Source of the DNA: a virus | Lineage: Duplodnaviria > Heunggongvirae > Uroviricota > Caudoviricetes | Length of the DNA stretch: 64,000 nt | Direction: 5' to 3' (one strand) | Virus record (IMG/VR): IMGVR_UViG_2565956726_000008 | Shown here: positions 1 to 64,000 of the stretch, in pieces | How positions within the stretch are numbered: the stretch's first letter is position 1 | How the letters are laid out: each line of letters begins with the position of its first letter | Program-made: the position numbers and the translations under genes | Notes under the pieces: generated by a model | What the model was told of the DNA's origin: nothing | Database searches by the model: none | The model's input: only the letters and a program-made list of their open reading frames with translations

Positions 1-660
1 GAAAACTTCTGGTTCTGGCAGAATTACGTGAAGGTGGCCTATCAGCGCGGCACGGCACAGGAATATGCCAACCTCGCTAACCAGTCTGTCACGTACTCAA
101 GCGCCTACCCTGATGTATCTGCCGTGTTATCAAGCACAACTTACCGCACCCGCCTTGCCCTGGTACGTACCCGTGTATTTGAGGAAATGCGCGGGCTGAC
201 CGCACAGATCAAAAAGGATATGGCAAGAAGATTAACCGAAGGTATGGCACGCGGTTTAAATCCACTGGAAATAGCGCGCACATTGAATCAGGAGACGCGG
301 TTACCGCTATACAGGTGCAAACGTATTGCCCGAACTGAAATATGCACAGCGTTACGCACAGCGCGTATGGATGAGGCAGAAGCGGCGACAGAAGAATTTA
401 ATCTGCGCACTATGCAAATGCACATTTCGGCATTATCACCGACTACCAGGCTATCGCACGCGCAGCGGCACGGTAAAACATACACCATAGATGAGCAGCG
501 CGAATGGTGGAGTAGATCCCCTAATTCAATTAACTGCAAATGTAGCACGATTACCGTATTAGTTGACGAAGACGGTAACATATTAAACGAACGAATATTA
601 GATCTGGCGCAAGAAAACTATAAAGTTGCGCACGCTAAATATGGCGAAGATTGGGAGTAA
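1..660 (+). CDS. phage head morphogenesis protein (Mu F / SPP1 gp7-like), 5' end outside window
   Basis: Reading frame is open from nt 1; sits immediately upstream of scaffold and capsid genes. Confidence 0.5.
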   Translation, partial: ENFWFWQNYVKVAYQRGTAQEYANLANQSVTYSSAYPDVSAVLSSTTYRTRLALVRTRVFEEMRGLTAQIKKDMARRLTEGMARGLNPLEIARTLNQETRLPLYRCKRIARTEICTALRTARMDEAEAATEEFNLRTMQMHISALSPTTRLSHAQRHGKTYTIDEQREWWSRSPNSINCKCSTITVLVDEDGNILNERILDLAQENYKVAHAKYGEDWE

Positions 661-1934
661 AAACCGTGAGTAAAGAATTAATTCAGGTTAATACCAAATT
701 AACCGCTAATACCATACGCCGGGAAACGTATAACGGGCGGGAACATATTGTTGTTCCGTCCTACACGTTACCCTTTAACATCGTAATGAACCGGGAATAT
801 TACCCGGAAGCTGAAATTATCGCTAATTACCAGTCACTGGAGGGTACGCTTGCCCCGCTGGGCCATCCTACCGTTGACGGTAAATTTGTTTCAGCATTTA
901 GCCCGGAAGGATTAAACACGGGTTTTTGTGGTGCGTGGAACAGAAACGTTGAGTTACGCGGCAACCGTGTTTATGTGGAAAAATGGGTGGATGTGGAAAC
1001 CGCCAGCCATTCAAGCCAGGGCCGCGAATTATTAGCCAGACTGGAAGCACTGGAGAAAGGAGAAAGCAAAGATCCTATCTGGTCGTCCGTCGCTGTATAT
1101 CGCCAGCGTATGCCAGCCACCGAAAAAATGAAAGCCCAGGGTGCTGACCATGTAGTGAAAATCATGTCGATCGACCATGACGCTATCTTGCTGCATGAGC
1201 CGCCAGCCGCTTCGCCGGAACAGGGCGTAGGCTTAATGGTTAATACCGACCAGGCGAAGCCGTTAATGGCGGTGGCAATGAAAGAAAATAGCTATCGCAC
1301 ACTTGAAAAACAGTTAACCGCTGCCGCGCGGGAAATGTTCCCTGACGCTGATTACGTATACGTGGTGGACTTCACTGATAGAGAGGTGACGATCGCCACT
1401 AATGAAAACTGTGCGGAAAGATACAACTACGAAAAACAGGCTGATAAAATTATTCTCAATAATGGCGAGCTTGCAACCAACGAGGAAAGTAAATCATGGT
1501 TTGCTCAGTTCGCTGAACACCTTTCTAATCTTTTCTCCCTGAATGAAAAAATTAAGGCCAATAAATCGGAGGACGATCCCATGCCTTTGACAAAAGAAGA
1601 ACGCGCCGAACTGGTAAAAGAAATTAACGAAGGCTTATCCGCCAATATCGCTAATGCAGTAGCAGAGGCATTAAAACCAGTACAGGCAAGCGTTGAAGAA
1701 TTACAGACCAATCAGAAAGCGATTAAAGAAGAGATCGCAGCAAACGCAAATAAAGAAGAAGCAGAAAAACGCGCCGCAGTAGCAAAAGTACACGGCGAAA
1801 TTGTTGCTAACGCATTAAGCGGTGAAGCATTAGAGGCAATGTTTAAATCCCTGGGTAAAGCAACTCCGCTAGCCGCCAACACAGCAAGTGAAGACAAAAA
1901 AGGTGAAGTCCCTGACTTTAACACTTATTTCTAA
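651..1934 (+). CDS. capsid scaffold / prohead protease-like protein (DUF2213-type) with C-terminal coiled coil
   Basis: 427-aa ORF (probable real start GTG ~666 after GGGAG); Ala/Glu/Lys-rich coiled-coil tail; position before capsid gene. Confidence 0.45.
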   Translation: MGVKTVSKELIQVNTKLTANTIRRETYNGREHIVVPSYTLPFNIVMNREYYPEAEIIANYQSLEGTLAPLGHPTVDGKFVSAFSPEGLNTGFCGAWNRNVELRGNRVYVEKWVDVETASHSSQGRELLARLEALEKGESKDPIWSSVAVYRQRMPATEKMKAQGADHVVKIMSIDHDAILLHEPPAASPEQGVGLMVNTDQAKPLMAVAMKENSYRTLEKQLTAAAREMFPDADYVYVVDFTDREVTIATNENCAERYNYEKQADKIILNNGELATNEESKSWFAQFAEHLSNLFSLNEKIKANKSEDDPMPLTKEERAELVKEINEGLSANIANAVAEALKPVQASVEELQTNQKAIKEEIAANANKEEAEKRAAVAKVHGEIVANALSGEALEAMFKSLGKATPLAANTASEDKKGEVPDFNTYF

Positions 1935-1948
1935 CTGGAGGGAATACA

Positions 1949-2377
1949 ATGTCTCGTTTTTGTCGTGTAAATATTGATGGTAAATCCATTACCGAAACCT
2001 ACACTGCTAAGGTCGCAGTAAAACCAGGTGAACTGGTAAAACTGGACGGAGGTGAGTTTGCAAAAGCAACCAGTGCTGATGTCGGTGCAGCTCAGTTGTA
2101 CATCGTCAACCCGGCATTCCACGAAGGCAAAACCATTACTGATGCAATCGCTGCAAATGAAACTGTTGTTGCTGATTATGTGGAACAGGGCCGAGAGTTT
2201 GCTCTCCTTGTTCCTGCAGCCGCTTATGTTAAGGGTGCAGCTATTGCTCTCGCAGCCGACGGGGTGAAACTGTTTGTTGCGCCAAGTGAACAGGCAGCGC
2301 CAGATCCGATCATCGCATACTGCCAGGAAGACGTAACCCTGGAAGCGGAAGATTTTATCCGCGTTCGCGTTGCTTAA
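1949..2377 (+). CDS. phage head structural protein (decoration-like)
   Basis: 142-aa ORF with GGAGG RBS between scaffold and major capsid genes. Confidence 0.4.
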   Translation: MSRFCRVNIDGKSITETYTAKVAVKPGELVKLDGGEFAKATSADVGAAQLYIVNPAFHEGKTITDAIAANETVVADYVEQGREFALLVPAAAYVKGAAIALAADGVKLFVAPSEQAAPDPIIAYCQEDVTLEAEDFIRVRVA

Positions 2378-2394
2378 TTTAAAAGGGGAAAAAC

Positions 2395-3459
2395 ATGTAC
2401 TTTACAAAAGAAAACCTTGCCACCAACGCCCGTATGCAGGGCCATTGGAAAGAACTGTGGGCGCAACGCAATATCTTCAACGAGCAGCACAACGCCATGA
2501 TTGCAGCAAATCAGGCAAATATGACCGCTGAAATGTTGACCTGTAACGCCGTCGGCGGCTTCGCAAAAGAATTCTGGAAAGAAATCGATAACCAGATTAT
2601 CGAACTGAACACCGAAGAAATCGGTATTGAGATCGTAAACGACCTGATGGGTGTGCAAACCGTGCTGCCAGTCGGTAAAACGCTGAAAATGTACAACGTA
2701 TCCGGTGACATCAATGATGAAGTTGTGATGTCTATGGATGGTCAAGCGCCACACGGCTTTGATCACACCGAATACGATAGCGATGGCGACCCGATCCCGA
2801 TGTTCGCGGCTGGTTACGGTGTTAACTGGCGTCTCGCTCAGGGCTTGAATACTGTAGGCATCGACCTTGCCCTGGATAGTCAGCGCCTGAAACTGAAAAA
2901 ATTCAACAAAGCACGCGTCCAGTTCTACCTGAATGGTAACGATCGCATCGTGGTTGATGGTCATAAAGCTATGGGTATTAAAAACCACAAAAGCACCCAG
3001 CAGCTTAAACTAAAAACCGTCGCAAAAGTCGACCTGACTACTGCGGTTTTCGACAAGATCATTGACTTCTTCACCGTTGGTGAGTTCGGCAAGCTGGCTC
3101 GCGCCAACTTCGTAGCTAAATACGACGTCATGTGGGTATCGCCTGAGATCATGGCTAACCTGGCCCGTCCACACATCGTCAATGGTGCTGTAGTCGGTAG
3201 CGTGCTGAGCGTCATTATGCCGTTCGCTCCGGTTGGTGAGATTCGCCAGAGCTATGCATTGTCCGGCAACGAGTTCATTGCTTATCAGCGCAGCCGTAGC
3301 GTAATTACCCCGCTGGTTGGTATGACTACTGGTGTTGTACCGTTACCGCGCATGATGCCGACTGATAACTACAACTTCCGCATCATGTCCGCTGAGGGTC
3401 TGCAAATCACCCGTGACATGGAAGGTCGTTCAGGAGTGGTCTACGGCAGCAATACCTGA
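2395..3459 (+). CDS. major capsid protein (prophage A)
   Basis: 354-aa ORF with strong RBS, followed by a strong intrinsic terminator; gene order scaffold-decoration-capsid. Confidence 0.6.
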   Translation: MYFTKENLATNARMQGHWKELWAQRNIFNEQHNAMIAANQANMTAEMLTCNAVGGFAKEFWKEIDNQIIELNTEEIGIEIVNDLMGVQTVLPVGKTLKMYNVSGDINDEVVMSMDGQAPHGFDHTEYDSDGDPIPMFAAGYGVNWRLAQGLNTVGIDLALDSQRLKLKKFNKARVQFYLNGNDRIVVDGHKAMGIKNHKSTQQLKLKTVAKVDLTTAVFDKIIDFFTVGEFGKLARANFVAKYDVMWVSPEIMANLARPHIVNGAVVGSVLSVIMPFAPVGEIRQSYALSGNEFIAYQRSRSVITPLVGMTTGVVPLPRMMPTDNYNFRIMSAEGLQITRDMEGRSGVVYGSNT

Positions 3460-3478
3460 TTGATATGTTTCTGTAGCT

Positions 3479-3506
3479 CCCCGGCGCAATGCCGGGGATT
3501 TTTTTT
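3479..3506 (+). terminator. rho-independent terminator after capsid gene
   Basis: GC hairpin ccccggc-gcaat-gccgggg followed by a run of about 8 T. Confidence 0.6.
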
Positions 3507-3524
3507 GTATGTGGAGAAAACAAA

Positions 3525-3911
3525 ATGGTTACCACACAACAGGCGCGGGAATATCTCGAAAGCCAGGGGATTGAAATACCAGACGTGGTTTTATCTTTGC
3601 TGGTGGAGCAGGCAAATAGCGTTAATGAATGCCTTGATGCCAATTATCCGTCCTCCACTGCAACATTGATTCAGCTTTATCTCATTGGCCTGTTAGGACT
3701 CAGCCAGGCTGATAAATACGTTTCCTCGCAGACTGGTCCGAACGGTGCAAGCCAGTCTTACCGCTATGTCGATTTTAATAAGCGATGGAAGGCGGCCTAT
3801 TCGTTGCTTTACTCACTGGACAAACACCATTGTACAGCCGAACTAATTCCACCAGATCCAGAAAACACCGTGCACGCCGGGCTGTGGATTGGTAAGAGCA
3901 GGAGGATGTGA
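3525..3911 (+). CDS. head-tail connector / head completion protein (putative)
   Basis: 128-aa ORF from internal ATG of the track ORF; position after capsid gene. Confidence 0.4.
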   Translation: MVTTQQAREYLESQGIEIPDVVLSLLVEQANSVNECLDANYPSSTATLIQLYLIGLLGLSQADKYVSSQTGPNGASQSYRYVDFNKRWKAAYSLLYSLDKHHCTAELIPPDPENTVHAGLWIGKSRRM

Positions 3912-4099
3912 CAATGTGGAACGACCTGACATTACCAAATCCAGTATTGCCGAAACCATTTACCCGCGTGTGGGTTAAAACGGATAGCGGACGCCAGGTG
4001 GCGGCCTACCTCAATGATGCTGGCTTATGGGTAATTCTTTGCCCGCGCGTGGCGAAAACTCATCCAAAGGTCATTAGCTGGAGTTACGGCTATGAGTAA
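3908..4099 (+). CDS. small phage structural-module protein, hypothetical
   Basis: 63-aa ORF overlapping neighbours at both ends (translational coupling). Confidence 0.3.
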   Translation: MTMWNDLTLPNPVLPKPFTRVWVKTDSGRQVAAYLNDAGLWVILCPRVAKTHPKVISWSYGYE

Positions 4100-4460
4100 G
4101 ATTGCGCGATTCAGTTACAAGGCATTAGCCACCATCTACCCCGTAACGCATGACGACTGGACAAACGCCGACGTATACGGCGCACCATACCTGATTAACT
4201 GCGCATGGGAGCGCACCGACGGCACTGCAACAGACACAAACGGTAATGAGGTTAGCAATACAATAACCGTATTTACCGAACTGCTTCATAATATGCAGCC
4301 AGTGCAGCGCCCGAAAAACGGCTGGATGATTGCCACTGGCGACACCACTAATATTTCCGACCCGCTGGTGGCTGGGGCCAACGTTATTACCGGGATCGTT
4401 GAATGGGATATGAGCATGTTTAACGACACGCCGGATTATAAGATCGTGACAGGGGGTTAA
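4092..4460 (+). CDS. head-tail joining protein (putative)
   Basis: 122-aa ORF in tightly coupled structural operon. Confidence 0.4.
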   Translation: MSKIARFSYKALATIYPVTHDDWTNADVYGAPYLINCAWERTDGTATDTNGNEVSNTITVFTELLHNMQPVQRPKNGWMIATGDTTNISDPLVAGANVITGIVEWDMSMFNDTPDYKIVTGG

Positions 4461-4462
4461 TC

Positions 4463-4927
4463 ATGCCTATCAAGGGGGTTAAACGCGTCCGTGAGAGATT
4501 AAAGCAGGAACTAAAGGAAATCACCGATAAAAAGACGCACGAAGTTTTATGGCGCGTCGGTATGCTGGCTGGTGGCTTCGCGGCTAATATGACGCCAGTC
4601 GATACGGGCTTCTTAATTAACAGTCAGTTCCAGTACATAGGGAACACGGCGGACGGTATGCAATTACGCCTGGGATATACGGCCCGCTACGCTGAATGGG
4701 TGCACAATATGCCGGGTACATTAAAAGGCCAGCCGCGCGAAGATTTCGGCAAAACGAATAACCTTTCAGATTTCGGACCGAAACAGGTAATTAGTTTTGG
4801 TGGTGGTACTGGAAAGGGTAATTATTGGGATCCAAATGCGGAGCCTGGATTCTTGCGTAAGGCATTCGAAGATCCTAACCACGCCGATGATATTTATAAA
4901 GAAATTGTAGAAGGTTACAAAGTATGA
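4463..4927 (+). CDS. HK97 gp10-like tail component protein
   Basis: 154 aa; PVDTGFL motif typical of gp10-family neck proteins. Confidence 0.5.
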   Translation: MPIKGVKRVRERLKQELKEITDKKTHEVLWRVGMLAGGFAANMTPVDTGFLINSQFQYIGNTADGMQLRLGYTARYAEWVHNMPGTLKGQPREDFGKTNNLSDFGPKQVISFGGGTGKGNYWDPNAEPGFLRKAFEDPNHADDIYKEIVEGYKV

Positions 4928-5310
4928 AACGCAGCGAAGTTTACGACGAAATAAGGGATTGGATTCAATCCCACGGATACGATGAAGGCTATATTTTGCA
5001 GGCCCGTTTCTGGAATGAGCGAAGTAATTCGAATAATGACAGATACATCGTGATCCAGCAAAACGGCGGCGCGGCTGGTGAGGAAGCAATAACCCGTGAT
5101 TATTTCCGCATCCTGGTTATTTCAGCGCGTAATGATGCAAATATCAGTGAGGTGGAAGACCTTGCCGATGCCATCCGTCAAAGTATGTTAACAGAATATA
5201 AAACTGATAAAATTACACACATGAAGCCAGTTGGCGCTATTCCTGCAATACAGACAAGAGAAGGGCGCTTTATTTTTACCGTAGCCTTTCAAACCATCAT
5301 ATCAAGATAA
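4924..5310 (+). CDS. tail terminator / tail completion protein (putative)
   Basis: 128-aa ORF overlapping previous stop, immediately before major tail gene. Confidence 0.4.
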   Translation: MKRSEVYDEIRDWIQSHGYDEGYILQARFWNERSNSNNDRYIVIQQNGGAAGEEAITRDYFRILVISARNDANISEVEDLADAIRQSMLTEYKTDKITHMKPVGAIPAIQTREGRFIFTVAFQTIISR

Positions 5311-5323
5311 GAGGTAAATTAAC

Positions 5324-5800
5324 ATGTCTCAGACTTGCGAAAAAGGCACGTTTACAGGCCGTGACGTTGCTGTATTCTTCGCTATCGCTTGTCCAAATGC
5401 GAAGCCGGAAGTTGGAGCGTACAAAGCGTTAGGCATGATGCGTGGTAAAACACTTTCCGTTGAATGGGAAACCGCTGACGCCACCGCCGATAAATCAGCC
5501 GATTACACGAAAGAATCAATGGTTACTTACAAATCCGTTTCTTTCTCCGGCGACGGTGTGTCCCGCACTGAAGAAATCCATAATCAGAAAGCGCTGAAAC
5601 GCCACGTAATTACGCCAGGTGAAACCACCGGATCACAACCTTATGTATGGCTGAAGATCGTTTCTCCTGTAGACGTAACTGAAGGCCCATTCCTTTGCAC
5701 TTCCTTTAAAGAAGAAGATCCGCATGATGATGTTTCCACCTGGTCTATTGAGTGCGAAAGCGCTGGCAAGGTAACGGTAGGCGACGTTCCGCCAGCATAA
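5324..5800 (+). CDS. major tail protein (prophage A)
   Basis: 158-aa ORF followed by intrinsic terminator; position before chaperone and tape measure. Confidence 0.5.
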   Translation: MSQTCEKGTFTGRDVAVFFAIACPNAKPEVGAYKALGMMRGKTLSVEWETADATADKSADYTKESMVTYKSVSFSGDGVSRTEEIHNQKALKRHVITPGETTGSQPYVWLKIVSPVDVTEGPFLCTSFKEEDPHDDVSTWSIECESAGKVTVGDVPPA

Positions 5801-5818
5801 CAGCCAATATTAACAATC

Positions 5819-5843
5819 GGGGCCATTTGGCCCCTTTTCTTTT
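5819..5843 (+). terminator. rho-independent terminator
   Basis: Hairpin ggggcc-attt-ggcccc followed by TTTTCTTTT. Confidence 0.5.
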
Positions 5844-5846
5844 AAG

Positions 5847-6533
5847 GTGAATACTATGATCCATGTTCGTACAGGACAATTTGCTGCCGTGGTGAACGGT
5901 AAGCGCTATGAGTTTAATCCTTGCTTTGCTGCGATGGCTAAAATCGGCAACGATAGTGAGCTTGTCGAATATTTCGCACTTATCCACGGCGGCAAATATC
6001 CATCACGATTGCCAGCAGATCCAGACCTCCGCAATCGCATTATGGCGCGGTGTTATGGTGAGATAGTACAAACGTCAATGCGCATCCTGAAATGTTGCTC
6101 AGACGACGAAATAGCCCCGTTATTGGGTGAATGTAGGTCAACTTCTTCCGGCAAGTTACGACTAAAACCCGGACTGATGCCGACCAGTGACGTTATCACG
6201 CTGGCACAACATTGCATGTACCACGGTTTAATCGGTGACGGGCCAGAAGAAGACGCCGGAGAGATCCGGGAAGGGGAATATAAGCCGACTTTTAACGTGC
6301 TGGAATTCGTTTATTCTGCCGTAGCTCACCTGGGATTATCTGAATCAGAAGCGTGGAATATGACAATGACCGGATATAGGGCCGCTGTACGCGCTAAAAC
6401 GCCGCCAGAAGCAAGAAACAAACAAAAACGCCCAAATGTATTGCTGGATAAAAAGGCTTATGACGATGGAATGAATGGTGCTATGGAGATACTAAAAAGA
6501 ATGAAAAATCGCGAGCAAGAAAAAACCCGGTAG
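5847..6533 (+). CDS. tail assembly chaperone-like protein (putative)
   Basis: 228-aa ORF between major tail and tape measure genes; probable real start ATG ~5856. Confidence 0.35.
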   Translation: MNTMIHVRTGQFAAVVNGKRYEFNPCFAAMAKIGNDSELVEYFALIHGGKYPSRLPADPDLRNRIMARCYGEIVQTSMRILKCCSDDEIAPLLGECRSTSSGKLRLKPGLMPTSDVITLAQHCMYHGLIGDGPEEDAGEIREGEYKPTFNVLEFVYSAVAHLGLSESEAWNMTMTGYRAAVRAKTPPEARNKQKRPNVLLDKKAYDDGMNGAMEILKRMKNREQEKTR

Positions 6534-6558
6534 ATCCGGGCGTTTTTGTTAAGTTCGC

Positions 6559-6879
6559 TTATGCTATTTTTTCGTAAAGCACATTCATCTGGGTGCGAAT
6601 CACTGTTAATATATTGATTGCTGCGTTCTTATTAATGCGTTTATTCGCTACTATTTTTGTTTTCCCATCAATAACAACCAGATCTGCGTGCAATACATGG
6701 TTGAAGTTGACAATGTAATAATACTGTTTATCGCCAACATGTTGAACATATGCACCATTTAGATTTCCTTTATACCCACAATCACGCTCTGCGACACCGA
6801 AGTCAAATTCGCGGTTCATCTTGCGATTATATGCTACTTGTTTATGTTCCCATTTTCTCATCCATTCATCGCGTTTCAT
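6559..6879 (-). CDS. hypothetical protein, cargo gene 2 of lipoprotein pair
   Basis: 106-aa minus-strand ORF in AT-rich insert; 9-nt gap after the lipoprotein gene. Confidence 0.5.
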   Translation of the reverse strand: MKRDEWMRKWEHKQVAYNRKMNREFDFGVAERDCGYKGNLNGAYVQHVGDKQYYYIVNFNHVLHADLVVIDGKTKIVANKRINKNAAINILTVIRTQMNVLYEKIA

Positions 6880-6888
6880 GTTTCACCC

Positions 6889-7548
6889 TTAATTCCAGTT
6901 GCAAGCGTTTTTCACTTTGTCGATGTGGTTATAAAGACCATCAATGTTAAACACTGCTTTCTCAATGTCGCCAGCTTCCGGCACTGCTTCAATGATAAAT
7001 TGTTTTTCGTTAACCAGTTTTTTAATCATTGGGATGGCTTTTTTGCCGTCCCATAATCCAAGAGCTTTATAATTAGTTGACCGCCACCACTCAGTAGCTA
7101 CAGCTTTGTGATCGCCGATCCGGTAGTTAATATAAGTAGTGTCCCCAGCGTCAGTTACATGGTTTGACCATGCTACGAACATTTTTGTTTTATTACCCTG
7201 GCAAGCGATTGTTAATACAGGTTTGTTTTCATCCCGTGCTTTCAGTGTAGGGAAAGCATCAAGACTTCCGCTGAAATGTTCTGCTTTCACGAAAAGGAAC
7301 ACGTTTTTTGTGTCCTGCATATCATCTTTTCTTTCGACCACAAGCCACTGTTTACCAGCTTTTTCTTTTGCTAACTGTGCCTCATATGCGGCTTGTTTTG
7401 CTTGTTGTTCTGCAAGCCATTTAGCATTTTTCTCTGCTAATGCTTGTTGTTCTTGAGTGGTCACTATAGGCGCTTTTTCATTATCCTCATTGCAACCAAC
7501 CAGACCCAATACCGCCGCAATCATTGCCACTTTTGCTAACCGTTTCAT
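6889..7548 (-). CDS. outer-membrane lipoprotein (signal peptide, lipobox LVGC, Asn at +2), cargo gene
   Basis: N-terminus MKRLAKVAMIAAVLGLVGC-N; coiled-coil stretch then globular C-terminal domain; opposite strand to tail genes. Confidence 0.6.
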   Translation of the reverse strand: MKRLAKVAMIAAVLGLVGCNEDNEKAPIVTTQEQQALAEKNAKWLAEQQAKQAAYEAQLAKEKAGKQWLVVERKDDMQDTKNVFLFVKAEHFSGSLDAFPTLKARDENKPVLTIACQGNKTKMFVAWSNHVTDAGDTTYINYRIGDHKAVATEWWRSTNYKALGLWDGKKAIPMIKKLVNEKQFIIEAVPEAGDIEKAVFNIDGLYNHIDKVKNACNWN

Positions 7549-7675
7549 AACCCACCACGCTAACTTGATTTACTGACCATTCCCTTTGGCTTCTTTATAC
7601 AAAATGGAGTCGTTGAAGTAAAGCCATTTTGTATAAAATAGATACACAGATCACATTTTTGCATGAGGTTAAATC

Positions 7676-10018
7676 ATGGATACCAGTGTAGGTACAATTT
7701 ATTACGAAGTTGATGCGAAAACTAGTCAACTTCTCGTTGCACAACGACAGGCAGACCAGGCCTTTGGGCGTATAGAGCGCGGCGCAAAACAGGCTGACCG
7801 CCAGGTAAACACCCTGAAAACATCCATCAAGGCACTGACCAGGGTTATCCATTTGCTAATTGCTGCGGAGGCCGTGCGTCAATTCATGGATATGGCGGAG
7901 CAAGCAAAAATGCTTCGCGTAAAAATCAAAATGCTTACGGGCGATGCGGAGTCCGCCGGACGGGTTTTTGATGGCCTGAAAGCAATATCAAAAGAAACAG
8001 GCCAAAGCATGAAGGATACCGGGGATCTGTGGCAAGGCTTAGCTATCTCACTGAAGAACACGTCCGCCACTGAAGGGCAATTGCTTAACCTGGTAGGTAC
8101 GATTCAGAAAATGGGGGCATTAGGCGGCGCGTCAGCGGAACAGATGTCTAACTCAATGCGTCAATTCCGTCAGTCTATCGACGGCGGTGTTCTTCGTGCC
8201 GAAGAATTTAACAGCCTGCTTGAAAATACGCCGACCATCGTACAAACAATGGCCCGCCATATGGGATTATCAATGGGCCAGTTCCGCGCCGAAATGCTGG
8301 ACGGCAAGATCACGGCTGAAAGGATGGTTAACGCAATACAGGCGGCTACGCAGGAAACAAACGATAAGTTTGCTCAGTTGCCGCGCACATCCGGCATGGC
8401 TATCAATGAGCTTAAAGTAGAAATTATGGGCCTTGTTGAGCAGTTGGATGATCTTTTTGGCGTGTCAGATGGCGTTGTTTCAGCTATCGACTTGATCACG
8501 AAAGGCGTTAAAGGGCTTGGCGATGGCGCTAAATTCGCTAAAACCTGCTTCGACACACTCAAAACGGCTGGTAGCGAATTTATCGACATGTTTGATGATG
8601 TGGCTGTTAAGGCTGGAGAGGTGGCAGAGAAGATCATCGCAATGGTGACGCCAATCAAGGCGCTAATGGATGGCTATAAATGGATGAAGGAGGTAGTAGG
8701 AGAGCAAACCGACGAATATAACAGCAACTACGAGAAGAAATACGGGAAGACCGTTGGCAAGGTCATGCAACTACAGGATGATCTGACCGCAGCAATCCAG
8801 GCTACAGAAGAAGCAAGGAAAAATGAACAGAATGCTGCCAATGACGGAGCGATTACCGGATTCGACAAGCCAGTAGACAAGCCGAAAAAACAGAAAAAAG
8901 AGAAGAAATCGGAAGCTGATCGGCTTGGTGACAAAGGTATAAGCGTTTCTGATCAGTACAACAAAGACGCCGCCGCCATGCGCAAAGCGTTGGAGAACGG
9001 CAAGGCCATTGATGCTGCATTTGCCCAGGGTAAAATCACGCTCCTTGAGTACCGCGCCGCGCAAAAAGGGATCGGCAAGGAACTGAAAGAAGAATTAGCA
9101 CAAATTCCGGTAGATGAATTGCGTGATAAATGGTCACAAATAGTAAGCCCGATGGATCAGCTAAAAGGCGAAGTTGACCCCATCCAGCAGGCGCAAAATG
9201 AATGGGCCATCCGTAAGCAAATGCTTATAGACCTGGGCGCTACTGAAGCGCAACAGAAACAGGAATTGTTAGCCTATGAGCAACAGATCCGCGATCTGAA
9301 ATGGGAACAATGGCAGGCGCAAAGCGACACAAACGGCCTTATCGGTGATTGTGTTAATGGCCTTAAAGGCGGAATGAGTAATGCGCTTGTTGGCCTGTTA
9401 AACGGCACTCAATCATTGAGTGATGTTTTTGCTAACTTAGGAAGCAATATACTCGGCAATATCGGTAACAGACTCTCAGACATAGCTGCAAACTGGATAG
9501 CAGATCAGATCATGATGGAGACACAAAGCAAGGCCACGCAAACAAGTACAACAGCAAGCGCGGTAGCAGCTCAGGGAAGCATTGCTGCGGCGGCGGCCCC
9601 AGCAGCGGCGGCAACTGCGGCGTCAACTGGCGGTAGCTGGGCGGCGGCTGGTTCGGCGGCGCTCACTGCGATCATGTCGCTGGCTACGTCAATTTTCGGC
9701 GGCGGTCGCTTTAATGGTGGTAGCGTCATTGGTGGTAATATGTACCGCGTAGGGGAACACAACAGGCCGGAGCTATTCCAGACATCTAACGGCAATCAAT
9801 ATATGATCCCTGGCGAGAACGGCAGAGTTATTCCGGGCCGTGATATTGGCGGCGGTGGCGGTATTAGTATGCCTGTCAGTATCAGCATTCAGACCACGAA
9901 CGGATTCAGCGACGAAGACAGCCGCAGACTTGAATTAACAATGGAACGTGTAGCCATGAAAATGATAACAAGGGAATCTCAAAGACCAGGCGGAATGTTG
10001 CAACCTCGCCGCAAATAA
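7676..10018 (+). CDS. tail tape measure protein (prophage A)
   Basis: 780 aa, alpha-helical, Gly/Ala-rich C-terminal region; position before M. Confidence 0.8.
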   Translation: MDTSVGTIYYEVDAKTSQLLVAQRQADQAFGRIERGAKQADRQVNTLKTSIKALTRVIHLLIAAEAVRQFMDMAEQAKMLRVKIKMLTGDAESAGRVFDGLKAISKETGQSMKDTGDLWQGLAISLKNTSATEGQLLNLVGTIQKMGALGGASAEQMSNSMRQFRQSIDGGVLRAEEFNSLLENTPTIVQTMARHMGLSMGQFRAEMLDGKITAERMVNAIQAATQETNDKFAQLPRTSGMAINELKVEIMGLVEQLDDLFGVSDGVVSAIDLITKGVKGLGDGAKFAKTCFDTLKTAGSEFIDMFDDVAVKAGEVAEKIIAMVTPIKALMDGYKWMKEVVGEQTDEYNSNYEKKYGKTVGKVMQLQDDLTAAIQATEEARKNEQNAANDGAITGFDKPVDKPKKQKKEKKSEADRLGDKGISVSDQYNKDAAAMRKALENGKAIDAAFAQGKITLLEYRAAQKGIGKELKEELAQIPVDELRDKWSQIVSPMDQLKGEVDPIQQAQNEWAIRKQMLIDLGATEAQQKQELLAYEQQIRDLKWEQWQAQSDTNGLIGDCVNGLKGGMSNALVGLLNGTQSLSDVFANLGSNILGNIGNRLSDIAANWIADQIMMETQSKATQTSTTASAVAAQGSIAAAAAPAAAATAASTGGSWAAAGSAALTAIMSLATSIFGGGRFNGGSVIGGNMYRVGEHNRPELFQTSNGNQYMIPGENGRVIPGRDIGGGGGISMPVSISIQTTNGFSDEDSRRLELTMERVAMKMITRESQRPGGMLQPRRK

Positions 10019-10025
10019 ACTAAAT

Positions 10026-10050
10026 CCCGGTGCAATGCCGGGGTTATTTT
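10026..10050 (+). terminator. rho-independent terminator after tape measure gene
   Basis: Hairpin cccgg-tgcaatg-ccggg plus T-run; near-copy of the 3479 hairpin. Confidence 0.5.
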
Positions 10051-10104
10051 TCGTATTTATAAACGACCATTCCGCGCGATATATCCCCTTTCGAATATCT
10101 CGAC

Positions 10105-10359
10105 TCACTTATGAGTGCCTTTCACGCCACATAACTTGTTATAGGCATGGTGCTCAACAATTAACCAAACCTTCAAATCTTCGCTAAACAGCCTCCAATC
10201 AAGATTGATATCCATTTTGTATCCGTAACCGTCGCGTAACTTTTTGGGGTAAACTTCTTTTCTCAGAAAGGCTTTAAGTAATTCCTTACCTTTCTTGATG
10301 ATCCGGTCCTGTGCGTTTTTCTGTGCTTTCAGATTTCTGTCAATCGCTACCAGTTTCAT
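10105..10359 (-). CDS. RelE/ParE-fold toxin-like protein (candidate)
   Basis: 84 aa, basic; C-terminal pattern DWRLF...VWLIVEHHAY resembles RelE/ParE family; second gene of two-gene operon. Confidence 0.4.
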   Translation of the reverse strand: MKLVAIDRNLKAQKNAQDRIIKKGKELLKAFLRKEVYPKKLRDGYGYKMDINLDWRLFSEDLKVWLIVEHHAYNKLCGVKGTHK

Positions 10360-10376
10360 AACTCACCCCATCATCC

Positions 10377-10532
10377 TTAGTTAAGTGCCTTCAGGAAGAA
10401 GTCCCGGTATTCATCTTCTTTCGCATTCATCATGAATTGACCGTATTTGAATGCGTCGTCGAAACCCTTAACGATTGCTATTTCCACTTGTTCGAATGCG
10501 TTATTTAGCATTACTACTACATAGCGTTTCAT
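10377..10532 (-). CDS. small acidic partner protein (candidate antitoxin)
   Basis: 51-aa ORF below the ORF-track size cut-off; AGGAGG RBS; stop 18 nt before the toxin-like start. Confidence 0.35.
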   Translation of the reverse strand: MKRYVVVMLNNAFEQVEIAIVKGFDDAFKYGQFMMNAKEDEYRDFFLKALN

Positions 10533-10623
10533 TTTGGGCCTCCTTCGTTGGTACTACTTTCTTCTTGCTTTCTATATACATCTTGTTGCGTGCTATGTGA
10601 AGCCATTTTGTAAACTAGCTATA

Positions 10624-10640
10624 ATCATTGTGACAATGAT
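10624..10640. promoter_or_regulatory. 17-bp perfect palindrome ATCATTGTGACAATGAT upstream of the TA-like operon (candidate operator)
   Basis: Read directly from sequence; about 90 bp upstream of the operon start. Confidence 0.4.
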
Positions 10641-10699
10641 CTTATTTTTCGCGTAGAAGCGCGTAAAGATATATACAAAATGTAACTTGTGGGGGTTTT

Positions 10700-11053
10700 A
10701 TGCCGGAAGTGTTCAGATGGACGCCGCAAAGAAGCTACAGCGTGACCAGGAAGCCAGACGTATCTGTTGTTAAGCTGGGCGATGGTTATGAGCAAAGACA
10801 GGTAAAAGGTATCAATCCATTGCTTGATAGCTACACCCTGGTGTTTAAAGGCAGTAGCGCCGGATGTGGTGATGGTGGAAACGTAGCAATCCAGGCGGAA
10901 GCATTCTTGAGGGCGCGCGGCGCGGTCGAGGCTTTTTACTGGTCGCCGTCAATGGATAACGTGCAAAGGCTTTTTGTCTGTCGGCAATGGAGCATGACTA
11001 AAGACGGGCCTTTGTACACGCTAAACGCAACGTTTGAGCAAGTTGTTGGCTAA
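10700..11053 (+). CDS. minor tail protein M (lambda gpM-like)
   Basis: 117 aa; GDGYEQR and C-terminal FEQVV motifs shared with lambda M. Confidence 0.8.
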   Translation: MPEVFRWTPQRSYSVTRKPDVSVVKLGDGYEQRQVKGINPLLDSYTLVFKGSSAGCGDGGNVAIQAEAFLRARGAVEAFYWSPSMDNVQRLFVCRQWSMTKDGPLYTLNATFEQVVG

Positions 11054-11250
11054 TGGGGGTTGTTATGTACGGGACTTGTGTAGTTGACAAAACTTACGCT
11101 TTTACATTGTTTGACGACTATGAGATCAACGACCTTACTGTAAAAGCTGACAACGGCGATATATGGTATCTTCACGACGTTGGTGATGGGTACGTTGGGT
11201 GTAGATCCCGGGAAGGGAAGGAGGTTTTATTTTTGGTTGATGGCGTATAA
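11053..11250 (+). CDS. small hypothetical protein inserted after M
   Basis: 65-aa ORF whose ATG overlaps the M stop. Confidence 0.3.
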   Translation: MGVVMYGTCVVDKTYAFTLFDDYEINDLTVKADNGDIWYLHDVGDGYVGCRSREGKEVLFLVDGV

Positions 11251-11256
11251 ACACGA

Positions 11257-11284
11257 CCCCGCGCGAAGCGGGGTTATTTTTATT
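11257..11284. terminator. intrinsic terminator between convergent genes
   Basis: Hairpin ccccgc-gcgaa-gcgggg followed by TTATTTTTATT. Confidence 0.5.
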
Positions 11285-11406
11285 CTATTTCCATTAATGC
11301 TATATTTTCTGCTATCGTTTTCCAGTCCAGATCTACAGCATGAACGCCAAATACTATCAACCCCATTATTATTAGCGCCAAAACTTCTATTTTTATAATC
11401 AGTCAC

Positions 11407-11655
11407 CTATAAGTTATCACGCAGATAATTAACGCCCTTATCAGTGACGAATGAATGGTTAACCTGGTTTTCATCCGTCATGATGATGAATAACTTTTCA
11501 TGTAGGTATTTCGCTTTCGGGTACAGCGTTAAACAGACCTGGTACAGTATCCCGCGCTCAATCAGCAAATCAATAAATTCGTGTTCATGATAACCGATGA
11601 GGCGGGCGGCCTGTTTCAACGTGTACACATAATCACCGTGATTGCGCCGCCCCAT
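11407..11655 (-). CDS. small HTH protein, gene 3 of M|L cassette
   Basis: 82 aa; helix-turn-helix-like stretch YTLKQAARLIGYHEHEFIDLLIERGIL. Confidence 0.45.
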   Translation of the reverse strand: MGRRNHGDYVYTLKQAARLIGYHEHEFIDLLIERGILYQVCLTLYPKAKYLHEKLFIIMTDENQVNHSFVTDKGVNYLRDNL

Positions 11656-11664
11656 GTTGCCGCC

Positions 11665-12012
11665 TTATTTATCGAATGCTGAAAGGTTATCGATACAGAA
11701 ATCTTTCGCCGCTTTTTCGTATTCGCGTTTTGCTTCTGGATCGTCAGCCGGGAAACCTTTTGCGTGTATTTCACCAGGGCAAGACTGGTCCATAGAATCT
11801 GCATAATAAGCAGTGAAGCTACCATTAATATCTTTCGGGTTCATATCTTCCACCTCATCAACTATCTGTACCGGATTAGCAGCATATTTCACTGGATGGC
11901 CTAAACTACATTCAAGAATCCTGCCTTCTTCCAGGGCTACTTCTTCGCTATCAAATAATCCGAAACACTCCTTGCTACCACTTAACCACACATCAAGACT
12001 GTATTTTTTCAT
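11665..12012 (-). CDS. hypothetical acidic protein, gene 2 of M|L cassette
   Basis: 115 aa from internal ATG with GAGG RBS (track ORF runs to 12114). Confidence 0.45.
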   Translation of the reverse strand: MKKYSLDVWLSGSKECFGLFDSEEVALEEGRILECSLGHPVKYAANPVQIVDEVEDMNPKDINGSFTAYYADSMDQSCPGEIHAKGFPADDPEAKREYEKAAKDFCIDNLSAFDK

Positions 12013-12181
12013 TTTTGTTAGCCTCATATTTGACAGGTTCGATCTGGTATCCCAAAAGGCGGTCATCCTCAGCAAGTAAAAGCGCGTCAACCAATGCTTC
12101 ACCCTCGTCGTCATACAGGGCGATAACCTTTTCCCTACCGTCTGTCATGAATACCGTCAACTTCCATAGCTTTTCAGTCAT
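11993..12181 (-). CDS. hypothetical small protein, gene 1 of M|L cassette
   Basis: 62 aa from ATG MTEKLWK (track ORF runs to 12301 from a TTG). Confidence 0.4.
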   Translation of the reverse strand: MTEKLWKLTVFMTDGREKVIALYDDEGEALVDALLLAEDDRLLGYQIEPVKYEANKNEKIQS

Positions 12182-12310
12182 AACGCACCTCCGCGCCATT
12201 TTGTTAACTATGCTTCCGTTTGAGTAAAATATACATATTGTAAAAACCGCGATCAATCCATTTTGGTATGATTTAGCGTGACGCAGATCACAGAATGACA
12301 AGGTGAGAAA

Positions 12311-13015
12311 ATGCGCAATATTCCGAGAGAAATGATTATTGATTCCGTCGATGCCGGAGTCGGCGCGGTAATTGACTTGTTTGAATTAGACCTCACGCCC
12401 CTGGGTGGCGAGGTTATCCGCTTCCATTCCGGCGTGAATGGCTATTACGGCCCGGTTATCTGGAAGGGGGTGGCTTACAACAGCTACCCTATCGAGGCCA
12501 CTGGCTTCGAAATGAAAAACGAGGGTGTCTATTCACGCCCGCAAATGGTTGTAGCCAACATTGGCGGCCTAATCACCGGGATGAATAACGATTTCAACGA
12601 CCTGCGAGGAATGAAAGTTACACGCCGCCAGGTGGAAGTAAAATACCTGGACGCCATCAACTTCCCCAACGGCAACCCGGATGCAGATCCGTCTATCGAG
12701 GCGGTGTCTTTTTACGTCGTTGAGGCGATGAGCGAAGAAACAGCCGACCAGGTGCAATATGAGCTGTCAACGCCAATTGATGCTGACAAGGCGGTTATCC
12801 CAGGGCGCACAATCCTTGCTGACGTTTGCCAATGGCAATATCGCGGCGACGGTTGCGGATACAGTGGCGGCCCTGTAGCTACTGATAAAGACGAATCGAC
12901 CAGCGATCCAAAGCTGGATAAATGCAGCCACCGCCTGAGCGGTTGCCGTTTACGTTTCCCGCGCCCGAATCCGTTACCAATTTCATGTTTCCCAGGATCG
13001 AGCAAGGTGGGTTGA
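12311..13015 (+). CDS. minor tail protein L (lambda gpL-like)
   Basis: 234 aa; Cys-rich C-terminus as in lambda L. Confidence 0.85.
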   Translation: MRNIPREMIIDSVDAGVGAVIDLFELDLTPLGGEVIRFHSGVNGYYGPVIWKGVAYNSYPIEATGFEMKNEGVYSRPQMVVANIGGLITGMNNDFNDLRGMKVTRRQVEVKYLDAINFPNGNPDADPSIEAVSFYVVEAMSEETADQVQYELSTPIDADKAVIPGRTILADVCQWQYRGDGCGYSGGPVATDKDESTSDPKLDKCSHRLSGCRLRFPRPNPLPISCFPGSSKVG

Positions 13016-13017
13016 TT

Positions 13018-13749
13018 ATGGCACTTGAAGATAAAATGATTCGCTATGCAGCAGCCCACCCGCGCGAGGAAGTGTGCGGGCTGGTGATAGATAACGATTA
13101 TTTTTACCCGTGCGCTAACGTGTCTGAAACGCCGCACAACAGCTTTAAAATCTCGCCTGACGATTATATCAAAGCTGACGAATTGGGCGTTATAACAGCC
13201 GTTTTCCACTCTCACGTTGAAGATATTCCGGTATTGTCGGCACGGGATCGACAACAGCAGGTTATTTCCGGCCTGCCGTGGTTTTTATGTTCCGGTGGCA
13301 GGGTTAGAAAATTCCGCCCGGTAGCGCACCTGTTAGGCCGAAAATTTGAGCACGGGAAAACAGACTGCTACGCGCTTTTCCGCGACGCATATCACCTTTG
13401 TGGCGTGGATCTACCGGACTTCGAGCGCCTTGATGGCTGGTGGCTGCGTGGGGAAAACCTGTACATAAAAAACCTGCCATTGAACGGGTTTTTCATGGTT
13501 GATGCGCAAAGCATTCAGCCTGGTGACGTGATTATTCGCCAGCCGTTCAAGGGTGCTGACCCATGTCACGCGATGATTTACCTGGGCGATAACACTGTTT
13601 TGCATCATGACAATGCCGGACTGCTAAGCCGCCGCGAGCAAATGCGGCCCGCGTATGTTCGACAAACGCATTCAATATGGAGATCTGACAAATGCTCAAA
13701 TTTAGATTTACGGGCAATCTTCGAAGATATTACGGCAAAGTGTGTTTAA
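13018..13749 (+). CDS. tail assembly protein K (JAB/MPN + NlpC/P60-like)
   Basis: Starts MALEDKMIRYAAAHPREEVCG as in lambda K; ATG 2 nt after the L stop. Confidence 0.8.
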   Translation: MALEDKMIRYAAAHPREEVCGLVIDNDYFYPCANVSETPHNSFKISPDDYIKADELGVITAVFHSHVEDIPVLSARDRQQQVISGLPWFLCSGGRVRKFRPVAHLLGRKFEHGKTDCYALFRDAYHLCGVDLPDFERLDGWWLRGENLYIKNLPLNGFFMVDAQSIQPGDVIIRQPFKGADPCHAMIYLGDNTVLHHDNAGLLSRREQMRPAYVRQTHSIWRSDKCSNLDLRAIFEDITAKCV

Positions 13750-14222
13750 ACGTTGATACGCCAGCACAAGGACTTAGCCTATTGACCGCGCAGAATCAGG
13801 AGTTCAAGAAGGCTTTTTTAAATACACCTTTGCGGTTACGGATTGCCGGGAAAGATTATAACGAAAAGACGGCCCCGGCAGCGGTTAATAGTAAATACCC
13901 TGACGGAACTACCGTCATTATTGCGCCAGTAGTTGAAGGCGGTATTGCTGGGATTGGTGTTGTAGGCTGGATCCTGATTGGTGTTTCGGTGGTTAGCGTT
14001 GCGTTCTCAATCTTTATGTCCCGCAACATGAAGATAAAAACATCGGCAGAAAGCGCACAAGATAACACCATAACGAACAACACCTACACCAGCATTGAAA
14101 ACAAGGTGGGCCAGGGTAGACCAGTGCCAATACTATTAGGTGAAATGAAAATAGGTTCAAACGTCGGATCGTTAGGCATAGACACAAGCAACAATAGAGA
14201 CGCCTTAGACGTTGTAAGTTAA
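13692..14222 (+). CDS. tail assembly protein I (lambda gpI-like)
   Basis: 176 aa; Gly-rich hydrophobic middle segment; position between K and J. Confidence 0.75.
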   Translation: MLKFRFTGNLRRYYGKVCLNVDTPAQGLSLLTAQNQEFKKAFLNTPLRLRIAGKDYNEKTAPAAVNSKYPDGTTVIIAPVVEGGIAGIGVVGWILIGVSVVSVAFSIFMSRNMKIKTSAESAQDNTITNNTYTSIENKVGQGRPVPILLGEMKIGSNVGSLGIDTSNNRDALDVVS

Positions 14223-14235
14223 CAGGAGAAAAACC

Positions 14236-17200
14236 ATGAGTAGCGGCGGCGGCAAAGCCAAAACACCAACATTATTGAACGATAACCTGTATCACAAACA
14301 GTTTTATCGTGTTTTAGATATTCTCAGCGAAGGGCCGATATACGGTCCGGTAAACCAGAAAGCGCCATTGAATGACGTGATGCTTAATGACACTCCTGTT
14401 ACTGACGCAAACGGGAATACATCAATTCCGGGGATTAGTATAGCCTGGCGCAACGGCACGGCTGACCAATCGCCGATTAATGGTTTTAACGCCATTGAGT
14501 CAACCGTTATTGTCAACGCAAAGGTAACTCACGACACACCAATAATCAGGACTGTTTCAGATCCAAACGTTACCCGCGTCAGGTTGAATCTTGGTGTTGA
14601 TGCTCTCGTTCAGTCAGATGAAAAGGGCAATCAATATAATACATCCGTCATGTTGATGGTTGATGTTAAACCGTCATCATCTTCTACGTGGTCGCTGATT
14701 AAAGACATACACATTGGCCCTGGTAAACAAAGCGGTGAATACCTGGAAGCTCACATCATTAAAGCGCCGGATGAAAAACCGTTTGATATTCGCGTTCGTC
14801 GCATAACACCAGACAGCAACGGCGATCTATTGCGGAATGATACGCGGTGGAGTAGTTACAGCGAAATAATAGATGATAATCTGTCTTATCCTCATACCGC
14901 TGTAGCTGGCGCCGTAATTGACCATGATCAGTATACTGATACGCCTACCCGCACCTATCACCTTCGCGGCCTGATTGTTGATGTGCCTGACAACTACAAC
15001 CCTGAAACGCGCACATATTCAGGTTTATGGCTTGGTGGATTTAAAAAGGCGTATACCAATAACCCTGCATGGCTTTTCCGGTATCTGGTTAAAAACGAGC
15101 GCTTTGGACTTGCTCGACATGCTGGTTACATTGATGTTGATGATGGCGCTTTGTACGTGCTTTCTCAATACTGCGATCAGTTGGTTGATGATGGCTATGG
15201 TGGCCTTGAACCTCGCATGACGCTTAACGCTTACATTACGGAGCAAATGAGCGCCCGCGACCTACTGGATAACATCGCAGGTATGTTCCGTGGTATCGCG
15301 TTATGGGACGGACAACGTCTTACCGTGATGATTGATGCGCCACAAGATCCAATCGCCACCATCACAAATGCAAACGTCGTTGATGGCGCGTTTACTCGTT
15401 CAAGTATCGCACGCGCAGAATGCTACAACGCCGTGATCGTATCCTGGACTGACCCTGAAAACGGCTGGGAGCAATCAAAAGAATATGTCGCAGATGATAA
15501 ACTAATCGCCCGTGATGGTTATAACGAAACCACGTTGGAGGCGTTCGGTTGCACTTCACGCGGGCAAGCGCACCGCGCTGGTAAATGGCTGATCGAAACA
15601 GCGAAACGCGAGCCGTCAAAATTCACATTTAAAATGGCCCGTGACGCCATTCACTTTACGCCGGGGGATATAATCGAGATCCTCGATAATAATCGCGCAG
15701 GCGCTCGTTTAGGCGGTCGCATCGTGGCGAACAATGGCAGAGCGATCACGGTCGACAAGGTTGATTCTGAATATATCGCGGCTGGCGACACCATCAGCTT
15801 ACTTGATAGCGATGGTAAATTTAAAAAACACCAGATCATCGGAGTTAACGGGAACATTATCACCCTTGCAGCCGCCCCGGCGTGGATTCGTAACGGCACT
15901 GTTTTTGCTGTATCAACCAACGCAGCAAAACCCGTTTTATGTCGAATCACCAGTGTAGCAGAAACAGAAAATAACAGCGTATACACCATCGAGGCCGCAC
16001 AGCATGATCCACATAAGCAGGCCGTAGTCGATAATGGCGCAATCTTCGAGATCAATAACGACACGCTTAATCACTTCCGCGTGCCGAACATTGAAAATCT
16101 GAAGGTGTTAAACGTTGGATCTGAAACGGTTCAATGTCGCGCAACATGGGAAACACAGACGACAACGCGTCGCCTGACCTTTGAGATTCGCGTGTATAAC
16201 GCCGAAGGCGCTGTAGTTAAAAGCTACGAAACCACGAATTACAGTTATGATTTTTATGGCATTGATGCTGGCAACTACTCATTAGGCATTCGTGGCAGAA
16301 ATGACACGGGCATGAAGGGTGCGGAAAGCATTGTCGATCTGGTTATTGGCGCACCAGCGGCCCCAGTTGGCGTTAATTGGGTTCCCGGTGTATTCCAGGC
16401 TACAGTTTACCCGATCAGCAGAACAACGCTCACCACTGATACCAGTTACGAGTTTTATTACTCAGGTGAAACGCAGATCACTGATCCGGCATCAATAACC
16501 ACTAAAGCACAATATACCGGGCGTGGTCATCAGTGGACGTTTGGCGGCATGAATACAGGTCACACATATTACGTTTATGTGCGCGCGCGTAACGCTTTTG
16601 GTGTGTCTGACTTTGTGGAAGCGTCAGGTAAGCCAACAGAAAACTTTGATGAAATTACCGATTACGTCACCAAAGACGTAATGAATTCCAAACAATTTAA
16701 AGAAATGGTTGGTGACATTAAAGATCTAGGCGACCGCACTGATCTTATCGAAAGCGCTACGAATGACCTTAAAACTGCTACTGACAACCTCAAAACTGCA
16801 ACTGATAATCTGACCAACATAACTGACGATTTAAGGACTGAAACTGACAACCTAACCATAGAAACAGGATCAATAAAAGCTGATACTGATACGCTCAAAA
16901 AAGAAACGGAAGATCTTTATAAAAAAGTTAAGGAAAACGCCGATGATATTGGACAGCATGAGTCGAGAATCGACTCGCTGGAGGTGTCTAGCGAAAAAGT
17001 TGGCAGCGAACTGGCGCAAGCAAAAGCAAGTCTGCAAAACGCCTCACTTGCTCTTATTAATAACTCGCTTGCACAGACTAACACTCGCGTAACTCTTACC
17101 GCTCAGTACAAGAAAGGCAGGACAGAGACGAAAGCGGAAATTGACCGCATTGACAACGTTATCGCTGAAGAGAAAAAAGCGACAGCGGAATCACTGGAAA

Positions 17201-19098
17201 CCATCACGGCAGAAATGAATGTGATGGACACAAACCTTAAAGGTCAGATCTCTAATGTGCAACGCGCAGTAGCTGACGAGGCCAGCGCCCGCGCTGAAGC
17301 TATTAACGGTGTAAATGCCTCAATAAGCAATCTTGACAAGAAAACTGACGCCAGCGTAAACCGTCTTGATCAGGCAATTGCAGACGAAACAAGTGCGCGT
17401 ACTCAGGCTATCAGCGACGTGAACGCAAGTATCTCAACACTTGACAAGAAAACTGACGCCAGCGTTAAGCGCCTCGATAATGCAATATCAGATGAAACGC
17501 AGGCAAGAAGCGACGCAATAACAGTGGTTAAAGCTGATTTAACAACGCTTGAAAATAACACAAATGCCAGTGTTAGCCGTCTTGATCAAGCTATCGCTGA
17601 TGAATCAAGCGCACGTGCTCAGGCGATATCAGGTATCAGCGCGACGCTTGGCGGCGTTAAAAGTGAGGTTGATAAAAACAGCGACGAGATAGATCAGGCG
17701 AAAGCAAGTCTGCAAAACGCATCTCTGGCGCTTATTAATAACTCAATGGCGCAAAGCAAGATGAGCACTGTTATTGAGGCGAAATACAGGAAAGGACAAA
17801 CAAAAACAAAAGCGGAAATAGCAAGGGTAGACACAGCAATCGCAGATGAGGCGAGCGCACGCGCAGAAGCTATTAGCGGGGTTAATGCGTCAATTTCCAC
17901 GCTCGATAGCAAGGTGACAAGCAACGTAACCAGGATGGATAAAGCGATCGCAGATGAGAAGAATGCACGCACTGACGCAATCAGCAGCCTTAACTCATCG
18001 CTTACCAGTACGATTAATTCGAAAGTATCCGAAGTGTCAACTGCACTTTCTACGCATGAAACATCAAGCGCGGAAAAATTTGGCCAGATCTCGGCATCTT
18101 TCGACGATGTAAACTCAAGCATCACGGAATGGTCACAGGCTATGGCAACGGCAGACGAGGCATTGTCAACCAGAATCGACCAGTTGAAAGTAACTATTAA
18201 CGGAAACACAACGGCGATAGAAACGACATCAAAAGCACTGACTGACTTCAAAGGTAACGTTGATGCGTCATATTCAATTAAGATTGCCACTGATAAAAAC
18301 GGTATGAAATACGCTACAGGAATGTCGCTCGGCCTTACTGGTAGCGGGACTAACGTTCAATCGCAGTGTATTTTCCTCGTTGACCGTTTCGTGCTTATGA
18401 CTGCGGCAGGTGGCTCCTATCAGACCCCGTTCTATGTTACTAACGGTGCTTGCTACATCCGTGATGCGTGGATCAGAGACGCATCAATCACTACCGCGAA
18501 GATTGCGCAGCAAATTCAGTCAACCAACTATAAAGCTGGTTCGGCTGGCTGGATGCTAAATAAAAACGGCAATGCGGAGTTCAACAACGTCACTGTACGC
18601 GGTACGGTGTACGCAACATCTGGTAAATTCACTGGTGAGATTCAGGCCACAAGCGGGAAGTTTAAAGGTACAGTAGAGGCAAAGTCATTTGTCGGTGACG
18701 TTGCTAACATGGGGGTTGGTCCAGATCGAGTGCTTGGGCATAACGGAAGTTATAGCGCAACCATCACATATAAAGACAGCACGGATAATGCATTGACGAA
18801 ATCAGTTATGCTTATGGCGACTATTTCATTAATGTCTGGTGAATATAGATCCACTTATAACGTAACGTTTAGTTGCGGAGATAAAAACAAAACAATTTCA
18901 TATTACGTGCCTTATGGTGGATGCACATTAACAGTGCAATGCGCTTTTTCTGGTTTAAAAGCATCAGATATTATCGGGAAAATATATTGTCCTCAAACAT
19001 CATCATCTGAAGGATACGCATATTGTACCGCGTTGTATTCTCCAACAATGATAGTAGCAAGAGGCACCGGATCATTTAGAACATCAACGACAGCATAA
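14236..19098 (+). CDS. host specificity / tail tip protein J with expanded repeat region
   Basis: 1620 aa; N-terminal ~990 aa collinear with lambda J (ISEGPIYGPV, FGCTSRGQAHRAGKWLIETA); central coiled-coil tandem repeats; distinct C-terminal domain. Confidence 0.85.
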   Translation: MSSGGGKAKTPTLLNDNLYHKQFYRVLDILSEGPIYGPVNQKAPLNDVMLNDTPVTDANGNTSIPGISIAWRNGTADQSPINGFNAIESTVIVNAKVTHDTPIIRTVSDPNVTRVRLNLGVDALVQSDEKGNQYNTSVMLMVDVKPSSSSTWSLIKDIHIGPGKQSGEYLEAHIIKAPDEKPFDIRVRRITPDSNGDLLRNDTRWSSYSEIIDDNLSYPHTAVAGAVIDHDQYTDTPTRTYHLRGLIVDVPDNYNPETRTYSGLWLGGFKKAYTNNPAWLFRYLVKNERFGLARHAGYIDVDDGALYVLSQYCDQLVDDGYGGLEPRMTLNAYITEQMSARDLLDNIAGMFRGIALWDGQRLTVMIDAPQDPIATITNANVVDGAFTRSSIARAECYNAVIVSWTDPENGWEQSKEYVADDKLIARDGYNETTLEAFGCTSRGQAHRAGKWLIETAKREPSKFTFKMARDAIHFTPGDIIEILDNNRAGARLGGRIVANNGRAITVDKVDSEYIAAGDTISLLDSDGKFKKHQIIGVNGNIITLAAAPAWIRNGTVFAVSTNAAKPVLCRITSVAETENNSVYTIEAAQHDPHKQAVVDNGAIFEINNDTLNHFRVPNIENLKVLNVGSETVQCRATWETQTTTRRLTFEIRVYNAEGAVVKSYETTNYSYDFYGIDAGNYSLGIRGRNDTGMKGAESIVDLVIGAPAAPVGVNWVPGVFQATVYPISRTTLTTDTSYEFYYSGETQITDPASITTKAQYTGRGHQWTFGGMNTGHTYYVYVRARNAFGVSDFVEASGKPTENFDEITDYVTKDVMNSKQFKEMVGDIKDLGDRTDLIESATNDLKTATDNLKTATDNLTNITDDLRTETDNLTIETGSIKADTDTLKKETEDLYKKVKENADDIGQHESRIDSLEVSSEKVGSELAQAKASLQNASLALINNSLAQTNTRVTLTAQYKKGRTETKAEIDRIDNVIAEEKKATAESLETITAEMNVMDTNLKGQISNVQRAVADEASARAEAINGVNASISNLDKKTDASVNRLDQAIADETSARTQAISDVNASISTLDKKTDASVKRLDNAISDETQARSDAITVVKADLTTLENNTNASVSRLDQAIADESSARAQAISGISATLGGVKSEVDKNSDEIDQAKASLQNASLALINNSMAQSKMSTVIEAKYRKGQTKTKAEIARVDTAIADEASARAEAISGVNASISTLDSKVTSNVTRMDKAIADEKNARTDAISSLNSSLTSTINSKVSEVSTALSTHETSSAEKFGQISASFDDVNSSITEWSQAMATADEALSTRIDQLKVTINGNTTAIETTSKALTDFKGNVDASYSIKIATDKNGMKYATGMSLGLTGSGTNVQSQCIFLVDRFVLMTAAGGSYQTPFYVTNGACYIRDAWIRDASITTAKIAQQIQSTNYKAGSAGWMLNKNGNAEFNNVTVRGTVYATSGKFTGEIQATSGKFKGTVEAKSFVGDVANMGVGPDRVLGHNGSYSATITYKDSTDNALTKSVMLMATISLMSGEYRSTYNVTFSCGDKNKTISYYVPYGGCTLTVQCAFSGLKASDIIGKIYCPQTSSSEGYAYCTALYSPTMIVARGTGSFRTSTTA

Positions 19099-19127
19099 AA
19101 AACGGGGCATAAGCCCCGTTTTTTTTT
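19097..19127. terminator. bidirectional intrinsic terminator
   Basis: AAAAA-cggggc-ataa-gccccg-TTTTTTTTT between convergent J and small secreted-protein gene. Confidence 0.55.
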
Positions 19128-19138
19128 ATGCATTGTTT

Positions 19139-19384
19139 TTATTTTTTACACCCATCATTTACACCAGAAAAATGGATAGGTAAATTACATTCACTGTCAA
19201 TAATTTTACCTTGTAGTTGTTTTTCTTTCCATGAGTCAGTATTGAAATAACTCGAACGTTGGTTATCAAGGCCAGTATCACCATATTGAGCAGTGCCAGC
19301 ATCACTCTTATCTGTCGAATTTACAGAAGCAAAAGCACCAAAAGACAGAGCTGATAAGATGCAAGCAACAATTAGTTTTTTCAT
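19139..19384 (-). CDS. small secreted protein (signal peptide, two Cys), cargo at lom-equivalent position
   Basis: 81 aa from MKKLIVACILSALSFGAFA; AT-rich; between J and tail fibre. Confidence 0.5.
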   Translation of the reverse strand: MKKLIVACILSALSFGAFASVNSTDKSDAGTAQYGDTGLDNQRSSYFNTDSWKEKQLQGKIIDSECNLPIHFSGVNDGCKK

Positions 19385-19581
19385 TGTATTCACCTTACTG
19401 TTTGTTTTACTGTCATTTGTTGTTCGTGATGATCCACCCATCCGATGAGCAAATCACCGCAGAAGCTATCATTTCGTATGTTGATATAGATCAAAAAATA
19501 CACTATGTATAAGCCCAAAGTGTAACACAGATCACAAAATGGTAGAATTGTTTAGTTAATTAACAAAACGGAGTTATTGCG

Positions 19582-21378
19582 ATGATTTACACAACAGGCA
19601 CTATAGCTGTTAGCGGAAACACAGTTACCGGGGCAGGGACTGAATTCAACGCCGCATTATCTCTGATCAGAGTGGGTTGCACTCTTATTGCCATTAGCGA
19701 TCCGGTGCAGATTTTTTCAATCACAAAGGTAAAAAGCGCAACAAGTTTGTCGGTAACTCCTGCGGCAAGTCCGGCTATTCCGGCTGGAACTAAATTTAGC
19801 ATCCTGCTTTCAGATTCGATCTCTGTGGATGGTCTTGCTCAGGATGTTGCCGAAACACTGCGTTACTACCAGGGCAAAGAATCAGAAATAGCTGACGCTG
19901 TGGAGTTTTTCAGCGACAACAAAGATGTGATTTCAGCATCAAAATTAGCATTAGCATCAGCTACCACTGCAACCAATGCGGCAACAACAGCGACAAGCGC
20001 CGCCGATTCAGCCAAGACATACAGAGACGAAGCCCACGAATACGCCAATCAGACCGCACAGCCTTACGCGTATGTTTTGCAACCGCTGCCGGACGTATGG
20101 ATACCGTTTAACGATTCTCTCGATATGATCACGGGCTACGGCCCTGGTACTAAAAAAGTAACCATTAATGGGGAAGAAAAAACAATATCATCAGATAAAG
20201 TTGTTTCTTTCTCACGCGCAAGCACTGCTACTTACATTAACAAATCAGGTGTTTTAACTGTGGCTGGTATTAATGAGCCACGTTTTGAACGCGAAGGATT
20301 ACTGATTGAGGGGACGCGCACAAACCTGTTAATAAACAGTACAGACCCTTCGAAGTGGAATAAGTCAACTTCACTGGACGTTACAGAAACAGGCACAGAT
20401 AGTTTTGGGTTTAATTATGGCCGGTTTGTCGTACAGGATTCGATTGTTGGTACAAGTAAAGCGCATACCATTATCGGACTGTATTCGAGTGCCGGAGGGG
20501 TTGATACTTCAGGGGACGAAAAGCATGTAACTATATCCTGTCGGGTAAAAAGTGAAGTTGATAATATCGCCGTTCGTATTTTATTTGAACATTATGATGG
20601 GGAGGTAAGGACATCAATAGGAGCAGCAAACCTGAACCTTACCACCCGCATAATTAGCAAGACAGGTCAGACAAGCCGTGTTACAGCAAGGTCTGTTAAG
20701 GATGATGCAACTGGCTGGATATTTTTTGAGGCTACATTAAAAGCAGATACAACAGAAAATACGGTTGGTGGTTTCGTCCAGTATTCTCCGGATACAGGTC
20801 AGATGGTGGCATCAGGGGATTGTCTCGATGTAACCACTCCACAGATTGAGGCTGGTGCAGGCGCATCATCTTTTATTGTTACGGGGTCGGCACCAGCAAC
20901 GCGGGCAAGCGATATGGTGACAGTCCCAATCAAGAATAACCTTTATAATCTTCCTTTTACGGTTCTTTGTGAGGTACATAAGAACTGGTATAAAACGCCA
21001 AATGCAGCGCCGCGTGTTTTTGATACCGGCGGTCATCAAACCGGAGCGGCGATCGTAATGGGGTTTGGTTCATCAGGTGGGTACGACGGTTTTCCGTATT
21101 GTGATATAGGTGGTTCAAACCGACGAATAAATGAAAATGCCGGGCTGGAAAAAATACTTATTGGTATGCGGGTAAAGTCCGAACGGTCCACATGTGTAGT
21201 CAGTAACGGTAAGTTAAGCAGCGAAACAAAAACAACCTGGACTTATATTCAAAGCTCCGCAACTATTCGTATCGGTGGTCAGACAACGACAGGACAACGT
21301 CATTTATTTGGTCATGTTAGAAATTTTCGAGTATGGCATAAGGCATTAACTGATGCGCAATTAAGCGAAATTGTTTAA
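19582..21378 (+). CDS. tail fibre protein (prophage A)
   Basis: 598 aa, Ser/Thr/Ala-rich fibrous N-terminal part, position after J. Confidence 0.65.
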   Translation: MIYTTGTIAVSGNTVTGAGTEFNAALSLIRVGCTLIAISDPVQIFSITKVKSATSLSVTPAASPAIPAGTKFSILLSDSISVDGLAQDVAETLRYYQGKESEIADAVEFFSDNKDVISASKLALASATTATNAATTATSAADSAKTYRDEAHEYANQTAQPYAYVLQPLPDVWIPFNDSLDMITGYGPGTKKVTINGEEKTISSDKVVSFSRASTATYINKSGVLTVAGINEPRFEREGLLIEGTRTNLLINSTDPSKWNKSTSLDVTETGTDSFGFNYGRFVVQDSIVGTSKAHTIIGLYSSAGGVDTSGDEKHVTISCRVKSEVDNIAVRILFEHYDGEVRTSIGAANLNLTTRIISKTGQTSRVTARSVKDDATGWIFFEATLKADTTENTVGGFVQYSPDTGQMVASGDCLDVTTPQIEAGAGASSFIVTGSAPATRASDMVTVPIKNNLYNLPFTVLCEVHKNWYKTPNAAPRVFDTGGHQTGAAIVMGFGSSGGYDGFPYCDIGGSNRRINENAGLEKILIGMRVKSERSTCVVSNGKLSSETKTTWTYIQSSATIRIGGQTTTGQRHLFGHVRNFRVWHKALTDAQLSEIV

Positions 21379-21388
21379 GGTGGTTAAC

Positions 21389-21655
21389 ATGAAAGACGTT
21401 AGCTTGCAATTTACTGACAAACAGCAATACAACGACATTGTGATTAATAGCGGCTGGCTGGATGCCAATTGGTCAACCGTGTTTATTGATGATATCGGTT
21501 TTGTCCTTGTATTCGACGATCCAGAAAGCGAGACACCTGTACTTATTGGGAAAAAAGGTTATTACGTCAACGTGCGTATAACTGGTGACGATGTTGATAT
21601 TTCTCAGCTTGAGCCTTTCATCGTTCCAGATCCAGGCGTCCGCGCATGGGCTTAA
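21389..21655 (+). CDS. small protein downstream of tail fibre (possible fibre assembly/accessory protein)
   Basis: 89 aa from ATG MKDVSLQF with GGTGG RBS; overlaps tail-fibre stop region. Confidence 0.3.
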   Translation: MKDVSLQFTDKQQYNDIVINSGWLDANWSTVFIDDIGFVLVFDDPESETPVLIGKKGYYVNVRITGDDVDISQLEPFIVPDPGVRAWA

Positions 21656-21697
21656 TGATGCGGCAGTGATAGCATGGTGATGTTGAAAGCATCGCCG

Positions 21698-21727
21698 AGA
21701 AACGAGGCTAACGCCTCGTTTCTTTTT
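21698..21727 (+). terminator. intrinsic terminator at end of prophage A tail operon
   Basis: Hairpin aacgaggc-taac-gcctcgtt followed by TCTTTTTGTG. Confidence 0.5.
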
Positions 21728-22102
21728 GTGTACCAAATAGTGACCAAATATCAAAAACTAAAATCAAAAACAACATAACATTATGTTTTATAAATGATTA
21801 TTCGTTACACTAATCATTCCAGACAGGACTGGTGAGTAAGTCCAGGGTATTGAAGTTGTGCGTAATCATTGAGATCCCGTTATTTTTATCAATTTTTGTT
21901 GCTATCCGATCGCAAAAAAGCCACGTCATATGATCAGATAATTCTGATAATGATAGACGCTATTTAACACTTCACACGGTTTGTATATGGAAAAGCATTT
22001 TGCTTTTTGTATTCAATTTAGACAGAATTTTATTAATCATTTCAGGGTAATGGGGTGATGAGATGTTGCGTAACAGGGCCAGAAGGCTAGACTACAAAAT
22101 AA

Positions 22103-23107
<1,005 letters not shown>

Positions 23108-23153
23108 CAAAAGCAATTTTTCCGGCTATCTGTATACAAAAACGCCGCAAAGT

Positions 23154-23167
23154 TTGAGCGAAGTCAA
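23154..23167 (+). promoter_or_regulatory. FNR box TTGAGCGAAGTCAA centred about -42 from FnrS start
   Basis: Matches TTGAT-N4-ATCAA consensus; class II spacing to the sRNA 5' end. Confidence 0.5.
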
Positions 23168-23202
23168 TAAACTCTCTACCCATTCAGGGCAATATCTCTC
23201 TT

Positions 23203-23324
23203 GCAGGTGAATGCAACGTCAAGCGATGGGCGTTGCGCTCCATATTGTCTTACTTCCTTTTTTGAATTACTGCATAGCACAATTGATTCGTACGACGCCG
23301 ACTTTGATGAGTCGGCTTTTTTTT
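23203..23324 (+). ncRNA. fnrS: FnrS small RNA
   Basis: Sequence GCAGGTGAATGCAACGTCAAGCGATGGG...GCCGACTTTGATGAGTCGGCTTTTTTTT matches FnrS as recalled; zntB-dbpA intergenic location; terminal hairpin plus U-run. Confidence 0.75.
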
Positions 23325-23381
23325 GCCTGTTATTTATCAGCGTCTACCCTTTAAGAGTCCACCCAATGACCGGAGGGAAAT

Positions 23382-23555
23382 ATGACGACACTTATTTATT
23401 TGCAAATTCCTGTCCCTGAACCGATTCCTGGCGATCCTGTTCCAGTGCCCGATCCGATCCCTCGCCCGCAACCCATGCCTGACCCACCACCCGATGAAGA
23501 ACCGATTAAATTGTCGCATCGTGAGCGTAGATCTGCGAGGATACGCGCCTGCTAA
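23382..23555 (+). CDS. proline-rich small protein (57 aa), putative
   Basis: ATG with GGAGGG RBS; PxP-repeat sequence; below the ORF-track size cut-off. Confidence 0.3.
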   Translation: MTTLIYLQIPVPEPIPGDPVPVPDPIPRPQPMPDPPPDEEPIKLSHRERRSARIRAC

Positions 23556-23584
23556 CTTTGCGTCGATGACCACGAGAATAGATT

Positions 23585-24958
23585 GTGACCGCTTTTTCTA
23601 CCCTGAATGTTTTGCCTCCCGCCCAACTCACGAACCTTAATGAGTTGGGTTATTTAACCATGACGCCGGTGCAGGCCGCCGCGCTTCCGGCGATCCTTGC
23701 CGGAAAAGATGTTCGCGTGCAGGCGAAAACCGGCAGCGGCAAAACGGCGGCTTTTGGCCTCGGCTTGTTACAGCAAATTGATGCGTCGCTATTTCAAACC
23801 CAGGCTTTAGTGCTGTGTCCTACGCGTGAACTGGCGGATCAGGTGGCAGGTGAATTGCGTCGGCTGGCGCGTTTTCTACCAAATACCAAAATTTTGACGT
23901 TGTGCGGTGGTCAACCGTTCGGTATGCAGCGTGATTCGTTGCAACATGCGCCGCATATTATCGTGGCAACGCCGGGCCGTTTGTTGGATCATCTGCAAAA
24001 AGGCACGGTATCACTGGATGCGTTGAATACGCTGGTGATGGATGAGGCCGACCGCATGCTGGATATGGGATTTAGCGACGCCATTGATGATGTCATCCGT
24101 TTTGCGCCAGCATCTCGACAGACGCTTCTGTTTTCGGCAACCTGGCCGGAAGCCATCGCCGCAATCAGCGGACGAGTGCAACGCGATCCTTTAGCGATTG
24201 AAATTGACTCAACAGATGCTCTGCCACCTATTGAACAACAATTTTATGAGACATCCAGCAAAGGCAAAATTCCGTTGTTGCAACGGTTATTAAGTTTACA
24301 TCAGCCATCCTCTTGCGTGGTGTTTTGCAATACCAAAAAAGATTGCCAGGCTGTCTGCGACGCGCTGAATGAAGTAGGGCAAAGTGCATTGTCGTTACAC
24401 GGCGATCTGGAGCAACGTGATCGCGATCAGACCCTGGTACGTTTTGCTAACGGTAGCGCCCGTGTACTGGTTGCGACTGATGTTGCTGCGCGAGGTCTGG
24501 ATATTAAATCGCTTGAGCTGGTGGTGAACTTTGAGCTGGCGTGGGATCCTGAAGTTCATGTACATCGCATCGGTCGTACAGCGCGTGCAGGAAATAGCGG
24601 TCTGGCGATCAGTTTCTGTGCCCCGGAAGAAGCACAGCGGGCCAATATCATTTCTGACATGTTGCAGATAAAACTTAACTGGCAAACGCCGCCAGTTAAT
24701 AGTTCCATTGTGCCGCTGGAAGCCGAAATGGCAACGTTATGTATCGATGGCGGGAAAAAAGCCAAAATGCGCCCGGGTGATGTATTAGGTGCGCTGACAG
24801 GAGATATCGGGCTTGATGGCGCAGATATTGGCAAAATCGCCGTGCATCCGGCGCATGTCTATGTCGCGGTGCGTCAGGCTGTTGCTCATAAAGCATGGAA
24901 ACAGTTACAGGGCGGGAAGATTAAAGGAAAAACGTGCCGGGTGCGGTTATTAAAATAA
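23585..24958 (+). CDS. dbpA: ATP-dependent RNA helicase DbpA
   Basis: 457 aa; DEAD-box motifs (AKTGSGKT, DEAD, SAT, HRIGRTAR); matches E. coli DbpA. Confidence 0.9.
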   Translation: MTAFSTLNVLPPAQLTNLNELGYLTMTPVQAAALPAILAGKDVRVQAKTGSGKTAAFGLGLLQQIDASLFQTQALVLCPTRELADQVAGELRRLARFLPNTKILTLCGGQPFGMQRDSLQHAPHIIVATPGRLLDHLQKGTVSLDALNTLVMDEADRMLDMGFSDAIDDVIRFAPASRQTLLFSATWPEAIAAISGRVQRDPLAIEIDSTDALPPIEQQFYETSSKGKIPLLQRLLSLHQPSSCVVFCNTKKDCQAVCDALNEVGQSALSLHGDLEQRDRDQTLVRFANGSARVLVATDVAARGLDIKSLELVVNFELAWDPEVHVHRIGRTARAGNSGLAISFCAPEEAQRANIISDMLQIKLNWQTPPVNSSIVPLEAEMATLCIDGGKKAKMRPGDVLGALTGDIGLDGADIGKIAVHPAHVYVAVRQAVAHKAWKQLQGGKIKGKTCRVRLLK

Positions 24959-25004
24959 TGAAATGTTGAATCGCAGGGTGCAAGAGTAAACATCTTATTC
25001 GGGA

Positions 25005-25085
25005 TTGCCGGATGCGACGCTGGCCGCGTCTTATCCGGCCTCCATAAGAGTAGCCCGATAAGCTTGCGCATCGGGCGCTATCCGG
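25005..25085. repeat. REP / BIME-type extragenic palindromes
   Basis: Two GCCGGATG...TTATCCGGCC-type imperfect palindromes between convergent dbpA and ttcA. Confidence 0.5.
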
Positions 25086-25086
25086 G

Positions 25087-26022
25087 TTATTTCACTTCAA
25101 CCACATTCAGTCGTAACTCATCCAACTGATTTTCATCTTCTTCAGGCTGCCAACCCGCCGGTTGTAGAGGGAGCTCTTCGCGATCAAACGCCAGATCACC
25201 CCCGTTAACCACTTCAGAACCGTGGGTAATGCCTTTGAAATCGAACAGGTTGGTATCGCACAGATGCGACGGCACCACATTCTGCATCGCGCTGAACATC
25301 GTCTCGATACGCCCTGGATAACGTTTATCCCAGTCACGCAACATGTCAGCAATCACCTGACGTTGCAGGTTAGGCTGTGAACCGCACAGATTGCACGGAA
25401 TAATCGGGAATGCTTTTGCATCGGCAAAGCGCTGAATATCTTTCTCGCGGCAGTAGGCCAGCGGACGAATCACAATATGTTTGCCATCATCGCTCATCAG
25501 TTTCGGAGGCATACCTTTCATCTTGCCGCCGTAGAACATATTTAAGAACAACGTTTGCAGGATATCGTCACGATGGTGACCCAGCGCGATCTTCGTCGCT
25601 CCCAGTTCCGTTGCGGTACGGTAAAGAATTCCGCGACGAAGACGAGAACACAGTGAGCAAGTGGTTTTGCCCTCCGGAATCTTCTCTTTCACGATACCGT
25701 AAGTGTTCTCTTCCACAATCTTGTACTCAACGCCCAGCTTTTCAAGATACTCGGGCAGAACGTGTTCCGGGAAGCCCGGTTGTTTTTGATCGAGGTTGAC
25801 AGCCACCAGCGAAAAATTGATTGGCGCGCTTTGCTGCAAATTGCGCAGAATTTCCAGCATGGTATAGCTGTCTTTACCCCCGGAGAGGCAAACCATGATG
25901 CGATCGCCTTCTTCAATCATATTGAAGTCAGCAATGGCTTCGCCCACGTTACGACGCAGACGTTTTTGTAATTTGTTCAGGTTGTATTGTTCTTTCTTTG
26001 TAATTTGTTGATTTTCTTGCAT
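25087..26022 (-). CDS. ttcA: tRNA 2-thiocytidine biosynthesis protein TtcA
   Basis: 311 aa; PP-loop SGGKDS and CxxC motifs; matches E. coli TtcA. Confidence 0.9.
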
Positions 26023-26073
26023 TATTTCAGTTCTCTGGTACTAAATGGGGCAAATTGGGGGCAAACTTTGCAA

Positions 26074-27309
26074 CTACGATAACCGCGCATTCAACATGGC
26101 TATCTGTTCGTCGTTCATGTCATCAATCCACATACCGTAAATTTCATACACCATCTGCGCAGTTTCATGCCCCATTTGGCTGGCTATAAATGCCGGGTTC
26201 GCTCCTGCCGTCAACAGCCAGCAGGCAAAAGTATGCCGCGTATGGTACGGATTACGGCGGCGAATACCAGCACGTTTTACTGCTGCATTCCACCTTGCCC
26301 CCAAACTGCTTACCGAGTAATAAGGTTTTTGTTTTCCGTTACACACCCTGGGCATGAAAACAAAATGCAGTTTTTGCTTTTCGGTTCTGCCGTACTCCCG
26401 ATGATAAAAGGTGATTTCGCTTTTGCGATGATGCCCGGTCAGTTTGTATTGCTCCTTCAGTGCTTCAAGAGCAGGCTGCAGTAGTGTTACTGTTCGGATC
26501 CCGGCATTTGTTTTTGGGGGACCGAACATATCAAGTATCGTCAGGTTTCTTCTGACATTCACTATTCCCTTTTCGAGATCCACATCCTCCCACGCCAGAG
26601 CTGCCAGTTCCCCGTGACGAAGTCCTGAGTAAACGGCAAATTTCCACAAGTTCTGGCTCTGTCCTTTTTCACTTTCCATTAATGCATTGAATTCTGTTTT
26701 AGATAACGGATCAGGCTTTATTCTGTTTCGCTGTAATTTTTTTACTCCTTCAAATGGTTTGGTTGATATAAATCCCGACTGATACGCAAAACGCAACAGC
26801 GAACAGAGCAGGGCGATATAGTTATCAACTGTGCGCACGGTTCTTCCTTTTTTGTTGGATCTTGGATTATCCAGGTAAAGCGTTTCTCCATGCAGCAGTT
26901 CATTCCGGTAGTTTAAGATATCGCTATAACGAATATGTGATATCGGGGTACTTTCACAAATTATTATTCTGAGTGTTTTTAATTGTGATTTCGTTTTCTT
27001 CATTGTGTTTGTTGTTAACTCTGTCTCTTTAATTTTTGTCCAGATATCACAAAGCTCTCCGAACGTTTTTATGACTCTCGTTGTCACCATTTTTGCCCCA
27101 GTGCTGGACTGGGGAAAACGTCTTAAATACTCAAATTCACCGGAGTTTATTTCATGAACTATCAGCGCTCTTAAATTTCCGGCCTTTTTAATATTACTGT
27201 TTGTAATCTCCCAGCCTTTTAATGTTTCCCGACATCGTTTTCCTCGAAACATGAACCAGATGCGAATGTATCTACCTCTAATCTCGACACCTGTTGGTAA
27301 TTTAGACAT
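26074..27309 (-). CDS. intR: Rac prophage tyrosine integrase
   Basis: 411 aa; C-terminal R...HxxR...Y catalytic region; adjacent to ttcA as in K-12 Rac. Confidence 0.9.
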   Translation of the reverse strand: MSKLPTGVEIRGRYIRIWFMFRGKRCRETLKGWEITNSNIKKAGNLRALIVHEINSGEFEYLRRFPQSSTGAKMVTTRVIKTFGELCDIWTKIKETELTTNTMKKTKSQLKTLRIIICESTPISHIRYSDILNYRNELLHGETLYLDNPRSNKKGRTVRTVDNYIALLCSLLRFAYQSGFISTKPFEGVKKLQRNRIKPDPLSKTEFNALMESEKGQSQNLWKFAVYSGLRHGELAALAWEDVDLEKGIVNVRRNLTILDMFGPPKTNAGIRTVTLLQPALEALKEQYKLTGHHRKSEITFYHREYGRTEKQKLHFVFMPRVCNGKQKPYYSVSSLGARWNAAVKRAGIRRRNPYHTRHTFACWLLTAGANPAFIASQMGHETAQMVYEIYGMWIDDMNDEQIAMLNARLS

Positions 27310-27310
27310 A

Positions 27311-27526
27311 TCATGAGTCTTTGATAAACTGATTTATCTTTGGATAGTTGTACCAGATAATCCCTCGTTTGCTGTCTGGCTTACCTAAAGGAGATACTCG
27401 TTTGAAGTGGAAGCCCTCCACCCAACAGTTCTGGCGGTATGCTTCAATTTGTCTGGCCCCCAGACCAGTGCGAAGCATCAGGCCGTATTCAACCATCCAC
27501 TCTTCATTAAAGATTACTTGTGCCAT
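27311..27526 (-). CDS. xisR: Rac excisionase
   Basis: 71 aa from [10 protein letters not shown]; immediately upstream of intR. Confidence 0.7.
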
Positions 27527-27604
27527 CGCATCACCTCTGGCAGGCGCCAATGTTAGACTGAAATTGACGCCCGATGTTGATTATTAATAATCAGCTATGA
27601 AGTT

Positions 27605-27886
27605 TTAATTTGAATACAATGCAATTCTCGAGGACTGAAGTTTCTCGCAATTAAAATTTATCAGTTTTACTTTCTGCTCTCTGGAAACGCCTGCTTCTTT
27701 TTTACCTGAGAGCATTTTTTCGCATTCTGATTTCGTTAGTTTAGATTTTGAATATCTTGTCCAGTTAGTAGGAGTGCCACCTTCCTTTTCAATAGTGGCG
27801 GTAATTTTATACATGAACACCTCCATTATTATTTCCAGTGGTTCGTTTATTCCATCTTTCGAGTGCTTCTTTTTCACTTCCACCAT
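27605..27886 (-). CDS. ydaC: Rac small protein YdaC-like
   Basis: ORF overlapping ralR 3' region; gene order as in Rac; true start may be an internal ATG. Confidence 0.5.
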   Translation of the reverse strand: MVEVKKKHSKDGINEPLEIIMEVFMYKITATIEKEGGTPTNWTRYSKSKLTKSECEKMLSGKKEAGVSREQKVKLINFNCEKLQSSRIALYSN

Positions 27887-28001
27887 AACCGGTTCGGGAT
27901 TCGCATCCGTTACACTTCGCTCGGTAATATCCTGAAATGGCTTTCACCGTTACTGATGGACAACCACAAAATGGACATGGTTTAACATTGTCATATCTCA
28001 T
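27807..28001 (-). CDS. ralR: RalR/Lar restriction-alleviation protein (type I toxin, nonspecific DNase)
   Basis: 64 aa from MRYDNVKPCPFCGCPS with two CxxC pairs. Confidence 0.8.
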   Translation of the reverse strand: MRYDNVKPCPFCGCPSVTVKAISGYYRAKCNGCESRTGYGGSEKEALERWNKRTTGNNNGGVHV

Positions 28002-28057
28002 AATTTTTCTCATAAAAAATATTTCAAGTTGGCGGTGCATTACACCGCCAGGCTGAA

Positions 28058-28867
28058 TTATTCCTCTGAATTATCGATTACACTGTATTCCCCGGTTAAT
28101 ACAGAGGAATCTGCAGGATCGATTGTCAGTGGTTCCTTTTCATCCATTGATACTGCACGCTGGATCTCAATTGATACGGGCAGATATTTGAACAGGCGAC
28201 GAATAGCCGTTTTCTTTGCCATTTCTTCCCAGTGAGTTACCCACGGCCCGTTATTACCAGCTTTACTCAGGCTGCGCACCAGCTCAATCTGTTTGCGCGT
28301 CATAACTTCAAACTGAGTACCTCCGTCTTTCAGTCTTGCGACAGCATAGACGTGGGTAACCGGGGCATCTTCGTTTTCTCCCGGGCGGTGTATTAACTTT
28401 TCATCAAGGCCAAATTCGAAGCTAAACTCGTCACCTTCACGGACAACACGGGCTGACAGGCTGGCGATTTGACCAGAACGGCGAGCCAGATCAATCATGC
28501 CGCGATAGCCAATGATTAGCTGAACGTTCTTTTTACCGCTCTTTTCGTTTTTATTACCAAAAGGCAGTAAATATGCATGACCGAGGGCGCTACCTGGCTC
28601 AAGTCCGAGCTGTGAACACTGTACGATCGCACTGACAAAACTCATAGTGTCACAGTTTCCTAACGCCGGAACTTTACGAATTTCTGTAGTGGCGATACGG
28701 ATCATACGTTCAGCCGTCATATGGCGTGGAAGAGCTGCTGCCAGTTGCTCTTTCATTGATGGCTGGTTAATAAAACTAATCACGTCGCTATTTTTAACTG
28801 CTGCTGGTGCACGGTTTCCCTGAGTTTTTTGCAGATCGGCTTTTGCGATTGGTGGTTGCTTAGTCAT
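28058..28867 (-). CDS. recT: recombinase RecT (single-strand annealing protein)
   Basis: 269 aa from MTKQPPIAK; overlaps the recE stop by 8 nt. Confidence 0.9.
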
Positions 28868-31460
28868 TTGCATATTCCTTAGCCCAGCGGGGCAGTGATA
28901 ATGTCTTAATAGCTGGCCATTCATCGGTATTCAGGCAGTCAGACAGGGTTCGCAGATTGCGGTGATATTCCTGTTGACCTGCCAGTTTTGCTTCTTCGCC
29001 CATCATGAAAATTTCAACCGGATAACGTCCGCATTCAATAGTTGTGCTGGCAACCAGAAAAACGAAAGTTGGCTGCACTCCAAACAGTGCTTCATAACCG
29101 TCACTGTAGAATGCATCCTGAACGTGATAGCGGTAGTCGTAATAAGCGGTTTTGAATCGTTGAATATCCGCCGTAGTTTTCACGTCCATGATCCAGTGAA
29201 ATTCAGGGATAATTTTGTCCGGACGGCACCGACACAAAATTCCTGTTTCAGGATCTTCCCAGTAAATTGATGATTCAGCGTGTCCGGCGCTTTCAACAAG
29301 CCATTGCCCCAGCGGCAAAGCCATAACGCTTTGATACATGAGTTCAATTTTCCGGCCTTCTTCCGCAGTGATAACCGTTTTTCCTGTGCTTGCGCATTCC
29401 ATCAGAAACGCTTTCTCTTCTTCTTTTCCGGCGTTTGTACGGCGGTTAAATTCAGGTGCTACGATAAAGCGGTTACTGAATTCTTCCGGTTCAAGTACCC
29501 GGCAGTGGAAAGCAGTTCCTAAATCGAGCGTTTTTGTCTTTGTGGTGTCCACGGGGGCATTTTTACGCCACAAATATAGTGCCGGAGTATCAGCAATGTC
29601 ATCGAGCTGAGACTTACTGATACCGGGACCCGCGTGGTAATTCTCATTCGAAATTCCGTAATAAATACCTGGCTCTATGTCTTCTACGATTACGGGATCT
29701 GCGACTTCGCCAGTTTCATCACTGCAATCGTGATGCGGATCGCTGCCAGCATTCTCATTGTGCGGATGTTCAGCGCCTTCCATTTCCTCCGGATCATTTT
29801 CCTTAGCTTCAACCTGACTCTCTTCATCGAATGTTTCCTGGTATGTTGCGTCGCCCATCACCGCACCACAGTCAGGGCAGTTATCCCCGCCAGTCTGGCC
29901 GCAGGCATTGCAGGCTATTTCCGGTTCCTGTTGCACTACTGGCTCAGGTTGATTCATATCTGGGCTGGTTTTTTCCGTTTCTGGCTGGTTCTGGTACACA
30001 CAATCGCGAGTCTGGATCCCCTTTACCCATTTCGGATCGTTCGGGTCGCTAATTCCGTCAACAAATTCACCACGTGATGCAGCAAGCAATTTATCGGCAT
30101 CGACAGGATTTTTTGATGGAATGTTTTTCCGGGCTTCATGGAGTTCTGCCCGCAGTTCCTGATATTTCGCATCAACAGAATTTACCTGTGACTGAGCATC
30201 CAGCGGCTGCGTGTCCTGATGATGTTCAGTTGCGTCCGGTTCCATTGTTTCAGCCTCTCCCTGTTCAACTGCCGTTGTTCCAGATGGTTGCGGTTTTTCT
30301 TCATCATCCTGTTTTCCTTCTTCTGTTACTCGCTGCGGCATCGGGGCAGAGGAGCGACTGCAGGCAATATCCACGATTTCCGGATCAGGGTTGGCATGAT
30401 CGGTTTCAGTCAGTACTTTGTTCAGATATTCAGTGACGTGCGCGGGGATGACCTCGATCCCAATTGGTGCTTCTTTTACGGACGCAACCACGATGGCGCG
30501 GGAATAATCCAGCCCGCCAGGCATGGTGATGAATTTGTCGCGGAAAACAGAAAAGGGCGGTTTATTTTCAGCGATAATTTCCTCAATGCGTTTAGCGTGT
30601 GCCGGATGAAGGTTATAGATGTCCAGATCCATTGAACGGGCCAGTACGCCAGTGGCTACGTCGCGCGCCAGTGACGTCAGATCGTGTACGAAACCTTCGC
30701 CGCGATCGGTGAGGTTTCCGCCGCCAGCATTAGCACCGGAAGCCGTGCGAGTGATGTGTGAAACACGATTACCCTTCATCCACTCTTTTGTCAGCAGTCC
30801 TCGATCGGTGTAGTCAGCGTTCAGGTATGCTTCGAAAAAAGCAGTTATCAGTCCCAGGTTTGAATTACCAGGATTAGGGAAAACTTTGTCAGTGTCACGA
30901 ACCAGTTTGTGGAGTTCGCGAATTTCCAGCGGGTCGAGCAGGCTGGTTTTGTGGGAAACAGCCAGGGCAGTAACAGCCGGTAGTTCTTCAGCCCGAGCAA
31001 TGTGTAATGCCTGGAGTCCGTCGCGTGAAACGTGCGTTACCGGTTTTTCGCTGCCGTGTTGAGCAAGCCAACGAATGGGCAGTTCCTGGCCAGAAATTGG
31101 GAGTAGCATATTCTCCTCAATCTCAGTCATGTCTTCGCCGTTGACGTTGGTATTGCCTTGATAATGAGCGTTGTCTGGTGCTGCTCCCGGTTTTAGTTCC
31201 CATGTCATGGAGTCTTTGCTGAGTTGATAGCGTTCACTCCAGGTAAAATCGATCTCACCTTCAGCGGGCAGGTCATTAACGACAGGAAAATTCGTGGCAA
31301 CAGCTTTAAAATAGCTGCTCAGTTTTTTACCTGACTTAACGATCAGGTAGTCCAGAGTGGCACAGGTCGATTCAAAATCGTTGCTTGCCCACAGGACGAC
31401 GTCAGGTTCACCGGATGATTTTTTCGCTTTCCGTAACAGGAAGAGTGGTTTTGTGCTCAT
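28860..31460 (-). CDS. recE: exonuclease VIII RecE
   Basis: 866 aa; acidic linker; C-terminal nuclease domain; same length as K-12 RecE. Confidence 0.9.
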
Positions 31461-31561
31461 TGTTTTTTAACCTCAACTCAGATTAAAATTCGTTTTGTTC
31501 AGTGAATGATCTTGCCGGATACACACTGTTCATAGCCTGCGCCATACGCAGGCTATTTCTT

Positions 31562-31837
31562 TCAGATTTCACCTTTTAATTTCATTGCAATTAGAGTTGC
31601 CAGAAATTCGGCTTTTTTTTCTGCGGGCAGATTCTTTCCGATATGCACCAGGCACATTTTTTTGACACCTTCATCAAGTGTTTTTACGTTGCCTGATGGA
31701 CCATCGATATCAACCACAGTGAATGGGGTTTCTTTATTTTCTGTTTTAATTACGTAGCCAATGCGCTTTCCTTCCAGATTCACCTCGTGAACAATGTCAT
31801 CGGTAGTTACAACAGTGGCTTCATAATTGGTAATCAT
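31562..31837 (-). CDS. racC: Rac protein RacC
   Basis: 91 aa from MITNYEATVV; position upstream of recE. Confidence 0.7.
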   Translation of the reverse strand: MITNYEATVVTTDDIVHEVNLEGKRIGYVIKTENKETPFTVVDIDGPSGNVKTLDEGVKKMCLVHIGKNLPAEKKAEFLATLIAMKLKGEI

Positions 31838-31911
31838 GTTTTTCTCCTTAATTAAGGTTGAGCGAATACCTGCCATTTCTGGCATAAATTCAGTTTCGAA
31901 TAGTCAATTAA

Positions 31912-32088
31912 TTAAAGTTCATGTGCCATCTGGTCTTTTTCGGCACAAGCTTCACTGCAATATTTTCTCGGTTCGTCTTTTGATAAAATCCCGTGCATGA
32001 AGTGAAGCATTCTTTCAATAGCTTTGCTTTCTTCAACGTCTTTTTTGCAAAGGTGGTAAGCACATTTTATTTTCTTAGTCATCACCAT
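31912..32088 (-). CDS. ydaE: small zinc-ribbon protein YdaE-like (coordinates approximate)
   Basis: About 58-aa minus-strand ORF ([14 protein letters not shown]...CSEAC...) between racC and kilR; below track size cut-off. Confidence 0.45.
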
Positions 32089-32303
32089 GACTCCGCCTTT
32101 ACAGGTAAACCATCACAACCGAGGAAGACTTTAATCATGCGGTCAGTAATGCATGTTTTTGTGGTCAGGTTACGAATATATAGTTTTCGCTTTTTAATAT
32201 TGTTTGCCGAGGCAATATATGTCCGGCCTTCATGAAGAACATAATCGCCAGGAGTCACACACTGACGTGGTATTTCATCAGTTCCGAAGTGATGTGCAAT
32301 CAT
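32082..32303 (-). CDS. kilR: FtsZ-inhibiting killing protein KilR
   Basis: 73 aa from [15 protein letters not shown]; matches KilR as recalled. Confidence 0.8.
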
Positions 32304-32744
32304 AATTATCTCCATTTTTACAAATGAATTTTGTTGATGCGGTGCCTGGTGCCTCCAGGTGACTGCAACCAGTTAACAATTACAGTCGGCTTTCCCACCC
32401 AAACCAATAAGGACTAACATGACTTTTAACTGTGCCACGTGCGCTTAGCCGCATTCACCGCATCACAAAATTCACTTTAAAAAGGGCGGACATCAGCCGA
32501 ACTTCAAGAAAAAAACTGATGCCGCCAGGACTACACACAGCAATGTCGTTATTTACAACCGGAGGCGCACTCCCACCATTTAAATTTAACAGACAAGACC
32601 GACTCTTTATGGATATCGGAAATGCGCCTTCGTGTTGTGCCCGGTTTTATTTCACCACCTCCGGGCTTCGGTGGTCTCGGCTATACCCCTACAGCGAGAG
32701 CTTGTGTTAACATTTCAATACCCTTACAGTTGAGAGTTATTGAT

Positions 32745-33233
32745 ATGTTGGATGTATTTACTCCATTGTTGAAACTTTTTGCTAACGAGCCACTCGAAAG
32801 ACTTATGTATACGATTATCATTTTTGGTCTCACTCTCTGGCTGATACCGAAAGAGTTTGCTGTCGCATTCAATGCTTATACTGAAATACCCTGGCTCTTT
32901 CAGATTATCGTTTTTGCCTTTTCTTTCGTGGTCGCTATTTCCTTCTCAAGATTGCGAGCACATATTCAAAAGCATTATTCATTGCTACCAGAGCAACGAG
33001 TATTGCTTCGTTTATCTGAGAAAGAAATCGCTGTATTTAAAGATTTCCTTAAAACAGGAAATCTTATTATCACTTCTCCTTGCCGTAACCCGGTTATGAA
33101 AAAATTAGAACGGAAGGGCATCATTCAACATCAGAGTGATAGCGCAAACTGTTCTTATTATCTCGTCACCGAAAAATACTCCCACTTTATGAAGTTATTC
33201 TGGAACAGCAGGAGCAGGCGTTTTAATCGTTAG
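32745..33233 (+). CDS. sieB: superinfection exclusion protein B
   Basis: 162 aa from MLDVFTPLLKLF with two TM segments; track ORF extends upstream from a non-ATG start. Confidence 0.8.
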   Translation: MLDVFTPLLKLFANEPLERLMYTIIIFGLTLWLIPKEFAVAFNAYTEIPWLFQIIVFAFSFVVAISFSRLRAHIQKHYSLLPEQRVLLRLSEKEIAVFKDFLKTGNLIITSPCRNPVMKKLERKGIIQHQSDSANCSYYLVTEKYSHFMKLFWNSRSRRFNR

Positions 33234-33234
33234 C

Positions 33235-33387
33235 TTACTGTGTGCTTCTCCAACCATCGTCGTGCGCCAGCTTCGGTTTTAAACGTTTTGCTTTTGGTAT
33301 ACGTCATGGCAGTGAACGTTCCATCCTGGTTGGGGAACACGCCGCACACCAGGGATTCGTTATTGCCGAGGTCGATTTTTTGCATTT
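33235..33387 (-). CDS. small protein YdaG-like (approximate, uncertain reading)
   Basis: Minus-strand ORF beginning MQKIDLGN between sieB and racR; I could not read this stretch consistently. Confidence 0.25.
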
Positions 33388-33395
33388 TTCGCACC

Positions 33396-33578
33396 TCACA
33401 TCTTGTTGTTGCGGATAGAGGCTTCTGCCTGCCAGAGATCCCAGTCGTTGCTGCGTAGAGCCTGTACAGCCTGGCTGTAAGTGATATCGCAACAATCCAT
33501 CAAATACTGAACTACTTCGTAATGCACCATCTTATCTCTCCCCTTAACGCCGGGTGGCGGAACTGAAACCTGCTGCAC
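33396..33578 (-). CDS. small protein YdaF-like
   Basis: 60-aa track ORF (likely shorter from MVHYEVVQYL) in the sieB-racR interval. Confidence 0.35.
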   Translation of the reverse strand: MQQVSVPPPGVKGRDKMVHYEVVQYLMDCCDITYSQAVQALRSNDWDLWQAEASIRNNKM

Positions 33579-33820
33579 TGCAAAATCTGAACCCTGCCGT
33601 CATGTTCATACGCCTCGGGCTGGCTACTTAACCCCTGACCACTGCCTGGTAACTCGAAGTATTGCCCTGCGTTCTGTGGGGCGGGGTGGGTTGGTAGGTA
33701 TATGATGTACTTTGTGTTCATTGATGTAAAGTACTTTAAGTACATTTTGTGTGTAAAAAAATGAGATGGGATAAAGTGAAGCACAAACCCGGAGGGGGGA
33801 GCTACCGGATTTATGCTGGT

Positions 33821-34240
33821 TTAAGAGGCTTTTTGTTTTTTCTTTCGTGCTAACTCTTCGTAAATTGCATTGTACTTCTGTTTTTTCTCCTCAAGAGTTT
33901 TTAAAAGTTCATCTGTCTCACTGTCAGGGAGCTCGTCCAGAAGGTCAATGATGATTTTTTGTCTTGGATTTAACTCCTGATAGAAACGTACCTGTCCACT
34001 TTCTTCTGTATCCTCTCCCAAAAGATAGGTTGGTGTTGTTCCAATGAGTGTTGCTAATTCCCTTAATTTCTCTCGGCGAGGAATTGTTTCGCCATTAAAC
34101 CATTTGCTAACCGCTTTTGGTGTTAATTTCATTCGACGGGCAATTTCTGCCTGCCTTCCATGTTGTTCATAACCAGCGTTTTCACAGGCTAGCGCAAGCC
34201 TACTGGCGAACTCTTTACGCGCTTTATCTTCATGAACCAT
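33821..34240 (-). CDS. racR: Rac prophage repressor RacR
   Basis: 139 aa with N-terminal HTH; divergent from ydaS. Confidence 0.8.
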   Translation of the reverse strand: MVHEDKARKEFASRLALACENAGYEQHGRQAEIARRMKLTPKAVSKWFNGETIPRREKLRELATLIGTTPTYLLGEDTEESGQVRFYQELNPRQKIIIDLLDELPDSETDELLKTLEEKKQKYNAIYEELARKKKQKAS

Positions 34241-34319
34241 AAGTTCAATGATATTCGCTCTTGAATGTACTGTCAGTTCTGTTATAGCATGTACTCAAAG
34301 TTCACATTGTGAGGGTGAT

Positions 34320-34574
34320 ATGAACCAGAAAACACTTGAAGATGTAATCAAAACTGTTCGCGTTTCTGTTGTGGCCGACGTTTGTGGTGTCAGCCAAAGA
34401 GCAATCTACAAATGGATGGATAACGGAAAATTGCCTCGCACAGAATATACCGGCGAAACAAATTACGCTGAAAAAATCGCTCATGCATCAAACGGATTAT
34501 TTTCTGCCGATGTAATTTTAACTATTGGCAGAAATAAAACTACTACGAAAAAGCTGATGGGAGTTGATTCATGA
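34320..34574 (+). CDS. ydaS: Cro-like HTH protein YdaS (toxic when derepressed)
   Basis: 84 aa from MNQKTLED with GAGGG RBS; HTH GVSQRAIYKW. Confidence 0.75.
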   Translation: MNQKTLEDVIKTVRVSVVADVCGVSQRAIYKWMDNGKLPRTEYTGETNYAEKIAHASNGLFSADVILTIGRNKTTTKKLMGVDS

Positions 34575-34993
34575 AAATCAAGCATGAGCACATCGAGTCA
34601 GTGTTGTTAGCCCTGGCAGCCGAAAAAGGGCAGGCATGGGTAGCCAATGCCATTACTGAAGAATATCTGCGCCAGGGGGGCGGCGAATTGCCCCTGGTAC
34701 CAGGCAAGGACTGGAATAATCAGCAGAACATCTATCACCGTTGGTTAAAAGGTGAAACGGAAGCGCAAAGGGAAAAAATTCAGAAACTGATCCCTGCAAT
34801 TCTGGCAATCCTTCCGCGCGAGCTGCGTCACCGACTCTGCATCTTCGATACCCTGGAACGCCGTGCATTACTGGCGGCGCAGGAAGCGTTAAGTACGGCA
34901 ATTGATGCGCATGATGATGCAGTCCAGGCCGTTTACCGGAAAGCGCATTTCAGCGGCGGCGGGTCTTCCGACGATTCTGTCATTGTTCATTAA
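34571..34993 (+). CDS. ydaT: YdaT toxin-like protein
   Basis: 140 aa; start overlaps ydaS stop. Confidence 0.75.
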   Translation: MKIKHEHIESVLLALAAEKGQAWVANAITEEYLRQGGGELPLVPGKDWNNQQNIYHRWLKGETEAQREKIQKLIPAILAILPRELRHRLCIFDTLERRALLAAQEALSTAIDAHDDAVQAVYRKAHFSGGGSSDDSVIVH

Positions 34994-35056
34994 GCAAAAG
35001 TTTCCATGCTGTTTGTGCTTATTCTAAGCAACCGGGCAGCATCATACGGGGCAATT

Positions 35057-35863
35057 ATGGCCGCATTACCATACATGCAACTGTACATAGCTGATTACCT
35101 GGCTGACACCATGCATTTGTCAGCAGAGGAGCATGGTGCGTATTTGTTGCTGATGTTCAATTACTGGCAAACAGGAAAGCCAATACCTAAAAACAGGCTG
35201 GCAAAAATTGCCCGTCTGACTAACGAGCGATGGGCTGATGTTGAACCATCCTTGCAGGAGTTTTTTTGCGATAACGGCGAGGAATGGGTGCATCTTCGGA
35301 TTGAGGAAGATCTGGCATCAGTCAGGGAAAAATTAACCAAAAAATCAGCCGCAGGAAAAGCATCTGTTCAGGCCAGAAGAAGCAGAAAGGAAGCAGATGT
35401 TCAAACAAAACAAGAGAGAAATTTAACAGGTGTTCAAACAGATGTTGAAGTGGTGTTTGAACATGATGTCAACACAAAGGCAACTAATAAAGATACAGAT
35501 AAAGATCTAAAAACAGATCCCCCCCTAAATCCCCCCCGGGGGAATCGAGGTGTCAAAAAGTTTGACCCTCTGGATATTGCTTTGCCGAACTGGATTTCTG
35601 TCTCGCTTTGGCGTGAGTGGGTTGAATTTCGCCAGGCATTGCGAAAACCGATTCGAACGGAGCAGGGCGCTAACGGGGCGATACGGGAGCTGGAAAAATT
35701 CCGCCAGCAGGGTTTTTCACCTGAGCAGGTGATTCGACACAGCATCGCCAATGAATACCAGGGCTTGTTCGCGCCGAAAGGTGTTCGACCTGAGACGTTA
35801 CTCCGACAGGTTAACACCGTCTCGTTACCGGATAGTGCGATCCCGCCAGGCTTCAGGGGGTAA
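35057..35863 (+). CDS. ydaU: replication initiation protein YdaU (DUF1376-type)
   Basis: Starts MAALPYMQLYIADYLADT; directly upstream of the DnaC-like gene. Confidence 0.7.
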   Translation: MAALPYMQLYIADYLADTMHLSAEEHGAYLLLMFNYWQTGKPIPKNRLAKIARLTNERWADVEPSLQEFFCDNGEEWVHLRIEEDLASVREKLTKKSAAGKASVQARRSRKEADVQTKQERNLTGVQTDVEVVFEHDVNTKATNKDTDKDLKTDPPLNPPRGNRGVKKFDPLDIALPNWISVSLWREWVEFRQALRKPIRTEQGANGAIRELEKFRQQGFSPEQVIRHSIANEYQGLFAPKGVRPETLLRQVNTVSLPDSAIPPGFRG

Positions 35864-35869
35864 CTGACC

Positions 35870-36616
35870 ATGAAAAATATTGCGACAGGCGATGTTCTTG
35901 AACGTATCCGCAGACTGGCCCCGTCACATGTAACCGCGCCATTCAAGACGGTAGCGGAGTGGCGCGAGTGGCAACTTTCCGAAGGCCAGAAACGTTGTGA
36001 GGAGATCAACCGTCAGAATCGTCAGTTGCGGGTGGAAAAAATTCTGAATCGCTCTGGCATCCAGCCATTGCACCGCAAATGCTCGTTTTCGAATTACCAG
36101 GTGCAGAACGAAGGGCAGCGATACGCGTTGAGTCAGGCGAAATCCATCGCTGATGAACTGATGACCGGGTGTACAAATTTTGCGTTCAGCGGAAAACCTG
36201 GTACCGGGAAGAACCACTTAGCGGCAGCTATCGGGAATCGCCTGCTGAAAGACGGTCAGACAGTGATTGTGGTTACCGTGGCTGATGTTATGAGTGCCCT
36301 GCACGCCAGCTATGACGATGGGCAGTCAGGCGAAAAATTTTTGCGGGAACTGTGCGAAGTGGATCTGCTGGTTCTTGATGAAATTGGCATTCAGCGCGAG
36401 ACGAAAAACGAGCAGGTGGTACTGCACCAGATTGTTGATCGCCGGACAGCGTCGATGCGCAGCGTGGGGATGCTGACAAACCTGAACTATGAGGCCATGA
36501 AAACATTGCTCGGCGAGCGGATTATGGATCGCATGACCATGAACGGCGGGCGATGGGTGAATTTTAACTGGGAGAGCTGGCGTCCGAATGTCGTCCAGCC
36601 AGGAATTGCGAAGTAA
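35870..36616 (+). CDS. ydaV: DnaC/IstB-like replicative helicase loader
   Basis: 248 aa; Walker [11 protein letters not shown] and Walker B LLVLDEIG. Confidence 0.8.
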
Positions 36617-36638
36617 TTTTTACCGGGAGAAAAATTTA

Positions 36639-37400
36639 ATGGAGACTGTTTTTGACGCACTGAAAGCAATGGGAAAAGCCACATCCATAGAACTTGCTGC
36701 GCGACTTGATATCAGTCGTGAAGAAGTGCTGAACGAACTATGGGAACTGAAAAAGGCTGGTTTTGTTGATAAAAGCGCGTACACCTGGCGTGTGGCTGAT
36801 AACAACGTTCAGCAGGAACAGCCAGCGCAGGCAGAACTGCCGGAAGAAATCACCACAGCAACAGTAGCGAAAATCTCAGAGTGCGATTTAACCGCGACGA
36901 TTGAACAACGAGGACCACAAACGGCTGATGAGCTGGCTACATTGTTTGGTACCACATCACGCAAAGTGGCTTCAACGCTGGCAATGGCAATCAGCAAAGG
37001 TCGTCTGATTCGCGTAAATCAGGGCGGTAAATTTCGTTACTGCATACCGGGCGATAATTTACCAGCAGAGCCGAAAGCAGCATCGGTAGCGGAAACTGAT
37101 GGTAAGGCCTTTCCTCAGACCGCAGGTGTTGCGTTACCAGTACAGGAGGCTGCAACACAGGAAGATATTAAAACAGAAACTGTGGCGGACATTGTGCAGT
37201 CGCTGCCATCGTTTACTGAAACGCGAGCGGATGACCTGGTTTTACCATCACTGCATATGGCAAACCGCGAACTGCGTCGGGCGAAAAATCATGTCCAGAA
37301 GTGGGAGCGTGTCTGCGCCGCGCTGCGTGAGTTGAACAAGCACAGGGATATTGTACGACAGATTACTGATTCTTCCCGCCATGTTGCATCGGAAAAGTGA
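36639..37400 (+). CDS. hypothetical protein with winged-helix-like motifs (YdaW region)
   Basis: 253 aa from METVFDALK. Confidence 0.45.
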
Positions 37401-37415
37401 TTGCCGGAGGCACCT

Positions 37416-37838
37416 ATGGCAAAAGTATTTACACCAGAAGAGCGAGAAAAAATTAAAGGACAGGTTGTTGAACTTGTACCTCTGAGCGGTCGCGAGACGT
37501 TACGGCAACTGGAAGCCAAGACAGGTGAGACAAGATATCTGATGAGTGTTCTCGCCAGTGAGCTGGTTGCCAGTGGCGATGTATACAACTCTGGTTACGG
37601 GTTATTCCCGTCTGAACAGGCGCGTAAAGACTGGCAAAACGCCCGCAAAAAACTATCGAGGGCAAAGGTGAAGAAACCTGCTGTAGTTGATCCGGACCTT
37701 ATCTGGTCATTACCAGACGGAGAAATACGCCGCTATGACAGGCGTCTGAATATAATCTGTCGCGAGTGCCGGAAGAGCGAAGTCATGCAGCGTGTACTGG
37801 CGTTCTATCAGGGTAATTTTCAGGATGTGCTGTTGTGA
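37416..37838 (+). CDS. hypothetical protein (nin-region)
   Basis: 140 aa from MAKVFTPEE; C-terminal CxxC. Confidence 0.4.
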   Translation: MAKVFTPEEREKIKGQVVELVPLSGRETLRQLEAKTGETRYLMSVLASELVASGDVYNSGYGLFPSEQARKDWQNARKKLSRAKVKKPAVVDPDLIWSLPDGEIRRYDRRLNIICRECRKSEVMQRVLAFYQGNFQDVLL

Positions 37839-37999
37839 GCCAAATTAACAATCAGGGAACTGCGTGAACTGAAAGAGAAATCATAATCCAAATCTGAATA
37901 ATTAAATTTAGCACTGTAAATAAAATTTAATCCTTAACCGGAGGGGGGGGCTGCACCCTCAAAATATTAGGAGGCGGCCCGAAAGGGCGGTAATGAAAA

Positions 38000-38503
38000 A
38001 TGACTGAATTAACCAAAAAGCAATTAATCGAAGAAGCTAAATTAAAAATAGCGATTGAGAAATGCCACCCCAATTCAGGGATGGCACGGGTAGAGGGCGA
38101 ATTATTCAAAATTGCTCTGGCATCGCTGGAAGCAGAGCCAGTTGGTGATTTTTATGAATACAAACCGGATGACTGGTATCAGCGTTCGGCTGGAGATAAA
38201 GCGCCAAAATGGACGCCACCCTATGCCGTTTTTCCAGCGCCCGTAGTGCCGGAAGAAATGGATTTGCTTACATGCCATCTCGATGGTGTAACTGAAACAT
38301 ATGCTGAGGGATGGAACGCTTGCCGCGCTGCCCTGCTTCAGGGCAAAGGGGAGCCCGGGAAACAAGTTCGCGAATTGACAATGCTGGTTAAACAATTGGT
38401 TAGTCAACTGAAGAAACCGAAACCGGGCTGCAAATTGCCGGATAAAGTGATGGACTACCTGGAGCGAAGCGGACTTATAAGCGTGGAGGATGTTTTACGA
38501 TGA
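38000..38503 (+). CDS. hypothetical protein (nin-region)
   Basis: 167-aa ORF with GGAGG RBS. Confidence 0.4.
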   Translation: MTELTKKQLIEEAKLKIAIEKCHPNSGMARVEGELFKIALASLEAEPVGDFYEYKPDDWYQRSAGDKAPKWTPPYAVFPAPVVPEEMDLLTCHLDGVTETYAEGWNACRAALLQGKGEPGKQVRELTMLVKQLVSQLKKPKPGCKLPDKVMDYLERSGLISVEDVLR

Positions 38504-38583
38504 CCTGGCCTGAAGCATTCACAACGGTAGGAATTGCGATGGCGGTGGCGCTGGTGGTGTATTCGATTTGCCGCTGGGGTTGA
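38500..38583 (+). CDS. 27-aa hydrophobic peptide overlapping upstream stop
   Basis: MTWPEAFTTVGIAMAVALVVYSICRWG; ATGA overlap; single TM helix. Confidence 0.3.
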   Translation: MTWPEAFTTVGIAMAVALVVYSICRWG

Positions 38584-38623
38584 TAATACTAAATAACCAG
38601 CCCTTATGGGGCTGGCTAATCAT

Positions 38624-39397
38624 TTAGAACTGTTCATTGCCATCGAGGTTAGGTAGCATAATTTTTTCAATCAAGGCGAGAGCCTTTTTGTCCCGGTCAG
38701 CGAAGTATTTCGGGGCATATTGCGGCAACCAAATATTGTTAAAATGTTCTTTGAAATCTGCTAAATATTCATTTGGGTACAGCCTTGCAGGGTATACGCG
38801 ACCATCGGGATATTCATGGTCATAGGTAGGGAATGTTTTGGGTTCTACGTTTCTATTATCTCTTAACCATTGTGAAAATACTCTTCCTTGTGAAATGTCA
38901 GGAACCATTTTTTCTGGGAGTGTGTACCCTGCTTGTTCAAGAGGTGCAACCAAGTTGAATGTCAGTTCATTAAGAATAGAAAAGTGCGTGTGAGGAATTC
39001 TACTACGATTAACCATGTACCGTTTTAAATGTACAGGCATTTCTGCTGTAGTTCTTTCCCCTGACATCCATTCACGAACCCATCTTGAAACCTGGACTGC
39101 AAATTTGGGCGATAGCCACTGCGCTAGATTAATAGCGATGTCAGGATGCACCCATGTCCCTTGGTTTTCAGGTCTTCCACCTTTAAATGATTGAATTAAC
39201 TCCGATATGGGAATTCCCATATCGCGTGATAATTCGTCAAAAAACTCTTGAGTAGTTTTGAGTCTAGTGTAATCAGAGAGCAGTTTGCCCGCAGTTCTAC
39301 ACATTGATGTGGCGTTTATGTAACCATCTTTGGCACGTAAATGTATTATTTCGCCGTCAATTTCACGAGAAATCAAAGATAATTGAAAGGATGTCAT
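38624..39397 (-). CDS. KilA-N domain protein (antirepressor-like)
   Basis: 257 aa; N-terminal KilA-N-like region (GEIIHLRAKDGYINATSMCR). Confidence 0.55.
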   Translation of the reverse strand: MTSFQLSLISREIDGEIIHLRAKDGYINATSMCRTAGKLLSDYTRLKTTQEFFDELSRDMGIPISELIQSFKGGRPENQGTWVHPDIAINLAQWLSPKFAVQVSRWVREWMSGERTTAEMPVHLKRYMVNRSRIPHTHFSILNELTFNLVAPLEQAGYTLPEKMVPDISQGRVFSQWLRDNRNVEPKTFPTYDHEYPDGRVYPARLYPNEYLADFKEHFNNIWLPQYAPKYFADRDKKALALIEKIMLPNLDGNEQF

Positions 39398-39919
39398 TGA
39401 AAATTCCTCAAGTTGGAGAGTTCTGGAACATTAAGGCGAGGTGGCAGTAATGCACCATCTGTAATCTTTTGATACTGACGTAATCGGGCCTGATGTGCAA
39501 CGCCTTGCAAGTATGTAACTCATTGAAAACGATCATTTTTATCTATTGACATCAAATGGCAAACTGTCATTGTGCGGCTATGGCAAGTGGCAAATGCTTA
39601 TAAATCATATGGATATAAATAGTACAGAAAGAGTTGTTTTCTCTAGGATATGAGTATACGCCCAATGCTGATTGGTTGAATTTTGTTCTTGTTTTAAAGG
39701 GTAAGAGTTTAAAGTGTTGGCAGTGATGTATTGGATAGTTAGAATTGCTGTGGGTGCTTGAGGCTATCTGCCTCGGGCATGAACACCAAAGGTAGATAGA
39801 GAAAAGCCCCAGTTAACATTACGCGTCCTGCAAGACGTTTAACATTAATCTGAGGCCATATCTATGCGACACATAGAGATTAGCCTCTTACGGACCGAAA
39901 GGTCAAGGAGAAGCAGGCT

Positions 39920-40045
39920 ATGAAGCAGCAAAAGGCGATGTTAATCGCCCTGATCGTCATCTGTTTAACCGTCATAGTGACGGCACTGGTAACGAGGAAA
40001 GACCTCTGCGAGGTACGAATCCGAACTGGCAGACGGAGGCTCTGA
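39920..40045 (+). pseudogene. hok/gef-family type I toxin remnant (frameshift and nonsense)
   Basis: Translation MKQQKAMLIALIVICLTVIVTALVTRKDLCEVRIRTG then out-of-frame RRRL-stop; 3' end still shows ...TAC TAA TCT GAG TAA as in hok ...YESE. Confidence 0.5.
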
Positions 40046-40127
40046 TTCGTAGACTACTAATCTGAGTAAAAGACCCAGCGGGGAAAGAACCACGCCGGGA
40101 CTAGTTAATAAGATATTTATAGCGTGG

Positions 40128-40469
40128 CTATTCTTTTTTTGCGGTATAGACTTTTTCGCCTGAGAAGTCTGGAGCTACCCAAAAGTTAATATTAAACTGA
40201 GCATCATCGCTTAGTTCAACACGGTGCCAGTATTGTGGTGGGCTTGTTGCAAAAGCGCCAGCATTAATGACTACTTTTATCTCCGGTTCAGTAGCATTCT
40301 CATCAGCAAAACCATAATATGTTACAGTACCTTCCATCACGCATAACTGTCCAAAAACACCTGCTGCTGTATTATGATGTGTTAATAACGCTGAAGGTAC
40401 GTTCTCTTTTGTGAAGAACGGAGTTGAGCGTTTGATTACCCAGTCTTTAGGAATTCTCTTGTGTGTCAT
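40128..40469 (-). CDS. cupin-fold protein (DUF1971-like), cargo gene
   Basis: 113 aa from MTHKRIPKDW; beta-rich composition; isolated minus-strand gene flanked by AT-rich DNA. Confidence 0.45.
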   Translation of the reverse strand: MTHKRIPKDWVIKRSTPFFTKENVPSALLTHHNTAAGVFGQLCVMEGTVTYYGFADENATEPEIKVVINAGAFATSPPQYWHRVELSDDAQFNINFWVAPDFSGEKVYTAKKE

Positions 40470-41336
40470 AACCACCTCCCATAAAACATGCATTATAAAT
40501 GCACCTTTTTGAGGGTTATGTCAAGCTGTTATGAAACACATAATTGATATGTTGATTAGAGGAGAAGATAGAATCAATATGGTTGTTTTTCGTATAACTA
40601 TTTGTTTTACTTTTAGTTTGTGCATTCTGTGTGTTAGGAATAACTTATTAAAGTTTAACTAAAAAATCTCGATATAGTCCGCATAGATTACTGTTACTGA
40701 ATCTTATTGTGTGCATTAGTTGTGTTCTGAAATTTCAATTTAATTACTTATGATATATTTTTAACGATAAATGTTTTCCGGGTGAAAGACAGTGGGGGAT
40801 GAGATAAGCAATATATCATTAATCTTGATTATTTCCAGGATGCCTTTACTGTGCATATAAATAAATCATATACGCATCAAATAATGTAAAGGCATCCTTT
40901 TAGATATATCTTATCAAATGTTAATGATTTGAGTGGGAAACATGATTCCAGAAACTAATCATGCGGCTACTTTATAAAAATAATGCCCATATAAAACAGC
41001 CAGCGAAAAGGATTACGGATAAAAAAGGAGCGAGATGTGCATAGTTGTTATTTTCCATGTTTAACCACCTTAAATAATTGATGATGACGGGATGTGCATC
41101 TGTAATGCTTTTGTTGAAATGTTATGATAAAAAAGAACTTTTTCATAACATTAAAATGTAATTTATCTAATCGTTTTTAATAATAAGTGTTGTATTTCTA
41201 TCCTTGTATCAGCTATTTGATATGTAGTGTTTGTTCATGTTATGTGGAGCTTTACACCATAGCCAGTTTATTTATACTTTATTCGTCAGCCTGAACAACT
41301 GGCATCTGCTGCACTGCGCCATCGAGAGATTGAGAA

Positions 41337-41936
41337 ATGGCGCATATACAACTGGTCAAACAAACCTCTTCTGGACTACTTCTCCCGGCGACGCCGGAGA
41401 GTTGCGATTTTTTGCATCAAATCAAAATAGGCGAGTGGATACACGCAGACTTTAAGCGTGTGCGTAACTACGCATTCCACAAGCGTTTTTTCAAACTCCT
41501 GCAACTGGGATTCGATTACTGGACTCCGGTCGGTGGGGCGATCACGCCTCGCGAACGAAAGCTGGTTTCAGGATTCGTTGATTACCTATGTGAATCAGTA
41601 GGCCGGGAACATACGCCAGCTCTGAGCGAAGCCGCAGAGCAATATCTGAATACAGTTGCGACACGCAGAACCCGGGATACGGCATTGCTAAAGTCGTTTG
41701 AGGCTTTCCGCGAGTGGGTAACCATTCAGGCCGGATTTTACACCGAGCATCTTTATCCTGATGGTAGCCATGGGCGTCGGGCGAAATCCATCGCTTTTGC
41801 GAATATGGACGAAACCGAGTTTCAGCAGGTTTATAAATCTGTTCTGAATGTGCTGTGGAACTGGATTCTGTTCCGTAAATTTTCCTCTCCGGAACAAGTC
41901 GAAAATGTGACCGCGCAGCTGCTGGAGTTTGCGTAA
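41337..41936 (+). CDS. DUF1367-type lambdoid late-region protein
   Basis: 199 aa; position upstream of Q as ydfU-like genes in other lambdoid prophages. Confidence 0.45.
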   Translation: MAHIQLVKQTSSGLLLPATPESCDFLHQIKIGEWIHADFKRVRNYAFHKRFFKLLQLGFDYWTPVGGAITPRERKLVSGFVDYLCESVGREHTPALSEAAEQYLNTVATRRTRDTALLKSFEAFREWVTIQAGFYTEHLYPDGSHGRRAKSIAFANMDETEFQQVYKSVLNVLWNWILFRKFSSPEQVENVTAQLLEFA

Positions 41937-42226
41937 TGGTGGATTTACGTAAAGCGGCGCGGGGGCAGATGTGCACCGTCAGAATTCCTGGCTACTGCAA
42001 TCACGATCCGGAAACGTCTGTGCTGGCGCATTACCGACTGGCGGGAACGTGCGGAACAGCGACAAAACCACACGATATGCAGGCGGCGATTGCCTGTAGC
42101 TCATGCCACGATCTAATCGACGGGCGGGTAAAAACCAGCGATTACACCAAAGAAGAATTACGCCTGATGCATGCAGAAGGTGTTTTTCGCACACAAGAAA
42201 TCTGGAGAAAGGAGGGATATTTGTGA
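41936..42226 (+). CDS. small Cys-rich zinc-binding protein (DUF1364-like)
   Basis: 96 aa with CxxxxxxC and CxxC pairs; ATG overlaps previous stop. Confidence 0.45.
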   Translation: MVDLRKAARGQMCTVRIPGYCNHDPETSVLAHYRLAGTCGTATKPHDMQAAIACSSCHDLIDGRVKTSDYTKEELRLMHAEGVFRTQEIWRKEGYL

Positions 42227-42765
42227 TTTACCCAACGAATACAGGAAAAAGCGGAGAACACCTTCGTCTCGCCACGCTGGAAAGTGTCTGGATTCAGGGC
42301 AAACTGCGTATGTGGGGGCGCTGGTCGTATATTGGCGGTGGCAGGTCAGGAAATATGTTCAATCAGTTGTTGGCATCCAAAAAATTGACGAAAACAGCCA
42401 TCAATGAAGCCCTGCGCAGAATGAAAAAAGCGGGAATAGAGAAAGCTGAGCTGGAAGCGTTTTTGCGAGAGATGATCAACGGCAAGCAAAAGAGCTGGCT
42501 GGCGCATTGTACTGATGCAGAGGCGTTATGTATTGATCGAGTCATAAGTGAGGTGCTGGCAGAGCATCCTGGATTGATTAGTGTCCTCCGGCAACGGTAT
42601 GAAGGACGGGGGATGACTAAGCGCAAAATGGCTGAATTGCTAAATGATGCACATCCTGAGTGGTGTTTTAGCACATGCGAAAAGCGAATTGCTAATTGGT
42701 TGGCTGTTGCTGAGTATGCCCTATATATTCCCATGCGAGAATCATTTGCTCAAAAAATAGCTTGA
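42223..42765 (+). CDS. late-gene antiterminator Q-like protein
   Basis: 180 aa from GTG overlapping upstream stop (GTGA); followed by promoter-plus-terminator arrangement typical of P_R'-tR'. Confidence 0.55.
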   Translation: MIYPTNTGKSGEHLRLATLESVWIQGKLRMWGRWSYIGGGRSGNMFNQLLASKKLTKTAINEALRRMKKAGIEKAELEAFLREMINGKQKSWLAHCTDAEALCIDRVISEVLAEHPGLISVLRQRYEGRGMTKRKMAELLNDAHPEWCFSTCEKRIANWLAVAEYALYIPMRESFAQKIA

Positions 42766-42850
42766 TTTTTTACGCATAAACTGCTTCAATTCCGGTATGC
42801 TTCGCAAAGCTGTATCGCGAGGCGAACCAAGCGCATGAACTTTACCAGAA
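42766..42850 (+). promoter_or_regulatory. candidate late promoter P_R' / qut region
   Basis: Inferred from position between Q stop and tR'-like terminator; hexamers not confidently assigned. Confidence 0.35.
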
Positions 42851-42877
42851 CCCGCCATTGAGCGGGTTTTGTTGTTT
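42851..42877 (+). terminator. tR'-like intrinsic terminator
   Basis: Hairpin cccgc-cattga-gcggg followed by TTTTGTTGTTT. Confidence 0.5.
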
Positions 42878-42986
42878 CTGGTACTGGTGAACCTGATGTT
42901 TCATTTCTGGAGCGCGATTCCTGGCGGAATACCTAGAATCGAGACATTCTGGTAAAATTGTTTTCAGTACAGGATGTGGAGGTGAG

Positions 42987-43556
42987 ATGAGAGAACTACC
43001 TAAAGATTATTTTTTAGGAGTAGATGATGAGCTCGTCGATTATCTTGAAAAACAAGGGGAAGAGACGATACGAGAGATTCATCTTTCTAACAAAACCAAT
43101 GTTGAGAATGGATACAAACTTCTGAACATTCAGATTGTTGGAATTGGTTCATCTTTTTTATTGCTGACACAGAAAACTAATTTCGATTTTCTCACCGCCG
43201 GAATTACCACATTTACATTACTATGGACATGGTGCGCCATTTACTTGGTATGTACTGGTTTATCTGTGAAGGTTAGGGGCCTGATCAATGCCCCTCCTGA
43301 TCATATATATCATGAAAAATATAAGGATATGGAGCCCTCGAGCTTTAAAATATTCGCTGATGCAGGATATTTAGGACCTGATAAGTTATTGCCGCTTATA
43401 CGAAGGTATCGCCTTGTTGACTTGAGTGATACAGCAAGAGAGTTACTGTTGGAAAATGAGAAAATCCGCACGAGTCTCGATAAAGCAAGGATGTATACCA
43501 TCCTTGCTCCGGTAGCGGCGATGTTTATCTCGGCTGTTTTTTTATATGTTCAATGA
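42987..43556 (+). CDS. membrane protein of unknown function (moron between Q and holin)
   Basis: 189 aa; GGAGG RBS; two central hydrophobic helices and a C-terminal TM. Confidence 0.5.
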   Translation: MRELPKDYFLGVDDELVDYLEKQGEETIREIHLSNKTNVENGYKLLNIQIVGIGSSFLLLTQKTNFDFLTAGITTFTLLWTWCAIYLVCTGLSVKVRGLINAPPDHIYHEKYKDMEPSSFKIFADAGYLGPDKLLPLIRRYRLVDLSDTARELLLENEKIRTSLDKARMYTILAPVAAMFISAVFLYVQ

Positions 43557-43686
43557 CTGAGTCGGCAGAATCTCCAACAAAAACACGACGTGTAGCAAAG
43601 TCTGTAGTACTTTGTGTTGGAGTTGGTTTTGGTGCCACGGGTTGCTGAGGTTTATTTTCACCTTGTGGTTTGTTTTTTTCAGACAT
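43525..43686 (-). CDS. small Pro/Gln-rich protein convergent with the membrane-protein gene
   Basis: 53 aa from MSEKNKPQGENKPQQPVAPKP; AGAGGA RBS 5 nt upstream; overlaps the 3' end of 42987..43556. Confidence 0.35.
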   Translation of the reverse strand: MSEKNKPQGENKPQQPVAPKPTPTQSTTDFATRRVFVGDSADSVIEHIKKQPR

Positions 43687-43903
43687 AAAAATCCTCTTTG
43701 TTTGAATTGTTACTTTTGGCGATTTAACGATATCAAACACGAGTATATACCGCCAGAAGCTTAATCTGGCACTCCATCTGGCCCCGGCATGTCCCGGGGC
43801 TTTTTCGTTGTTAGGCTCTGGAAACATCCTCGACTTCTTGTTAGCAAGCCTGAGAGCCTGAATCTTACACTTAGCACCATCCGAACTCTCGGAGGTGAGG
43901 CTT

Positions 43904-44245
43904 ATGAAAATGCACAATGCCCCTCATTCCTGGCCTGACTTACTGGAACTCTTACAAAGTTGGTGGCGTGGAGATACGCCGCTGGGTGCAGTGGTTATGT
44001 CAATTATTATGGCTGGTTTGCGCATTGCCTATTTTGGCGGTGGCGGCGGCTGGAAACGAAAAACGCTTGAGATTCTGCTTTGTGGTGCTCTGACGCTGAC
44101 CTTTGCATCCGCGCTTGAGTATGTCGGATGGCCTAAATCACTTTCTGTTGCCATTGGTGGTGGGGTGGGGCTGATTGGTGTTGATGCTATTCGTGGTGCG
44201 GCAATGAGGGTCATCGGTAACAAGTTCGGTGCCCATAAGGAGTAA
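43904..44245 (+). CDS. holin with dual-start motif (Met-Lys-Met)
   Basis: 113 aa from MKMHNAP; TM segments; immediately upstream of endolysin. Confidence 0.75.
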   Translation: MKMHNAPHSWPDLLELLQSWWRGDTPLGAVVMSIIMAGLRIAYFGGGGGWKRKTLEILLCGALTLTFASALEYVGWPKSLSVAIGGGVGLIGVDAIRGAAMRVIGNKFGAHKE

Positions 44246-44248
44246 TTA

Positions 44249-44725
44249 ATGCAGACACTTAATTCCCAGCGTAAAGCTTTCCTTGATATGGTGGCATGGT
44301 CAGAAGGAACAGATAACGGACGGCAGAAAACCAGAAATCACGGTTATGATGTTATTGTCGGTGGCGAACTGTTCACTGATTACTCCGATCACCCCCGCAA
44401 ACTTGTCACGCTAAATCCGAAACTCAAATCAACAGCCGCTGGACGTTACCAGCTTCTTTCACGCTGGTGGGATGCCTACCGCAAGCAACTTGGCCTGAAA
44501 GATTTTTCTCCAGAAAGTCAGGATGCTGTAGCGCTGCAGCAGATTAAAGAGCGTGGCGCTTTGCCGATGATTGATCGCGGTGATATCCGTCAGGCTATCG
44601 ACCGTTGCAGCAATATATGGGCTTCACTGCCGGGCGCTGGTTATGGTCAGTTCGAGCATAAGGCTGACAGTCTGATTGCAAAATTCAAAGAAGCTGGCGG
44701 AACGGTCAGAGAGATTGAGGTATGA
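44249..44725 (+). CDS. R: endolysin, lambda R-type lytic transglycosylase
   Basis: 158 aa, near-identical to lambda R as recalled ([32 protein letters not shown]). Confidence 0.9.
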
Positions 44726-45186
44726 GCAGAGTAACCGCGATTATCTCCGCTCTGGTTATCTGCATCGTCGTCTGCCTGTCATGGGGTGTTAATCATTACC
44801 GTGATAACGCCATCGCCTACAAAGAACAGCGCGACAAAAATGCCAGAGAACTGAAGCTGGCGAACGCGGCAATTACTGACATGCAGATGCGTCAGCGTGA
44901 TGTTGCTGCGCTCGATGCAAAATACACGAAGGAGTTAGCTGATGCGAAAGCTGAAAATGATGCTCTGCGTGATGATGTTGCCGCTGGTCGTCGTCGGTTG
45001 CACATCAAAGCAGTCTGTCAGTCAGTGCGTGAAGCCACCACCGCCTCCGGCGTGGATAATGCAGCCTCCCCCCGACTGGCAGACACCGCTGAACGGGATT
45101 ATTTCACCCTCCGGGAACGACTGGTAATGATGCAGGCCCAACTTGAAGGTGCTCAGCAATACATAACCGAGCAGTGTTTAAAGTAA
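44722..45186 (+). CDS. Rz: i-spanin Rz
   Basis: 154 aa; N-terminal TM and coiled coil; overlaps R stop. Confidence 0.9.
44942..45127 (+). CDS. Rz1: o-spanin Rz1 (embedded in Rz, +1 frame)
   Basis: 61-aa lipoprotein [20 protein letters not shown] with PPPPP tract, entirely inside Rz. Confidence 0.85.
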
Positions 45187-45323
45187 AATCTTAACTACAA
45201 TATGATTCATTTTGATGATTGTTTCATAAGGAACAGTGAAGTAAGATCTAAGAGGAGTTAAATTTTATACAGTATAATCATAATATTGCAGCAAGGTGGT
45301 TATAATTGAAAGAATATTTAGAT

Positions 45324-46781
45324 ATGAATACATCTCATGTAAGAGTTGTTACTCATATGTGTGGGTTCCTGGTTTGGCTCTATAGTCTTTCAATGTTGCC
45401 ACCAATGGTTGTAGCATTGTTTTATAAAGAAAAAAGCCTGTTCGTTTTCTTTATAACTTTCGTTATATTTTTTTGCATTGGTGGCGGAGCGTGGTATACA
45501 ACTAAGAAATCTGGCATTCAATTACGTACCCGTGATGGGTTTATTATAATTGTAATGTTTTGGATTTTGTTTTCTGTTATTAGTGCATTCCCTTTATGGA
45601 TTGACTCAGAACTTAATTTAACGTTCATTGATGCTCTGTTTGAAGGGGTTTCTGGAATAACAACAACAGGAGCAACTGTAATTGATGATGTTAGTTCATT
45701 ACCTCGGGCATATTTGTACTATCGGTCACAGTTAAATTTTATAGGTGGTTTAGGAGTTATTGTTCTGGCGGTTGCTGTATTGCCATTATTGGGTATTGGT
45801 GGTGCAAAGCTTTATCAGTCAGAAATGCCGGGGCCATTTAAGGATGACAAACTCACTCCCCGCCTGGCCGATACGTCACGGACACTGTGGATAACTTATT
45901 CTTTATTAGGTATTGCTTGTATTGTCTGTTATAGACTTGCAGGAATGCCTTTGTTTGATGCTATTTGTCACGGGATTTCCACAGTTTCGCTTGGTGGTTT
46001 CTCAACTCATAGCGAGAGTATCGGATATTTTAATAACTATTTGGTTGAGCTGGTGGCTGGTTCTTTTTCCCTGCTATCGGCTTTCAACTTCACTCTTTGG
46101 TATATTGTTATTAGCAGGAAAACGATAAAACCTTTAATCAGAGATATTGAACTTCGTTTCTTTCTGTTAATAGCCTTAGGGGTGATCATTGTTACCTCTT
46201 TCCAGGTCTGGCATATAGGTATGTATGACTTGCATGGAAGTTTTATTCATTCGTTTTTTCTTGCCAGCTCCATGCTCACTGATAATGGTTTAGCTACGCA
46301 GGATTATGCAAGTTGGCCCACGCACACGATAGTGTTTTTGCTGTTGTCAAGTTTCTTTGGGGGATGTATAGGTTCAACTTGTGGTGGAATTAAGTCACTT
46401 CGATTTCTTATACTTTTCAAACAAAGCAAACACGAGATAAATCAGCTTTCTCATCCCAGAGCGTTGTTGAGTGTAAATGTAGGAGGGAAGATAGTTACAG
46501 ATCGTGTAATGAGGTCTGTATGGAGTTTCTTTTTTCTTTATACTCTCTTCACGGTGTTTTTTATACTGGTGTTAAATGGTATGGGATATGATTTTCTTAC
46601 ATCATTTGCAACAGTGGCTGCATGTATTAATAATATGGGATTAGGTTTTGGGGCTACTGCATCGTCATTCGGAGTGCTTAATGACATTGCAAAATGTTTA
46701 ATGTGCATAGCTATGATTCTTGGTCGCCTTGAAATTTATCCTGTTATTATATTGTTTTCAGGTTTTTTTTGGCGCTCCTAA
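45324..46781 (+). CDS. trkG: potassium uptake protein TrkG
   Basis: 485 aa from MNTSHVRVV; multi-TM; AT-rich gene as in Rac. Confidence 0.9.
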   Translation: MNTSHVRVVTHMCGFLVWLYSLSMLPPMVVALFYKEKSLFVFFITFVIFFCIGGGAWYTTKKSGIQLRTRDGFIIIVMFWILFSVISAFPLWIDSELNLTFIDALFEGVSGITTTGATVIDDVSSLPRAYLYYRSQLNFIGGLGVIVLAVAVLPLLGIGGAKLYQSEMPGPFKDDKLTPRLADTSRTLWITYSLLGIACIVCYRLAGMPLFDAICHGISTVSLGGFSTHSESIGYFNNYLVELVAGSFSLLSAFNFTLWYIVISRKTIKPLIRDIELRFFLLIALGVIIVTSFQVWHIGMYDLHGSFIHSFFLASSMLTDNGLATQDYASWPTHTIVFLLLSSFFGGCIGSTCGGIKSLRFLILFKQSKHEINQLSHPRALLSVNVGGKIVTDRVMRSVWSFFFLYTLFTVFFILVLNGMGYDFLTSFATVAACINNMGLGFGATASSFGVLNDIAKCLMCIAMILGRLEIYPVIILFSGFFWRS

Positions 46782-46918
46782 TATATGGCTGATTTATAAT
46801 TGTGAGTTTAATATTATGTTGACTCACTCATTGATCCAATACCTAACTTTACCAGCAACACCTCCGTCCCCAGTAGCACTGGCTGCTGGGGTGCGTTTTA
46901 TTCATAAAGCAAGGCTGT

Positions 46919-47710
46919 ATGAGCGAGAAATTAAAGATAGTCTATCGCCCATTACAAGAATTGTCACCGTATGCGCACAACGCCAGGACGCACAGTACTG
47001 AGCAGGTGGCACAACTGGTAGAAAGTATTAAGCAATTCGGCTGGACTAATCCGGTGCTGATTGACGAAAAGGGCGAAATTATTGCGGGTCACGGTCGTGT
47101 TATGGCGGCTGAAATGCTCAAAATGGATTCTGTTCCGGTCATTGTTCTGTCTGGCCTGACGGATGAGCAGAAAAAGGCGTACCGCCTGGCAGATAATCGC
47201 CTGCCGATGAATGCTGGCTGGGATGAAGATCTGTTGCGGATGGAGCTGTCGGACCTAATCAATGCTGATTTTGATGTCTCCCTGACAGGCTTCATCCCGA
47301 CAGAAATTGATGAACTGTTGACGGATGTTTTGCCCGGTACAGGAAATGAGGAGGAGCCGTATACGACGAAAATTGATACGCCTGTTTATGAGCCGTCGGG
47401 CGGTAAACCGGATATCAGTGAACTGTACGACGATACGAAAACTCAGGAGCTGATCAGCCGGATACGTTCGGCGTCCCTTGAGCCTGATATTGAGAAATTC
47501 CTCCTGTGTGCGGCAGAACGTCACACGGTGTTTAATTTCAGCAGAATTGCGGACTATTACGCTCACGCCCCCTCTGAAATTCAGTGTTTTTTCGAGGAGT
47601 CGGCGCTGGTGATCATTGATTATCAGCAGGCTATTGAAAATGGATTTGTCCGGATGACGCAGCGCATGGTGGAGATCATGCATGGTGGTGAGGAGGAGGA
47701 ATATGCGTGA
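46919..47710 (+). CDS. ynaK: ParB-like nuclease domain protein (full-length ynaK-like)
   Basis: 263 aa; N-terminal ParB/Srx motif region (IIAGHGRVMAA); K-12 carries a short version. Confidence 0.65.
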   Translation: MSEKLKIVYRPLQELSPYAHNARTHSTEQVAQLVESIKQFGWTNPVLIDEKGEIIAGHGRVMAAEMLKMDSVPVIVLSGLTDEQKKAYRLADNRLPMNAGWDEDLLRMELSDLINADFDVSLTGFIPTEIDELLTDVLPGTGNEEEPYTTKIDTPVYEPSGGKPDISELYDDTKTQELISRIRSASLEPDIEKFLLCAAERHTVFNFSRIADYYAHAPSEIQCFFEESALVIIDYQQAIENGFVRMTQRMVEIMHGGEEEEYA

Positions 47711-48635
47711 TGATTTTTGCGCCTTTATTCTGACTCACGGGCGACCGGACAAAGTTCTGACTTACCGGACGTTGCGTCGTGCTGGCTATACCGGGAAAAT
47801 TTTTATCGTTGTTGATGATGAAGATAAGACACGGCATCAGTACATGGCTGAATTTGGTGAACAGGTGCTGGTGTTTTCCAAAGCCGATATCGCCAGTCGT
47901 TTTGACGAAGCCGATAATTTCTGTGACCGCCGCTCAATTTTTTACGCCCGTAATGCCTGTTTCGACCTGGCAAAACTGGTCGGGTGTAAATACTTCATTC
48001 AGCTCGATGATGATTATCACGAGTTCCAGTTTCGGGTGGATCGCAACTATGACCAGGCCTATTTTCCGATAAGGAAACTGGATGCGATCCTTTCTGAAAT
48101 GCTGGCGTACTACGAATCAATACCTGCTCTTTCCATCGCTATGTCGCAGGGCGGGGATTTTCTTGGTGACAATGGCGGCCATGCTTCGTGGGTGAAACGC
48201 AAGGCAATGAACAGCTTTATCTGTTCGGTTGATCGACCGTTCTCATTCATGGGGCGCATTAACGAGGATGTGAATACGTACACGAATCTCGGTCGCTGTG
48301 GTGAATTGTTTATGACGATCGGTGCTGTCCAGTTAGGGCAGAAACAGACGCAGAAAAACAGCGGCGGAATGACCGAGCTGTATCTGGATTCCGGAACCTA
48401 CGTTAAAAGTTTTTACTCCGTCATGTATGCGCCGTCGTGCGTAAAAATCTCACTGATGGGTGCCAGCCATAAACGCATTCACCATCAGGTCACCTGGAAC
48501 AACGCTGCAGTAAAAATCCTTCACGAAAAATACAGGAAGAAGACACCCTGCATATCAATGGGGGTGACAAATGATTCCGTATTCGAAAGTCGAGTCTCTG
48601 GCAGCGTGCCGGATGACTGCACAACAAATCGCTGA
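47703..48635 (+). CDS. hypothetical protein with DxD motif (possible GT-A-like nucleotide-sugar transferase; ydaY-like)
   Basis: 310 aa from MRDDFCAF; IFIVVDDEDK and QLDDDYHEF acidic motifs; overlaps ynaK end. Confidence 0.35.
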   Translation: MRDDFCAFILTHGRPDKVLTYRTLRRAGYTGKIFIVVDDEDKTRHQYMAEFGEQVLVFSKADIASRFDEADNFCDRRSIFYARNACFDLAKLVGCKYFIQLDDDYHEFQFRVDRNYDQAYFPIRKLDAILSEMLAYYESIPALSIAMSQGGDFLGDNGGHASWVKRKAMNSFICSVDRPFSFMGRINEDVNTYTNLGRCGELFMTIGAVQLGQKQTQKNSGGMTELYLDSGTYVKSFYSVMYAPSCVKISLMGASHKRIHHQVTWNNAAVKILHEKYRKKTPCISMGVTNDSVFESRVSGSVPDDCTTNR

Positions 48636-48822
48636 CGTTCTGGATGTTGATCTGAACCGACTGAAAGAAAATCGGGAAGCAATGACAGATTTTTATGCGG
48701 CCATCCGTAAGGGCAGAGCGAAAGGTGAAGCCGAGTTACGAGCGGCATTGTTTAAGCTTGCCAGAAAAGGGGATGCCTTTGCTCTGCGCGAACTACTCAG
48801 GGTGGATAAAAATCAGGACTAA
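48571..48822 (+). CDS. small HTH DNA-binding protein (packaging-region)
   Basis: 83-aa ORF overlapping the previous gene end. Confidence 0.3.
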   Translation: MIPYSKVESLAACRMTAQQIADVLDVDLNRLKENREAMTDFYAAIRKGRAKGEAELRAALFKLARKGDAFALRELLRVDKNQD

Positions 48823-48825
48823 CTG

Positions 48826-49920
48826 ATGAGCAGACCGGACTGGGGGGCGTTGCAGCAGGAGTATATTGCTGAATACACCCGCTCCGGTATATCTCCGGTG
48901 GCATGGTGTGAAGCAAGGGGACTGAATTACGCAACAGCCCGTCGTTACATCAAAAAAACTCCGAAAAATGCGCAGACAGAAATGTGCAAAACTGCGCAAA
49001 AAAGTGCGCAGAAAAAATCTGCGCAGACTGCACAAAAGCGGAACGAAAAATCTCAGGAAAAAAAGCCAGTATTCGATGCGGGCCTGAATGAGGGCGACGC
49101 GGAGGAATTTTCGTTCTGTCCCGATGAATTCGGCATTTCTGACCAGCAGGCTAAGTTTGCGATGCTTGTTGCTCAGGGTAAAAAGCCGACAGAGGCGTAC
49201 CGACTAGCCGGTTATGAGGGGCAAGGTGCGACAGCTAATAGCAACGCCAGTCGTATGCTTAGAAATGCCAGGGTTTTTCGCGCTATCAGCTACTTCCGCA
49301 ATCAGTACCAGAAACGCTATACCGCAGACCTGGATTTACTAGTGAGTCAGTTGATGGCCATTGTCCTGGCCGACCCCAATCAGCTTGCACAATTTCGCCG
49401 TGTTAACTGCCGTTATTGCTGGGGCGAGAATCATCTCTACCAGTGGCGCGATATAGCAGAATTCGACAAGGCAGCGGCGCAGGCTTCCAGAGATGGCAAA
49501 CCCGAACCGGAATATGGAGGCCTCGGCTTTGTTGATAACGCCATACCCAATCCGGACTGCCCGAAGTGCTGCGGTGAGGGAACGGGACAGCTTTATATGG
49601 CTGATACCACTCTGCTTGATGGGGATGCGCGGCAATTATATGCAGGGGCAAAATTCGGAAAATTCGGCGTTGAGATCCTGCTGGAGGATAAGGCTGCCGC
49701 CCGGCGTGAATTGTTGCGTTTGCTTTCTGCTGGCGGGGCTTTATGTGCAGATAAGCGGCTACAGGAACTGGAAATTGAACGGCGCAGAATGGAAAACCAG
49801 AAGCTGCGCAAAGAGATCGAAACGGTGGAAGATAATGAACATCCCCAGCCTGTGGCGATCAATATTAATGTGGTTGATGCCAGAGTAAGGAGTGATGAAG
49901 ATGATCTCTCCGACGCTTAA
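48826..49920 (+). CDS. terminase small subunit-like protein (N-terminal HTH, Cys-rich zinc-ribbon-like region)
   Basis: 364 aa; immediately upstream of and overlapping the large terminase gene; CxxC...CPKCC motifs. Confidence 0.45.
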   Translation: MSRPDWGALQQEYIAEYTRSGISPVAWCEARGLNYATARRYIKKTPKNAQTEMCKTAQKSAQKKSAQTAQKRNEKSQEKKPVFDAGLNEGDAEEFSFCPDEFGISDQQAKFAMLVAQGKKPTEAYRLAGYEGQGATANSNASRMLRNARVFRAISYFRNQYQKRYTADLDLLVSQLMAIVLADPNQLAQFRRVNCRYCWGENHLYQWRDIAEFDKAAAQASRDGKPEPEYGGLGFVDNAIPNPDCPKCCGEGTGQLYMADTTLLDGDARQLYAGAKFGKFGVEILLEDKAAARRELLRLLSAGGALCADKRLQELEIERRRMENQKLRKEIETVEDNEHPQPVAININVVDARVRSDEDDLSDA

Positions 49921-51202
49921 TGTGCCTCAGGCGCGATTTCTTTCAATGCCCCATAAATTTAAAGCCTATATTGCTGGTTTTGGCTCGGGCAAAACATGGG
50001 TTGGGTGTGGCGGCATATGCAAGGGGATTTGGGAGCATCCAGGTATAAATCAGGGATATTTTGCGCCAACGTATCCCCAAATTCGCGATATTTTTTACCC
50101 TACAGTGGAAGAAGTTGCTGCTGACTGGGGATTGAACGTAAAAATTAATGAGGGAAATAAAGAGGTTCACTTTTATTACGGACGCCAGTATCGGGGAACC
50201 ACTATCTGCAGATCGATGGAGAAGCCACAAACGATCGTCGGTTTCAAAATTGGTAATGCGTTGGTGGATGAACTGGACATTTTGCCGAAGGAAAAAGCCA
50301 GAACGGCGTGGCGCAAGATAATTGCACGTATGCGTTATAAGATTGATGGACTTCGCAACGGTATTGACGTTACAACCACGCCGGAAGGATTCAAATTTGT
50401 CTACGAGCAGTTTGTTAAAGCCGTGCGTGAAAAAACAGAGCTGGCCTCACTGTATGGTCTGGTGCAGGCATCTACTTTCGATAATGAAAAGAACCTGCCA
50501 GCAGATTACATTCCTTCGCTTCTTGAATCATACCCTCCAGAGCTGATTAAAGCCTATCTTCGAGGACAGTTTACTAACCTGACAAGTGGTACTGTTTACC
50601 ATCAGTTTGACCGGAAACTGAATAATTGCGAAGAAGTGGAGCAGCCAGGGGAGCCGATTTATATTGGGATGGATTTTAACGTTGGAAAGATGGCGGGAAT
50701 CGTCCATGTGCTGCGTTTGGGGCTTCCATGTGCGGTAACTGAAATCATCAATGCCTACGATACGCCGGATATGATCCGCATCATTAAAGAACGCTTCTGG
50801 CTGTATGATGGGAATGATTACCGGAAAGTGAGGGAAATTTATATTTATCCAGATGCTTCCGGGGATTCCAGAAAATCAAGTAACGCAAGTACGACGGATA
50901 TAGCCCAGCTTAAGCAGGCTGGTTTTAACGTTGTGGTGAACAGCTCGAACCCGCCAGTAAAAGATCGCGTTAACTCAATGAATGCAATGTTCTGCAATGC
51001 CAATGGTGAGCGTCGCTATAAAGTTAATGTGAAGCGTTGCCCGTTATATGCCGAATCTCTGGAGCAACAGGTCTGGGATGAGAAGGGGGAGCCTGATAAA
51101 AAATCTGGCAATGATCACCCGAATGATGCCGGAGGTTATTTCATCGTTAAGCAATTCCCTATTGTCAAACCGACCGGAAGAGTCACATCACTTCGGATTT
51201 AA
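49892..51202 (+). CDS. terminase large subunit
   Basis: 436 aa; Walker A GFGSGKT; position before portal. Confidence 0.8.
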   Translation: MMKMISPTLNVPQARFLSMPHKFKAYIAGFGSGKTWVGCGGICKGIWEHPGINQGYFAPTYPQIRDIFYPTVEEVAADWGLNVKINEGNKEVHFYYGRQYRGTTICRSMEKPQTIVGFKIGNALVDELDILPKEKARTAWRKIIARMRYKIDGLRNGIDVTTTPEGFKFVYEQFVKAVREKTELASLYGLVQASTFDNEKNLPADYIPSLLESYPPELIKAYLRGQFTNLTSGTVYHQFDRKLNNCEEVEQPGEPIYIGMDFNVGKMAGIVHVLRLGLPCAVTEIINAYDTPDMIRIIKERFWLYDGNDYRKVREIYIYPDASGDSRKSSNASTTDIAQLKQAGFNVVVNSSNPPVKDRVNSMNAMFCNANGERRYKVNVKRCPLYAESLEQQVWDEKGEPDKKSGNDHPNDAGGYFIVKQFPIVKPTGRVTSLRI

Positions 51203-51204
51203 TT

Positions 51205-52611
51205 ATGGCTGATATATCAACACCCAACCTCGACTATAACGATATGCTGGAGGCGTGGGATATTAACGACGCACTGATGGGCGGTACGCTTGAAATGCGC
51301 AGGCAGGGGGAAAATTATCTCCCAAAATGGCCTAACGAAGATGAAGACGCTTATAAAAAACGCCTGTCTGTGGCTACGCTACTTCCTGTGTATGAAGAAA
51401 GCATCAAGCAAAATATTGGGCGCATATTTGCAGAGCCGACAGTATTGAGTGAGGAAACGCCGGCAAAAATCAGGGAATATGCAGAAAATATCGACATGGA
51501 GGGGAGCCGACTGGATGTGTGGGCGCAGCAATTTTTCAGCCTCGCATTTCAGTATGGTGTGGCACATGCGCTGGTGGACTATCCACGAACGGATATGAAA
51601 GAGATTCGGACAAAAGCCGATGAAAACGCGGCCGGTGGTCGTCCGTACGTTACGATGCTGAATCCACGCCAGGTTATTGGATGGAAATCGAAAGTTGAAA
51701 AAGGGAAAGTTGTTCTCACTGATTTGCGTATAAAAGAGGTCATCATTATTGATGGTGATGATTTCGGGCAGAAGAAGGTGGAGCAGATCCGCCATATTAT
51801 GCCCCGTCGAGTTGAAATTTATCGACGTAGCGAAGGCACTAATGGCGAATCTGTCTGGACGCTTCATGAGTCATGGAATACCAGCCGTGATGATATTCCT
51901 CTGGTAACACTGTACACGAAGAAAACAGGATTTATGCGTGGTACACCGCCATTGCTTAATCTTGGCTTGCTGAATATCAAGCACTGGCAAAGCCAGAGCG
52001 AGCAGGACAATATTCTTCATGTTGCCCGCGTTCCATTGCTGGTGGCCTACGGGCTGGACAGGAATGAAGAACTGACGGTTGGTGCATCCACCGCTACGAT
52101 TTTTGAGGACAGAACAAAAAATGGCCTCGAATATGTTGAACATAGTGGCGCAGCGATAGAATCTGGCGAAACATCACTTGAGAAGCTGGAAAATCAGATG
52201 CGTCATGCCGGCGCTAAACTTCTGCGTGCTGAAAATACATCCACCAAATCTGTTGATCAGACTAATGAAGAGCGAATGCAGGAAAACTCGCCGCTTTATA
52301 CAATGGCGAACTCCCTCGAAGATGCCCTCGATAATATTCTCCAGATAATGGCGGAATGGATCGGAGAGAGTTGCGGTGGCAATGTGGATGTGCGCACTGA
52401 ACTGGATGTATCTGCCCAGGTGTTTGACTCATCCTCCGCGCTGGCTGTTCAGTCATTGCGTCAGGGCGGTGATATACGTCAGATTGATGCGGTTCGGGTG
52501 TTGCAGGCGTTGAAATTTATCGATCAGGATTCCCGTCCAGAGGAAGTGATCGATGAATTAAAAAATCAGAGTGTAATGCTGATGGAAATCAATGATGCAA
52601 ACCGTGAATGA
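51205..52611 (+). CDS. portal protein
   Basis: 468 aa immediately after the large terminase gene. Confidence 0.7.
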   Translation: MADISTPNLDYNDMLEAWDINDALMGGTLEMRRQGENYLPKWPNEDEDAYKKRLSVATLLPVYEESIKQNIGRIFAEPTVLSEETPAKIREYAENIDMEGSRLDVWAQQFFSLAFQYGVAHALVDYPRTDMKEIRTKADENAAGGRPYVTMLNPRQVIGWKSKVEKGKVVLTDLRIKEVIIIDGDDFGQKKVEQIRHIMPRRVEIYRRSEGTNGESVWTLHESWNTSRDDIPLVTLYTKKTGFMRGTPPLLNLGLLNIKHWQSQSEQDNILHVARVPLLVAYGLDRNEELTVGASTATIFEDRTKNGLEYVEHSGAAIESGETSLEKLENQMRHAGAKLLRAENTSTKSVDQTNEERMQENSPLYTMANSLEDALDNILQIMAEWIGESCGGNVDVRTELDVSAQVFDSSSALAVQSLRQGGDIRQIDAVRVLQALKFIDQDSRPEEVIDELKNQSVMLMEINDANRE

Positions 52612-53707
52612 ACGGCTGCGTGATGAATCAATTGCTCATGCAGTCTGGATATCCCGCTATAGCACTGGCGTGGCTGCCAGAATGGTGAAAATACTGAATG
52701 ACAGCGATGCGGAACTTACTGCTCGCCTGCTGATAGCACTGGACAGCCTCGATCCAGGTAGTTTTACCGTTAAGCGCCTGGAGTCACTTCTGGCGAGCGT
52801 CAGAGAGGTTAACCGCACTGCTATTAACAGCATGTTTACCAGTCTCTCCGGAGAGCTGAACGAGCTGGCAATTTATGAGGCTGGTTATCAGTTAAGTCTG
52901 TTTGATTCTATGCTACCTGATTTTGTTGCTGATGTTCACCCTCTGGTTGGTATCTCTCCTGATGCACTTTATGCCGCTGCAATGGCGCGACCATTCCAGG
53001 GACGACTGCTCAGTGAGTGGGCCTCAGATCTTGAAGCGGATCGGCTCAGACGCATAACAAATACAGTGCGTCAGGGTTTTTTGCTGGGGGATACCAATGA
53101 GCAGATCGCAAGAAAAATTCGGGGACATGTCAGTAAGGGATTTCAGGATGGTGCATTGCAGATGAGCCGGGCTAATGCGGCCAGCATTGCAAAAACAGCG
53201 GTTGGACATCTTGCTGCTACTGCCCGTGAGAGTTTTGCCAGCGCGAATAATGATTTGATTAAGGGTAAGCAATGGTTATCAACGCTTGATAATCGTACTA
53301 CGCCACAATGTCGAATCAGGGATCGCCTCAAATATACGCTGAATAATAAACCTGTAGGTCACAGCGTGCCTTATTTGCAGGGGCCGGGAAAAATTCATTT
53401 CTGCTGCCGCTCAACGGAAACGTTCATTCTGAAATCAGCGAAGGAACTGGGTATTGATGTTCGCGATATTTCCCCGGCTGAGCGGGCCAGCATGGATGGC
53501 GTGGTGGCCGGAGATACAACCTACAGGGAATGGTTTTTGCGTCAGCCTTACACCAGACAAAAACAGATTGTGGGGGAAACCCGAGCAAAGCTGATTCGGG
53601 ATGGTGGTATGTCGCCAGATGAATTTTACACCGATAAAGGCGAATGGCTGACGCTGAAGCAGCTCCGTGAGCGTGATGCACAGGTATTCAGAAAAGCAGG
53701 GATTTAA
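52592..53707 (+). CDS. head morphogenesis protein (Mu F-like)
   Basis: 371 aa after portal; overlaps portal 3' end. Confidence 0.65.
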   Translation: MMQTVNERLRDESIAHAVWISRYSTGVAARMVKILNDSDAELTARLLIALDSLDPGSFTVKRLESLLASVREVNRTAINSMFTSLSGELNELAIYEAGYQLSLFDSMLPDFVADVHPLVGISPDALYAAAMARPFQGRLLSEWASDLEADRLRRITNTVRQGFLLGDTNEQIARKIRGHVSKGFQDGALQMSRANAASIAKTAVGHLAATARESFASANNDLIKGKQWLSTLDNRTTPQCRIRDRLKYTLNNKPVGHSVPYLQGPGKIHFCCRSTETFILKSAKELGIDVRDISPAERASMDGVVAGDTTYREWFLRQPYTRQKQIVGETRAKLIRDGGMSPDEFYTDKGEWLTLKQLRERDAQVFRKAGI

Positions 53708-53727
53708 ATAAATCATTTATTACAACA

Positions 53728-53753
53728 GGCTACCTTCGGGTGGCCTTTTTTAT
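53728..53753 (+). terminator. intrinsic terminator-like hairpin
   Basis: ggctacc-ttcg-ggtggcc followed by TTTTTTATT. Confidence 0.4.
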
Positions 53754-53811
53754 TGCTGCGATCCGGATGGTGAGCAGCGTAACTGTCGGAAGACTTAAAC
53801 CAGGTACTAAT

Positions 53812-54576
53812 ATGAAACTGAAAACGGTCGAGATTAACGGAAAACAATACGCAGAAATTGATACTGCTGGCCTGCCAGTTTATGTGCACGACGATGGTAA
53901 AGAAATTGGCTTCGATGCACCGCTGGCGACAAAAAAAATTACAGAGCTTAATGGCGAGGCAAAAAATCATCGCCTGGCTAAAGAAGCTGCAGAGGAAAAA
54001 CTGGCTAAGTTTGCCGCTATCGAAGACCCGAAGAAGGCGATCGAGGCACTGGAAATGCTGTCAAAAATCGACCAGAAAAAGCTGCTCGATGCGGGACAGG
54101 TTGACCAGGTTAAGGCAGAAATTACGAAAAATTTTCAGCAGCAATTAGATGAAGAAAAGCAACGCTCTCAGATGCTGGAGAAGCAGCTTTACGATTCTAT
54201 GATTGGCGGTAGTTTTGCGGGTTCAAAATATATTGCCGATAAAATTGCGATCCCGGCAGATTTATTACAAGCCCGCTTCGGGCAGGCATTCAAAGTGGAA
54301 GAAGGGAGGATCGTTGCTTATGACGCTTCCGGCAACAAAATTTATTCCCGCGCGAAGCCTGGCGAACTGGCGCAGTTTGATGAGGCGCTGGAGTTCCTTG
54401 TCGAAAATTACCCTCAGAAAGACTACATCCTGAAAGCCAGTGGCAACAATGGCGGCGGCTCCCGTCCGACACAGCATGATATTGGTCAGAAAACGATGAA
54501 ACGCTCTGCTTTTGATGCACTGGATGTTGCAGGTAAGCAAAACGCATTGAAAGACGGTATCACAATCGTTGATTAA
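53812..54576 (+). CDS. capsid scaffolding protein
   Basis: 254 aa from MKLKTVEINGK; charged alpha-helical; position before capsid gene. Confidence 0.55.
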   Translation: MKLKTVEINGKQYAEIDTAGLPVYVHDDGKEIGFDAPLATKKITELNGEAKNHRLAKEAAEEKLAKFAAIEDPKKAIEALEMLSKIDQKKLLDAGQVDQVKAEITKNFQQQLDEEKQRSQMLEKQLYDSMIGGSFAGSKYIADKIAIPADLLQARFGQAFKVEEGRIVAYDASGNKIYSRAKPGELAQFDEALEFLVENYPQKDYILKASGNNGGGSRPTQHDIGQKTMKRSAFDALDVAGKQNALKDGITIVD

Positions 54577-54674
54577 CACATTTGTCAGCTTCCGGATGGG
54601 AGCTGGTGTCAGGGCTGGATAGCTCATTACTCCATCTATTCACAATTACGCAAATTTTTAAGGAATATTTAATT

Positions 54675-55814
54675 ATGGCTGGAAATACCCTGACCGGGTT
54701 GATCCCGACTATTTATACCGCCCTGGATGTTGTATCCCGTGAGCAGGTAGGTTTTATCCCTGCGGTAGCAAAAAACGCAAAAGCTGACGCCGCAGCAAAA
54801 GATCAGACGGTAACCGCGCCAGTTGCGCCTGAGGCGAAAACCGAAGATATCGTACCGGGGCCGTCAGCTCCGAATACCGGTGATCAAAATATTGGCACTG
54901 TTGATGTAAAAATTACTAAATCCAAAATGGCACCGGTTAAATGGAATGGTGAAGAACAACTGGCTCTTGGCCCTTCAGGGACTTACAACACCATTCTGGC
55001 TGATCAGTTCAAGCAGGCTTTTCGCGCCCTTGCAAACGAGGTTGAGGCTGATCTTGGTGCGTTGTATTTCGGTGCTTCCCGCGCCGTGGGAACCGCAGGG
55101 ACAACGCCGTTTGGTGTTAAAGATGATCTTTCTGATGCTGCTCTGGCTCGTCAGGTTCTGGAGGATAACGGCGCACCGACAACCGATCTGCAGATGGTGC
55201 TTGGCTCCACTGCCATTGCTAATTTGCGCGGAAAACAGTCTGTATTGTTTAAAGTGAATGAATCCGGCACTGAACAGCTACTGCGTGAGGGCGTGTTGGG
55301 GCGTCTGGAGGGATTCAATATTCACAGTTCGGCAGGTGTGAAACGAGCGCCAAAGGTTGCTGCAACTGGTTATCTCGTGAATGGAGAGAAAAAAGAAGGC
55401 GATGTTCTTATTTCCATTGATACTGGTTCGGGGAGTATTTCTGCAGGTCAGATTGTTACGTTCGCTGGTGATCCGAATCAGTATGTTGTGGCAGCAGCGA
55501 CCAGCAATCTGATTACTCTTGCAGCGCCCGGACTGCGTCAGGATCTGGCCGATGATACTGCCATCACAGTTGTTGGGGCCTTTACTGCAAATATGGCGTT
55601 TGATCGCAACGCGTTTCTGCTGGCATCCCGTACTCCGGCAATGCCGGAAGGTGGCGATAATGCTGATGATGTAATGAATGTTACGGACCCGATTTCAGGG
55701 ATTACGTTCCAGATTGCACTGTATCGTCAGTATCGCCAGGTGCGCTATGAAGTTGGACTGGCATGGGGTGTTTCATCAGTGAAGCCGGCACATGGTTGTC
55801 TGATTCTTGGTTAA
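54675..55814 (+). CDS. major capsid protein (prophage B)
   Basis: 379 aa from MAGNTLTGLIP; followed by terminator hairpin. Confidence 0.7.
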   Translation: MAGNTLTGLIPTIYTALDVVSREQVGFIPAVAKNAKADAAAKDQTVTAPVAPEAKTEDIVPGPSAPNTGDQNIGTVDVKITKSKMAPVKWNGEEQLALGPSGTYNTILADQFKQAFRALANEVEADLGALYFGASRAVGTAGTTPFGVKDDLSDAALARQVLEDNGAPTTDLQMVLGSTAIANLRGKQSVLFKVNESGTEQLLREGVLGRLEGFNIHSSAGVKRAPKVAATGYLVNGEKKEGDVLISIDTGSGSISAGQIVTFAGDPNQYVVAAATSNLITLAAPGLRQDLADDTAITVVGAFTANMAFDRNAFLLASRTPAMPEGGDNADDVMNVTDPISGITFQIALYRQYRQVRYEVGLAWGVSSVKPAHGCLILG

Positions 55815-55823
55815 ACATTCAAA

Positions 55824-55845
55824 CGGGGCTTCGGCCCCATTTTTA
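55824..55845 (+). terminator. intrinsic terminator after capsid gene
   Basis: ggggc-ttcg-gcccc followed by ATTTTT. Confidence 0.5.
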
Positions 55846-55856
55846 ATGGGGGGCAT

Positions 55857-56033
55857 ATGGCCGGATTAACTAAAGAGCAAAGAGCACAGCGTGAAGCCGC
55901 ACAAAAAACGCAAATTGAGTTAGTGGTTATGGTGACCGATTATCAGATGTTTCCCGGCGCACCAACTATCGCTAATGTTCATCCTGATGAAGTTGACAAC
56001 TGGAAGGCTATGGGCTGGAAAACTCAGGAGTAA
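55857..56033 (+). CDS. small hypothetical protein (58 aa) between capsid and connector genes
   Basis: ATG after G-rich RBS; below ORF-track size cut-off. Confidence 0.3.
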   Translation: MAGLTKEQRAQREAAQKTQIELVVMVTDYQMFPGAPTIANVHPDEVDNWKAMGWKTQE

Positions 56034-56036
56034 CAC

Positions 56037-56432
56037 ATGATCACTTACGTGACCTGTGATGACGTTGATAATGCGTTTGGGAACGCCTGGACGAGTGAGA
56101 ACGCTAAAAATAAAGCTGTTTTAATGGCTAATGCCTGGCTTAATGGCTTCAACCTGAAAATTAACCCATCCCGTATTCCGGAAGAGGTAAAACTTGCGGG
56201 AGCATATGCAGCCAGAATTGCCTCATTCGGTAAGTTGTTTCAGCAGAAAAATGATTCTGGCGTTGTTATCAGTAAAGCCGTGTCGGCTGACGGGGTCAGT
56301 GTATCGAAATCATTTTCTGAGTTGCCAGCAAACAGCACTGCATTGCTTGAACCCGATTTACAGCTTGCGATAGCACTGCTGAAACAGTACGGACTTAGTC
56401 GCTCACAAGTCAGGGTTGTGAGGGGGGGATAA
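56037..56432 (+). CDS. head-tail connector protein
   Basis: 131 aa; first of four coupled small structural genes. Confidence 0.5.
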   Translation: MITYVTCDDVDNAFGNAWTSENAKNKAVLMANAWLNGFNLKINPSRIPEEVKLAGAYAARIASFGKLFQQKNDSGVVISKAVSADGVSVSKSFSELPANSTALLEPDLQLAIALLKQYGLSRSQVRVVRGG

Positions 56433-56815
56433 TGGGGCTTCGTGAAGAGATTCAGTCAGAGGTTGCCGCTGCTTTTGATGAGGATTTAGCGGACGCCGTG
56501 AGTGATTTTTCTGGTTCTTACGTTACGCACCGGCACTGGGATCCTGTGACGGAAACTGGCGGCGAATCCACCGCAATCTATACCGGGCGAGGCGTGTTGA
56601 CACGTTATAAGCTGGGCAGAATTGATGGGATTAATATTTTGCATGGTGACCTTAAATTAACCGCTCTGGTATGCGAGGTTACGGATAAACCAGCTGTCGA
56701 CCATATTATTGAGATTTATGATCCTGTATCAAGGCAGTTACAACGATACGAGGTAATTACAGCAAGTGTAGATCCTTCCGCATCAGTTTACTCTATCCAG
56801 TTAAGGAGAGCGTAA
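56432..56815 (+). CDS. head-tail joining protein
   Basis: 127 aa; ATG overlaps previous stop. Confidence 0.45.
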   Translation: MGLREEIQSEVAAAFDEDLADAVSDFSGSYVTHRHWDPVTETGGESTAIYTGRGVLTRYKLGRIDGINILHGDLKLTALVCEVTDKPAVDHIIEIYDPVSRQLQRYEVITASVDPSASVYSIQLRRA

Positions 56816-57196
56816 ATGGCAAAGGCATGGGATATAGAACCGTCAATATTTGCCGGGATGATTGAGGAAGATGTAGGGCTGAAGATTCGCTACATCGCTA
56901 TTCAGATTCTTACTGCTATTGATATTGCTGCTCCGGTTGATACCGGACGTTTCAGAAATAACAACCTGGTGTCGTTACAGCATCCCGATTTTGGTATATC
57001 TGATAACGTGGATCCGAACGGTACGATTGCTGTTCAGCGTGGGATCGGGGTTATTTCGAAAGCTGCAAATTACGGGGTTATTTATATCCAGAATAACCTT
57101 CCTTATGCAGAGGCTCTTGAAAACGGTCATTCACAACAAGCGCCAACTGGCGTGTATGCCAACGCTTTTCATGGTGTTTTACAGGCTTACAAATGA
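56816..57196 (+). CDS. HK97 gp10-like tail component protein
   Basis: 126 aa with PVDTGRFR motif. Confidence 0.5.
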   Translation: MAKAWDIEPSIFAGMIEEDVGLKIRYIAIQILTAIDIAAPVDTGRFRNNNLVSLQHPDFGISDNVDPNGTIAVQRGIGVISKAANYGVIYIQNNLPYAEALENGHSQQAPTGVYANAFHGVLQAYK

Positions 57197-57585
57197 AGTT
57201 TACTGAAATCAGAAATACGGTTATTTCCAGAATGACGGCACAGACGATTATTGATGGAAAAGACGTATTGTATCCGAACGGGCCAACGTTCGATCCTTCC
57301 GGTAAGTTAATCTGGGCGCGGTTAAGTAATATTCCCGGGCAAGCTGGAGTTAATGAAATTGGCGCGGGGCCGGTTGTTTATCGCACGGGGATAATCATTA
57401 TTCAGTTATTTGTCCCCGCAGGTTCTGGTTCAAAACTCATTACTGAGACAGCCGATAAATTGCGGGAACTGTTTGAGTTTCAGGATGACGATCGTCTCAG
57501 TTACCAGGCTGTTTCCTCAATAGCCGTCGGCGAAAAGAATGGCTGGTTCCAGCTTAATCTTCAAATTCCATATCGCGCGCTCTAG
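57193..57585 (+). CDS. tail terminator-like protein
   Basis: 130 aa; position before major tail gene. Confidence 0.45.
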   Translation: MKFTEIRNTVISRMTAQTIIDGKDVLYPNGPTFDPSGKLIWARLSNIPGQAGVNEIGAGPVVYRTGIIIIQLFVPAGSGSKLITETADKLRELFEFQDDDRLSYQAVSSIAVGEKNGWFQLNLQIPYRAL

Positions 57586-57611
57586 CGCAATTAATGACAT
57601 AGGAGGCTCCT

Positions 57612-58574
57612 GTGAGTTCAGGTGCAAAGGTTATCTCGGCATTTATCCGGGAGACAGTTGCAGGCACTACGCCAGCAAGTGGTGACTGGAGTTTATTAAA
57701 ACGCACAAGCTGGGGAGTAAAACCCACCCAGAATAAAGGCGAAAATAATGAGATTGGTGGCTCCCGGATGGCTCAGGGGGCGACGCCTGGCACTGTGGAT
57801 GTCGGCGGTGATGTTGGTACCAAATTTCGCTGGGGTCAACATGATGATTTTCTTGCATCCTGTTTCGGCGCGGAATGGTCAGGCGATTCTCTGACAATGG
57901 GGAATGAGCGAATAACATTTTCTCTGGCGACCTATGCGTCCGATGTCGGAATTGCCTCTGTCGTCAGAGGAGCGCAGGTTGGCTCATGGAAAATGCAGAT
58001 CCCTAACGACGGCGATATTACAGCGACCGTAACCTTTGCCGGGCTGGGCTGGGAATCAAAGGCCGATGATACGAATTTTATCAAAGGCGAACCTGTGGAT
58101 AGTGCAGGAAAGTTACGCTATTCGTTTAAGGCGGTTTCAGCAGTAAGCCTGAATGGTGTTGCCGGAGGTAACGGTTTTTGTATCGACAGTTTTGATATTC
58201 AGTTCGATAACAAACTCCAGACACAGCGTTGTATCGGGACTGGCTCGCCTTATGCAGGAGCAAATATTCCGACTACTTTTACACCGTCCGGTACGGTGAC
58301 GCTTTCATGGTCTAAAGCCGCGTGGGAAATCTGGAGTAAAACACTGACTGGAGAAACAGTTCCGTTCAGCTTCACGCTTTCGAATGGAGAGGGGGCATAC
58401 ACTTTCAGTTTCCCGAAGGTTCAGGTGTCAGGTGAATGGCCTGATGGGGGTAATACTGACATTATCCAGGTTCAATTGAGCATTACCGCAGCAGATGAAG
58501 CACCTACGATAACCAGAAAAAAATGCTCCCCGACTGCCGTGATCGCAAAAGCCAGTGCTGATGCGATTAGTTGA
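57612..58574 (+). CDS. major tail protein (prophage B)
   Basis: 320 aa, beta-rich; position before chaperone G/GT. Confidence 0.7.
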   Translation: MSSGAKVISAFIRETVAGTTPASGDWSLLKRTSWGVKPTQNKGENNEIGGSRMAQGATPGTVDVGGDVGTKFRWGQHDDFLASCFGAEWSGDSLTMGNERITFSLATYASDVGIASVVRGAQVGSWKMQIPNDGDITATVTFAGLGWESKADDTNFIKGEPVDSAGKLRYSFKAVSAVSLNGVAGGNGFCIDSFDIQFDNKLQTQRCIGTGSPYAGANIPTTFTPSGTVTLSWSKAAWEIWSKTLTGETVPFSFTLSNGEGAYTFSFPKVQVSGEWPDGGNTDIIQVQLSITAADEAPTITRKKCSPTAVIAKASADAIS

Positions 58575-58622
58575 TTTTCCGTTATTCCCCCTGTGGTACT
58601 GCACTACAGGGGGACGCATTGA

Positions 58623-59084
58623 ATGAGGTTATGGATGTTTATTCTTAATCAGAAAATTATCATCGGTGGAGAACGCTGGTTTACGCCAATGAAGGACTTA
58701 AAACCTATAGACGGGTTAAAACTGTTGGTGGCAAGCAGCGATAACGATCAGTATCGCTCCCGTAATGCATTAATCCGTCGTCACATTGAGAAAATGGATG
58801 CCAGTTTGCACGTCGGAACGAAGGAGTTTGATATTTCAAAGGTTTCCGAGGTAGATTCTGTTGATGATTTACTCATTGATAATGCTGCTCGTTATCTGCT
58901 GAAAGACTGGAAAGGGGTTGGTGAACTGGTTAATGGTGCTGAGGTTGCACTGGAATATACGCCAGAACGAGGGATCGCGCTGCTTAAGCAGAATCCAGAG
59001 TTGTACTGGCAGATCCTTGCAGAAGCAGCCAGCATCGCCCAGGGTAAAGAGCAGCAGAAGCAGGATACGATAAAAAAGCCATAG
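58623..59084 (+). CDS. tail assembly chaperone G
   Basis: 153 aa ending ...DTIKKP; slippery A_AAA_AAG 7 nt before stop. Confidence 0.7.
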   Translation: MRLWMFILNQKIIIGGERWFTPMKDLKPIDGLKLLVASSDNDQYRSRNALIRRHIEKMDASLHVGTKEFDISKVSEVDSVDDLLIDNAARYLLKDWKGVGELVNGAEVALEYTPERGIALLKQNPELYWQILAEAASIAQGKEQQKQDTIKKP

Positions 59085-59392
59085 CCGCCCAGCGGTGGTT
59101 ATCGGAGTTCGGGGGAGAAAGGGGGGAAAAGGCAAGATGGAAGCGAGAAAAACTCAGGTTGCCACCGATACCGGAACCAGAAATAGACCCGGTGCTTAAG
59201 GAATTGTTGTACGCCTATTCGGTAATATCCCGTGCCCGACGTTATGCTGGAATGACCGGGGTGCCTTTGCCTTTATCTCTGACAGAGATAAATGAATATT
59301 TAGCCACTCATCCGGTATTGATTGAGCGCGATGAGTTTGAAGCAGTGATCTTTGCACTGGATGACCAGTATTTTCAGGAGCAGTGTGTGTAG
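59048..59392 (+). CDS. T-domain reading frame of G-T fusion reached by -1 frameshift
   Basis: -1 frame is open from ~59048 through 59392 and overlaps the G 3' end; lambda G/GT analogy. Confidence 0.55.
   Translation, partial: RAAEAGYDKKAIAAQRWLSEFGGERGEKARWKREKLRLPPIPEPEIDPVLKELLYAYSVISRARRYAGMTGVPLPLSLTEINEYLATHPVLIERDEFEAVIFALDDQYFQEQCV
59072..59078 (+). other. programmed -1 ribosomal frameshift heptamer A_AAA_AAG
   Basis: Heptamer sits in the G frame as A AAA AAG, the same slippery sequence as in dnaX. Confidence 0.5.
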
Positions 59393-59555
59393 TTGTTAAT
59401 TACGTACACTCTGTTACAGAGATGTGATGGTGTCTTTAATTAAATCGATGATGCTCCTGGAGAAAAGCATTGCGTGGCCTCGTAATCGCTATATCTACTA
59501 TTATGTCGCCTGAAACCCACTTCGGTGGGCTTTTTGTTGTCTGGAGTTTTAATAA

Positions 59556-62500
59556 ATGGCAGAGCAAACCTCGCGTCTCGCAATAATTATTGATAGCACT
59601 GGAGCAAAAAATAATGCTGACAATCTGACCTCCTCATTAGTCAAAATGACGCAGGCCGGGGAAACTGCTGCAAATAGCGCAGGGAAAGTGACTAAGGCAA
59701 CAGAAGATGAGAAGAACGCGCTCGCAAAATTAAAAGCAGCTATTGATCCAGTTGGTGCCGCAATTGATACTGTCGGTCGACGCTATTCTGAATTAAAGAA
59801 ATTTTTCGATAAAGGGCTTATTGATAAAGAAGAATATGAATTTCTTGTCCGTAAACTTAATGAAACCACAGAGGAATTGAGCGGGGTTGCGCAAGCGCAG
59901 AGAGAAGCCGAGAAGGCCGGAAAACTTGCTGCCGCCCAGCAGGAAGCGCAGACTCAGGCCTTTCAAAGAATGCTGGACAAGATCGACCCTCTGGCTGCGG
60001 CGCTAAGAAATCTTGAACAACAGCAGGATGAACTTAATGCTGCGTTTGCATCCGGGAAAATAAATGGTTCTCAGTTTGAGAATTATAGCCGAAAAATACA
60101 GGAAACACGGCGAGAGCTTACCGGAGAGGCTCAGGCAGAGCGAGAAGCAGCAAAAGCGCATGATGAACAGGTTGCTGCTTTGCAACGTCTGATTGCTCAA
60201 CTTGACCCTGTCGGAACTGCTTTTAATCGTCTGGTAGAACAACAGAAACAGCTCAATGAAGCAAAAGCTAAGGGGATGCTCTCTCCTGAAATGTATGAGG
60301 AACTTTCTGGAAAACTTCGTGCTATGCGGAGTGAGCTTGAGGTTACTCAATCTCAATTAAGCAAAACCGGAATGTCGGCAAAACAAACGGCTTTTGCTAT
60401 GCGCATGTTGCCTGCACAAATGACGGATATTGTTGTTGGGTTGTCCACTGGTCAGTCGCCTTTTATGGTGTTAATGCAGCAGGGCGGCCAGCTAAAAGAT
60501 ATGTTCGGTGGGATTGGCCCGGCGATCAAAGGTGTTGGTTCTTATGTGCTGGGATTAATTAATCCTTTTACCCTGGCCGCAGCAGCCGTTGGCGTCTTAG
60601 GGCTGGCTTACTATAAAGGCTCTCAGGAGCAGGACGAATTTAATAAGTCTCTTATTCTTACCGGAAATCAGTTGGGGACAACCAGCGGGCAATTGGCCGA
60701 TATAGTTCAACGTGCCGGGAATGCGGCTGATTCGACAACTGGCGCTGCGGCGGCAGTATTAAACCAGCTTGTGCGTTCGGGAAAGGTAGCGAGCAGTTCG
60801 CTGGAGCAAGTGACGACAGCGATAGTAAAAACGAGCGAAGTAACAGGAATATCAACCGAACAACTGGTTAATGACTTCAATGAAATTGCAAAGGATCCTG
60901 TCAGTGCCATATCAAAACTTAATGATCAGTACCATTTTCTGACAATTGCGACTTATAACCAGATTAAGGCGCTACAGGATGAAGGGAACCAGCAGGAGGC
61001 CGCCCGCATTGCGACAGAAGCATACTCATCCTCAATGATCCAGCGCACCAACCAGATTAAAGAAAATCTTGGTTATCTTGAGACTGCATGGAAAGCTGTC
61101 GCAGACTCCGCAAAATGGGCATGGGATTCCATGCTGGATATTGGCCGTGAGGCCTCCCTTGATCAAAAAATCTCAGATGTTCTCCGTCAAATTGATGAAA
61201 TAGAAAAAAATACCCGACCCGGAGTTTTCGGGTTAGGTGGCATTGGAGATGGCGGAGCTCAAAATAAAAGGCTGGCACGATTAAAGCAGCAATTGGGCGT
61301 ACTTCAAGCAGAAAAAATTGCTCAGGACGTACTAAATTCATCAATAAACGATTACAACAAGCGACAACAGGAAGGAATTGAACTCAGACAGAGAGCAGAT
61401 GCCTTTTCAAAACAATATCAGACCCGGGAGCAGCAGAGAGCTAGTGAACTTGCAAAACTGGAAAAACTAAAGAGTCAGTATTCAAAGGAAGAATATAATA
61501 ATCTTATCGCTCAAATAAATGAGCGTTATAAAGATCCAAAGCAACCAAAGGCGAAAGGTTATTCGGATGATGCTGCCCAACGAATGATTGATCATCTGAA
61601 TCAACAGAATGCGTTACTAAGTTCACAAACTGAATTAACCGTTAAATTAAGTTCCTCTGAACAGGAACTGGTTAAGTGGCGTCAGCAGATTGCCGACCTG
61701 GAGTCACGACCGTCATCGAAATTAACCAAGGATCAGAAATCGCTTCTCTTACACCGGGAAGAAATAACCGCGTTGATGGAGAAAAATGTTGCGATTGAAA
61801 AAAATAACAGGCTAATCAAGGAATCCGCCGAAATAGCTGCATGGCGTGATTCATTGCAGGCTTCGATTGATAATCGTCAACAGGGGTATGATATTCAGAT
61901 TGCTGGTTATGGGGTTGGCGATAAAAATCAGCAACGCCAGCAGGAATTACTGCGGATTGAACGTGAATATAACAATCAGCGTCTGCAACTTGAACGTGAC
62001 TATGCAGATAAATCCCGTGGGATGTCAAATCATGTTTTTCAGGAGAAAATGCAGGCTCTGAATGATGCTCTGGAACGAGAAAAAGAAATTGTCAGACAGA
62101 AAAACGAGCAGCTCGATATTCAGGCAGGAGACTGGGTTAGTGGTGCCTCCCAGGGATTCAATAACTGGCTGGATGACACTAAGGATATCAGTGAGCAGAT
62201 AAAATCAACCACGACTCAGATGTTTGATGGAATGACCGATGCGCTGGGTGATTTTGTCACGACAGGCAAAGCAAATTTTCGTTCTTTCGCTACTTCCGTG
62301 ATTTCGGATCTTAGTCGAATAGCATTAAAGGCTTCAATTACTGGGATTTTCGACAGCATTAGTAACAGTTCTTCTGGGGGGATTTTAGGAACTATCGGGA
62401 GTGCTATTAGTAAATTTATTCCGAATGCAAAGGGCGGTGTTTATGAGTCTCCGTCATTGAACACGTATTCGAACGGTATTTATGATTCCCCGCAATTTTT

Positions 62501-62789
62501 TGCTTTTGCAAGAGGGGCTGGTGTTTTTGGTGAGGCTGGTCCGGAAGCCATTATGCCATTAACACGAACTTCCGATGGTTCTCTTGGTGTCAGAGCTGTT
62601 AATAGTAAAAGTGGTAATGGAGGCGGAGATATTACCTATGCCCCTGTATACCAAATCACTATTCAAAATGACGGCCAGAATGGAGAGATTGGCCCTCAGG
62701 CAATAAAAGCACTTATGGGGATGGTTGATCAGCGGGTGCAGGGCAATCTGTTAAATATGCGACGTGATGGGGGAATGTTAAGTGGCTAA
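59556..62789 (+). CDS. tail tape measure protein (prophage B)
   Basis: 1077 aa, alpha-helical, Gln/Ala-rich; followed directly by M. Confidence 0.85.
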
Positions 62790-63120
62790 TACGGAAGAAT
62801 TTCACTGGTTACCAGAGGATGGAATGAAAACAGAAAATAAACCATCGATAAAAACTGTAAGATTTGGCGATGGTTATGAGCAACGAAGTCCAAATGGACT
62901 TAATCATTCTCTGCGCGTTTTCACCTGTGATTTCAAAGTTGAGGCGAATGAACGTGATTCATTTGAAAAATTTTTAGCCCGGCATGAAGGCTATAAATCT
63001 TTTTTTTGGCGCCCGCCGGGTATTAACAGAAAAATCAGAGTGGTGTGTCGAACGTGGTCAGCGACAGAACATATCACCTATACCGATTTTTCGTGTCAGT
63101 TTGACGAAGTGGTGATCTGA
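62782..63120 (+). CDS. minor tail protein M (lambda gpM-like)
   Basis: 112 aa; FGDGYEQR motif. Confidence 0.85.
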
Positions 63121-63818
63121 TGCAGGACATACAACAGGAAACACTGAATGAATGCATTCGTGCGGAGCAGTCGGCCAGCGTGGTGCTCTGGGAAATCGAC
63201 CTGACCGAGGTAGGCGGGGATCGCTACTTTTTCTGTAATGAGCAGAACGAAAAAGGTGAGTCTGTCACCTGGCAGAGTCGGCAGTATCAGGCCTATCCCA
63301 TTCAGGGGAGTGGATTTGAGATGAACGGCAAGGGCAGTGCTGCCCGTCCGACACTGGCGGTCTCTAACCTGCACGGCATGATCACCGGGATGGCGGAAGA
63401 TCTGCAGAGTCTGGTCGGCGGAACGGTGGTCCGGCGTAAGGTTTACGCCCGCTTTCTGGATGCGGTGAACTTCGTCAACGGAAACAGCGAAGCCGATCCG
63501 GAGCAGGAGGTGATCAGCCGCTGGCGCATCGAGCAGTGCAGCGAACTGAGCGCGGTCAGTGCCTCTTTTGTACTGTCCACGCCGACTGAAACGGATGGCG
63601 CTGTTTTTCCGGGACGTATCATGCTGGCCAACACCTGCACCTGGACCTATCGCGGCGATGAGTGCGGTTATAGCGGTCCGGCGGTCGCGGATGAATATGA
63701 CCAGCCGACGTCCGATATCACGAAGGATAAATGCAGCAAATGCCTGAGTGGCTGTAAGTTTCGCAATAATGTCGGCAACTTTGGCAGCTTCCTTTCCATT
63801 AACAAACTTTCGCAGTAA
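63120..63818 (+). CDS. minor tail protein L (lambda gpL-like)
   Basis: 232 aa, collinear with prophage A L and lambda L. Confidence 0.85.
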   Translation: MQDIQQETLNECIRAEQSASVVLWEIDLTEVGGDRYFFCNEQNEKGESVTWQSRQYQAYPIQGSGFEMNGKGSAARPTLAVSNLHGMITGMAEDLQSLVGGTVVRRKVYARFLDAVNFVNGNSEADPEQEVISRWRIEQCSELSAVSASFVLSTPTETDGAVFPGRIMLANTCTWTYRGDECGYSGPAVADEYDQPTSDITKDKCSKCLSGCKFRNNVGNFGSFLSINKLSQ

Positions 63819-63823
63819 ATCCC

Positions 63824-64000
63824 ATGACAGAGACAGAATCAGCGATTCTGGCGCACGCCCGGCGATGTGCGCCAGCGGAGTCGTGCGGCTTCGTGGTGAG
63901 AACGCCGGAGGAGGAAAGATATTTTCCCTGCGTGAATATCTCCGGTGAGCCGGAGGAGTATTTCCGGATGTCGCCGGAGGACTGGCTGAGTGCAGAAATG
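63824..64000 (+). CDS. tail assembly protein K, 3' end outside window
   Basis: Starts MTETESAILAHARRCAPAESCGFVV as in lambda K; runs off window. Confidence 0.75.
   Translation, partial: MTETESAILAHARRCAPAESCGFVVRTPEEERYFPCVNISGEPEEYFRMSPEDWLSAEM

What the first reader, a model, noticed from the sequence alone, without database searches (positions are those of the whole stretch)
40494..41336. About 840 bp of very AT-rich non-coding DNA upstream of the late-gene block
Between the cupin gene and the DUF1367 gene there is no ORF of credible length on either strand and the composition is strongly AT-biased with homopolymer tracts. A gap this large is unusual in a compact prophage; it may hold an unannotated sRNA, an H-NS-silenced promoter or a decayed gene.
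Basis: seen in the sequence. Interest (0 to 1): 0.45.

Follow-up and report, generated by a model that had tools for sequence, protein, structure and literature searches.

The report
AT-rich mosaic spacer in Rac-type prophage
The AT-rich "empty" stretch is a junction of two accessory DNA cassettes in an E. coli Rac-type prophage, and it probably holds an unannotated 28-codon membrane-peptide gene plus the promoter and a structured RNA leader of the operon that ends in the late-gene activator Q.

Summary
Window 40494-41336 is the most AT-rich 843 bp of the window (GC 0.31). It has no ORF over 43 codons and no RefSeq feature in any of 1041 E. coli genomes that match it.

It is not a decayed gene. 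It has three parts.

(1) 40470-40970 occurs only together with the minus-strand DUF1971 cupin gene and is that cassette's upstream region.

(2) 40971-41250 also occurs, at 72-78% identity, in about 700 genomes that lack the cupin. It contains a 28-codon minus-strand ORF (40972-41058, MENNNYAHLAPFLSVILFAGCFIWALFL) with an AAGGTGG ribosome-binding site. The ORF is intact in all 11 DNA haplotypes and no gene caller has ever called it. Expression is untested.

(3) 41251-41343 is a sigma-70-type promoter plus a leader that precedes DUF1367 (NinB/Orf-like) genes in E. coli, Salmonella, Klebsiella and a Stenotrophomonas phage. A 5-bp hairpin with the conserved loop CCUGAACAA shows strong covariation. 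A second helix pairs GCGCCA with the start codon.

No Rfam family matches either RNA element. An sRNA, a type I toxin role and H-NS silencing all remain untested. Overall this is ordinary prophage mosaicism with two modestly new features.

The parts
40128..40469 (-). DUF1971 (cupin-like) accessory gene; RefSeq start at 40469
   Evidence: Pfam PF09313, E = 3.5e-26. RefSeq CDS WP_001445776.1. Present or absent between hok and DUF1367 in related prophages.
40470..40970 (.). Left module: AT-rich DNA (GC 0.30) found only together with the DUF1971 gene; presumed to be its upstream or regulatory region
   Evidence: 465 genomes hold it and 463 hold the whole gap. It co-occurs with the cupin in 14 of 14 IMG/VR loci and never occurs without it. 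A 57-bp internal deletion is present in a large subgroup.
40492..40524 (-). Consensus hexamers TTGACA (40524-40519) and TATAAT (40497-40492) on the minus strand, 21 nt apart, ~25 nt upstream of the DUF1971 ATG. The palindrome TGCATT-ATA-AATGCA (40489-40503) overlaps the -10.
   Evidence: Read from the sequence and scored with a PWM. The 21-nt spacer is non-canonical. Function is inferred only.
40531..40662 (+). 43-codon ORF (27 codons from the internal ATG at 40582-40584); probably not a gene
   Evidence: Called 'hypothetical' in one phage record and in a few assemblies. Between variants there are 5 non-synonymous changes against 1 synonymous, and the stop codon moves. No good ribosome-binding site.
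40837..40902 (+). 13-bp perfect inverted repeat (40837-49 / 40886-98) with a 36-nt loop, followed by TTTT; terminator-like on the + strand
   Evidence: I8. Fold (z = -2.27 for 40761-40906). Arm changes in variants give wobbles or mismatches only, with no compensatory change.
40971..41250 (.). Right module: AT-rich block (GC 0.29) that is conserved independently of the cupin
   Evidence: In about 700 genomes that lack the cupin it lies directly between hok and DUF1367 at 72-78% identity.
40972..41058 (-). Unannotated 28-codon ORF: MENNNYAHLAPFLSVILFAGCFIWALFL, a polar N-terminus followed by a 20-residue hydrophobic stretch
   Evidence: Intact in 56 loci, with 11 DNA haplotypes and 8 protein variants, always 28 codons plus TAA. 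pN/pS is 0.4-0.5. Under neutral simulation the ORF survives in 10% of runs; it survives with no polar residue in the hydrophobic stretch in 1.6%. There are no indels in the ORF although the flanks have several.
41065..41071 (-). Ribosome-binding site AAGGTGG, 6 nt before the ATG of the 28-codon ORF
   Evidence: AAGGTG is kept in all but one of the 31 distinct sequences aligned (AAGGTA in one).
41118..41152 (-). Inverted repeat / hairpin (arms AATGTTATGA / TCATAACATT) about 60 nt upstream of the small ORF
   Evidence: I7. The stem is kept in the diverged clade. One G-C becomes G-U on the minus-strand RNA (A-C on the plus strand), and in three sequences one A-U becomes C-G. The evidence is weak.
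41144..41200 (.). Best-conserved non-coding block of the right module, lying between the divergent small ORF and the DUF1367 promoter
   Evidence: About 5 differences in 57 nt between clades that are otherwise about 75% identical. Function unknown; it may be the promoter of the small ORF.
41251..41278 (+). Sigma-70-type promoter: TTTACA, 16 nt, TATACT; predicted transcription start about 41285
   Evidence: Best promoter score in the gap. All 89 distinct upstream contexts of DUF1367 genes have a -10-like hexamer 4-9 nt before the hairpin (6 nt in 62 of them), and most have a -35-like hexamer at a 16-18 nt spacing.
41285..41303 (+). Leader hairpin 1: stem GUCAG/CUGGC, 9-nt loop CCUGAACAA
   Evidence: 95% of cells paired; 4 of 5 pairs changed on both sides; covariation score 0.629 against 0.247 in shuffles (0 of 500 reach it); slid controls at most 0.09. 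27 hairpin variants were found. RNAalifold predicts the hairpin independently. 228 of 231 such hairpins in 1.7 Mb lie just before a DUF1367 start.
41316..41343 (+). Leader helix 2: GCGCCAU pairs with AUGGCGC (start codon 41337-39), with the ribosome-binding site in the loop
   Evidence: 100% paired in 27 distinct leaders, with one compensatory C-G to U-A change. Predicted by RNAalifold, with an inner extension that pairs the GG of the ribosome-binding site in most of the 16 leaders aligned (13 of 16). Also in the single-sequence minimum-energy fold.
41337..41936 (+). DUF1367 gene (NinB/Orf-like recombination mediator); first gene of the DUF1367-YbcO-Q operon
   Evidence: Pfam PF07105, E = 3.5e-97. 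phrog_319, NinB/Orf. Gene order.

Best explanation
The gap is a mosaic junction in the nin-type region of a Rac-type lambdoid prophage. It is neither a broken gene nor empty DNA. Two AT-rich accessory cassettes sit between the hok/sok locus and the DUF1367-YbcO-Q operon.

Cassette 1 is the minus-strand DUF1971 cupin gene plus about 500 bp of its own upstream DNA (40470-40970). This stretch carries promoter-like hexamers close to the gene.

Cassette 2 (40971-41250) carries a 28-codon minus-strand gene for a small, single-pass hydrophobic peptide with its own ribosome-binding site. It is transcribed divergently from the DUF1367 operon. At 87 nt it was never called in a 15-billion-protein collection; from my own knowledge, it is also below the usual minimum gene length of common gene callers.

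The last ~90 bp (41251-41343) belong to the DUF1367 gene itself. They hold a sigma-70 promoter whose transcript starts at a 5'-terminal hairpin with the conserved loop CCUGAACAA, followed by a helix that pairs GCGCCA(U) with the start codon and encloses the ribosome-binding site. The likely effect is that the hairpin and helix set the stability and translation of the first gene of the operon that delivers Q, probably in response to a factor that reads the conserved loop.

Shown: the modular anatomy, conservation of the ORF, covariation in the hairpin, and the fixed promoter geometry.

Inferred: expression of the small ORF, the transcription start, translational control, any trans-acting factor, and H-NS binding to the AT-rich DNA.
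For: Composite origin: the left half occurs only with the cupin. The right half occurs without it in about 700 genomes. Other prophages carry rem or another small + strand gene in the same slot.

Small ORF: 11 haplotypes and 8 protein variants, all 28 codons plus TAA. The ribosome-binding site is conserved. pN/pS is 0.4-0.5. Neutral survival is 10%, or 1.6% if the hydrophobic stretch must also be preserved.

Promoter: -10 and -35 hexamers sit at a fixed distance in 89 distinct contexts, from at least 8 unrelated upstream sequences. In Gifsy-1, the four genes that begin with the DUF1367 homologue are described as one 'antQ operon' (PMC4825925; gene order).

Leader: covariation and specificity. 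It is also present in a Stenotrophomonas phage.

Not a decayed gene: no pseudogene call or annotated feature lies under any match.
Against: No transcript, ribosome or protein data were available, so nothing here is shown to be expressed.

The small-ORF family has only two deep clades and is confined to Escherichia and Shigella. pN/pS rests on about 18 substitutions. A T-rich strand gives hydrophobic peptides by composition alone. No convincing promoter for the small ORF was found.

The DUF1367 promoter score is no better than the best score in shuffled sequence; its support is comparative only.

Helix 2 hardly varies (one compensatory change), and its 3' arm is coding sequence.

The DUF1971 hexamers are 21 nt apart, which is non-canonical.
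Confidence: 0.7

Rival explanations
1. The AT-rich DNA is only xenogeneic spacer and regulatory DNA bound and silenced by H-NS. The 28-codon ORF is a chance open frame in T-rich sequence, kept because the haplotypes are closely related.
For: GC is 0.29-0.31 over about 750 bp. There are four near-matches to the H-NS nucleation motif TCGATAAATT in 843 bp, against 1.5 per kb in the window. There are only two deep clades of the ORF. No promoter was found for it. A T-rich strand favours hydrophobic codons.
Against: After 18 substitutions the frame, start, stop, ribosome-binding site and an uninterrupted hydrophobic stretch are all retained. This is expected in 1.6% of neutral simulations. The ORF has no indels while the flanks have several. 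The excess of H-NS motif matches is what AT-richness alone would give (98 found against 86 expected in the window).
Confidence: 0.2
2. The small ORF is the toxin of a type I toxin-antitoxin pair, or the gap encodes a trans-acting sRNA, for example a + strand RNA from about 40761 to the hairpin plus UUUU at 40837-40902.
For: The ORF is short and hydrophobic, lies next to hok/sok, and has a structured upstream region. On the + strand, promoter-like CTGAAA-16-TATGAT at 40727-40754 is followed by a long hairpin and UUUU; the fold has z = -2.27.
Against: No antisense promoter or terminator is conserved across the two clades of the ORF. No Rfam family matches even at E = 10. The body of the candidate sRNA is deleted in a large subgroup of genomes, and the hairpin arms show no compensatory change.
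Confidence: 0.1
3. The gap is the eroded remnant of a once longer gene.
For: There are several short ORFs of 25-43 codons on both strands. One of them is annotated as hypothetical in one phage record.
Against: No pseudogene or CDS is annotated under more than 1000 RefSeq matches. No DNA similarity to annotated genes was found in phage records other than the same prophage. No Pfam, NCBIfam or PHROG match was found for the short ORFs. Variants differ by module presence or absence, not by frameshifts in a common frame.
Confidence: 0.04

Closest known systems
Morons of lambdoid phages (accessory genes with their own expression signals inserted between conserved genes; concept of Juhala/Hendrix, from my own knowledge)
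   Same: The DUF1971 cassette and the small-ORF block are present or absent between the same two neighbours (hok and DUF1367). Their GC content is much lower than that of the flanks. They are transcribed against the early-operon direction.
   Different: No clear terminator was found for either cassette. The promoters are predicted only. The second 'moron' would be a 28-codon gene that nobody has annotated.
Small hydrophobic prophage peptides and type I toxins (Hok/Gef, Ibs, ShoB, ZorO and similar)
   Same: Length under 50 residues, a single hydrophobic helix, a prophage location, and a structured upstream region. A genuine hok/sok locus lies 1 kb away.
   Different: No sequence similarity to any Pfam, NCBIfam or PHROG family. 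No antisense RNA is evident. Toxicity has not been tested.
isrK-orf45-anrP leader of Gifsy-1 (PMC4825925)
   Same: It is a regulatory RNA element in the nin/Q region of a lambdoid prophage. There, a translationally inactive mRNA structure gates production of a protein that leads to Q expression. The same paper treats the DUF1367-to-Q genes as one 'antQ operon'.
   Different: It is a different locus: downstream of Q in Gifsy-1, not upstream of DUF1367. There is no sequence or structure similarity, and no Rfam IsrK hit in the window. No trans-acting RNA is known for the leader described here.
Lambda nut site boxB hairpin and the tR2 terminator upstream of ninB
   Same: A short hairpin with a conserved purine-rich loop and a covarying stem lies in the early-right transcription unit, at the position just before the ninB-type gene where lambda has tR2 (the lambda map is from my own knowledge).
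   Different: The loop is 9 nt rather than a GNRA-like pentaloop. There is no boxA. It is a single copy in the prophage. It is not followed by a U run. A promoter lies directly in front of it.

Membership tests
Moron (lambdoid accessory cassette) | Present or absent between the same conserved neighbours in related phages | tested here: met
   hok and DUF1367 are adjacent to the right module alone in about 700 genomes. The cupin plus the left module is added in about 465. Other prophages carry rem or another gene instead.
Moron (lambdoid accessory cassette) | Base composition different from the surrounding phage genes | tested here: met
   GC is 0.29-0.41, against about 0.50 in the flanking phage genes.
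Moron (lambdoid accessory cassette) | Own promoter and own terminator | tested here: inconclusive
   Consensus hexamers lie before the DUF1971 gene but with a 21-nt spacer. No canonical terminator lies after either gene.
Type I toxin-antitoxin system | Small hydrophobic toxin ORF | tested here: met
   28 codons with a 20-residue hydrophobic tail; mean Kyte-Doolittle value 2.4.
Type I toxin-antitoxin system | Antisense or partly complementary sRNA antitoxin encoded at the locus | tested here: not met
   No promoter or terminator pair conserved between the two clades was found on the opposite strand. No Rfam antitoxin family matches other than sok at 39752. RNA-seq would be needed to exclude it.
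Type I toxin-antitoxin system | Toxicity of the peptide when overproduced | not testable with these tools
   Needs an experiment.
Sigma-70 promoter (of the DUF1367 operon) | -35 and -10 hexamers at a 16-18 nt spacing, kept at a fixed place in relatives | tested here: met
   TTTACA-16-TATACT, 10 of 12 matches. All 89 distinct contexts have a -10-like hexamer 4-9 nt before hairpin 1. The -35 varies by upstream module: TTGACT, TTTACA, TTGCTT, TTGATT, TTGCAA or TTGACG.
Sigma-70 promoter (of the DUF1367 operon) | Mapped transcription start | not testable with these tools
   Indirect only: PMC4825925 cites a transcriptome map for an 'antQ operon' that begins at the Gifsy-1 DUF1367 homologue (gene order).
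Structured cis-regulatory mRNA leader | Base pairs supported by compensatory changes | tested here: met
   Hairpin 1: 4 of 5 pairs changed on both sides, 40 compensatory cells, 0 of 500 shuffles reach the score, slid controls collapse. Helix 2: 100% paired but with only 1 compensatory change. RNAalifold finds both helices.
Structured cis-regulatory mRNA leader | Ribosome-binding site or start codon occluded by the structure | tested here: met
   The AUG at 41337-39 lies in the 3' arm of helix 2. In most of the 16 leaders aligned (13 of 16) the GG of the ribosome-binding site is also paired. The effect on translation was not tested.
Lambda-type nut site (boxA + boxB) | boxA consensus upstream of the hairpin, and sites in both early operons | tested here: not met
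   A -10 hexamer, not boxA, precedes the hairpin. The loop motif inside a stem occurs only once in the 64-kb window.
Intrinsic terminator (tR2-like) | G+C-rich stem followed by a U run | tested here: not met
   The scan finds no terminator in 40470-41336. Hairpin 1 is followed by AUCUGCUGC. The inverted repeat at 40837-98 has a 36-nt loop and only four U.
Any Rfam RNA family | Covariance-model score at or near the gathering threshold | tested here: not met
   Only sok, RalA and FnrS reach threshold, all outside the gap. Inside the gap there are only chance eukaryotic hits with E above 1.
H-NS-silenced xenogeneic DNA | AT-rich tract of several hundred bp | tested here: met
   GC is 0.30 over 780 bp, the lowest in the window.
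H-NS-silenced xenogeneic DNA | H-NS occupancy and derepression in an hns mutant | not testable with these tools
   Only a motif count was possible, and it is uninformative.

The most novel reading that the evidence does not exclude
Hairpin 1 (loop YCUGRRCAA) plus the start-codon helix could be a previously undescribed cis-regulatory RNA. A specific phage or host factor would read it to gate expression of the DUF1367-to-Q operon. One possibility is autoregulation by the ssDNA-binding NinB/Orf-like protein itself. This would be a post-transcriptional checkpoint on the lysis decision in many Rac-type, Gifsy-type and Klebsiella prophages. In addition, the divergent 28-codon ORF could encode a new prophage membrane peptide, acting as a toxin, in exclusion, or as a modulator of a host membrane protein. 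It is carried by about a fifth of complete E. coli genomes.
Probability: 0.3. Interest if true: 0.6.

Novelty: new member of a known kind. Interest (0 to 1): 0.4.

Why it matters
As a whole the finding is ordinary. AT-rich accessory cassettes at module junctions are what lambdoid prophages are made of. Two by-products are useful.

First, a 28-codon ORF present in about 1177 of 5426 complete E. coli genomes is missing from every annotation and from a 15-billion-protein collection. This illustrates how many very small genes annotation pipelines can miss, and it gives a concrete candidate for small-protein work.

Second, the promoter and two-helix leader in front of DUF1367 genes form a compact RNA motif with good covariation support that is not in Rfam. 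It sits at the entry to the operon that produces the late-gene activator Q. If it controls Q dosage, it bears on how these very common prophages, including the Gifsy phages of Salmonella, time or restrain lytic development.

Tried and rejected
- Rfam at gathering thresholds and at E up to 10: nothing inside the gap.
- Pfam, NCBIfam and PHROGs for the short ORFs: no family; the best hit is phrog_6073 at E = 0.009 over 14 residues, which I take as chance.
- My first IMG/VR pattern scan used the wrong spacing (12 N instead of 15) and found nothing. It should be ignored. The corrected pattern works.
- Literature searches for DUF1367/irsA, for the peptide sequences and for STM1020/STM2620 gave nothing relevant.
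- nut-site reading of hairpin 1: rejected. It is a single copy, has no boxA, and a promoter lies in front.
- Terminator (tR2-like) reading: rejected, because there is no U run.
- Shared operators between the immunity region (34150-34420) and the gap: none; only one chance 9-mer is shared.
- H-NS motif enrichment: not distinguishable from composition.
- 43-codon + strand ORF (40531-40662) as a gene: rejected on its substitution pattern and its moving stop codon.
- The upstream ORF that overlaps the start of the small ORF: its length varies (32, 11 or 27 codons) and its sequence is not conserved, so I do not treat it as a gene.
- Leader in distant DUF1367 genes (Vibrio and Pseudomonas, 34-37% identity): absent; those genes overlap an upstream HNH gene.

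Full report
**Where we are.** The window carries FnrS (23203), RalA (27630) and a sok/hok locus (39752-40045). Its best matches are E. coli chromosomes in which the region is annotated ydaT, ydaV, DUF1627, DUF977, KilA-N, Hok, DUF1971, [gap], DUF1367, DUF1364 (YbcO), DUF1133 (Q-like), holin, lysozyme, trkG. This is a Rac-type lambdoid prophage. The gap lies in its nin-type region, upstream of the operon that ends in the Q antiterminator. It does not lie upstream of the late genes proper.

**The observation.** It is correct.
- GC of 40494-41336 is 0.31, against 0.46 for the window. Only 0.2% of 843-bp windows are as low, and all of those overlap this locus.
- The longest internal ORF is 43 codons.
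- None of the 1041 E. coli genomes with a match has any feature annotated under it.
- RefSeq starts the cupin gene at 40469, behind GGAGGTGG, so the gap is really 867 bp.
- The last 86 bp are not AT-rich.

**The gap is composite.** In about 700 genomes only the right part (window 40971-41336) is present, at 72-78% identity. There it lies directly between hok and DUF1367. The left part (40494-40970) is found in 465 genomes and, in every locus inspected, only next to the DUF1971 gene. Other relatives fill the same slot with rem or with another small + strand gene. So two AT-rich accessory cassettes have been inserted at a recombination hot spot. No pseudogene call, no similarity to any annotated gene, and no common broken reading frame point to a decayed gene.

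**Left module (40470-40970).**
- On the minus strand, perfect TTGACA (40524-19) and TATAAT (40497-92) hexamers lie just before the DUF1971 start. They are 21 nt apart. A 6-3-6 palindrome, TGCATT-ATA-AATGCA, covers the -10.
- A transcript that started further upstream would fold so that the DUF1971 ribosome-binding site and AUG are paired (z = -2.1).
- A 13-bp perfect inverted repeat with a long loop and TTTT lies at 40837-40902. Together with a + strand promoter-like site at 40727-54 it could define an RNA of about 140 nt (z = -2.27). However, its middle is deleted in a large subgroup, and the arms show only wobble or mismatch changes.
- The 43-codon + strand ORF, which one phage record annotates, has 5 non-synonymous changes against 1 synonymous, and its stop codon moves. 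I do not regard it as a gene.
- Beyond being the upstream region of the DUF1971 cassette, this module has no established function. H-NS binding is a reasonable expectation from its composition, but it could not be tested.

**Right module (40971-41250).** The homology between the two clades begins exactly at the stop codon of a minus-strand ORF, 40972-41058, which encodes MENNNYAHLAPFLSVILFAGCFIWALFL. AAGGTGG lies 6 nt before its ATG.
- Across 56 loci there are 11 DNA haplotypes and 8 protein variants. All have 28 codons and a TAA stop.
- Between the two clades there are 18 substitutions and no indel, while the flanks carry several indels.
- pN/pS is 0.4-0.5.
- In 100,000 neutral simulations the ORF stays intact in 10% of runs. 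It stays intact with no polar residue in the last 20 positions in 1.6%.
- The ORF matches no protein family.
- It is absent as an exact sequence from a collection of about 15 billion predicted proteins.
- Among 185,579 species representatives, the pattern built from its conserved residues is found only in Shigella flexneri and Escherichia ruysiae.
- Some part of the 291-bp query spanning the ORF and its upstream region is present in 1177 of 5426 complete E. coli genomes; 802 of them hold at least 80% of it.

Upstream of the ORF lie a hairpin (41118-41152) and a strongly conserved block (41144-41200). I could not find a convincing promoter for it. An upstream reading frame overlaps its start but varies in length and sequence. 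I rate the ORF as a probable real small gene, at about 0.6. Its role is unknown. The type I toxin reading lacks any sign of an antitoxin RNA.

**Promoter and leader of the DUF1367 operon (41251-41343).** The best promoter match in the gap is TTTACA-16-TATACT at 41251-41278. I compared 255 sequences held at that point: the window, loci fetched from E. coli, Shigella and E. ruysiae genomes, a handful of phage records including Gifsy-2 and Klebsiella phages, and IMG/VR contigs retrieved with the E. coli, Salmonella and Klebsiella DUF1367 proteins. A Stenotrophomonas phage fetched later shows the same layout. This revealed a common layout in front of every DUF1367 gene of this clade, whatever lies further upstream:
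1. a -10-like hexamer (GATAAT, CATAAT, TATACT or TATAAT);
2. usually exactly 6 nt of spacer;
3. a 5-bp hairpin with the loop CCUGAACAA (consensus YCUGRRCAA);
4. a spacer of 7-28 nt;
5. GCGCCA;
6. the ribosome-binding site;
7. AUGGCGC.

All 89 distinct upstream contexts have the -10 element 4-9 nt before the hairpin. Most also have a -35-like hexamer that differs between upstream modules.

Evidence for hairpin 1:
- Its stem changes freely: GUCAG/CUGGC, GCCAG/CUGGC, ACUGG/CCAGU, AACGG/CCGUU, GUAGG/CCUGC, AUAGG/CCUAU, GUUGG/CCAAC, GCCG/CGGC, GCAGGA/UCCUGC and others. In total there are 27 hairpin variants.
- 95% of cells are paired, and 4 of 5 pairs have changes on both sides.
- The covariation score is 0.629, against 0.247 in shuffles (0 of 500 reach it). 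It falls to 0.09 or less when the partners are slid.

Evidence for helix 2:
- It is paired in 100% of 27 distinct leaders.
- It has one compensatory change: GUGCCA with AUGGCAC, a synonymous change in codon 2.

RNAalifold finds both helices on its own and extends helix 2 onto the GG of the ribosome-binding site. In 1.7 Mb of scanned sequence, 228 of 231 hairpins of this type lie immediately before a DUF1367 start. The window has only this one. More distant DUF1367 genes from Vibrio and Pseudomonas lack the leader. No Rfam family matches.

In Gifsy-1 the four genes that start with the DUF1367 homologue STM2620 and end with Q are described in the literature as the 'antQ operon', induced when the repressor is inactivated (PMC4825925, legends of S4 and S6 Figs). 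This fits a promoter at this place, although I have not seen the mapped start.

**Mechanism proposed.** The transcript of the DUF1367-YbcO-Q operon starts at, or within a few nucleotides of, the first base of hairpin 1. This follows from the fixed 6-nt distance to the -10 and is an inference. A 5'-terminal stem-loop would protect the mRNA from 5'-end-dependent decay. The conserved 9-nt loop argues for sequence-specific recognition by a protein or an RNA that I cannot name. Helix 2 occludes the start codon and, in most leaders, part of the ribosome-binding site. That would hold down translation of the first gene until the helix is opened. All functional steps are inferences; only the structures themselves are supported by comparative data.

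I considered and rejected a nut/boxB reading (no boxA, single copy, promoter in front) and a tR2-like terminator (no U run).

**Verdict.** The finding is real and is explained mostly by ordinary prophage mosaicism. The two items worth recording are the unannotated 28-codon ORF and the DUF1367 leader motif. Both are new members of known kinds rather than new kinds.

Noticed in passing
window 39920-40045 (+) and 40046-40127: The hok ORF here is 41 codons with a different C-terminal end (…IRTGRRRL). Related loci without the cupin cassette have the 51-codon HokD followed by the usual 3' hairpins and terminator. The DUF1971 cassette appears to have replaced the 3' part of the hok transcript, so this hok/sok copy may no longer be regulated normally.
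   Followed up: partly
L092 and L175-L254 (Klebsiella prophage contigs), about 15-30 nt upstream of the -10 of the DUF1367 promoter: A second small covarying hairpin lies in the promoter spacer (CCCCGGGAAGGGC, CCCCGTGACGGGC, CCCCGTAACGGGC, CCCCATGACGGGC). In L092 it follows a canonical terminator (CCCCTCtccgGAGGGGTTTT).
   Followed up: no
window 41304-41315 and the equivalent spacer in other leaders: The spacer between hairpin 1 and helix 2 often repeats part of the loop sequence: AACCUGACAA in Gifsy-2, ACCUGCU, AUCUGCU. This might be a second contact for whatever reads the loop.
   Followed up: no
window 40489-40503: The palindrome TGCATT-ATA-AATGCA lies exactly over the TATAAT before the DUF1971 gene. 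It looks like an operator for a dimeric repressor. The TTGACA and TATAAT hexamers are 21 nt apart.
   Followed up: partly
window 41048-41146 (-): An upstream reading frame shares a conserved ATG inside the 41118-41152 hairpin and ends at or over the start of the small ORF. It is 32 codons here, 11 in GF54 and Shigella, and 27 in the diverged clade. This may be translational coupling or chance.
   Followed up: partly
window 42987-43556 (+): A 189-codon ORF with predicted membrane segments lies between the Q-like gene and the holin, the slot where lambdoid phages carry late-promoter cargo such as stx. It has no Pfam match, only phrog_11870 of unknown function.
   Followed up: no
window 45100-45800: A second strongly AT-rich stretch (GC 0.30-0.37) covers the intergenic DNA and the start of trkG, the known accessory gene of Rac.
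   Followed up: no
window 41337-41936; phage records: DUF1367 matches phrog_319 (NinB/Orf recombination mediator). It occupies the ninB position in Gifsy-1 and Gifsy-2 and in Klebsiella, Stenotrophomonas, Vibrio and Pseudomonas phages. Two phage records label it 'irsA'.
   Followed up: partly

Follow-up and report, generated by a model that had tools for sequence, protein, structure and literature searches.

A two-gene moron cassette between Q and the holin gene of a Rac-type lambdoid prophage encodes a candidate PycTM-like membrane effector and a convergent small basic protein

In the stretch of 64,000 nucleotides analyzed here (the window), a Rac-type lambdoid prophage of E. coli was found to carry two facing, overlapping genes, which code for a 189-aa membrane protein and a 53-aa basic protein and are bounded by plus-strand terminators at both ends. 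They lie after the gene of the late-gene activator Q and ahead of the lysis genes. As read from the comparison of sequences, the region from about 42881 to 43890, between tR' and the holin gene, forms an autonomous moron cassette of two genes, mobile by horizontal transfer. The reading favored here, with a probability of about 0.45, is that the membrane protein would be a cyclase-less PycTM-like effector of phage exclusion or abortive infection, checked by the antisense-coupled small protein; the cassette would most likely act against competing phages and not in lysis. Since the Q-to-S slot carries Shiga toxin and other conversion genes, uncharacterized cargo in it is worth knowing, and the cargo in this case is not a lone orphan ORF but an obligate pair with its own signals, kept together while the identity of the large protein ranges from about 20% to 100%.

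The left neighbor, outside the cassette, is the gene of the late antiterminator Q (42223–42765, plus strand; a PGAP CDS) of the DUF1133/Phage_antitermQ type, whose product matched Pfam DUF1133 (1.4e-107) and the PHROG “anti-termination protein Q-like”. On the right, also outside, lies the gene of the lambda-family holin S (43904–44245, plus strand), with an MKM dual-start motif and matches to Pfam Phage_holin_3_1 (1.9e-27) and TIGR01594 (4.7e-41). An initial annotation of the region had listed Q, tR', a 189-aa ORF with a strong RBS, a convergent 53-aa ORF, a hairpin and the holin, and each of these elements was found again at or near the place assigned to it. A moron insertion into the cargo slot had also been proposed, and the comparison with other E. 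coli prophages of the DUF1133-Q type bore this out: similarity to them stops at about 42824–42880 and restarts at about 43890–43960, the GC content is 0.37–0.42 across 42950–43700 versus about 0.50 in both flanks, and related prophages carry tRNAs, TolA-like genes or NanS-type esterase genes in this slot instead. The tR'-like intrinsic terminator (42846–42881, plus strand; a hairpin at 42846–42871 followed by a T-run, detected in the terminator scan, with a fold of -18 kcal/mol and z = -4.7) is taken as the left edge of the insert, because the homology with prophages of the same Q type breaks there. Extra genes between otherwise adjacent neighbors, as in a moron in the Hendrix/Juhala sense, were present in only 223 of 5,426 genomes, and the flanks used as query (mainly Q and pR') were matched by approximately 1,700 E. 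coli genomes. As for signals of its own, the insert has a clear downstream terminator, and upstream only the conserved -10-like element TGGTAAAAT with no recognizable -35. The same Rac prophage already carries sieB (window positions 32745–33233, approximately), and a hok gene lies near the cassette.

The large gene (42987–43556, plus strand; phrog_11870, 1e-107; WP_001208721) is preceded by the Shine-Dalgarno sequence GGAGGTGAG (42978–42986, plus strand), and its conservation follows the codon, with values of 0.76, 0.83 and 0.50 at positions 1, 2 and 3 over 31 cassettes. The product begins with an acidic cytoplasmic N-terminal helix and continues with TM1 (residues ~45–62, with GIGSSF), TM2 (~68–92), a cytoplasmic segment that contains the motif RRYRL and, at the C-terminus, TM3 (~168–189). 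Three long helices were obtained in the AF2 model (pLDDT 83), and the protein is predicted to lie in the inner membrane, with a conserved helical stalk in the cytoplasm besides its three membrane helices. The initial description of a membrane-embedded protein outside the known families agrees with these results, as three TM helices were predicted and no curated family was matched. Invariant and near-invariant residues were identified from the 104 homologues gathered. According to hydropathy and charge, only about five loop residues and the C-terminus lie on the periplasmic side, and the conserved charged residues E21, E25, N38, E40, R139, R140, R142 and N157 are cytoplasmic, which would suit cytoplasmic sensing better than an external block to DNA entry. 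The 44 N-terminal residues carry a net charge of -5, and the small proteins one of +2 to +5 across 34 distinct versions.

The convergent small gene (43525–43686, minus strand; phrog_14506, 6e-33) codes for the basic protein of 53 aa, which has a high content of Pro, Gln and Lys, and shares 32 nt with the 3' end of the large gene. Its Shine-Dalgarno sequence AGAGGA (43692–43697, minus strand; GGAG in the alignment consensus) lies 5 nt before the ATG. No hydrophobic segment is present in the protein, whose variable, low-complexity N-terminal two thirds are followed by the C-terminal motif DFxxxRxFVGDSA(D/E) and a basic tail. Conservation in the frame of the small ORF was 0.69, 0.75 and 0.54 at codon positions 1, 2 and 3 in the 31 cassettes, and the block just upstream of the ATG showed no such periodicity (0.72, 0.67 and 0.72 in the same cassettes). 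The ORF measures 47–62 aa in the cassettes and 86 aa in one remote locus, begins with an ATG behind a Shine-Dalgarno sequence, and varies by indels that are multiples of three. Both genes are annotated by PGAP as hypothetical proteins, the small one begun at an upstream GTG (71 aa); the stretch upstream of the ATG lacks codon periodicity and, in one cassette (L008), lies outside the frame of the small ORF, and the 53-aa ATG start is therefore preferred.

A convergent small ORF was found with every full-length large gene in the IMG/VR, GTDB and GenBank loci and in 7 of 7 remote relatives with downstream sequence; the exceptions, among all the full-length loci of the three collections, were one copy containing an N and one with a 1-nt homopolymer frameshift. 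In the latter (L035, a single isolate) the large gene is intact, which argues against the small protein as an indispensable protein antitoxin. Little weight is given to it, since it is a single record with the change in a T7 run, where a homopolymer sequencing error is possible. By these comparative measures both ORFs are real genes, paired far beyond chance, and the small one, which the initial annotation had treated as incidental, is by the same measures an obligate partner gene of the large one.

Conserved signals were also observed around the genes. A terminator precedes the large gene in 48 of the 58 distinct cassettes. The putative promoter-like element of this gene, TGGTAAAAT (42950–42958, plus strand), has an extended -10 form, with the hexamer TAAAAT at 42953–42958, and lies 28 nt before the ATG as a conserved island (0.72) amid a variable leader (0.21–0.57); a TAnAAT hexamer occurs 27–35 nt ahead of the large ATG in 47 of 58 cassettes. 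Upstream of the small gene, a non-coding block (43707–43741; TGATATCGTTAAATCGCCAAAAGTAAC on the minus strand) reaches a conservation of 0.80–0.83 with no codon periodicity. Within it, TGATATCGT (plus strand 43727–43735) fits a putative extended -10 promoter, with invariant T, G, T, A, G and T at the TG, -12, -11, -8 and -7 positions in 24 cassettes, and the rest of the block would correspond to the 5'-terminal part of the mRNA for the small gene. In 48 of 58 cassettes the pattern TGnTAnnnT was found 27–48 nt ahead of the small ATG. Neither putative promoter has a recognizable -35 element, and it is from conservation alone that each gene is credited with a promoter-like element of its own.

Between the conserved block and the right end of the cassette lies a short hairpin, GCCAGA...TCTGGC (43752–43770, plus strand, from folding). 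Paired cells amounted to 77%, versus 31–41% in slid controls taken for the whole two-helix structure; compensatory changes were seen, and the wobble pairs in the hairpin are compatible with an RNA of either strand. The cassette is closed by an intrinsic terminator found by scan and folding (43780–43812, plus strand; hairpin 43780–43801 and a T-run to 43812), and a plus-strand terminator lies downstream in 44 of 58 cassettes. The terminator scan detected none on the minus strand between 42600 and 44000, and the Rfam scan of 42500–44100 gave no match at E <= 1.

The geometry of these elements has consequences for expression. The transcript of the large gene would reach the terminator at 43780–43812 only after the whole small gene and its putative promoter, and because it would end only there, it would be antisense to the whole small mRNA and cross its promoter. 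As regards an excludon or noncontiguous operon, the cassette geometry requires the predicted transcripts to overlap, with the plus-strand terminator located beyond the putative promoter of the small gene. From this arrangement, the two genes would be expected to repress the expression of each other, and Q-antiterminated read-through from pR' during lytic growth would raise the membrane protein and turn the small protein off. Q-dependent late expression, as expected in the initial annotation, would account for only some of the expression, given the terminators before the large gene and after the cassette, the promoter-like elements of the two genes and the slots outside Q operons.

The pair was found in about 60 distinct cassettes in which the large protein is 49–100% identical, and the large protein of the seven remote relatives is approximately 20–31% identical. 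The cassette is widespread among the temperate phages of Enterobacterales and has remote relatives outside this group; about 4% of the complete E. coli genomes carry it, and nearly all finds of the family were in phages or prophages. Upstream of the cassette four Q families are represented, the 36 upstream proteins scanned including 8 of PF03589, 7 of PF06530, 6 of DUF1133 and 3 of PF06323 (some proteins being counted under both PF06530 and DUF1133), and downstream the holins belong to six or more families and the endolysins to several types. Other slots were also occupied. In L080, L085 and L090 the cassette lies ahead of the tape measure gene in tail operons, with KilA-N, Rha and Bro morons around it, and in L101 it belongs to a Mu-like phage. 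The small gene of L107 comes immediately after cI and has the same orientation, which is read as a rexAB-like position; the cassette of L097 is also beside cI, and its orientation relative to cI differs from that of L107. Some loci have no lysis genes near the cassette. The motif (R/K)xF(V/L)GDSA(D/E) of the small protein persists in L107 despite an identity of only about 27% between the large proteins. A divergent allele, 58% identical, is found in the same Rac flank (L084), and one lineage has altered C-termini in both proteins. Accessory neighbors were noted as well: HicA and YdaS in L111, and a ParE-like toxin upstream in one locus.

Family searches gave little for the window proteins themselves. 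Neither of them had a match in Pfam, NCBIfam or PADLOC, and PHROGs returned only families of unknown function. The large protein with 41 close homologues had no match in PADLOC at E <= 1 and none in Pfam or NCBIfam; nothing below E = 0.26 was found in the PDB with the family profile, and the matches from structure searches were all generic bundles of long helices, for example BAR domains. For the small protein no domain was recognizable in Pfam or NCBIfam. A profile search with the remote members in a word-indexed database returned only proteins already known. Literature searches on the accession, the slot and prophage defence retrieved no paper on this family, and the PycTM of the NAR 2026 domain-centric screen belongs to a normal Pycsar operon, not to this cassette.

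A likeness to known effectors was detected among the remote members. One of these, P0145, is placed in the family by the family profile (E = 4e-22) and by BLASTP against the window protein (5e-19, 31% identity), and has a convergent 53-aa partner of its own. It matched the PADLOC PycTM model PDLC02364 over nearly the full length with E = 1.5e-8 (residues 17–182 against 7–152 of 160) and the CBASS “2TM effector” model PDLC00700 with E = 4e-5. Weaker matches were given by P0143 (PycTM, 0.007–0.011) and P0130 (2TM, 0.004), and sub-threshold Pfam matches to PycTM, SLATT_3 and YLATT each occurred in single remote members. The link to PycTM would thus be transitive, running mainly through one remote member, and composition can make helical membrane proteins look more alike than they are. 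No cyclase or CD-NTase was found beside about 70 cassettes, in a search that took in 36 proteins encoded upstream, 78 encoded downstream and the remote loci. The pyrimidine cyclase gene that is adjacent in Pycsar is accordingly absent from them, as is the CD-NTase adjacent to CBASS 2TM effectors, whose models were matched only by remote members. SieB homology of the large protein was rejected (hhalign probability 0.3% for the family profile against lambda SieB; no Pfam SieB match). HK97 gp15 occupies a comparable slot, but no HK97 was returned by tblastn of the phage collection at E <= 1e-5.

Under the favored reading, the membrane protein would be a distant cyclase-less relative of the stand-alone cyclic-nucleotide effectors of abortive infection (PycTM, CBASS 2TM) and would target the inner membrane, where it would block or abort the infection of the cell by competing phages. 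Its brake would be the small protein, the antisense action of the small mRNA, or both, and loss of the brake would free the effector. Among the three options offered by the initial annotation, exclusion or abortive infection is the best guess, strengthened by the remote PycTM/2TM similarity. Against an effector, a lethal pore-former that is co-directional with the genes of a late or early lytic operon could harm the burst of its own phage unless a trigger is required. It is a further and more doubtful proposal that the cassettes might represent a new, widespread class of phage-borne defence, in which an orphan PycTM-like pore-former without cyclic-nucleotide signaling would be controlled by a convergent, antisense-coupled, basic and disordered mini-protein and flipped by read-through from the phage operon that harbors the cassette, whether Q-dependent late, early-left or tail. 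If so, the read-through switch would separate the behavior of the lysogen from that of the lytic cycle.

The same layout could also belong to a toxin-antitoxin-like or addiction module, or to a lysogenic-conversion cassette, with no anti-phage role and with the small gene tuning the level; in one variant of this explanation the membrane protein would change the physiology of the host envelope (for example ion leak, persistence, stress tolerance, colicin or antibiotic resistance), and in another it would stabilize the prophage. Morons with promoter-like elements and terminators, the toxin-antitoxin or accessory neighbors of some loci (HicA/YdaS in L111, the ParE-like toxin, hok in the prophage of the window) and a convergent, 3'-overlapping antisense partner, typical of some type I systems, are all consistent with it. 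Nevertheless, it is considered unlikely: the near confinement of the family to phages and prophages includes slots of exclusion genes (beside cI, or HK97 gp15-like), the remote similarity is specifically to defence effectors, and a protein of 189 aa with a large conserved cytoplasmic part, whose antisense partner encodes a protein, is unlike type I toxins. Membership in type I toxin-antitoxin systems was rejected on these last two features, and membership in type II because the genes are convergent and overlapping, not a co-directional operon, and the small protein has no recognizable domain.

A reversed polarity was also weighed, in which the small protein would be a defence or host factor made in the lysogen and the membrane protein its antidote or a lytic helper. 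There is a precedent in phage phi80, where taiEcA, opposite to the Q operon, is a lysogen defence and the co-directional atiEcA a late counter-defence (PMC11364771). In most slots the large gene likewise runs along the lytic operon with the small gene opposed to it, and in L107 the small gene, downstream of cI and on the same strand, is probably co-transcribed with it in lysogens. However, the large gene follows a terminator and has its own conserved -10-like element, it is the large protein and not the small one that resembles known effectors, and a low-complexity protein of about 50 aa, conserved only in a short C-terminal motif, would hardly be the sole effector. This arrangement of roles is accordingly judged improbable.

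Less probable still is a role in lysis or as a late accessory, with the membrane protein modulating the holin (antiholin-like, in lysis timing) or priming the membrane. The large protein is a small multi-pass membrane protein, and its gene is located directly upstream of the holin gene in most Enterobacterales loci, co-directional with pR'. By contrast, the holins concerned belong to unrelated families and are accompanied by different endolysin types, neither cassette protein matched a holin or antiholin in Pfam, PHROGs or NCBIfam, no holin family was constantly associated with the cassette, and a plus-strand terminator stands between the cassette and S. Moreover, most prophages of this Q type lack the cassette (223 with it versus about 1,700 flank-matching genomes), and no lysis genes adjoin it where it occurs in tail operons, in immunity regions or in a Mu-like phage. 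The variety of contexts (four Q families, at least six holin families, tail, cI and Mu-like) argues against a holin accessory, and the cassette is not seen as an accessory of the lysis genes; holin modulation, one of the functions first suggested, is disfavored for the same reasons. Least probable of all is a small ORF without a functional protein product, whose transcript alone would be a cis-antisense RNA on the membrane-protein gene, for although conservation in the region is highest in the non-coding block at the promoter and 5' end of the small gene, the N-terminal two thirds of its product vary and one natural frameshift is tolerated (L035), the ORF is open at a steady length in essentially every cassette, with its ATG and Shine-Dalgarno sequence, is conserved in its frame with indels in multiples of three, and retains the C-terminal motif even in L107.

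If the function favored here is correct, the pair would be a compact two-gene anti-phage module missed by PADLOC, PycTM-like membrane effectors could be wired to a non-nucleotide regulator, and the cassette would provide a clean case from nature in which antisense control by convergent genes tells lysogeny and lytic growth apart. Should the function be another, the pair is still a well-defined target for which natural variants exist (the divergent allele, the altered C-termini and the frameshifted small ORF).

Among known systems, PycTM and the CBASS 2TM effectors are stand-alone helical membrane proteins of about 160–190 aa, as is the large protein, and PycTM is described as a pore-forming effector of abortive infection (PMC11224242). 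Pore formation leading to abortive infection is also the action proposed for the large protein. The cassette differs in having no cyclase or CD-NTase, its constant partner being a convergent basic protein of about 50 aa, in the absence of a direct model match for the window protein and its close relatives, and in its location in phage moron slots, not in chromosomal defence islands.

With classical morons such as HK97 gene 15, the cassette shares the position of an extra gene in a late operon, a promoter-like element, a downstream terminator and an odd base composition. Gene 15, which acts in superinfection exclusion, also resembles it in the location near the tape measure gene seen in some of the phages and in the putative terminator that follows. 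Its product, by contrast, is one protein of 62 aa in which no similarity was detected, and the cassette has two convergent overlapping genes. In the txpA/ratA and bsrG/SR4 loci of Bacillus subtilis, which are prophage-borne type I toxin-antitoxin systems, the antisense RNA is convergent and overlaps at the 3' end. The 3'-end overlap, the membrane-acting “toxin” and the prophage location are shared with the cassette; its toxin candidate, however, has 189 aa versus under 60 aa, and its antisense transcript is a conserved protein-coding mRNA.

In the sieB/esc/sas region of P22, a prophage membrane protein aborts the development of other phages and a cis-antisense RNA switches its expression (PMC12197685, PMC7067206). 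SieB is a membrane protein of similar size (184 aa in lambda), and the sieB gene of P22 and lambda is oriented against the surrounding lytic operon. SieB differs in its N-terminal membrane helices followed by a C-terminal soluble part and has no homology to the large protein, and the antisense partner in the cassette, unlike sas, encodes a conserved protein. Finally, the taiEcA/atiEcA “noncontiguous operon” of phi80 lies in a Q-dependent late operon, and Q expression lowers TaiEcA (PMC11364771). Its proteins are different, with no membrane protein mentioned for Tai in the text of PMC11364771, its slot is upstream of the packaging genes, and the partner acting as effector may be reversed; what it shares with the cassette is an opposite-strand accessory gene in a Q operon, beside a co-directional partner.

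All of the elements that the initial annotation had listed between the late antiterminator Q and the holin gene S were found: a tR'-like terminator (42846-42881), the large gene for a 189-aa membrane protein (42987-43556, plus strand) preceded by a strong Shine-Dalgarno sequence, the convergent small gene of 53 codons (43525-43686, minus strand) overlapping it by 32 nt, an intrinsic terminator (43780-43812, plus strand), and S, which starts at 43904. The Q gene (42223-42765) matched Pfam DUF1133 and Phage_antitermQ and was 'Q-like' in PHROG. Comparison with other E. coli prophages having the same Q set the limits of the insert at approximately 42881-43890, and its GC content was 0.37-0.42 vs. 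0.50 in the flanks. This anatomy is assigned with high confidence.

The window is E. coli chromosome and contains an entire lambdoid prophage of the Rac type. Over positions 38589-52950 it shares 99.99% identity with E. coli TUM14771 (NZ_CP128875), and the PGAP genes of the matching region include ydaT/U/V, DUF1367, DUF1364 (YbcO), a DUF1133 protein, two hypothetical proteins, a lambda-family holin, a GH24 endolysin, Rz, trkG and ynaK. Over its left third (1-21817), the window was not collinear with this best-matching genome, and the IS5 copy interrupting the TUM14771 prophage (window ~38590) was absent; therefore, the source strain is a different Rac lysogen. The Rac sieB gene, mapped from the NZ_CP128875 annotation to ~32745-33233 (plus strand), is oriented against the early-left operon (kilR, recET). 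Since the prophage already has sieB, the cassette is an additional candidate exclusion or defence function and not the sole one. The potassium transporter gene trkG, a classical Rac cargo, lies at 45306-46781 directly after Rz/Rz1, and thus accessory cargo flanks the lysis cassette on both sides.

The only consensus sigma-70 match in 42600-44000 was located at 42700-42729 (TTGGCT, 18-nt spacer, TATATT), inside the 3' end of Q. If this match is the late promoter pR', the short pre-tR' RNA would be of ~140 nt. The stretch gtatgcttcgcaaagctgtatc within it recurs in another cassette locus, L086, and its 3' part in the phage record L002, with the same Q type adjoining. The holin begins Met-Lys-Met (43904-43912), the dual-start arrangement of lambda S107/S105. 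The prophage thus appears to have its own antiholin mechanism, one more reason why the cassette need not supply one.

Homologues of the large protein numbered 104 in a collection of 5.8 billion proteins, nearly all of 189 aa and from many Enterobacterales genera, and a profile search of 1.84 billion representatives gave 102 clusters, reaching proteins of ~20% identity in other Proteobacteria such as Pandoraea. Ninety-five loci from IMG/VR, GTDB and GenBank, representing about 60 distinct cassettes, were then compared. A convergent ORF of 47-62 aa with a 3' overlap of 20-35 nt accompanied every full-length copy, except for an N in the small ORF of one copy and a homopolymer frameshift in another. 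It was also present in all seven remote relatives with downstream sequence (L096, L097, L100, L101, L107, L109 and L111), with overlaps of 21-71 nt. Among 31 cassettes, conservation was codon-periodic, with values of 0.76/0.83/0.50 for the large gene and 0.69/0.75/0.54 for the small ORF in its own frame. Both ORFs are genes and constitute an obligate pair. The small proteins begin with a common MSE/Q-x-NKP, vary in a low-complexity middle part rich in Pro, Gln and Lys, and end with a conserved DFxxxRxFVGDSA(D/E) motif and a basic tail; they have no hydrophobic segment, and their net charge is +2 to +5, with the acidic partner in L100 as the exception.

The putative control elements were conserved as well. 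In a set of 58 distinct cassettes, a terminator preceded the large gene in 48, and its ATG was preceded at 27-35 nt by a TAnAAT hexamer in 47 (the window has the promoter-like extended -10 form TGGTAAAAT); a plus-strand terminator lay downstream in 44, and the minus-strand sequence TGnTAnnnT was located 27-48 nt before the small ATG in 48. A non-coding block at 43707-43741, which reads TGATATCGTTAAATCGCCAAAAGTAAC on the minus strand (30 nt) and was found in ~48/58 cassettes, reached a conservation of 0.80-0.83, equal to the best coding segments, without codon periodicity and among cassettes whose proteins are only ~50% identical. Its invariant bases in a 24-sequence alignment correspond to the TG, -12, -11 and -7 positions of an extended -10 promoter, plus -8. 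Such a promoter would explain the first 9 nt; the remaining ~20 nt are presumably where the small mRNA begins and might serve as an RNA element or as a binding site. Beyond the block, a short hairpin and then the terminator both paired more than slid controls and showed compensatory changes. The stretch 42600-44000 gave no minus-strand terminator. As the plus-strand terminator lies beyond the small gene, the large-gene transcript should cross the entire small gene and its putative promoter and, from this geometry, the two mRNAs are predicted to be extensively complementary.

Several natural variants were detected. In one IMG isolate (L035), a T7-to-T6 change at window 43673 puts the small ORF out of frame after codon 4, with the large gene intact. 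In a group of E. coli genomes (L113 and L114, ST361-type), a 1-nt deletion inside the 32-nt overlap (window 43536) changes the final 8 residues of the membrane protein, which becomes 190 aa long, and lengthens the small protein by ~27 aa. Moreover, the Rac-type record IMGVR_UViG_2778261065_000002 (L084, 1050-1750) matches the window in its right flank (terminator and holin) and carries a different allele of window 42987-43890, with a large protein only 58% identical and a different small protein. Here one allele has replaced another at a constant site, a pattern seen for genes under diversifying selection.

In 36 diverse loci, the upstream neighbours included four Q families (PF03589, PF06530, DUF1133 and PF06323), ORF6N, KilA-N or Rha proteins, tail assembly chaperones and a ParE-like toxin, and the downstream side had holins of at least six families and endolysins of several types. 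A subgroup of cassettes (L080, L085 and L090) was located in tail operons, among KilA-N/Rha/Bro morons just before the tape measure gene, and a remote member was found in a Mu-like phage. In two remote loci the cassette lies beside the cI repressor gene: in L097 the large gene runs in the same direction as cI, and in L107 the small gene comes directly after cI, a placement that we read as rexAB-like. In L097, a ribbon-helix-helix (Arc/Mnt-like) gene (4838-5005, minus strand) adjoins the small ORF on its upstream side, in the same orientation, and could encode a dedicated repressor of that transcription unit. In Citrobacter-type prophages, 2-4 tRNA genes (Met, Phe, Leu, Thr, Gly) replace the plus-strand terminator after the cassette (L004, 5820-6127; L050, 4811-4962; L052, 4820-5053). 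L002 (PP818812, 'Actinobacillus phage vB_Apl-pPE4', 47,508 bp) and an E. coli 'plasmid' (CP100067, 47,704 bp) gave an identical 52.4% match over the same query range. The late-control layout of L002 is like that of the window, with genes of 600, 291 and 555 nt before the cassette, all annotated as hypothetical, and it may belong to the enterobacterial phages or phage-plasmids and not to the phages of Actinobacillus. The placement is typical of accessory cargo (conversion, exclusion or defence). The varied Q and holin types, the varied slots and the allele replacement are strong arguments against any function bound to a given holin or to lysis, and thereby against the holin modulation proposed as an option in the initial annotation.

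The AlphaFold2 model of the large protein (42-sequence alignment, pLDDT 83) has three long helices (14-62, 68-92 and 134-188) and predicts a three-helix membrane domain that continues into a cytoplasmic two-helix stalk, together with a less ordered cytoplasmic insert. TM1 is rich in glycine and serine (GIGSSF), only about five residues are exposed to the periplasm, and the invariant charged residues are cytoplasmic. Structure searches with this protein gave nothing informative, and the close subfamily has no curated profile match, in agreement with the earlier failure to place it in a known family. The remote homologue P0145 is a family member by its profile score (E = 4e-22), by its BLASTP match to the window protein (5e-19) and by having a 53-aa convergent partner. 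It matched the PADLOC PycTM model PDLC02364 nearly end to end (1.5e-8) and a PADLOC model of CBASS 2TM effectors (4e-5). P0143 and P0130 gave weaker matches to the same kind of models, and single members had sub-threshold Pfam matches to PycTM, SLATT_3 and YLATT. PycTM is described as the Pycsar membrane effector, whose pores cause abortive infection upon cyclic-pyrimidine signalling (PMC11224242). No cyclase or CD-NTase was found beside any cassette, and therefore the family is neither Pycsar nor CBASS. Possibly it is an offshoot, lacking the cyclase, of the PycTM/2TM effector superfamily, a transitive link through remote members.

The cassette thus combines a conserved convergent pair, flanking terminators, conserved promoter-like elements and mobility between slots with a membrane protein of conserved cytoplasmic face and a basic partner lacking a hydrophobic segment. 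Tentatively, with a probability of about 0.45, we propose that the membrane protein acts at the membrane as an anti-phage effector and that the small protein, the small-gene RNA or both act as its brake. Geometry and precedent suggest mutual antisense and transcriptional interference between the two genes; if transcription read through from pR' with Q or from other lytic operons, the balance would shift towards the membrane protein, with the small gene silenced. Abortive infection is likelier than an entry block because the large protein has almost no periplasmic surface. Contact between its N-terminal helix, which is acidic (net -5), and the basic small protein is plausible, if speculative. 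Three points are problems for this mechanism: a pore-former transcribed with the lytic operons would hurt its own phage and must therefore need a trigger, the small ORF is frameshifted in one record, and the orientation relative to cI varies. A toxin-antitoxin or conversion module unrelated to defence, a reversed polarity in which the small protein would be the effector, and an RNA-only role of the small ORF were also considered. A lysis accessory is the most clearly disfavoured reading, given the holin and endolysin diversity and the tail-operon, cI-side and Mu-like slots.

No mention of the cassette family was found in the literature searched. The family pair with its obligate convergent-overlap architecture is undescribed, and the highly conserved non-coding control block is new, as is the apparent remote link to effectors of cyclic-nucleotide systems with the signalling enzyme absent. 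Cargo morons between Q and S are a known kind, and phage operons with coupled accessory genes on the opposite strand have precedents. The Citrobacter-type tRNA arrays resemble those of Stx phages in the same slot, and the place of the tail-operon cassettes is comparable to that of the HK97 exclusion moron gene 15. Related read-through behaviour has been reported for taiEcA/atiEcA of phi80 (PMC11364771), and related behaviour for the sieB/sas antisense switch of P22 (PMC12197685, PMC7067206).

Follow-up and report, generated by a model that had tools for sequence, protein, structure and literature searches.

A conserved ParB-like protein and GT-A glycosyltransferase pair beside the terminase genes of an E. 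coli Rac-type prophage: a candidate two-part DNA glycosyltransferase

Gene order and expression at the locus

The window – the whole stretch of 64,000 nucleotides analysed here, from a virus of the Caudoviricetes (IMG/VR record IMGVR_UViG_2565956726_000008) – carries, in an E. coli Rac-type prophage, two genes flanked by trkG on one side and by the terminase genes on the other. The first (46919..47710, plus strand; PF02195, phrog_620) encodes a ParB-like protein of 263 aa, the full-length form of K-12 ynaK; the second (47703..48635, plus strand; PF20691 TAGT, phrog_842, Foldseek) encodes a GT-A glycosyltransferase of 310 aa. Upstream lies trkG (45306-46781), a moron recognised from the ORF list and its family matches. 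Directly downstream, on the plus strand and in the same operon, follow a terS-like small ORF (48613/48571-48822), the gene for the terminase small subunit, terS (48826-49920), and that for the large subunit (49892-51202). The initial annotation had thus placed both reading frames and their flanks correctly and given their lengths as we find them; its remark that K-12 carries only a short ynaK also holds, the gene in MG1655 being an 87-aa remnant with ydaY directly after it.

Read from the ATG at 47682 the glycosyltransferase ORF would comprise 317 aa, and from the ATG at 47703, 310 aa. The true start is the latter: it stands downstream of a Shine-Dalgarno sequence, GAGGAGGAGG (47690..47699, plus strand), and is the start likewise given by the PGAP annotation. 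Given that this Shine-Dalgarno sequence lies within the ParB coding sequence, and that the glycosyltransferase start overlaps the ParB stop codon within ATGCGTGA, the two genes are translationally coupled.

A consensus scan revealed a terminator-like hairpin between trkG and the ParB gene (46868..46901, plus strand), with a 10-bp stem containing 7 GC pairs followed by a T-run, TGCGTTTTAT. In a lysogen this hairpin would halt trkG transcripts; the pair is therefore probably transcribed only from the antiterminated late operon, and lysogens probably do not express it. Purifying selection acts on both genes (dN/dS 0.11 for ParB, 0.096 for the glycosyltransferase), and an intact copy of the module occurs in 867 of 5426 complete E. 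coli genomes (~16%); a lambdoid prophage of strain H10407 has the same module.

Folds and families of the two proteins

From two motifs in the 310-aa protein it had been suggested that this is a GT-A-like nucleotide-sugar transferase, and on this point structure prediction, Foldseek and the Pfam family agree. The protein scores 122.1 bits against Pfam TAGT PF20691 (cut-off 27.5; E 3.8e-35) in an alignment that spans positions 4-205 of the 205 in the profile, and matches phrog_842 at E 7e-104. Its AF2 model matches SpsA, K4CP, ColGalT1 and glycogenin (each at E ~1e-4) as well as SunS in Foldseek, together with phage TAGT proteins at E 2e-18. The model comes from a shallow alignment: pLDDT is 85-96 over the N-terminal half, and no structural claim is made for the C-terminal half, where confidence is low. 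Judged by profile and by predicted fold, the protein is a GT-A glycosyltransferase of PF20691, and the assignment is not a product of chance. A search of its profile against PDB sequences gave no match. The name that PGAP and UniRef attach to it is 'GREB1-related protein'.

Both motifs of the initial annotation fall where the fold would place them. The first, IFIVVDDEDK (residues 33-42; 47799..47828, plus strand), coincides in the model with a strand at residues 32-38 and comprises the end of beta-2 and the first acidic motif of the GT-A nucleotide-binding site; the second, QLDDDYHEF (residues 100-108; 48000..48026, plus strand), overlaps a strand at residues 97-102 and is the DxD metal/diphosphate-binding motif. 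In an alignment with 15 diverse homologs D38, D41, D102-D104 and Y105 are invariant. Two further invariant motifs, N187-E-D-V and G221-G-M-T (48261..48374, plus strand), come from the part of the model that is of low confidence and may supply the catalytic base and acceptor-site residues. Homologs of the enzyme are basic, with a median pI of 8.8.

A characterised relative among these TET-associated glycosyltransferases (TAGT) is ggt of phages T2 and T6, likewise phage-encoded, with a GT-A fold and a DxD motif, and a member of the same Pfam and PHROG families (T6 ggt scores 35.8 bits against PF20691 and E 5e-78 against phrog_842). An hhalign comparison of the glycosyltransferase profile with T6 ggt gave no significant alignment, and the kinship thus rests on the shared Pfam and PHROG. 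The gene neighbourhoods differ: around T6 ggt there are a dCMP hydroxymethylase and an alpha- or beta-glucosyltransferase that make the glucosyl-hmC acceptor, of which none is annotated in the Rac and H10407 prophages, whereas the glycosyltransferase of the window always accompanies a partner gene of a kind that the T6 neighbourhood lacks. The PHROG label 'beta-glucosyl-HMC-alpha-glucosyltransferase' should not be carried over to the window enzyme, given the absence of acceptor-making enzymes and of an hhalign alignment.

The 263-aa protein had been called a ParB/Srx-type nuclease. The ParB/Srx part of that description stands; 'nuclease' is a legacy name of the fold. The protein scores 29.3 bits against Pfam ParB_N PF02195 (cut-off 26.3) and E 1e-90 against phrog_620; its AF2 model, also built from a shallow alignment and with a low-confidence C-terminal half for which we make no structural claim, matches Noc, ParB-CTP, PadC, KorB, Srx and SerK in Foldseek; and its N-domain profile finds Noc, ParB and Spo0J among PDB sequences at E 3e-5, with GhGR aligned to GERR. 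Profile and model together indicate that the N-terminal domain has the ParB/Srx fold. This nucleotide-binding domain (NBD; residues 1-95; 46919..47203, plus strand; AF2 pLDDT 70-92) conserves N21, R/K23, G57-x-x-R60 and D92-N93. On comparison with the NTP motifs Box I (Q/N-x-R), Box II (GERR) and Box III (ENxxR) across 65 homologs, N21 is kept in 63, R/K23 in 55, G57 in 64, R60 in 56 and N93 in 64; the catalytic Glu of Box II is replaced, by His in 39 and by Asn in 25. From these residues NTP binding is plausible and hydrolysis doubtful.

Next to the NBD is an acidic helical segment (residues 96-135; 47204..47323, plus strand; helices 103-134 in the model) with a net charge of -9. Residues 3-141, which span NBD and segment, match phrog_498 'DNA methyltransferase' at E 9e-51, and a tblastn search with the N-terminal module returned 430 phage records, of which about half of a spread sample were methyltransferase genes. 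Together the two regions are homologous to the N-terminal part of phage ParB-DNA methyltransferase fusions (the N-terminal 140 aa align throughout at 31-56% identity), a type of gene carried by prophages and phages in which a ParB N-domain is joined to an N6_N4 methyltransferase (Kaljevic et al., PNAS 2025, PMC12704722). In the fusions the catalytic domain is covalently attached; here the module leads instead into a linker motif and a C-terminal domain, the enzyme is separate and translationally coupled, and a Pfam search found no methyltransferase domain in the ParB-like protein.

The linker is predicted to be disordered (residues 136-169; 47324-47425, plus strand; AF2 pLDDT <50), and within it an alignment of 65 homologs shows a linear motif, Y148-[TS]149-x-K-I-x-x-P155-x-Y157-E-P (47360..47395, plus strand). 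Y148, P155 and Y157 are each present in all 65 homologs and T or S at position 149 in 64. The C-terminal helical domain that follows (CTD; residues 170-255; 47426..47683, plus strand) is the best-conserved region of the protein by column conservation. Its family comprises 1186 representatives of 50% clusters. The CTD belongs to no Pfam family, finds phrog_620 alone among PHROGs, and gives chance-level matches only against PDB sequences.

The suggestion that this is a DNA-binding or nicking protein fares poorly: with a pI of 4.6 the protein is acidic, and neither family searches nor the AF2 model reveal an HTH or other recognisable DNA-binding domain. With the CTP-dependent DNA clamps ParB, Noc and KorB it shares the ParB/Srx N-domain and keeps the GxxR and N motifs; unlike them it is acidic, lacks the HTH and the catalytic Glu (His or Asn in its place), and has neither a ParA in the annotation of the Rac or H10407 prophage nor a parS-type partner there. 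Its score against NCBIfam parB_part, 38 bits, is below the cut-off of 58. The window protein is not a partition protein, and we rejected a partition or nuclease role on these grounds.

A parallel is found in the 5mYOX systems. In 5mYOX176/ParB176 a phage thymine dioxygenase needs a cognate ParB-like protein in order to act on dsDNA (O'Toole et al., PNAS 2026, PMC13229309); the ParB proteins of such systems are described as an NBD, a short helical segment, a disordered linker of ~50 aa and a CTD, with no HTH, and the clusters often adjoin terminase genes (19% of contigs; PMC13229309). The window reproduces the arrangement of a stand-alone ParB-like gene adjoining a putative cognate enzyme, and the AF2 layout (NBD 1-93, helices 103-134, pLDDT <50 at 136-169, helical CTD 170-255) corresponds to the published description. 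The enzymes differ, a GT-A glycosyltransferase standing in place of an Fe(II)/2OG 5-methylpyrimidine dioxygenase; the CTD of the window forms a distinct and highly conserved family that also occurs without an NBD, the comparison with the 5mYOX-associated proteins being one of published architecture.

Pairing and distribution

A functional link between the two genes had been proposed from their overlap in the window, and the wider distribution strongly bears this out. Across 160 related loci, drawn from many bacterial phyla, one archaeal virus and IMG/VR, CTD and glycosyltransferase are adjacent in 158, the two exceptions being contig edges. Surveys from either side concur: beginning with the glycosyltransferase, the partner gene is directly upstream in 78 of 78 testable genome loci in many phyla; beginning with the CTD, the glycosyltransferase is downstream in 80 of 80 IMG/VR loci. 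An inspection of the 150 top-scoring CTD cluster representatives, out of 1186, revealed no ParB-glycosyltransferase fusion. Longer proteins of the glycosyltransferase family look as if assembly errors or frameshifts had joined them to tail or other genes.

What is constant upstream of the glycosyltransferase is a CTD of ~110 aa preceded by Y-[TS]-x-K-I-x-x-P-x-Y; comparison of the loci points to this domain, and not to the ParB fold, as the constant partner of the enzyme. In ~90% of loci the CTD is carried on a ParB NBD, usually immediately upstream of terminase. Where the NBD is missing the CTD persists as a stand-alone protein of 130-140 aa – as upstream of the glycosyltransferase in Vibrio phage pv27 – and these pairs adjoin replication genes, lying between PolA and the beta-clamp or beside a primase-helicase or helicase. 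In four NBD-less loci, perhaps representing two lineages, a beta-clamp gene directly follows the glycosyltransferase, and the exclusivity of clamp and NBD is to be read on that scale. One locus (L065) has two glycosyltransferase paralogs, each with a CTD gene of its own.

The pair is present in the archaeal virus HHTV-2, in Lactobacillus phage c5, in Porphyromonas phages and in large Vibrio phages; the hosts are as far apart as Haloarcula, Lactobacillus and Bacteroides. The complete 31.8-kb genome of c5, in which no integrase or CI-type repressor is annotated, has the pair at its cos end. Given hosts that span E. coli to Haloarcula, a role in wall teichoic acid or other surface glycans was rejected.

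These patterns bear on whether the ParB-like protein might simply assist packaging – as a pac or cos binder, a terminase helper, or a partition or nuclease protein – with the glycosyltransferase a passenger, a refuting possibility that the initial annotation had itself raised in part. The common position immediately upstream of terS and terL, and the legacy annotations 'ParB-like nuclease' and 'partition protein', would suit such a role, but we consider it highly improbable: glycosyltransferase and CTD are not separated, the terminases beside the pair represent no fewer than five unrelated TerL families, cos and pac phages alike carry the pair, its NBD-less versions are found within replication modules at a distance from terminase, and the protein is acidic with no HTH, ParA or parS-type partner.

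The acceptor and rival explanations

Our preferred explanation, to which we attach even confidence, is that the pair constitutes a two-part, late-expressed DNA glycosyltransferase. The basic GT-A enzyme with its DxD motif would be the catalytic subunit, taking its sugar from an NDP-sugar donor, probably by an inverting GT2-like mechanism, and the acidic 263-aa protein would be its obligatory partner. CTD and linker motif would dock on the enzyme or activate it, while the ParB NBD would hold or open the resulting complex on duplex DNA. Transcribed with terminase from the antiterminated late operon, the pair would modify progeny phage DNA after replication, before or during packaging, and the modified DNA would arrive in the next host shielded from nucleases.

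A range of observations argues for DNA. One is membership of the family to which the T6 DNA glucosyltransferase ggt belongs (PF20691, phrog_842). The charges of enzyme and partner are complementary, the one basic and the other acidic. The nearest relatives of the NBD and helical segment are the N-termini of phage DNA methyltransferases; the context is DNA-centred, with terminase in most loci and PolA, clamp or helicase beside the NBD-less pairs; and some loci have in addition glycan-pathway and donor-synthesis genes, among them a His-phosphatase fused to a cytidylyltransferase-like domain, a UDP-galactopyranose mutase, second TAGTs and a TAGT-methyltransferase fusion. By analogy, the 5mYOX/ParB systems offer an experimental precedent. 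Against DNA stand the acidity of the partner, its want of a DNA-binding domain and the replaced catalytic Glu of the GERR motif. The initial annotation had proposed a DNA-modification or anti-restriction module acting on packaged DNA. Modification is the reading best supported by family, NBD homology, context and the 2026 precedent; action on packaged DNA is unlikely, since a pair co-expressed with terminase late in the cycle would be expected to work ahead of packaging or while it proceeds. Anti-restriction is a putative role.

The central difficulty is the acceptor. To our knowledge, all characterised members of the TAGT family glycosylate a hydroxyl, on 5hmC, on 5hmU or on a DNA-borne sugar, and phage DNA glycosylation is known only on hydroxymethylated (T-even, TET/5mYOX) or hydroxylated (arabinosyl-hydroxycytosine) bases. 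Canonical DNA has free hydroxyls at its ends only. Neither the Rac prophage nor the H10407 lambdoid prophage has an annotated TET/5mYOX, dCMP/dUMP hydroxymethylase or C5-methyltransferase, and none turned up in the complete genome of phage c5, whose ORFs of unknown function gave no Pfam match. Nor does any further gene family recur upstream across 80 loci. No DNA acceptor is evident for the enzyme, and this counts against DNA glycosylation. The literature that we searched holds no report of a modified base in any phage carrying the pair.

One way out of the difficulty, which we put forward tentatively and as a single proposition, is that canonical DNA is itself glycosylated – at an exocyclic amine, a ring nitrogen or the backbone – with motif and CTD as an obligatory activator and with NBD and beta-clamp as interchangeable devices for holding DNA. 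The ParB form would then modify DNA before packaging and the clamp form during replication. Glycosylation of canonical DNA would be chemistry not yet described. For a link between glycosyltransferase and clamp there is a parallel in the T4 alpha-glucosyltransferase, which co-purifies with the gp45 sliding clamp (PMC13216743); the T4 enzyme differs in having a GT-B fold and in acting on hmC made before replication, and for the window family, with its GT-A fold, the clamp link comes from gene order only.

A second explanation dispenses with DNA as acceptor: the enzyme would glycosylate a protein, specifically its own partner, by O-glycosylation of the Y148-[TS]149...Y157 linker, much as in glycogenin or a glycocin, and the resulting glycoprotein would serve packaging, replication or counter-defence. 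In a looser form, virion or terminase proteins would be the targets. We think this improbable, though it is the main rival. A hydroxyl-bearing motif is invariant within an otherwise variable disordered linker, and is retained both in CTD-only proteins and in the archaeal virus HHTV-2. Such invariance favours a phage-encoded binding partner, and the glycosyltransferase is the only other constant gene. The lack of an apparent DNA acceptor tells in the same direction, as do the Foldseek matches to the self- or peptide-glycosylating enzymes glycogenin and SunS/ThuS, though these are generic GT-A matches. GREB1, a eukaryotic relative, is reported as a protein O-GlcNAc transferase, which counts against DNA as the acceptor, and mycobacteriophages glycosylate their virion proteins with glycosyltransferases encoded near structural genes. 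But a conserved peptide beside a docking domain is equally expected of an activator or tether, and in the distant Porphyromonas partner protein the YEP part alone of the motif remains. Moreover, the N-terminal module of the partner is the one used by DNA methyltransferases; the NBD-less pairs adjoin PolA, beta-clamp, primase and helicase, and not structural genes; characterised phage TAGT members act on DNA; and the enzyme is basic, as expected of one that works on nucleic acid.

A third explanation retains a nucleic acid as substrate, but one already bearing a hydroxyl, so that no phage hydroxylase is needed: the 5hmC, 5hmU or glucosyl-hmC DNA of a superinfecting phage (a form of prophage interference), the 2'-OH of RNA, modified tRNA bases, or DNA ends. 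It accords with known TAGT chemistry, which is O-glycosylation of hydroxyls and in T6 ggt places sugar onto sugar; with the idea of Pyle et al. that prophage glycosyltransferases hypermodify invading genomes; and with the presence of the module in prophages of 16% of complete E. coli genomes. We nonetheless judge it unlikely. The pair is probably silent in lysogens, behind the terminator-like hairpin of a late operon; it occurs also in phage c5 and in large Vibrio phages; a foreign substrate common to Haloarcula, Lactobacillus and Bacteroides is hard to envisage; and modification of DNA ends conflicts with the need of cohesive-end phages for free ends.

Whichever acceptor proves correct, the pair gives context to a recognised puzzle. 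According to a NAR 2026 paper, 288 of 753 phages carry 'solitary' TAGTs of undefined function, and in a second recent paper unexplained 'solitary' phage GT-A enzymes make up ~65% of glycosyltransferase contigs. The ParB-glycosyltransferase pair belongs to the 'solitary' set: an ordinary E. coli Rac-type prophage hosts one such enzyme, to which the comparative data now give a defined two-part anatomy and a testable dependence on a partner. Though uncharacterised, the pair lends itself readily to experiments in E. coli. In full-text searches no study of a ParB-TAGT pair lacking 5mYOX came up, and the sole paper found to mention ynaK and ParB together is reportedly an antibiotic-survival screen. 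Iyer et al. 2013 (NAR 41:7635) are said to have defined TAGT and to have proposed that ParB directs modification enzymes; that work may already show ParB-TAGT neighbourhoods, and we therefore make no claim of novelty for the association as such.

Were DNA the acceptor, a common prophage family would carry an undescribed DNA modification, with bearing on restriction evasion, the host range of therapeutic phages and sequencing artefacts; a pair able to sugar-tag unmodified DNA would be of practical use for labelling; and the ParB fold would acquire, as an accessory to DNA-modifying enzymes, a second role that is accessible to experiment. Were the partner protein the acceptor, the pair would define a viral system of protein glycosylation that is new and is conserved across archaeal and bacterial viruses. 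Lastly, a minor feature of gene order: in eight loci a radical SAM gene, for which searches gave no specific assignment, follows the glycosyltransferase.

The gene pair in its prophage

Both open reading frames lie where the initial annotation had placed them, as an ORF scan and the sequence confirm. A Rac prophage at ttcA houses the pair: the ParB-like partner (263 aa) occupies 46919-47710, and the glycosyltransferase (GT; 310 aa) extends from a functional start at ATG 47703, identical to the PGAP start, to 48635. GAGGAGGAGG lies ahead of this start, and in ATGCGTGA the start and the stop of the partner gene overlap. Upstream are the integrase (26074-27309), recE (28860-31460), the lysis genes (~43.9 to 45.2 kb) and trkG (45306-46781); on the 3' side, a small terS-like ORF is followed by terS, terL and the gene for the portal. 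Between trkG and the partner gene stands a strong terminator-like hairpin (46868-46891; to 46901 with its T-run) that would insulate the trkG moron from the late genes. The moron (45306-46901) has a G+C content of 0.39 against 0.49-0.51 in its flanks. The claim that K-12 carries only a short ynaK also holds: an 87-aa stump is followed there immediately by ydaY.

Of 5426 complete E. coli genomes, 867 cover at least 80% of the 2.2-kb stretch, as do 10 phage records. The same module is present in the lambda-like prophage of ETEC H10407; the module therefore travels with packaging and head genes. Purifying selection acts on both genes in enterobacterial prophages (dN/dS: partner, 0.11; GT, 0.10; terS for comparison, 0.15).

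The terS-like genes form a tandem, in which the small ORF (48571-48822; 83 aa, or 69 aa according to PGAP) precedes a 364-aa terS (Terminase_2; 48826-49920). The small ORF scores E 8e-23 against phrog_309, 'terminase small subunit'; elsewhere, homologs of it are stand-alone small terminases of 120-200 aa. Overlapping it are the last ~22 codons of the GT, an E. coli-lineage extension, other homologs ending near residue 288. The first ~21.7 kb of the window (1-21700) is the late region of a second, unrelated prophage upstream of zntB/dbpA/ttcA, with capsid, tape measure, tail tip fiber and head spike fiber genes; it is at least 80% covered in only 10 of the 5426 genomes, and in strain TUM14771 abg, fnr, ogt and other ordinary chromosomal genes occupy its place.

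The two proteins

The suggestion that the 310-aa protein is a GT-A enzyme proved correct. It matches Pfam PF20691 (TET-associated glycosyltransferase, TAGT; 122 bits) and phrog_842 (E 7e-104); RefSeq and UniRef name it 'GREB1-related protein' or hypothetical. The motifs D38-D-E-D41, D102-D-D-Y105, N187-E-D-V and G221-G-M-T are invariant across 15 homologs (60-82% identity). AF2 modelled residues 1-150 confidently and the remainder poorly; Foldseek against the PDB returned the GT-A enzymes SpsA, chondroitin polymerase, ColGalT1, glycogenin and SunS/ThuS, and against BFVD phage 'TAGT domain' proteins (E 2e-18). The family is basic (median pI 8.8). T6 ggt, a PF20691 member (PMC13216743, NAR 2026) that attaches a second glucose onto alpha-glucosyl-hmC (PMC13216743), has both PF20691 (35.8 bits) and the PHROG in common with the window GT. 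The two are too distant for a pairwise profile alignment, none being obtained, and the automatic label 'beta-glucosyl-HMC-alpha-glucosyltransferase' is therefore unjustified for the window GT.

The N-terminal domain of the partner is of the ParB/Srx type, with a match to PF02195 and PDB profile matches to Noc and ParB; Foldseek recovered Noc, CTP-bound ParB, PadC, KorB, Srx and SerK. In the AF2 model the nucleotide-binding domain (NBD; residues 1-93) is followed by helices (103-134), a disordered stretch (136-169) and a helical C-terminal domain (CTD; 170-255). Across 65 homologs the NBD keeps N21, G57-x-x-R60 and D92-N93, and His or Asn replaces the GERR-box Glu. The protein is acidic (pI 4.6), with net charges of -9 in the helical segment, -5 in the linker and -6 in the CTD. 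Residues 1-140 match phrog_498, 'DNA methyltransferase' (E 9e-51), and by tblastn 430 phage records; about half of 45 evenly sampled hits fall under genes annotated as DNA methyltransferases, which match at 31-56% identity over the whole length. The NBD attached to the CTD is the same module as that on phage DNA methyltransferases. A survey of ParB-fold fusions covers phage methyltransferases without mention of glycosyltransferases (PMC12704722, PNAS 2025).

A fixed module with the CTD as its core

A scan starting from the GT, with one genome per species, yielded 80 loci (45-100% identity) in Proteobacteria, Bacteroidota, Firmicutes, Verrucomicrobiota, Kiritimatiellia, Acidobacteriota, Planctomycetota, Saccharibacteria and others. 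In 78 a ParB-like ORF lies immediately 5' of the GT on the same strand, mostly overlapping it; in the other two the GT is at a contig edge. Across 64 full-length partners, conservation peaks outside the ParB fold, in the motif Y148-[TS]-x-K-I-x-x-P155-x-Y157 and the next ~90-aa domain, the CTD (consensus FL..AA.RH..FNY..IAEYYAH....Q.LME.SALVIIDF..AI..G), for which Pfam and PDB searches gave no family and no relative. The CTD is encoded on at least 591 IMG/VR contigs, and all 80 of the loci examined among these have a TAGT 3' on the same strand. A search over 1.84 billion representatives found it in 1186 clusters; in the best-scoring 150 it stands at the C-terminus of ~250-300-aa proteins or belongs to short proteins (128-200 aa), of which some may be fragments; none of these 150 is a CTD-GT fusion.

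When the scans were combined, the CTD was 5' of the GT in 158 of 160 loci, with the NBD attached in 143. In Vibrio phage pv27 (191 kb) the gene 5' of the GT encodes 139 aa, motif and CTD only, and in locus L065 each of two GT paralogs is preceded by its own CTD gene. The pair is a fixed module whose core is the CTD. The module is very widespread and uncharacterised: it forms the first two genes past the cos site of Lactobacillus phage c5, and occurs in phage phi jlb1, Nocardia phage NTR1, Porphyromonas phages (GT identity only 27%) and haloarchaeal virus HHTV-2. In several L. delbrueckii phages (phiLdb, Ld17, LL-Ku, Ld25A) the GT is split or fragmentary, whereas it is intact in c5; the module thus seems dispensable under laboratory or dairy conditions.

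Comparison of the loci revealed no recurrent gene family 5' of the pair. Downstream, Pfam was run on the 139 genes that occupy positions +1 and +2 of 70 loci; it identified large terminases from five or more families (Terminase_6N 17, Terminase_3 12, GpA 7, T7-type 4, TerL 3), along with small terminases. NBD-less pairs with enough flanking sequence instead have replication genes around them: PolA-(GT)-CTD-GT-beta clamp (L028, L031, L065), a Toprim/DnaB primase-helicase upstream (L024), DUF1376 (L011), methyltransferase-CTD-GT-clamp (L071) and primase...CTD-GT-helicase (pv27). The four beta-clamp loci are all without the NBD, and no clamp occurs in the 143 NBD loci; as a single lineage accounts for three of the four, this exclusivity is a lead and not a statistic. 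In L065 (6460-10156) the order is CTD-like (113 aa, 'FYYEP')-GT1 (269 aa), CTD (132 aa)-GT2 (301 aa)-beta clamp, and the upstream PolA gene is apparently split by a GIY-YIG homing endonuclease.

Candidate substrates and possible sugar tailoring

The most economical model, to which we give about as much credence as doubt, is that the pair is a DNA glycosyltransferase in two parts: the GT-A enzyme would be the catalytic subunit and the motif-plus-CTD protein its constant, cognate subunit, to which a ParB NBD is joined in most phages; the pair would be expressed alongside the packaging genes or, in NBD-less lineages, alongside the replisome. DNA as the putative substrate has the support of family, partner, precedent and context; the DNA-modification role proposed in the initial annotation is the best-supported reading, and the interpretation given there holds in part. 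Phage GT-A enzymes have been shown to glycosylate 5hmC (Pyle et al., bioRxiv 2023 / Cell Rep 2024); their neighbours in that study include ParB and terminase, and the ~65% of GT contigs without 5mYOX (the TET/JBP-type dioxygenase) or ThyS were left aside. Solitary TAGTs of undefined function occur in 288 of 753 phages, and the gp45 clamp co-purifies with T4 alpha-GT (PMC13216743). A phage thymine dioxygenase subclass requires a cognate ParB-like protein for dsDNA activity (PMC13229309, PNAS 2026). That protein comprises an NBD, a short helical segment, a ~50-aa disordered linker and a CTD, without a DNA-binding domain; mutating the NTP site changed little, and a stable complex could not be trapped (PMC13229309). 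The pair would belong with both the phage DNA glycosyltransferases and the ParB-assisted DNA-modifying enzymes.

A genuine difficulty for a DNA substrate is the missing acceptor hydroxyl. Neither in a near-identical Rac prophage nor in the H10407 prophage does the annotation include a TET/JBP-type dioxygenase, a dCMP/dUMP hydroxymethylase or a C5-methyltransferase, and Pfam detects no such enzyme among the unknown ORFs of the complete, 31.8-kb phage c5, a genome too tightly filled to hold one. The name 'TET-associated' is therefore inapplicable to this GT clade, and the customary hydroxyl acceptor is missing. The main rival supplies an acceptor in the partner itself, its invariant Tyr/Ser/Thr motif being glycosylated; we consider such protein glycosylation unlikely. 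A foreign, already hydroxylated substrate, or RNA, is less probable still. A purely packaging or partition role is very improbable, and a small remainder of our credence goes to no particular reading. A domain search found no HTH in the partner, and neither gene annotation nor domain search found a ParA in the prophage.

In some loci the pair is accompanied by genes of glycan pathways. A 329-aa radical SAM protein lies directly 3' of the GT in eight Clostridia-type loci (L057, L058, L059, L072, L074, L080, L159, L165); it matches no specific subfamily and may act in sugar tailoring, in base chemistry or on peptides. L064 has a UDP-galactopyranose mutase, and L058, L077 and L028 a second TAGT. 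In L060, from a Hyphomonadaceae MAG, a TAGT-SAM-dependent methyltransferase fusion (3581-5275; 564 aa) stands ahead of a second TAGT, an arrangement suggesting that the product is a methylated di-glycan. Five IMG/VR viral contigs (L147, L149, L151, L156, L161) carry, between partner and GT, a His-phosphatase and cytidylyltransferase-like protein that presumably makes a special NDP-activated donor. The inserted protein is of ~320 aa, its parts resembling alpha-ribazole phosphatase and cytidylyl/adenylyl-transferases; in L147 (5572-7254) the phosphatase/cytidylyltransferase-like part is in frame with the ParB-CTD protein, giving 560 aa.

Follow-up and report, generated by a model that had tools for sequence, protein, structure and literature searches.

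Classical small terminase subunits are 100–200 aa long. In lambda, the helix-turn-helix (HTH) of gpNu1 reads several short cosB R elements beside its own gene, with the DNA bent between them; these elements lie outside the gene and need IHF. The pac site of P1 reportedly consists of TGATCA/G hexamer clusters inside pacA under the control of Dam methylation, and that of P22 gp3 and Sf6 gp1 is said to lie inside the small terminase gene and to be transferred together with the recognition domain. How small terminases choose the viral genome is still unclear, and the best-studied Terminase_2 domain, that of the canonical SF6-type G1P, binds pac DNA weakly and without sequence specificity (PMC4737164). 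The small terminase of Bacillus phages Sam46 and Sam112 carries an N-terminal FtsK_gamma domain (PMC8190038). For the PHROG 51 terminases of the F116/Bcep22 type, we found annotation but no functional study in the literature.

Here we analysed a 64-kb window (the whole stretch of 64,000 nucleotides) of viral DNA. All genes and protein domains below lie on the + strand. The region of interest serves packaging initiation in a Rac-like lambdoid E. coli prophage. An 83-aa ORF (48571–48822) is followed by a 364-aa ORF (48826–49920, terS), both directly upstream of the large terminase gene terL (49901–51202; RefSeq start 49901, longest ORF from a GTG at 49892), which overlaps the end of terS. The large terminase matched Terminase_6N (E 3.7e-33) and Terminase_6C (E 3.4e-10) in Pfam. 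These results confirmed both ORFs of a preliminary description made from the sequence alone and supported its view of a packaging-initiation region. Genes for a ParB_N protein (46919–47710) and a TAGT-like glycosyltransferase (47682–48635) form an upstream cassette that co-occurs with the 83-aa ORF. DNA of the 364-aa terminase is present in 907 of 5426 complete E. coli genomes. The ends of the vB_EcoS-... GenBank records were left out as packaging evidence, because the title of the one paper mentioning them suggests that these records are prophages identified in clinical-isolate genomes.

The 364-aa protein is already named 'terminase small subunit' in RefSeq (WP_000089448.1), and its terminase identity is therefore known; what is new here is the repeated motif in its linker DNA. 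Consistent with that name, residues 1–364 matched the complete PHROG 51 'terminase small subunit' profile (positions 1–261 of 261, E 2.4e-76), and residues 122–321 matched positions 19–129 of Pfam Terminase_2 (PF03592) at 35.1 bits, above the gathering cut-off of 26.1. The proposal that the protein is atypical and falls outside known families thus did not hold, as its homology to PHROG 51 spans the full length. Among the families suggested for comparison, Terminase_2 was matched and the Nu1 and P27 types were not: no Phage_Nu1 or Terminase_4 match was obtained in Pfam at E≤0.1. The unusual size was borne out, the protein being far longer than classical small terminases.

Relatives of the protein comprised 1259 cluster representatives at E<1e-10. 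A profile of the TerS family aligned with SF6 G1P (3zqp; E 6e-16) in two collinear segments that flank a Cys4 insertion. The first covers the canonical Terminase_2 HTH (residues ~104–165, 49135–49320), which the profile aligns with G1P residues 20–101. In the second, profile positions 186–222 align with G1P residues 116–152, the region of the β-hairpin and C-terminal helix; in the AlphaFold2 (AF2) model of the 364-aa protein (mean pLDDT 84.8), a β-hairpin (residues 272–286) and a long C-terminal helix (residues 289–336) occupy 49639–49833. The protein thus resembles SPP1/SF6 G1P (3zqp, 2cmp, 4zc3) in its HTH domain, first core helix, β-hairpin and following helix, and in the position of its gene immediately upstream of terL (terS end 49920, terL start 49892/49901). 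Unlike G1P, it has an extra N-terminal domain, a linker and the Cys4 insertion. The protein ends in a tail (...PVAININVVDAR..., 49834–49917), the type of which tracks the TerL type independently of the N-terminal domain type. In a single-sequence PDB search, the Pam5 small terminase was the sole match, and a marginal one. Querying the PDB with the full-length model in Foldseek gave no significant match, the best being small terminases at E>0.5, probably because the TerS monomer is extended and consists of several domains. In all, this modular small terminase comprises an extra N-terminal domain, a linker, the canonical HTH, an oligomerisation core with the Cys4 insertion, and the long C-terminal helix with its tail.

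The Cys-rich C-terminal half noted earlier was confirmed and corresponds to a module within the oligomerisation core (residues 188–258, 49387–49599, pLDDT 93–98). Its cysteine pattern is C195-x2-C198 ... C245-P-K-C248-C249, and the second knuckle, CPKCCGEG, fits CxxCxGxG, a pattern of zinc-ribbon or DnaJ-like modules. C195, R196, C198, G200, G231, G232, C245, C248, G250 and G252 are invariant in 50 relatives with 26–53% identity, and of 149 more distant family representatives, 114 have the CxxC...CxxC pattern; the other 35 appear to be mostly fragments. From this pattern the module presumably binds zinc in a structural role. The preliminary description had suggested that the protein may combine small-terminase function with another activity; if added by the Cys-rich half, this might be, for example, that of an HNH-like or zinc-finger nuclease. 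The protein is indeed unusually long, and HNH endonucleases with CxxC pairs are common beside terminase genes (PMC3592412). We consider a second activity extremely unlikely, however. Searches of Pfam, NCBIfam and PHROGs gave no HNH or other enzyme family; Pfam also matched nothing when the N-terminal, Cys-rich and 83-aa segments were searched separately; and the 364-aa protein contains just two histidines, neither of them invariant. Moreover, the module is an insertion of ~95 profile columns that separates the two core elements alignable to SF6 G1P, and it also occurs in ordinary family members of ~250 aa such as those of F116 and Bcep22. The Cys4 part is therefore a family-wide insertion in the oligomerisation core and not an added enzyme.

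The small terminases of Pseudomonas phage F116 and of Burkholderia phages Bcep22, BcepIL02 and DC1, also in PHROG 51, share the CxxC...CxxC core and are 33–43% identical to the 364-aa protein over residues ~104–285. None of the solved small-terminase structures recovered by our PDB searches has a Cys4 insertion, and a literature search on zinc in phage small terminases found nothing relevant. Most PHROG 51 members have ~250 aa, without the N-terminal domain and the linker. The extra length of the 364-aa protein is accounted for by these two parts, a second DNA-binding domain and a linker, and not by a second activity.

The extra domain (residues 1–45, 48826–48960, ending in ...GLNYATARRYIKK), which we term type A, was modelled by AF2 as three helices (6–20, 24–31 and 35–38, the third being short) with pLDDT 87–95. 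It showed no significant Pfam HTH match and a weak, below-cut-off similarity to the IS66-TnpA HTH (E 4e-4), and in relatives its place is taken by psq-type HTH domains. The N-terminal HTH of the preliminary description thus stands as a three-helix domain; the second, canonical Terminase_2 HTH had been missed there. The basic low-complexity linker it reported was recovered as well: the sequence KKSAQTAQKRNEKSQEKK forms residues 63–80 of a disordered basic stretch (residues 46–88, 48961–49089; pLDDT <50 at residues 49–88).

Within the linker-coding DNA lies an array of TGCGCA hexamers and A-tracts (48952–49065, no strand assigned), a candidate pac site. Exact TGCGCA copies start at 48969, 48993, 49005 and 49020, four within 57 nt, and are accompanied by the variants TGTGCA at 48983 and TGCACA at 49029. 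Although the window holds 30 copies of TGCGCA overall, this is its sole place with at least three per 60 nt. A unique cluster in or near terS, as would be expected of a pac site, was found within the 64-kb window and at 39 loci with a type-A domain from different species. At these phylogenetically related loci, and for a motif picked after the data had been seen, the linker DNA contained 221 TGCGCA copies, compared with 20.9 expected from synonymous codon resampling, so that the hexamer is ~10 times commoner than the amino-acid sequence requires; at 38 of the 39 loci, the observed count was reached in none of 500 resamples. The copies were confined to nt +100 to +300 of terS, and their density was 26/kb for the linker, 1.6/kb for the remaining gene and 0.36/kb for the flanking DNA. 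As a control, the count of the top 7-mer per 240 nt was compared: its median was 5 in long-form linkers, whereas 818 control windows and the short-form genes each gave 2. In short-form PHROG 51 genes, neither the 5' end nor the DNA immediately before it contained a repeat array.

Could such repeats arise without any function at the DNA level, as a by-product of a slippage-prone lysine/alanine/glutamine linker co-inherited with its domain? Tandem Repeats Finder reported periods of 12 and 36 nt in the array, and linker length varies among E. coli alleles (348–365 aa for the whole protein). A-tracts are a trivial outcome of AAA lysine codons, slippage can make codons uniform where complexity is low, and domain and linker could have been co-inherited among related loci. 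Several features nevertheless make this origin very improbable. Each of the three reading frames contains the hexamer (160, 45 and 16 copies in type-A linkers), which accordingly encodes AQ, [MLV]R or CA. Ahead of Ala the residue may be T, S, N or P, yet its codon always ends in T. Repeat spacing is irregular (7–24 nt) with no fixed unit, and the tenfold excess over synonymous resampling stands against a coding by-product. Two further points, the orientation of non-palindromic motifs and a one-base motif change, emerged from the comparison of domain types described below. The linker DNA repeats are therefore conserved at the DNA level.

The repeat motif covaries with the type of the N-terminal domain. 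We distinguished six domain types, each with its own motif: TGCGCA, GGGGCA, GGTACGCA, GGTTCGCA, GGTCGG and GTTTCCA. Non-palindromic motifs were found in both orientations, which slippage would not readily produce. A near-identical type-A variant ending in ...AKRYIK[VI] (R39K, K44V/I) had no TGCGCA and instead five to seven copies of TGCGAA / TGCGAATTCGCA; here a change in the domain goes with a change of one motif base, again contrary to a slippage origin. In Stx phage 933W, NYNTARTRIKM is accompanied by four YGATCAT copies at 12-nt spacing. One locus, L054, is an exception, with a psq-like domain but TGCGCA repeats. Supporting an exchangeable unit, the type-A domain and its TGCGCA array were joined to PHROG 51, PHROG 370 and PHROG 32222 cores. 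From these associations, we infer that the domain and array constitute a portable recognition cassette; being adjacent, the two would be inherited and exchanged as one. As the linker motif changes with the N-terminal domain, terS probably carries its own packaging start signal, and the array is most likely the pac site.

Taken together, the data lead us to favour, with some confidence, a modular TerS in which the N-terminal domain reads the embedded TGCGCA array as pac or as its recognition part, with the 83-aa protein as an accessory. In this model, the linker-coding DNA would double as a cis-acting site: its four to six TGCGCA hexamers, interspersed with A-tracts, directly follow the coding sequence for the N-terminal domain that would read them. 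Several copies of this domain on the terminase ring may bind the array, which would serve as the packaging start signal or the recognition part of it. The large terminase would then be recruited via the TerS C-terminal tail, the long helix and tail docking the cognate TerL. Speaking against this reading, the SF6-type domain binds DNA weakly and non-specifically, so that recognition by the ring could be mainly conformational. In contrast to that domain, the separate N-terminal domain here covaries with a simple repeated motif. Literature searches on the array, the Rac prophage terminase and Stx-phage pac sites found nothing relevant.

The array might also be a genuine binding site other than pac, either a late-gene or translation operator bound by TerS, the 83-aa protein or ParB, or a loading site for a modification enzyme. 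It is intragenic, genes for ParB and for TAGT or a methyltransferase are found immediately upstream, and the SPP1 pac region overlaps promoters (PMC4737164). On the other hand, the array follows the type of the TerS N-terminal domain, and the cassette is found on small terminases only, across three core families; a DNA-binding domain specific to small terminases is most simply a packaging-specificity element. Arrays also occur at many loci that have neither ParB nor the 83-aa ORF, so that a site for either protein was rated unlikely. We regard an operator or loading site as unlikely overall and retain the array as the candidate pac site.

Seen in this way, the locus shares single features with several described systems. 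Like lambda, it has several copies of a short site beside the terminase gene, but it shows no sequence relation to gpNu1, the candidate sites are intragenic, and A-tracts may supply the bend. TGNNCA-type hexamer clusters inside the gene of the recognition subunit recall P1 pac, as do the opposed orientations in types D and E and the GATC-containing repeats of the related phage 933W; no homology to PacA was seen, however. As in P22 gp3 and Sf6 gp1, site and reader are linked in one gene and terminase modules are horizontally exchanged, whereas P22 has one 22-bp site and not an array, belongs to another protein family and has no dual-use disordered linker. The Sam46 and Sam112 terminases likewise place an extra sequence-reading DNA-binding domain before a Terminase_2 core, but their added domain is a different one, they have no Cys4 module, and no embedded cognate array is reported (PMC8190038).

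The 83-aa HTH protein proved to be real and conserved. It matched PHROG 309 'terminase small subunit' over profile positions 145–218 of 319 only (E 8e-23), compared with positions 132–284 for a complete member, the 129-aa sole TerS of Pasteurella phage Pmp13 (gp50), to the N-terminal part of which it is homologous (35% identity to residues ~10–80). AF2 predicted three short helices followed by a helical hairpin (pLDDT 91.7), and in BFVD the model matched TerS and phBC6A51-type proteins of 110–185 aa (TMq 0.70–0.81). In the PDB, the model gave non-significant Foldseek matches and a single-sequence search gave none. The HTH and helical hairpin are shared with phBC6A51-type (2ao9) and PHROG 309 terminases; unlike these, the 83-aa protein lacks the C-terminal ~45–100 residues, and a complete second small terminase is encoded downstream of it. 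Its family showed no relation to the TerS family in profile–profile comparison, and it is therefore not a duplicate of the TerS N-terminus.

The ORF is conserved in Enterobacterales (49–82% identity, 20 invariant columns). Its first 14 residues, omitted by RefSeq, are also conserved, supporting the start at 48571, and GGGGGTG lies 4 nt upstream of this start. The stop codon is 3 nt before the terS start codon. The order of small ORF and long TerS is kept in Salmonella, Klebsiella, Yersinia and Serratia, beside a different TerL and portal. Because the two ORFs share a frame in the window, their fusion by programmed read-through was considered, but it was rejected as a conserved feature, since the frames differ in relatives; rare alleles in which the ORFs are fused do exist.

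The match to just the N-terminal part of PHROG 309 terminases, together with the absence of the ORF from many related packaging modules, including many loci that retain the array, would fit a decaying, functionless remnant of a displaced small terminase. A remnant appears quite improbable, however, given that different genera, with identities as low as 49%, preserve both the length and the 20 invariant residues, that at every locus seen the stop codon adjoins or overlaps the start of terS, and that the predicted fold is confident. The 83-aa protein thus resembles a small terminase truncated at its C-terminus; it is conserved and travels with an upstream ParB and DNA-modification cassette. Rather than a second terminase, it is probably an accessory acting at the same DNA, or else a connection to the ParB and modification genes.

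Across a large set of enterobacterial prophages, 933W-type Stx phages among them, a portable N-terminal domain with its array of 6–8-nt motifs may set packaging specificity and move between unrelated cores, with R39K/K44V retuning recognition from TGCGCA to TGCGAA; we propose this wider cassette reading tentatively, as a serious possibility. If true, pac sites and packaging specificity would be predictable from sequence for hundreds of prophages, covering Stx phages and also the Rac-like element, which roughly one sixth of the complete E. coli genomes carry. It would provide a readable recognition code for pac sites, help to predict the start points of generalized and lateral transduction and to spot satellites that copy the site, and mean that one DNA stretch both encodes a linker and forms an array bound by protein. 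The natural domain and motif variants offer specificity switches for direct tests. Finally, the core with its zinc motif, zinc being predicted, represents a widespread structural variant of small terminases.

The window carries a Rac-like lambdoid prophage of E. coli. After its lysis genes come trkG (45306-46781), a gene for a ParB_N protein (46919-47710), a TAGT-like glycosyltransferase gene (47682-48635), an 83-aa ORF (48571-48822, plus strand) and, directly behind it, a 364-aa ORF (terS; 48826-49920, plus strand) with the RefSeq product 'terminase small subunit'; the genes for the large terminase (TerL; 49892/49901-51202), a DUF4055 portal and a Mu-F-like head protein follow. ORF and sequence inspection recovered every element listed in the preliminary description in its place. 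Of 5426 complete E. coli genomes, 907 contain a 1.6-kb stretch of this locus, 536 of them at ≥99% identity. The potassium transporter gene trkG is a moron between the lysis and ParB genes, as it is in the K-12 Rac prophage. No TET/JBP-type dioxygenase gene adjoins the ParB_N-only and TAGT-like (TET-associated) glycosyltransferase genes (46919-48635), and relatives have ParB-methyltransferase fusions in place of the glycosyltransferase. A 2026 paper (PMC13229309) reports phage ParB partners on which DNA base dioxygenases depend.

The 364-aa protein scores above the Pfam Terminase_2 threshold and aligns with PHROG 51 over its entire length (E 2.4e-76). An exhaustive search retrieved 1259 cluster representatives at E<1e-10, mostly of ~250 aa; the alignable part corresponds to residues ~104-300 of the 364-aa TerS and includes the Cys-rich part. 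Proteins annotated as TerS in phages F116, Bcep22, BcepIL02, DC1, PEp14 and others have the same core. Across 50 aligned relatives (26-53% identity), four cysteines (C195, C198, C245, C248) and five glycines (G200, G231, G232, G250, G252) are invariant. Searched as a profile, these 50 sequences align with the small terminase SF6 G1P (3zqp, E 6e-16) over two collinear segments, profile columns 8-90 and 186-222. At the level of profile alignment, the Cys4 module is therefore an insertion of ~95 columns that separates the first core helix from the beta-hairpin. The AlphaFold2 model (mean pLDDT 84.8; core >93) comprises helices (residues 6-38), disorder (49-88), a helix-turn-helix domain (~104-165), a core helix (169-181), a strand-CxxC-helix-CxxC-strand module (188-258), a hairpin (272-286) and a long helix (289-336). 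Only two histidines are present, and no part of the protein matched an enzyme family in Pfam or NCBIfam. The Cys-rich C-terminal half of this protein, for which another activity had been considered, is thus a hallmark of the whole family. Most simply, the Cys4 module would be a structural zinc site. In its original form the observation is an ordinary one: the protein belongs to a known, widespread small-terminase family and is annotated correctly.

The linker DNA is probably an element in its own right. Codons for residues ~43-80 alternate between A-tracts and TGCGCA, with exact copies at 48969, 48993, 49005 and 49020 and one-mismatch copies at 48983 and 49029; nowhere else in the 64-kb window are there at least three TGCGCA per 60 nt. 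The window allele at 48983-48988 is TGTGCA (Cys54), and most close relatives have TGCGCA (Arg54, ...EMRKTAQ...), so one array copy is mutated in the window and Cys54 is a by-product.

We compared 80 related genes, one per bacterial species, plus six loci reached via the small ORF. Thirty-nine share the window's N-terminal domain (type A, ...GLNYATARRYIKK). Their linker DNA contains 221 TGCGCA copies, against 20.9 expected from synonymous codon resampling with amino-acid sequences unchanged; at 38 of the 39 loci, all 500 resamples fell short of the observed number. Per kb, TGCGCA occurs 26 times in the linker, 1.6 times elsewhere in the gene and 0.36 times in the flanking DNA. The copies are restricted to gene nt +100 to +300 at irregular spacing (7-24 nt) and occupy all three frames (160/45/16), encoding AQ, [M/L/V]R or CA. 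A minor second peak (24 copies in the 39 loci) lies downstream of the main array at nt +350 to +400, within canonical helix-turn-helix codons. Judged from these sequences, it is the DNA word that is conserved, not the peptide. As a control, the top 7-mer count per 240 nt was compared: its median is 5 in 69 long-form linkers (from TerS with the extra N-terminal domain and linker), but only 2 both in 818 control windows from these loci and in short-form genes with their upstream DNA.

Long-form genes with other N-terminal domains, several of which score as HTH_psq or HTH_50, have different repeated words in the corresponding position: GGGGCA(AAA), GGTACGCA, GGTTCGCA, GGTCGG, GTGGAAAC and AAGTCAC, often in both orientations and several frames. 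Scanning viral contigs with the type-A domain yielded two natural experiments. The domain together with its TGCGCA array was found on three terminase cores, PHROG 51 with Cys4, PHROG 370 (Stx-phage type) and PHROG 32222. A variant domain (...AKRYIKV), differing essentially by R39K and K44V/I and present on two different cores, lacks TGCGCA and has 5-7 TGCGAA instead, often within TGCGAATTCGCA. Slippage alone would not readily explain why the repeats use several frames and orientations, or why the motif switches by one base. In Stx phage 933W, a homologous domain (NYNTARTRIKM) precedes four YGATCAT spaced exactly 12 nt apart. In its small terminase gene (locus L175, NC_000924, 1501-2307) these repeats encode IDHEIDHKTDHEIDH and contain Dam GATC sites, recalling the P1 pac hexamers. 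One exception to the pairing is Pseudescherichia vulneris (locus L054, 2914-3960), with a psq-like domain and four TGCGCA. The homologue in phage Rac-SA53 (L013, KU052037, 3412-4440), directly downstream of LT-IIa toxin genes, retains some of the linker behind a different N-terminus that lacks the type-A domain; the depositors' annotation describes a fusion of two genes by deletion.

The C-terminal tail of TerS (...PVAININVVDAR..., ...YTPEDY...DLD, ...IIVHNAL... or ...EDYQLQ...) varies with the TerL type and not with that of the N-terminal domain, consistent with TerL docking by the tail and DNA selection by the N-terminal unit. Among the closest TerL relatives are those of phages in the Jersey (SE2) and Kagunavirus groups, which are headful packagers.

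The 83-aa protein matches PHROG 309 'terminase small subunit' in the middle only. It shares 35% identity with the N-terminal portion of the sole small terminase of Pasteurella phage Pmp13, a 129-aa protein whose gene likewise lies behind a ParB gene. The model of the 83-aa protein, with three short helices and a hairpin (pLDDT 91.7), can be superposed on predicted structures of viral proteins of 110-185 aa that are named 'terminase small subunit' or are of phBC6A51 type (TMq 0.70-0.81, probability 1.0, E at best 1.6e-3). Homologues, found in Enterobacterales only, have 81-93 aa and 20 invariant positions. The RefSeq start at 48613 omits 14 residues conserved across genera; since invariant positions lie upstream of it, 48571, with a Shine-Dalgarno-like GGGGGTG ahead of its ATG, is the better start. 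In Salmonella, Klebsiella, Yersinia and Serratia, the small ORF ends at or a few nt before the long-form TerS start codon, and TerL and portal there are from other families. An upstream ParB gene accompanies it in 22 of 24 loci; the other long-form loci have neither. In the window the small ORF and terS share a frame, separated by TAA CTG (48820-48828); rare assemblies have TCA or TTA for TAA, giving a 435-aa fusion, and in other genera the frames differ. Together, the partial matches, model, conservation and gene context identify a conserved, truncated terminase-like protein, predicted to bind DNA and without the part that would contact TerL. Its role, assigned with low certainty, is most likely that of an accessory at the packaging or modification site.

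The best reading of the long form is a portable recognition cassette in which a DNA-binding domain is followed by an array of the sites it would read. This array is most likely the pac recognition element, with the N-terminal domain as its putative reader; a regulatory role instead of packaging is less likely. The proposed cassette would keep site and reader together, which in principle has precedents in P22, Sf6 and P1 and, in a different layout, in lambda Nu1 and cosB. SPP1 and SF6 are further precedents (PMC4737164). We found no description in the open-access literature of site arrays embedded in linker codons and changing with an additional N-terminal domain, and it is such arrays that the present analysis adds.
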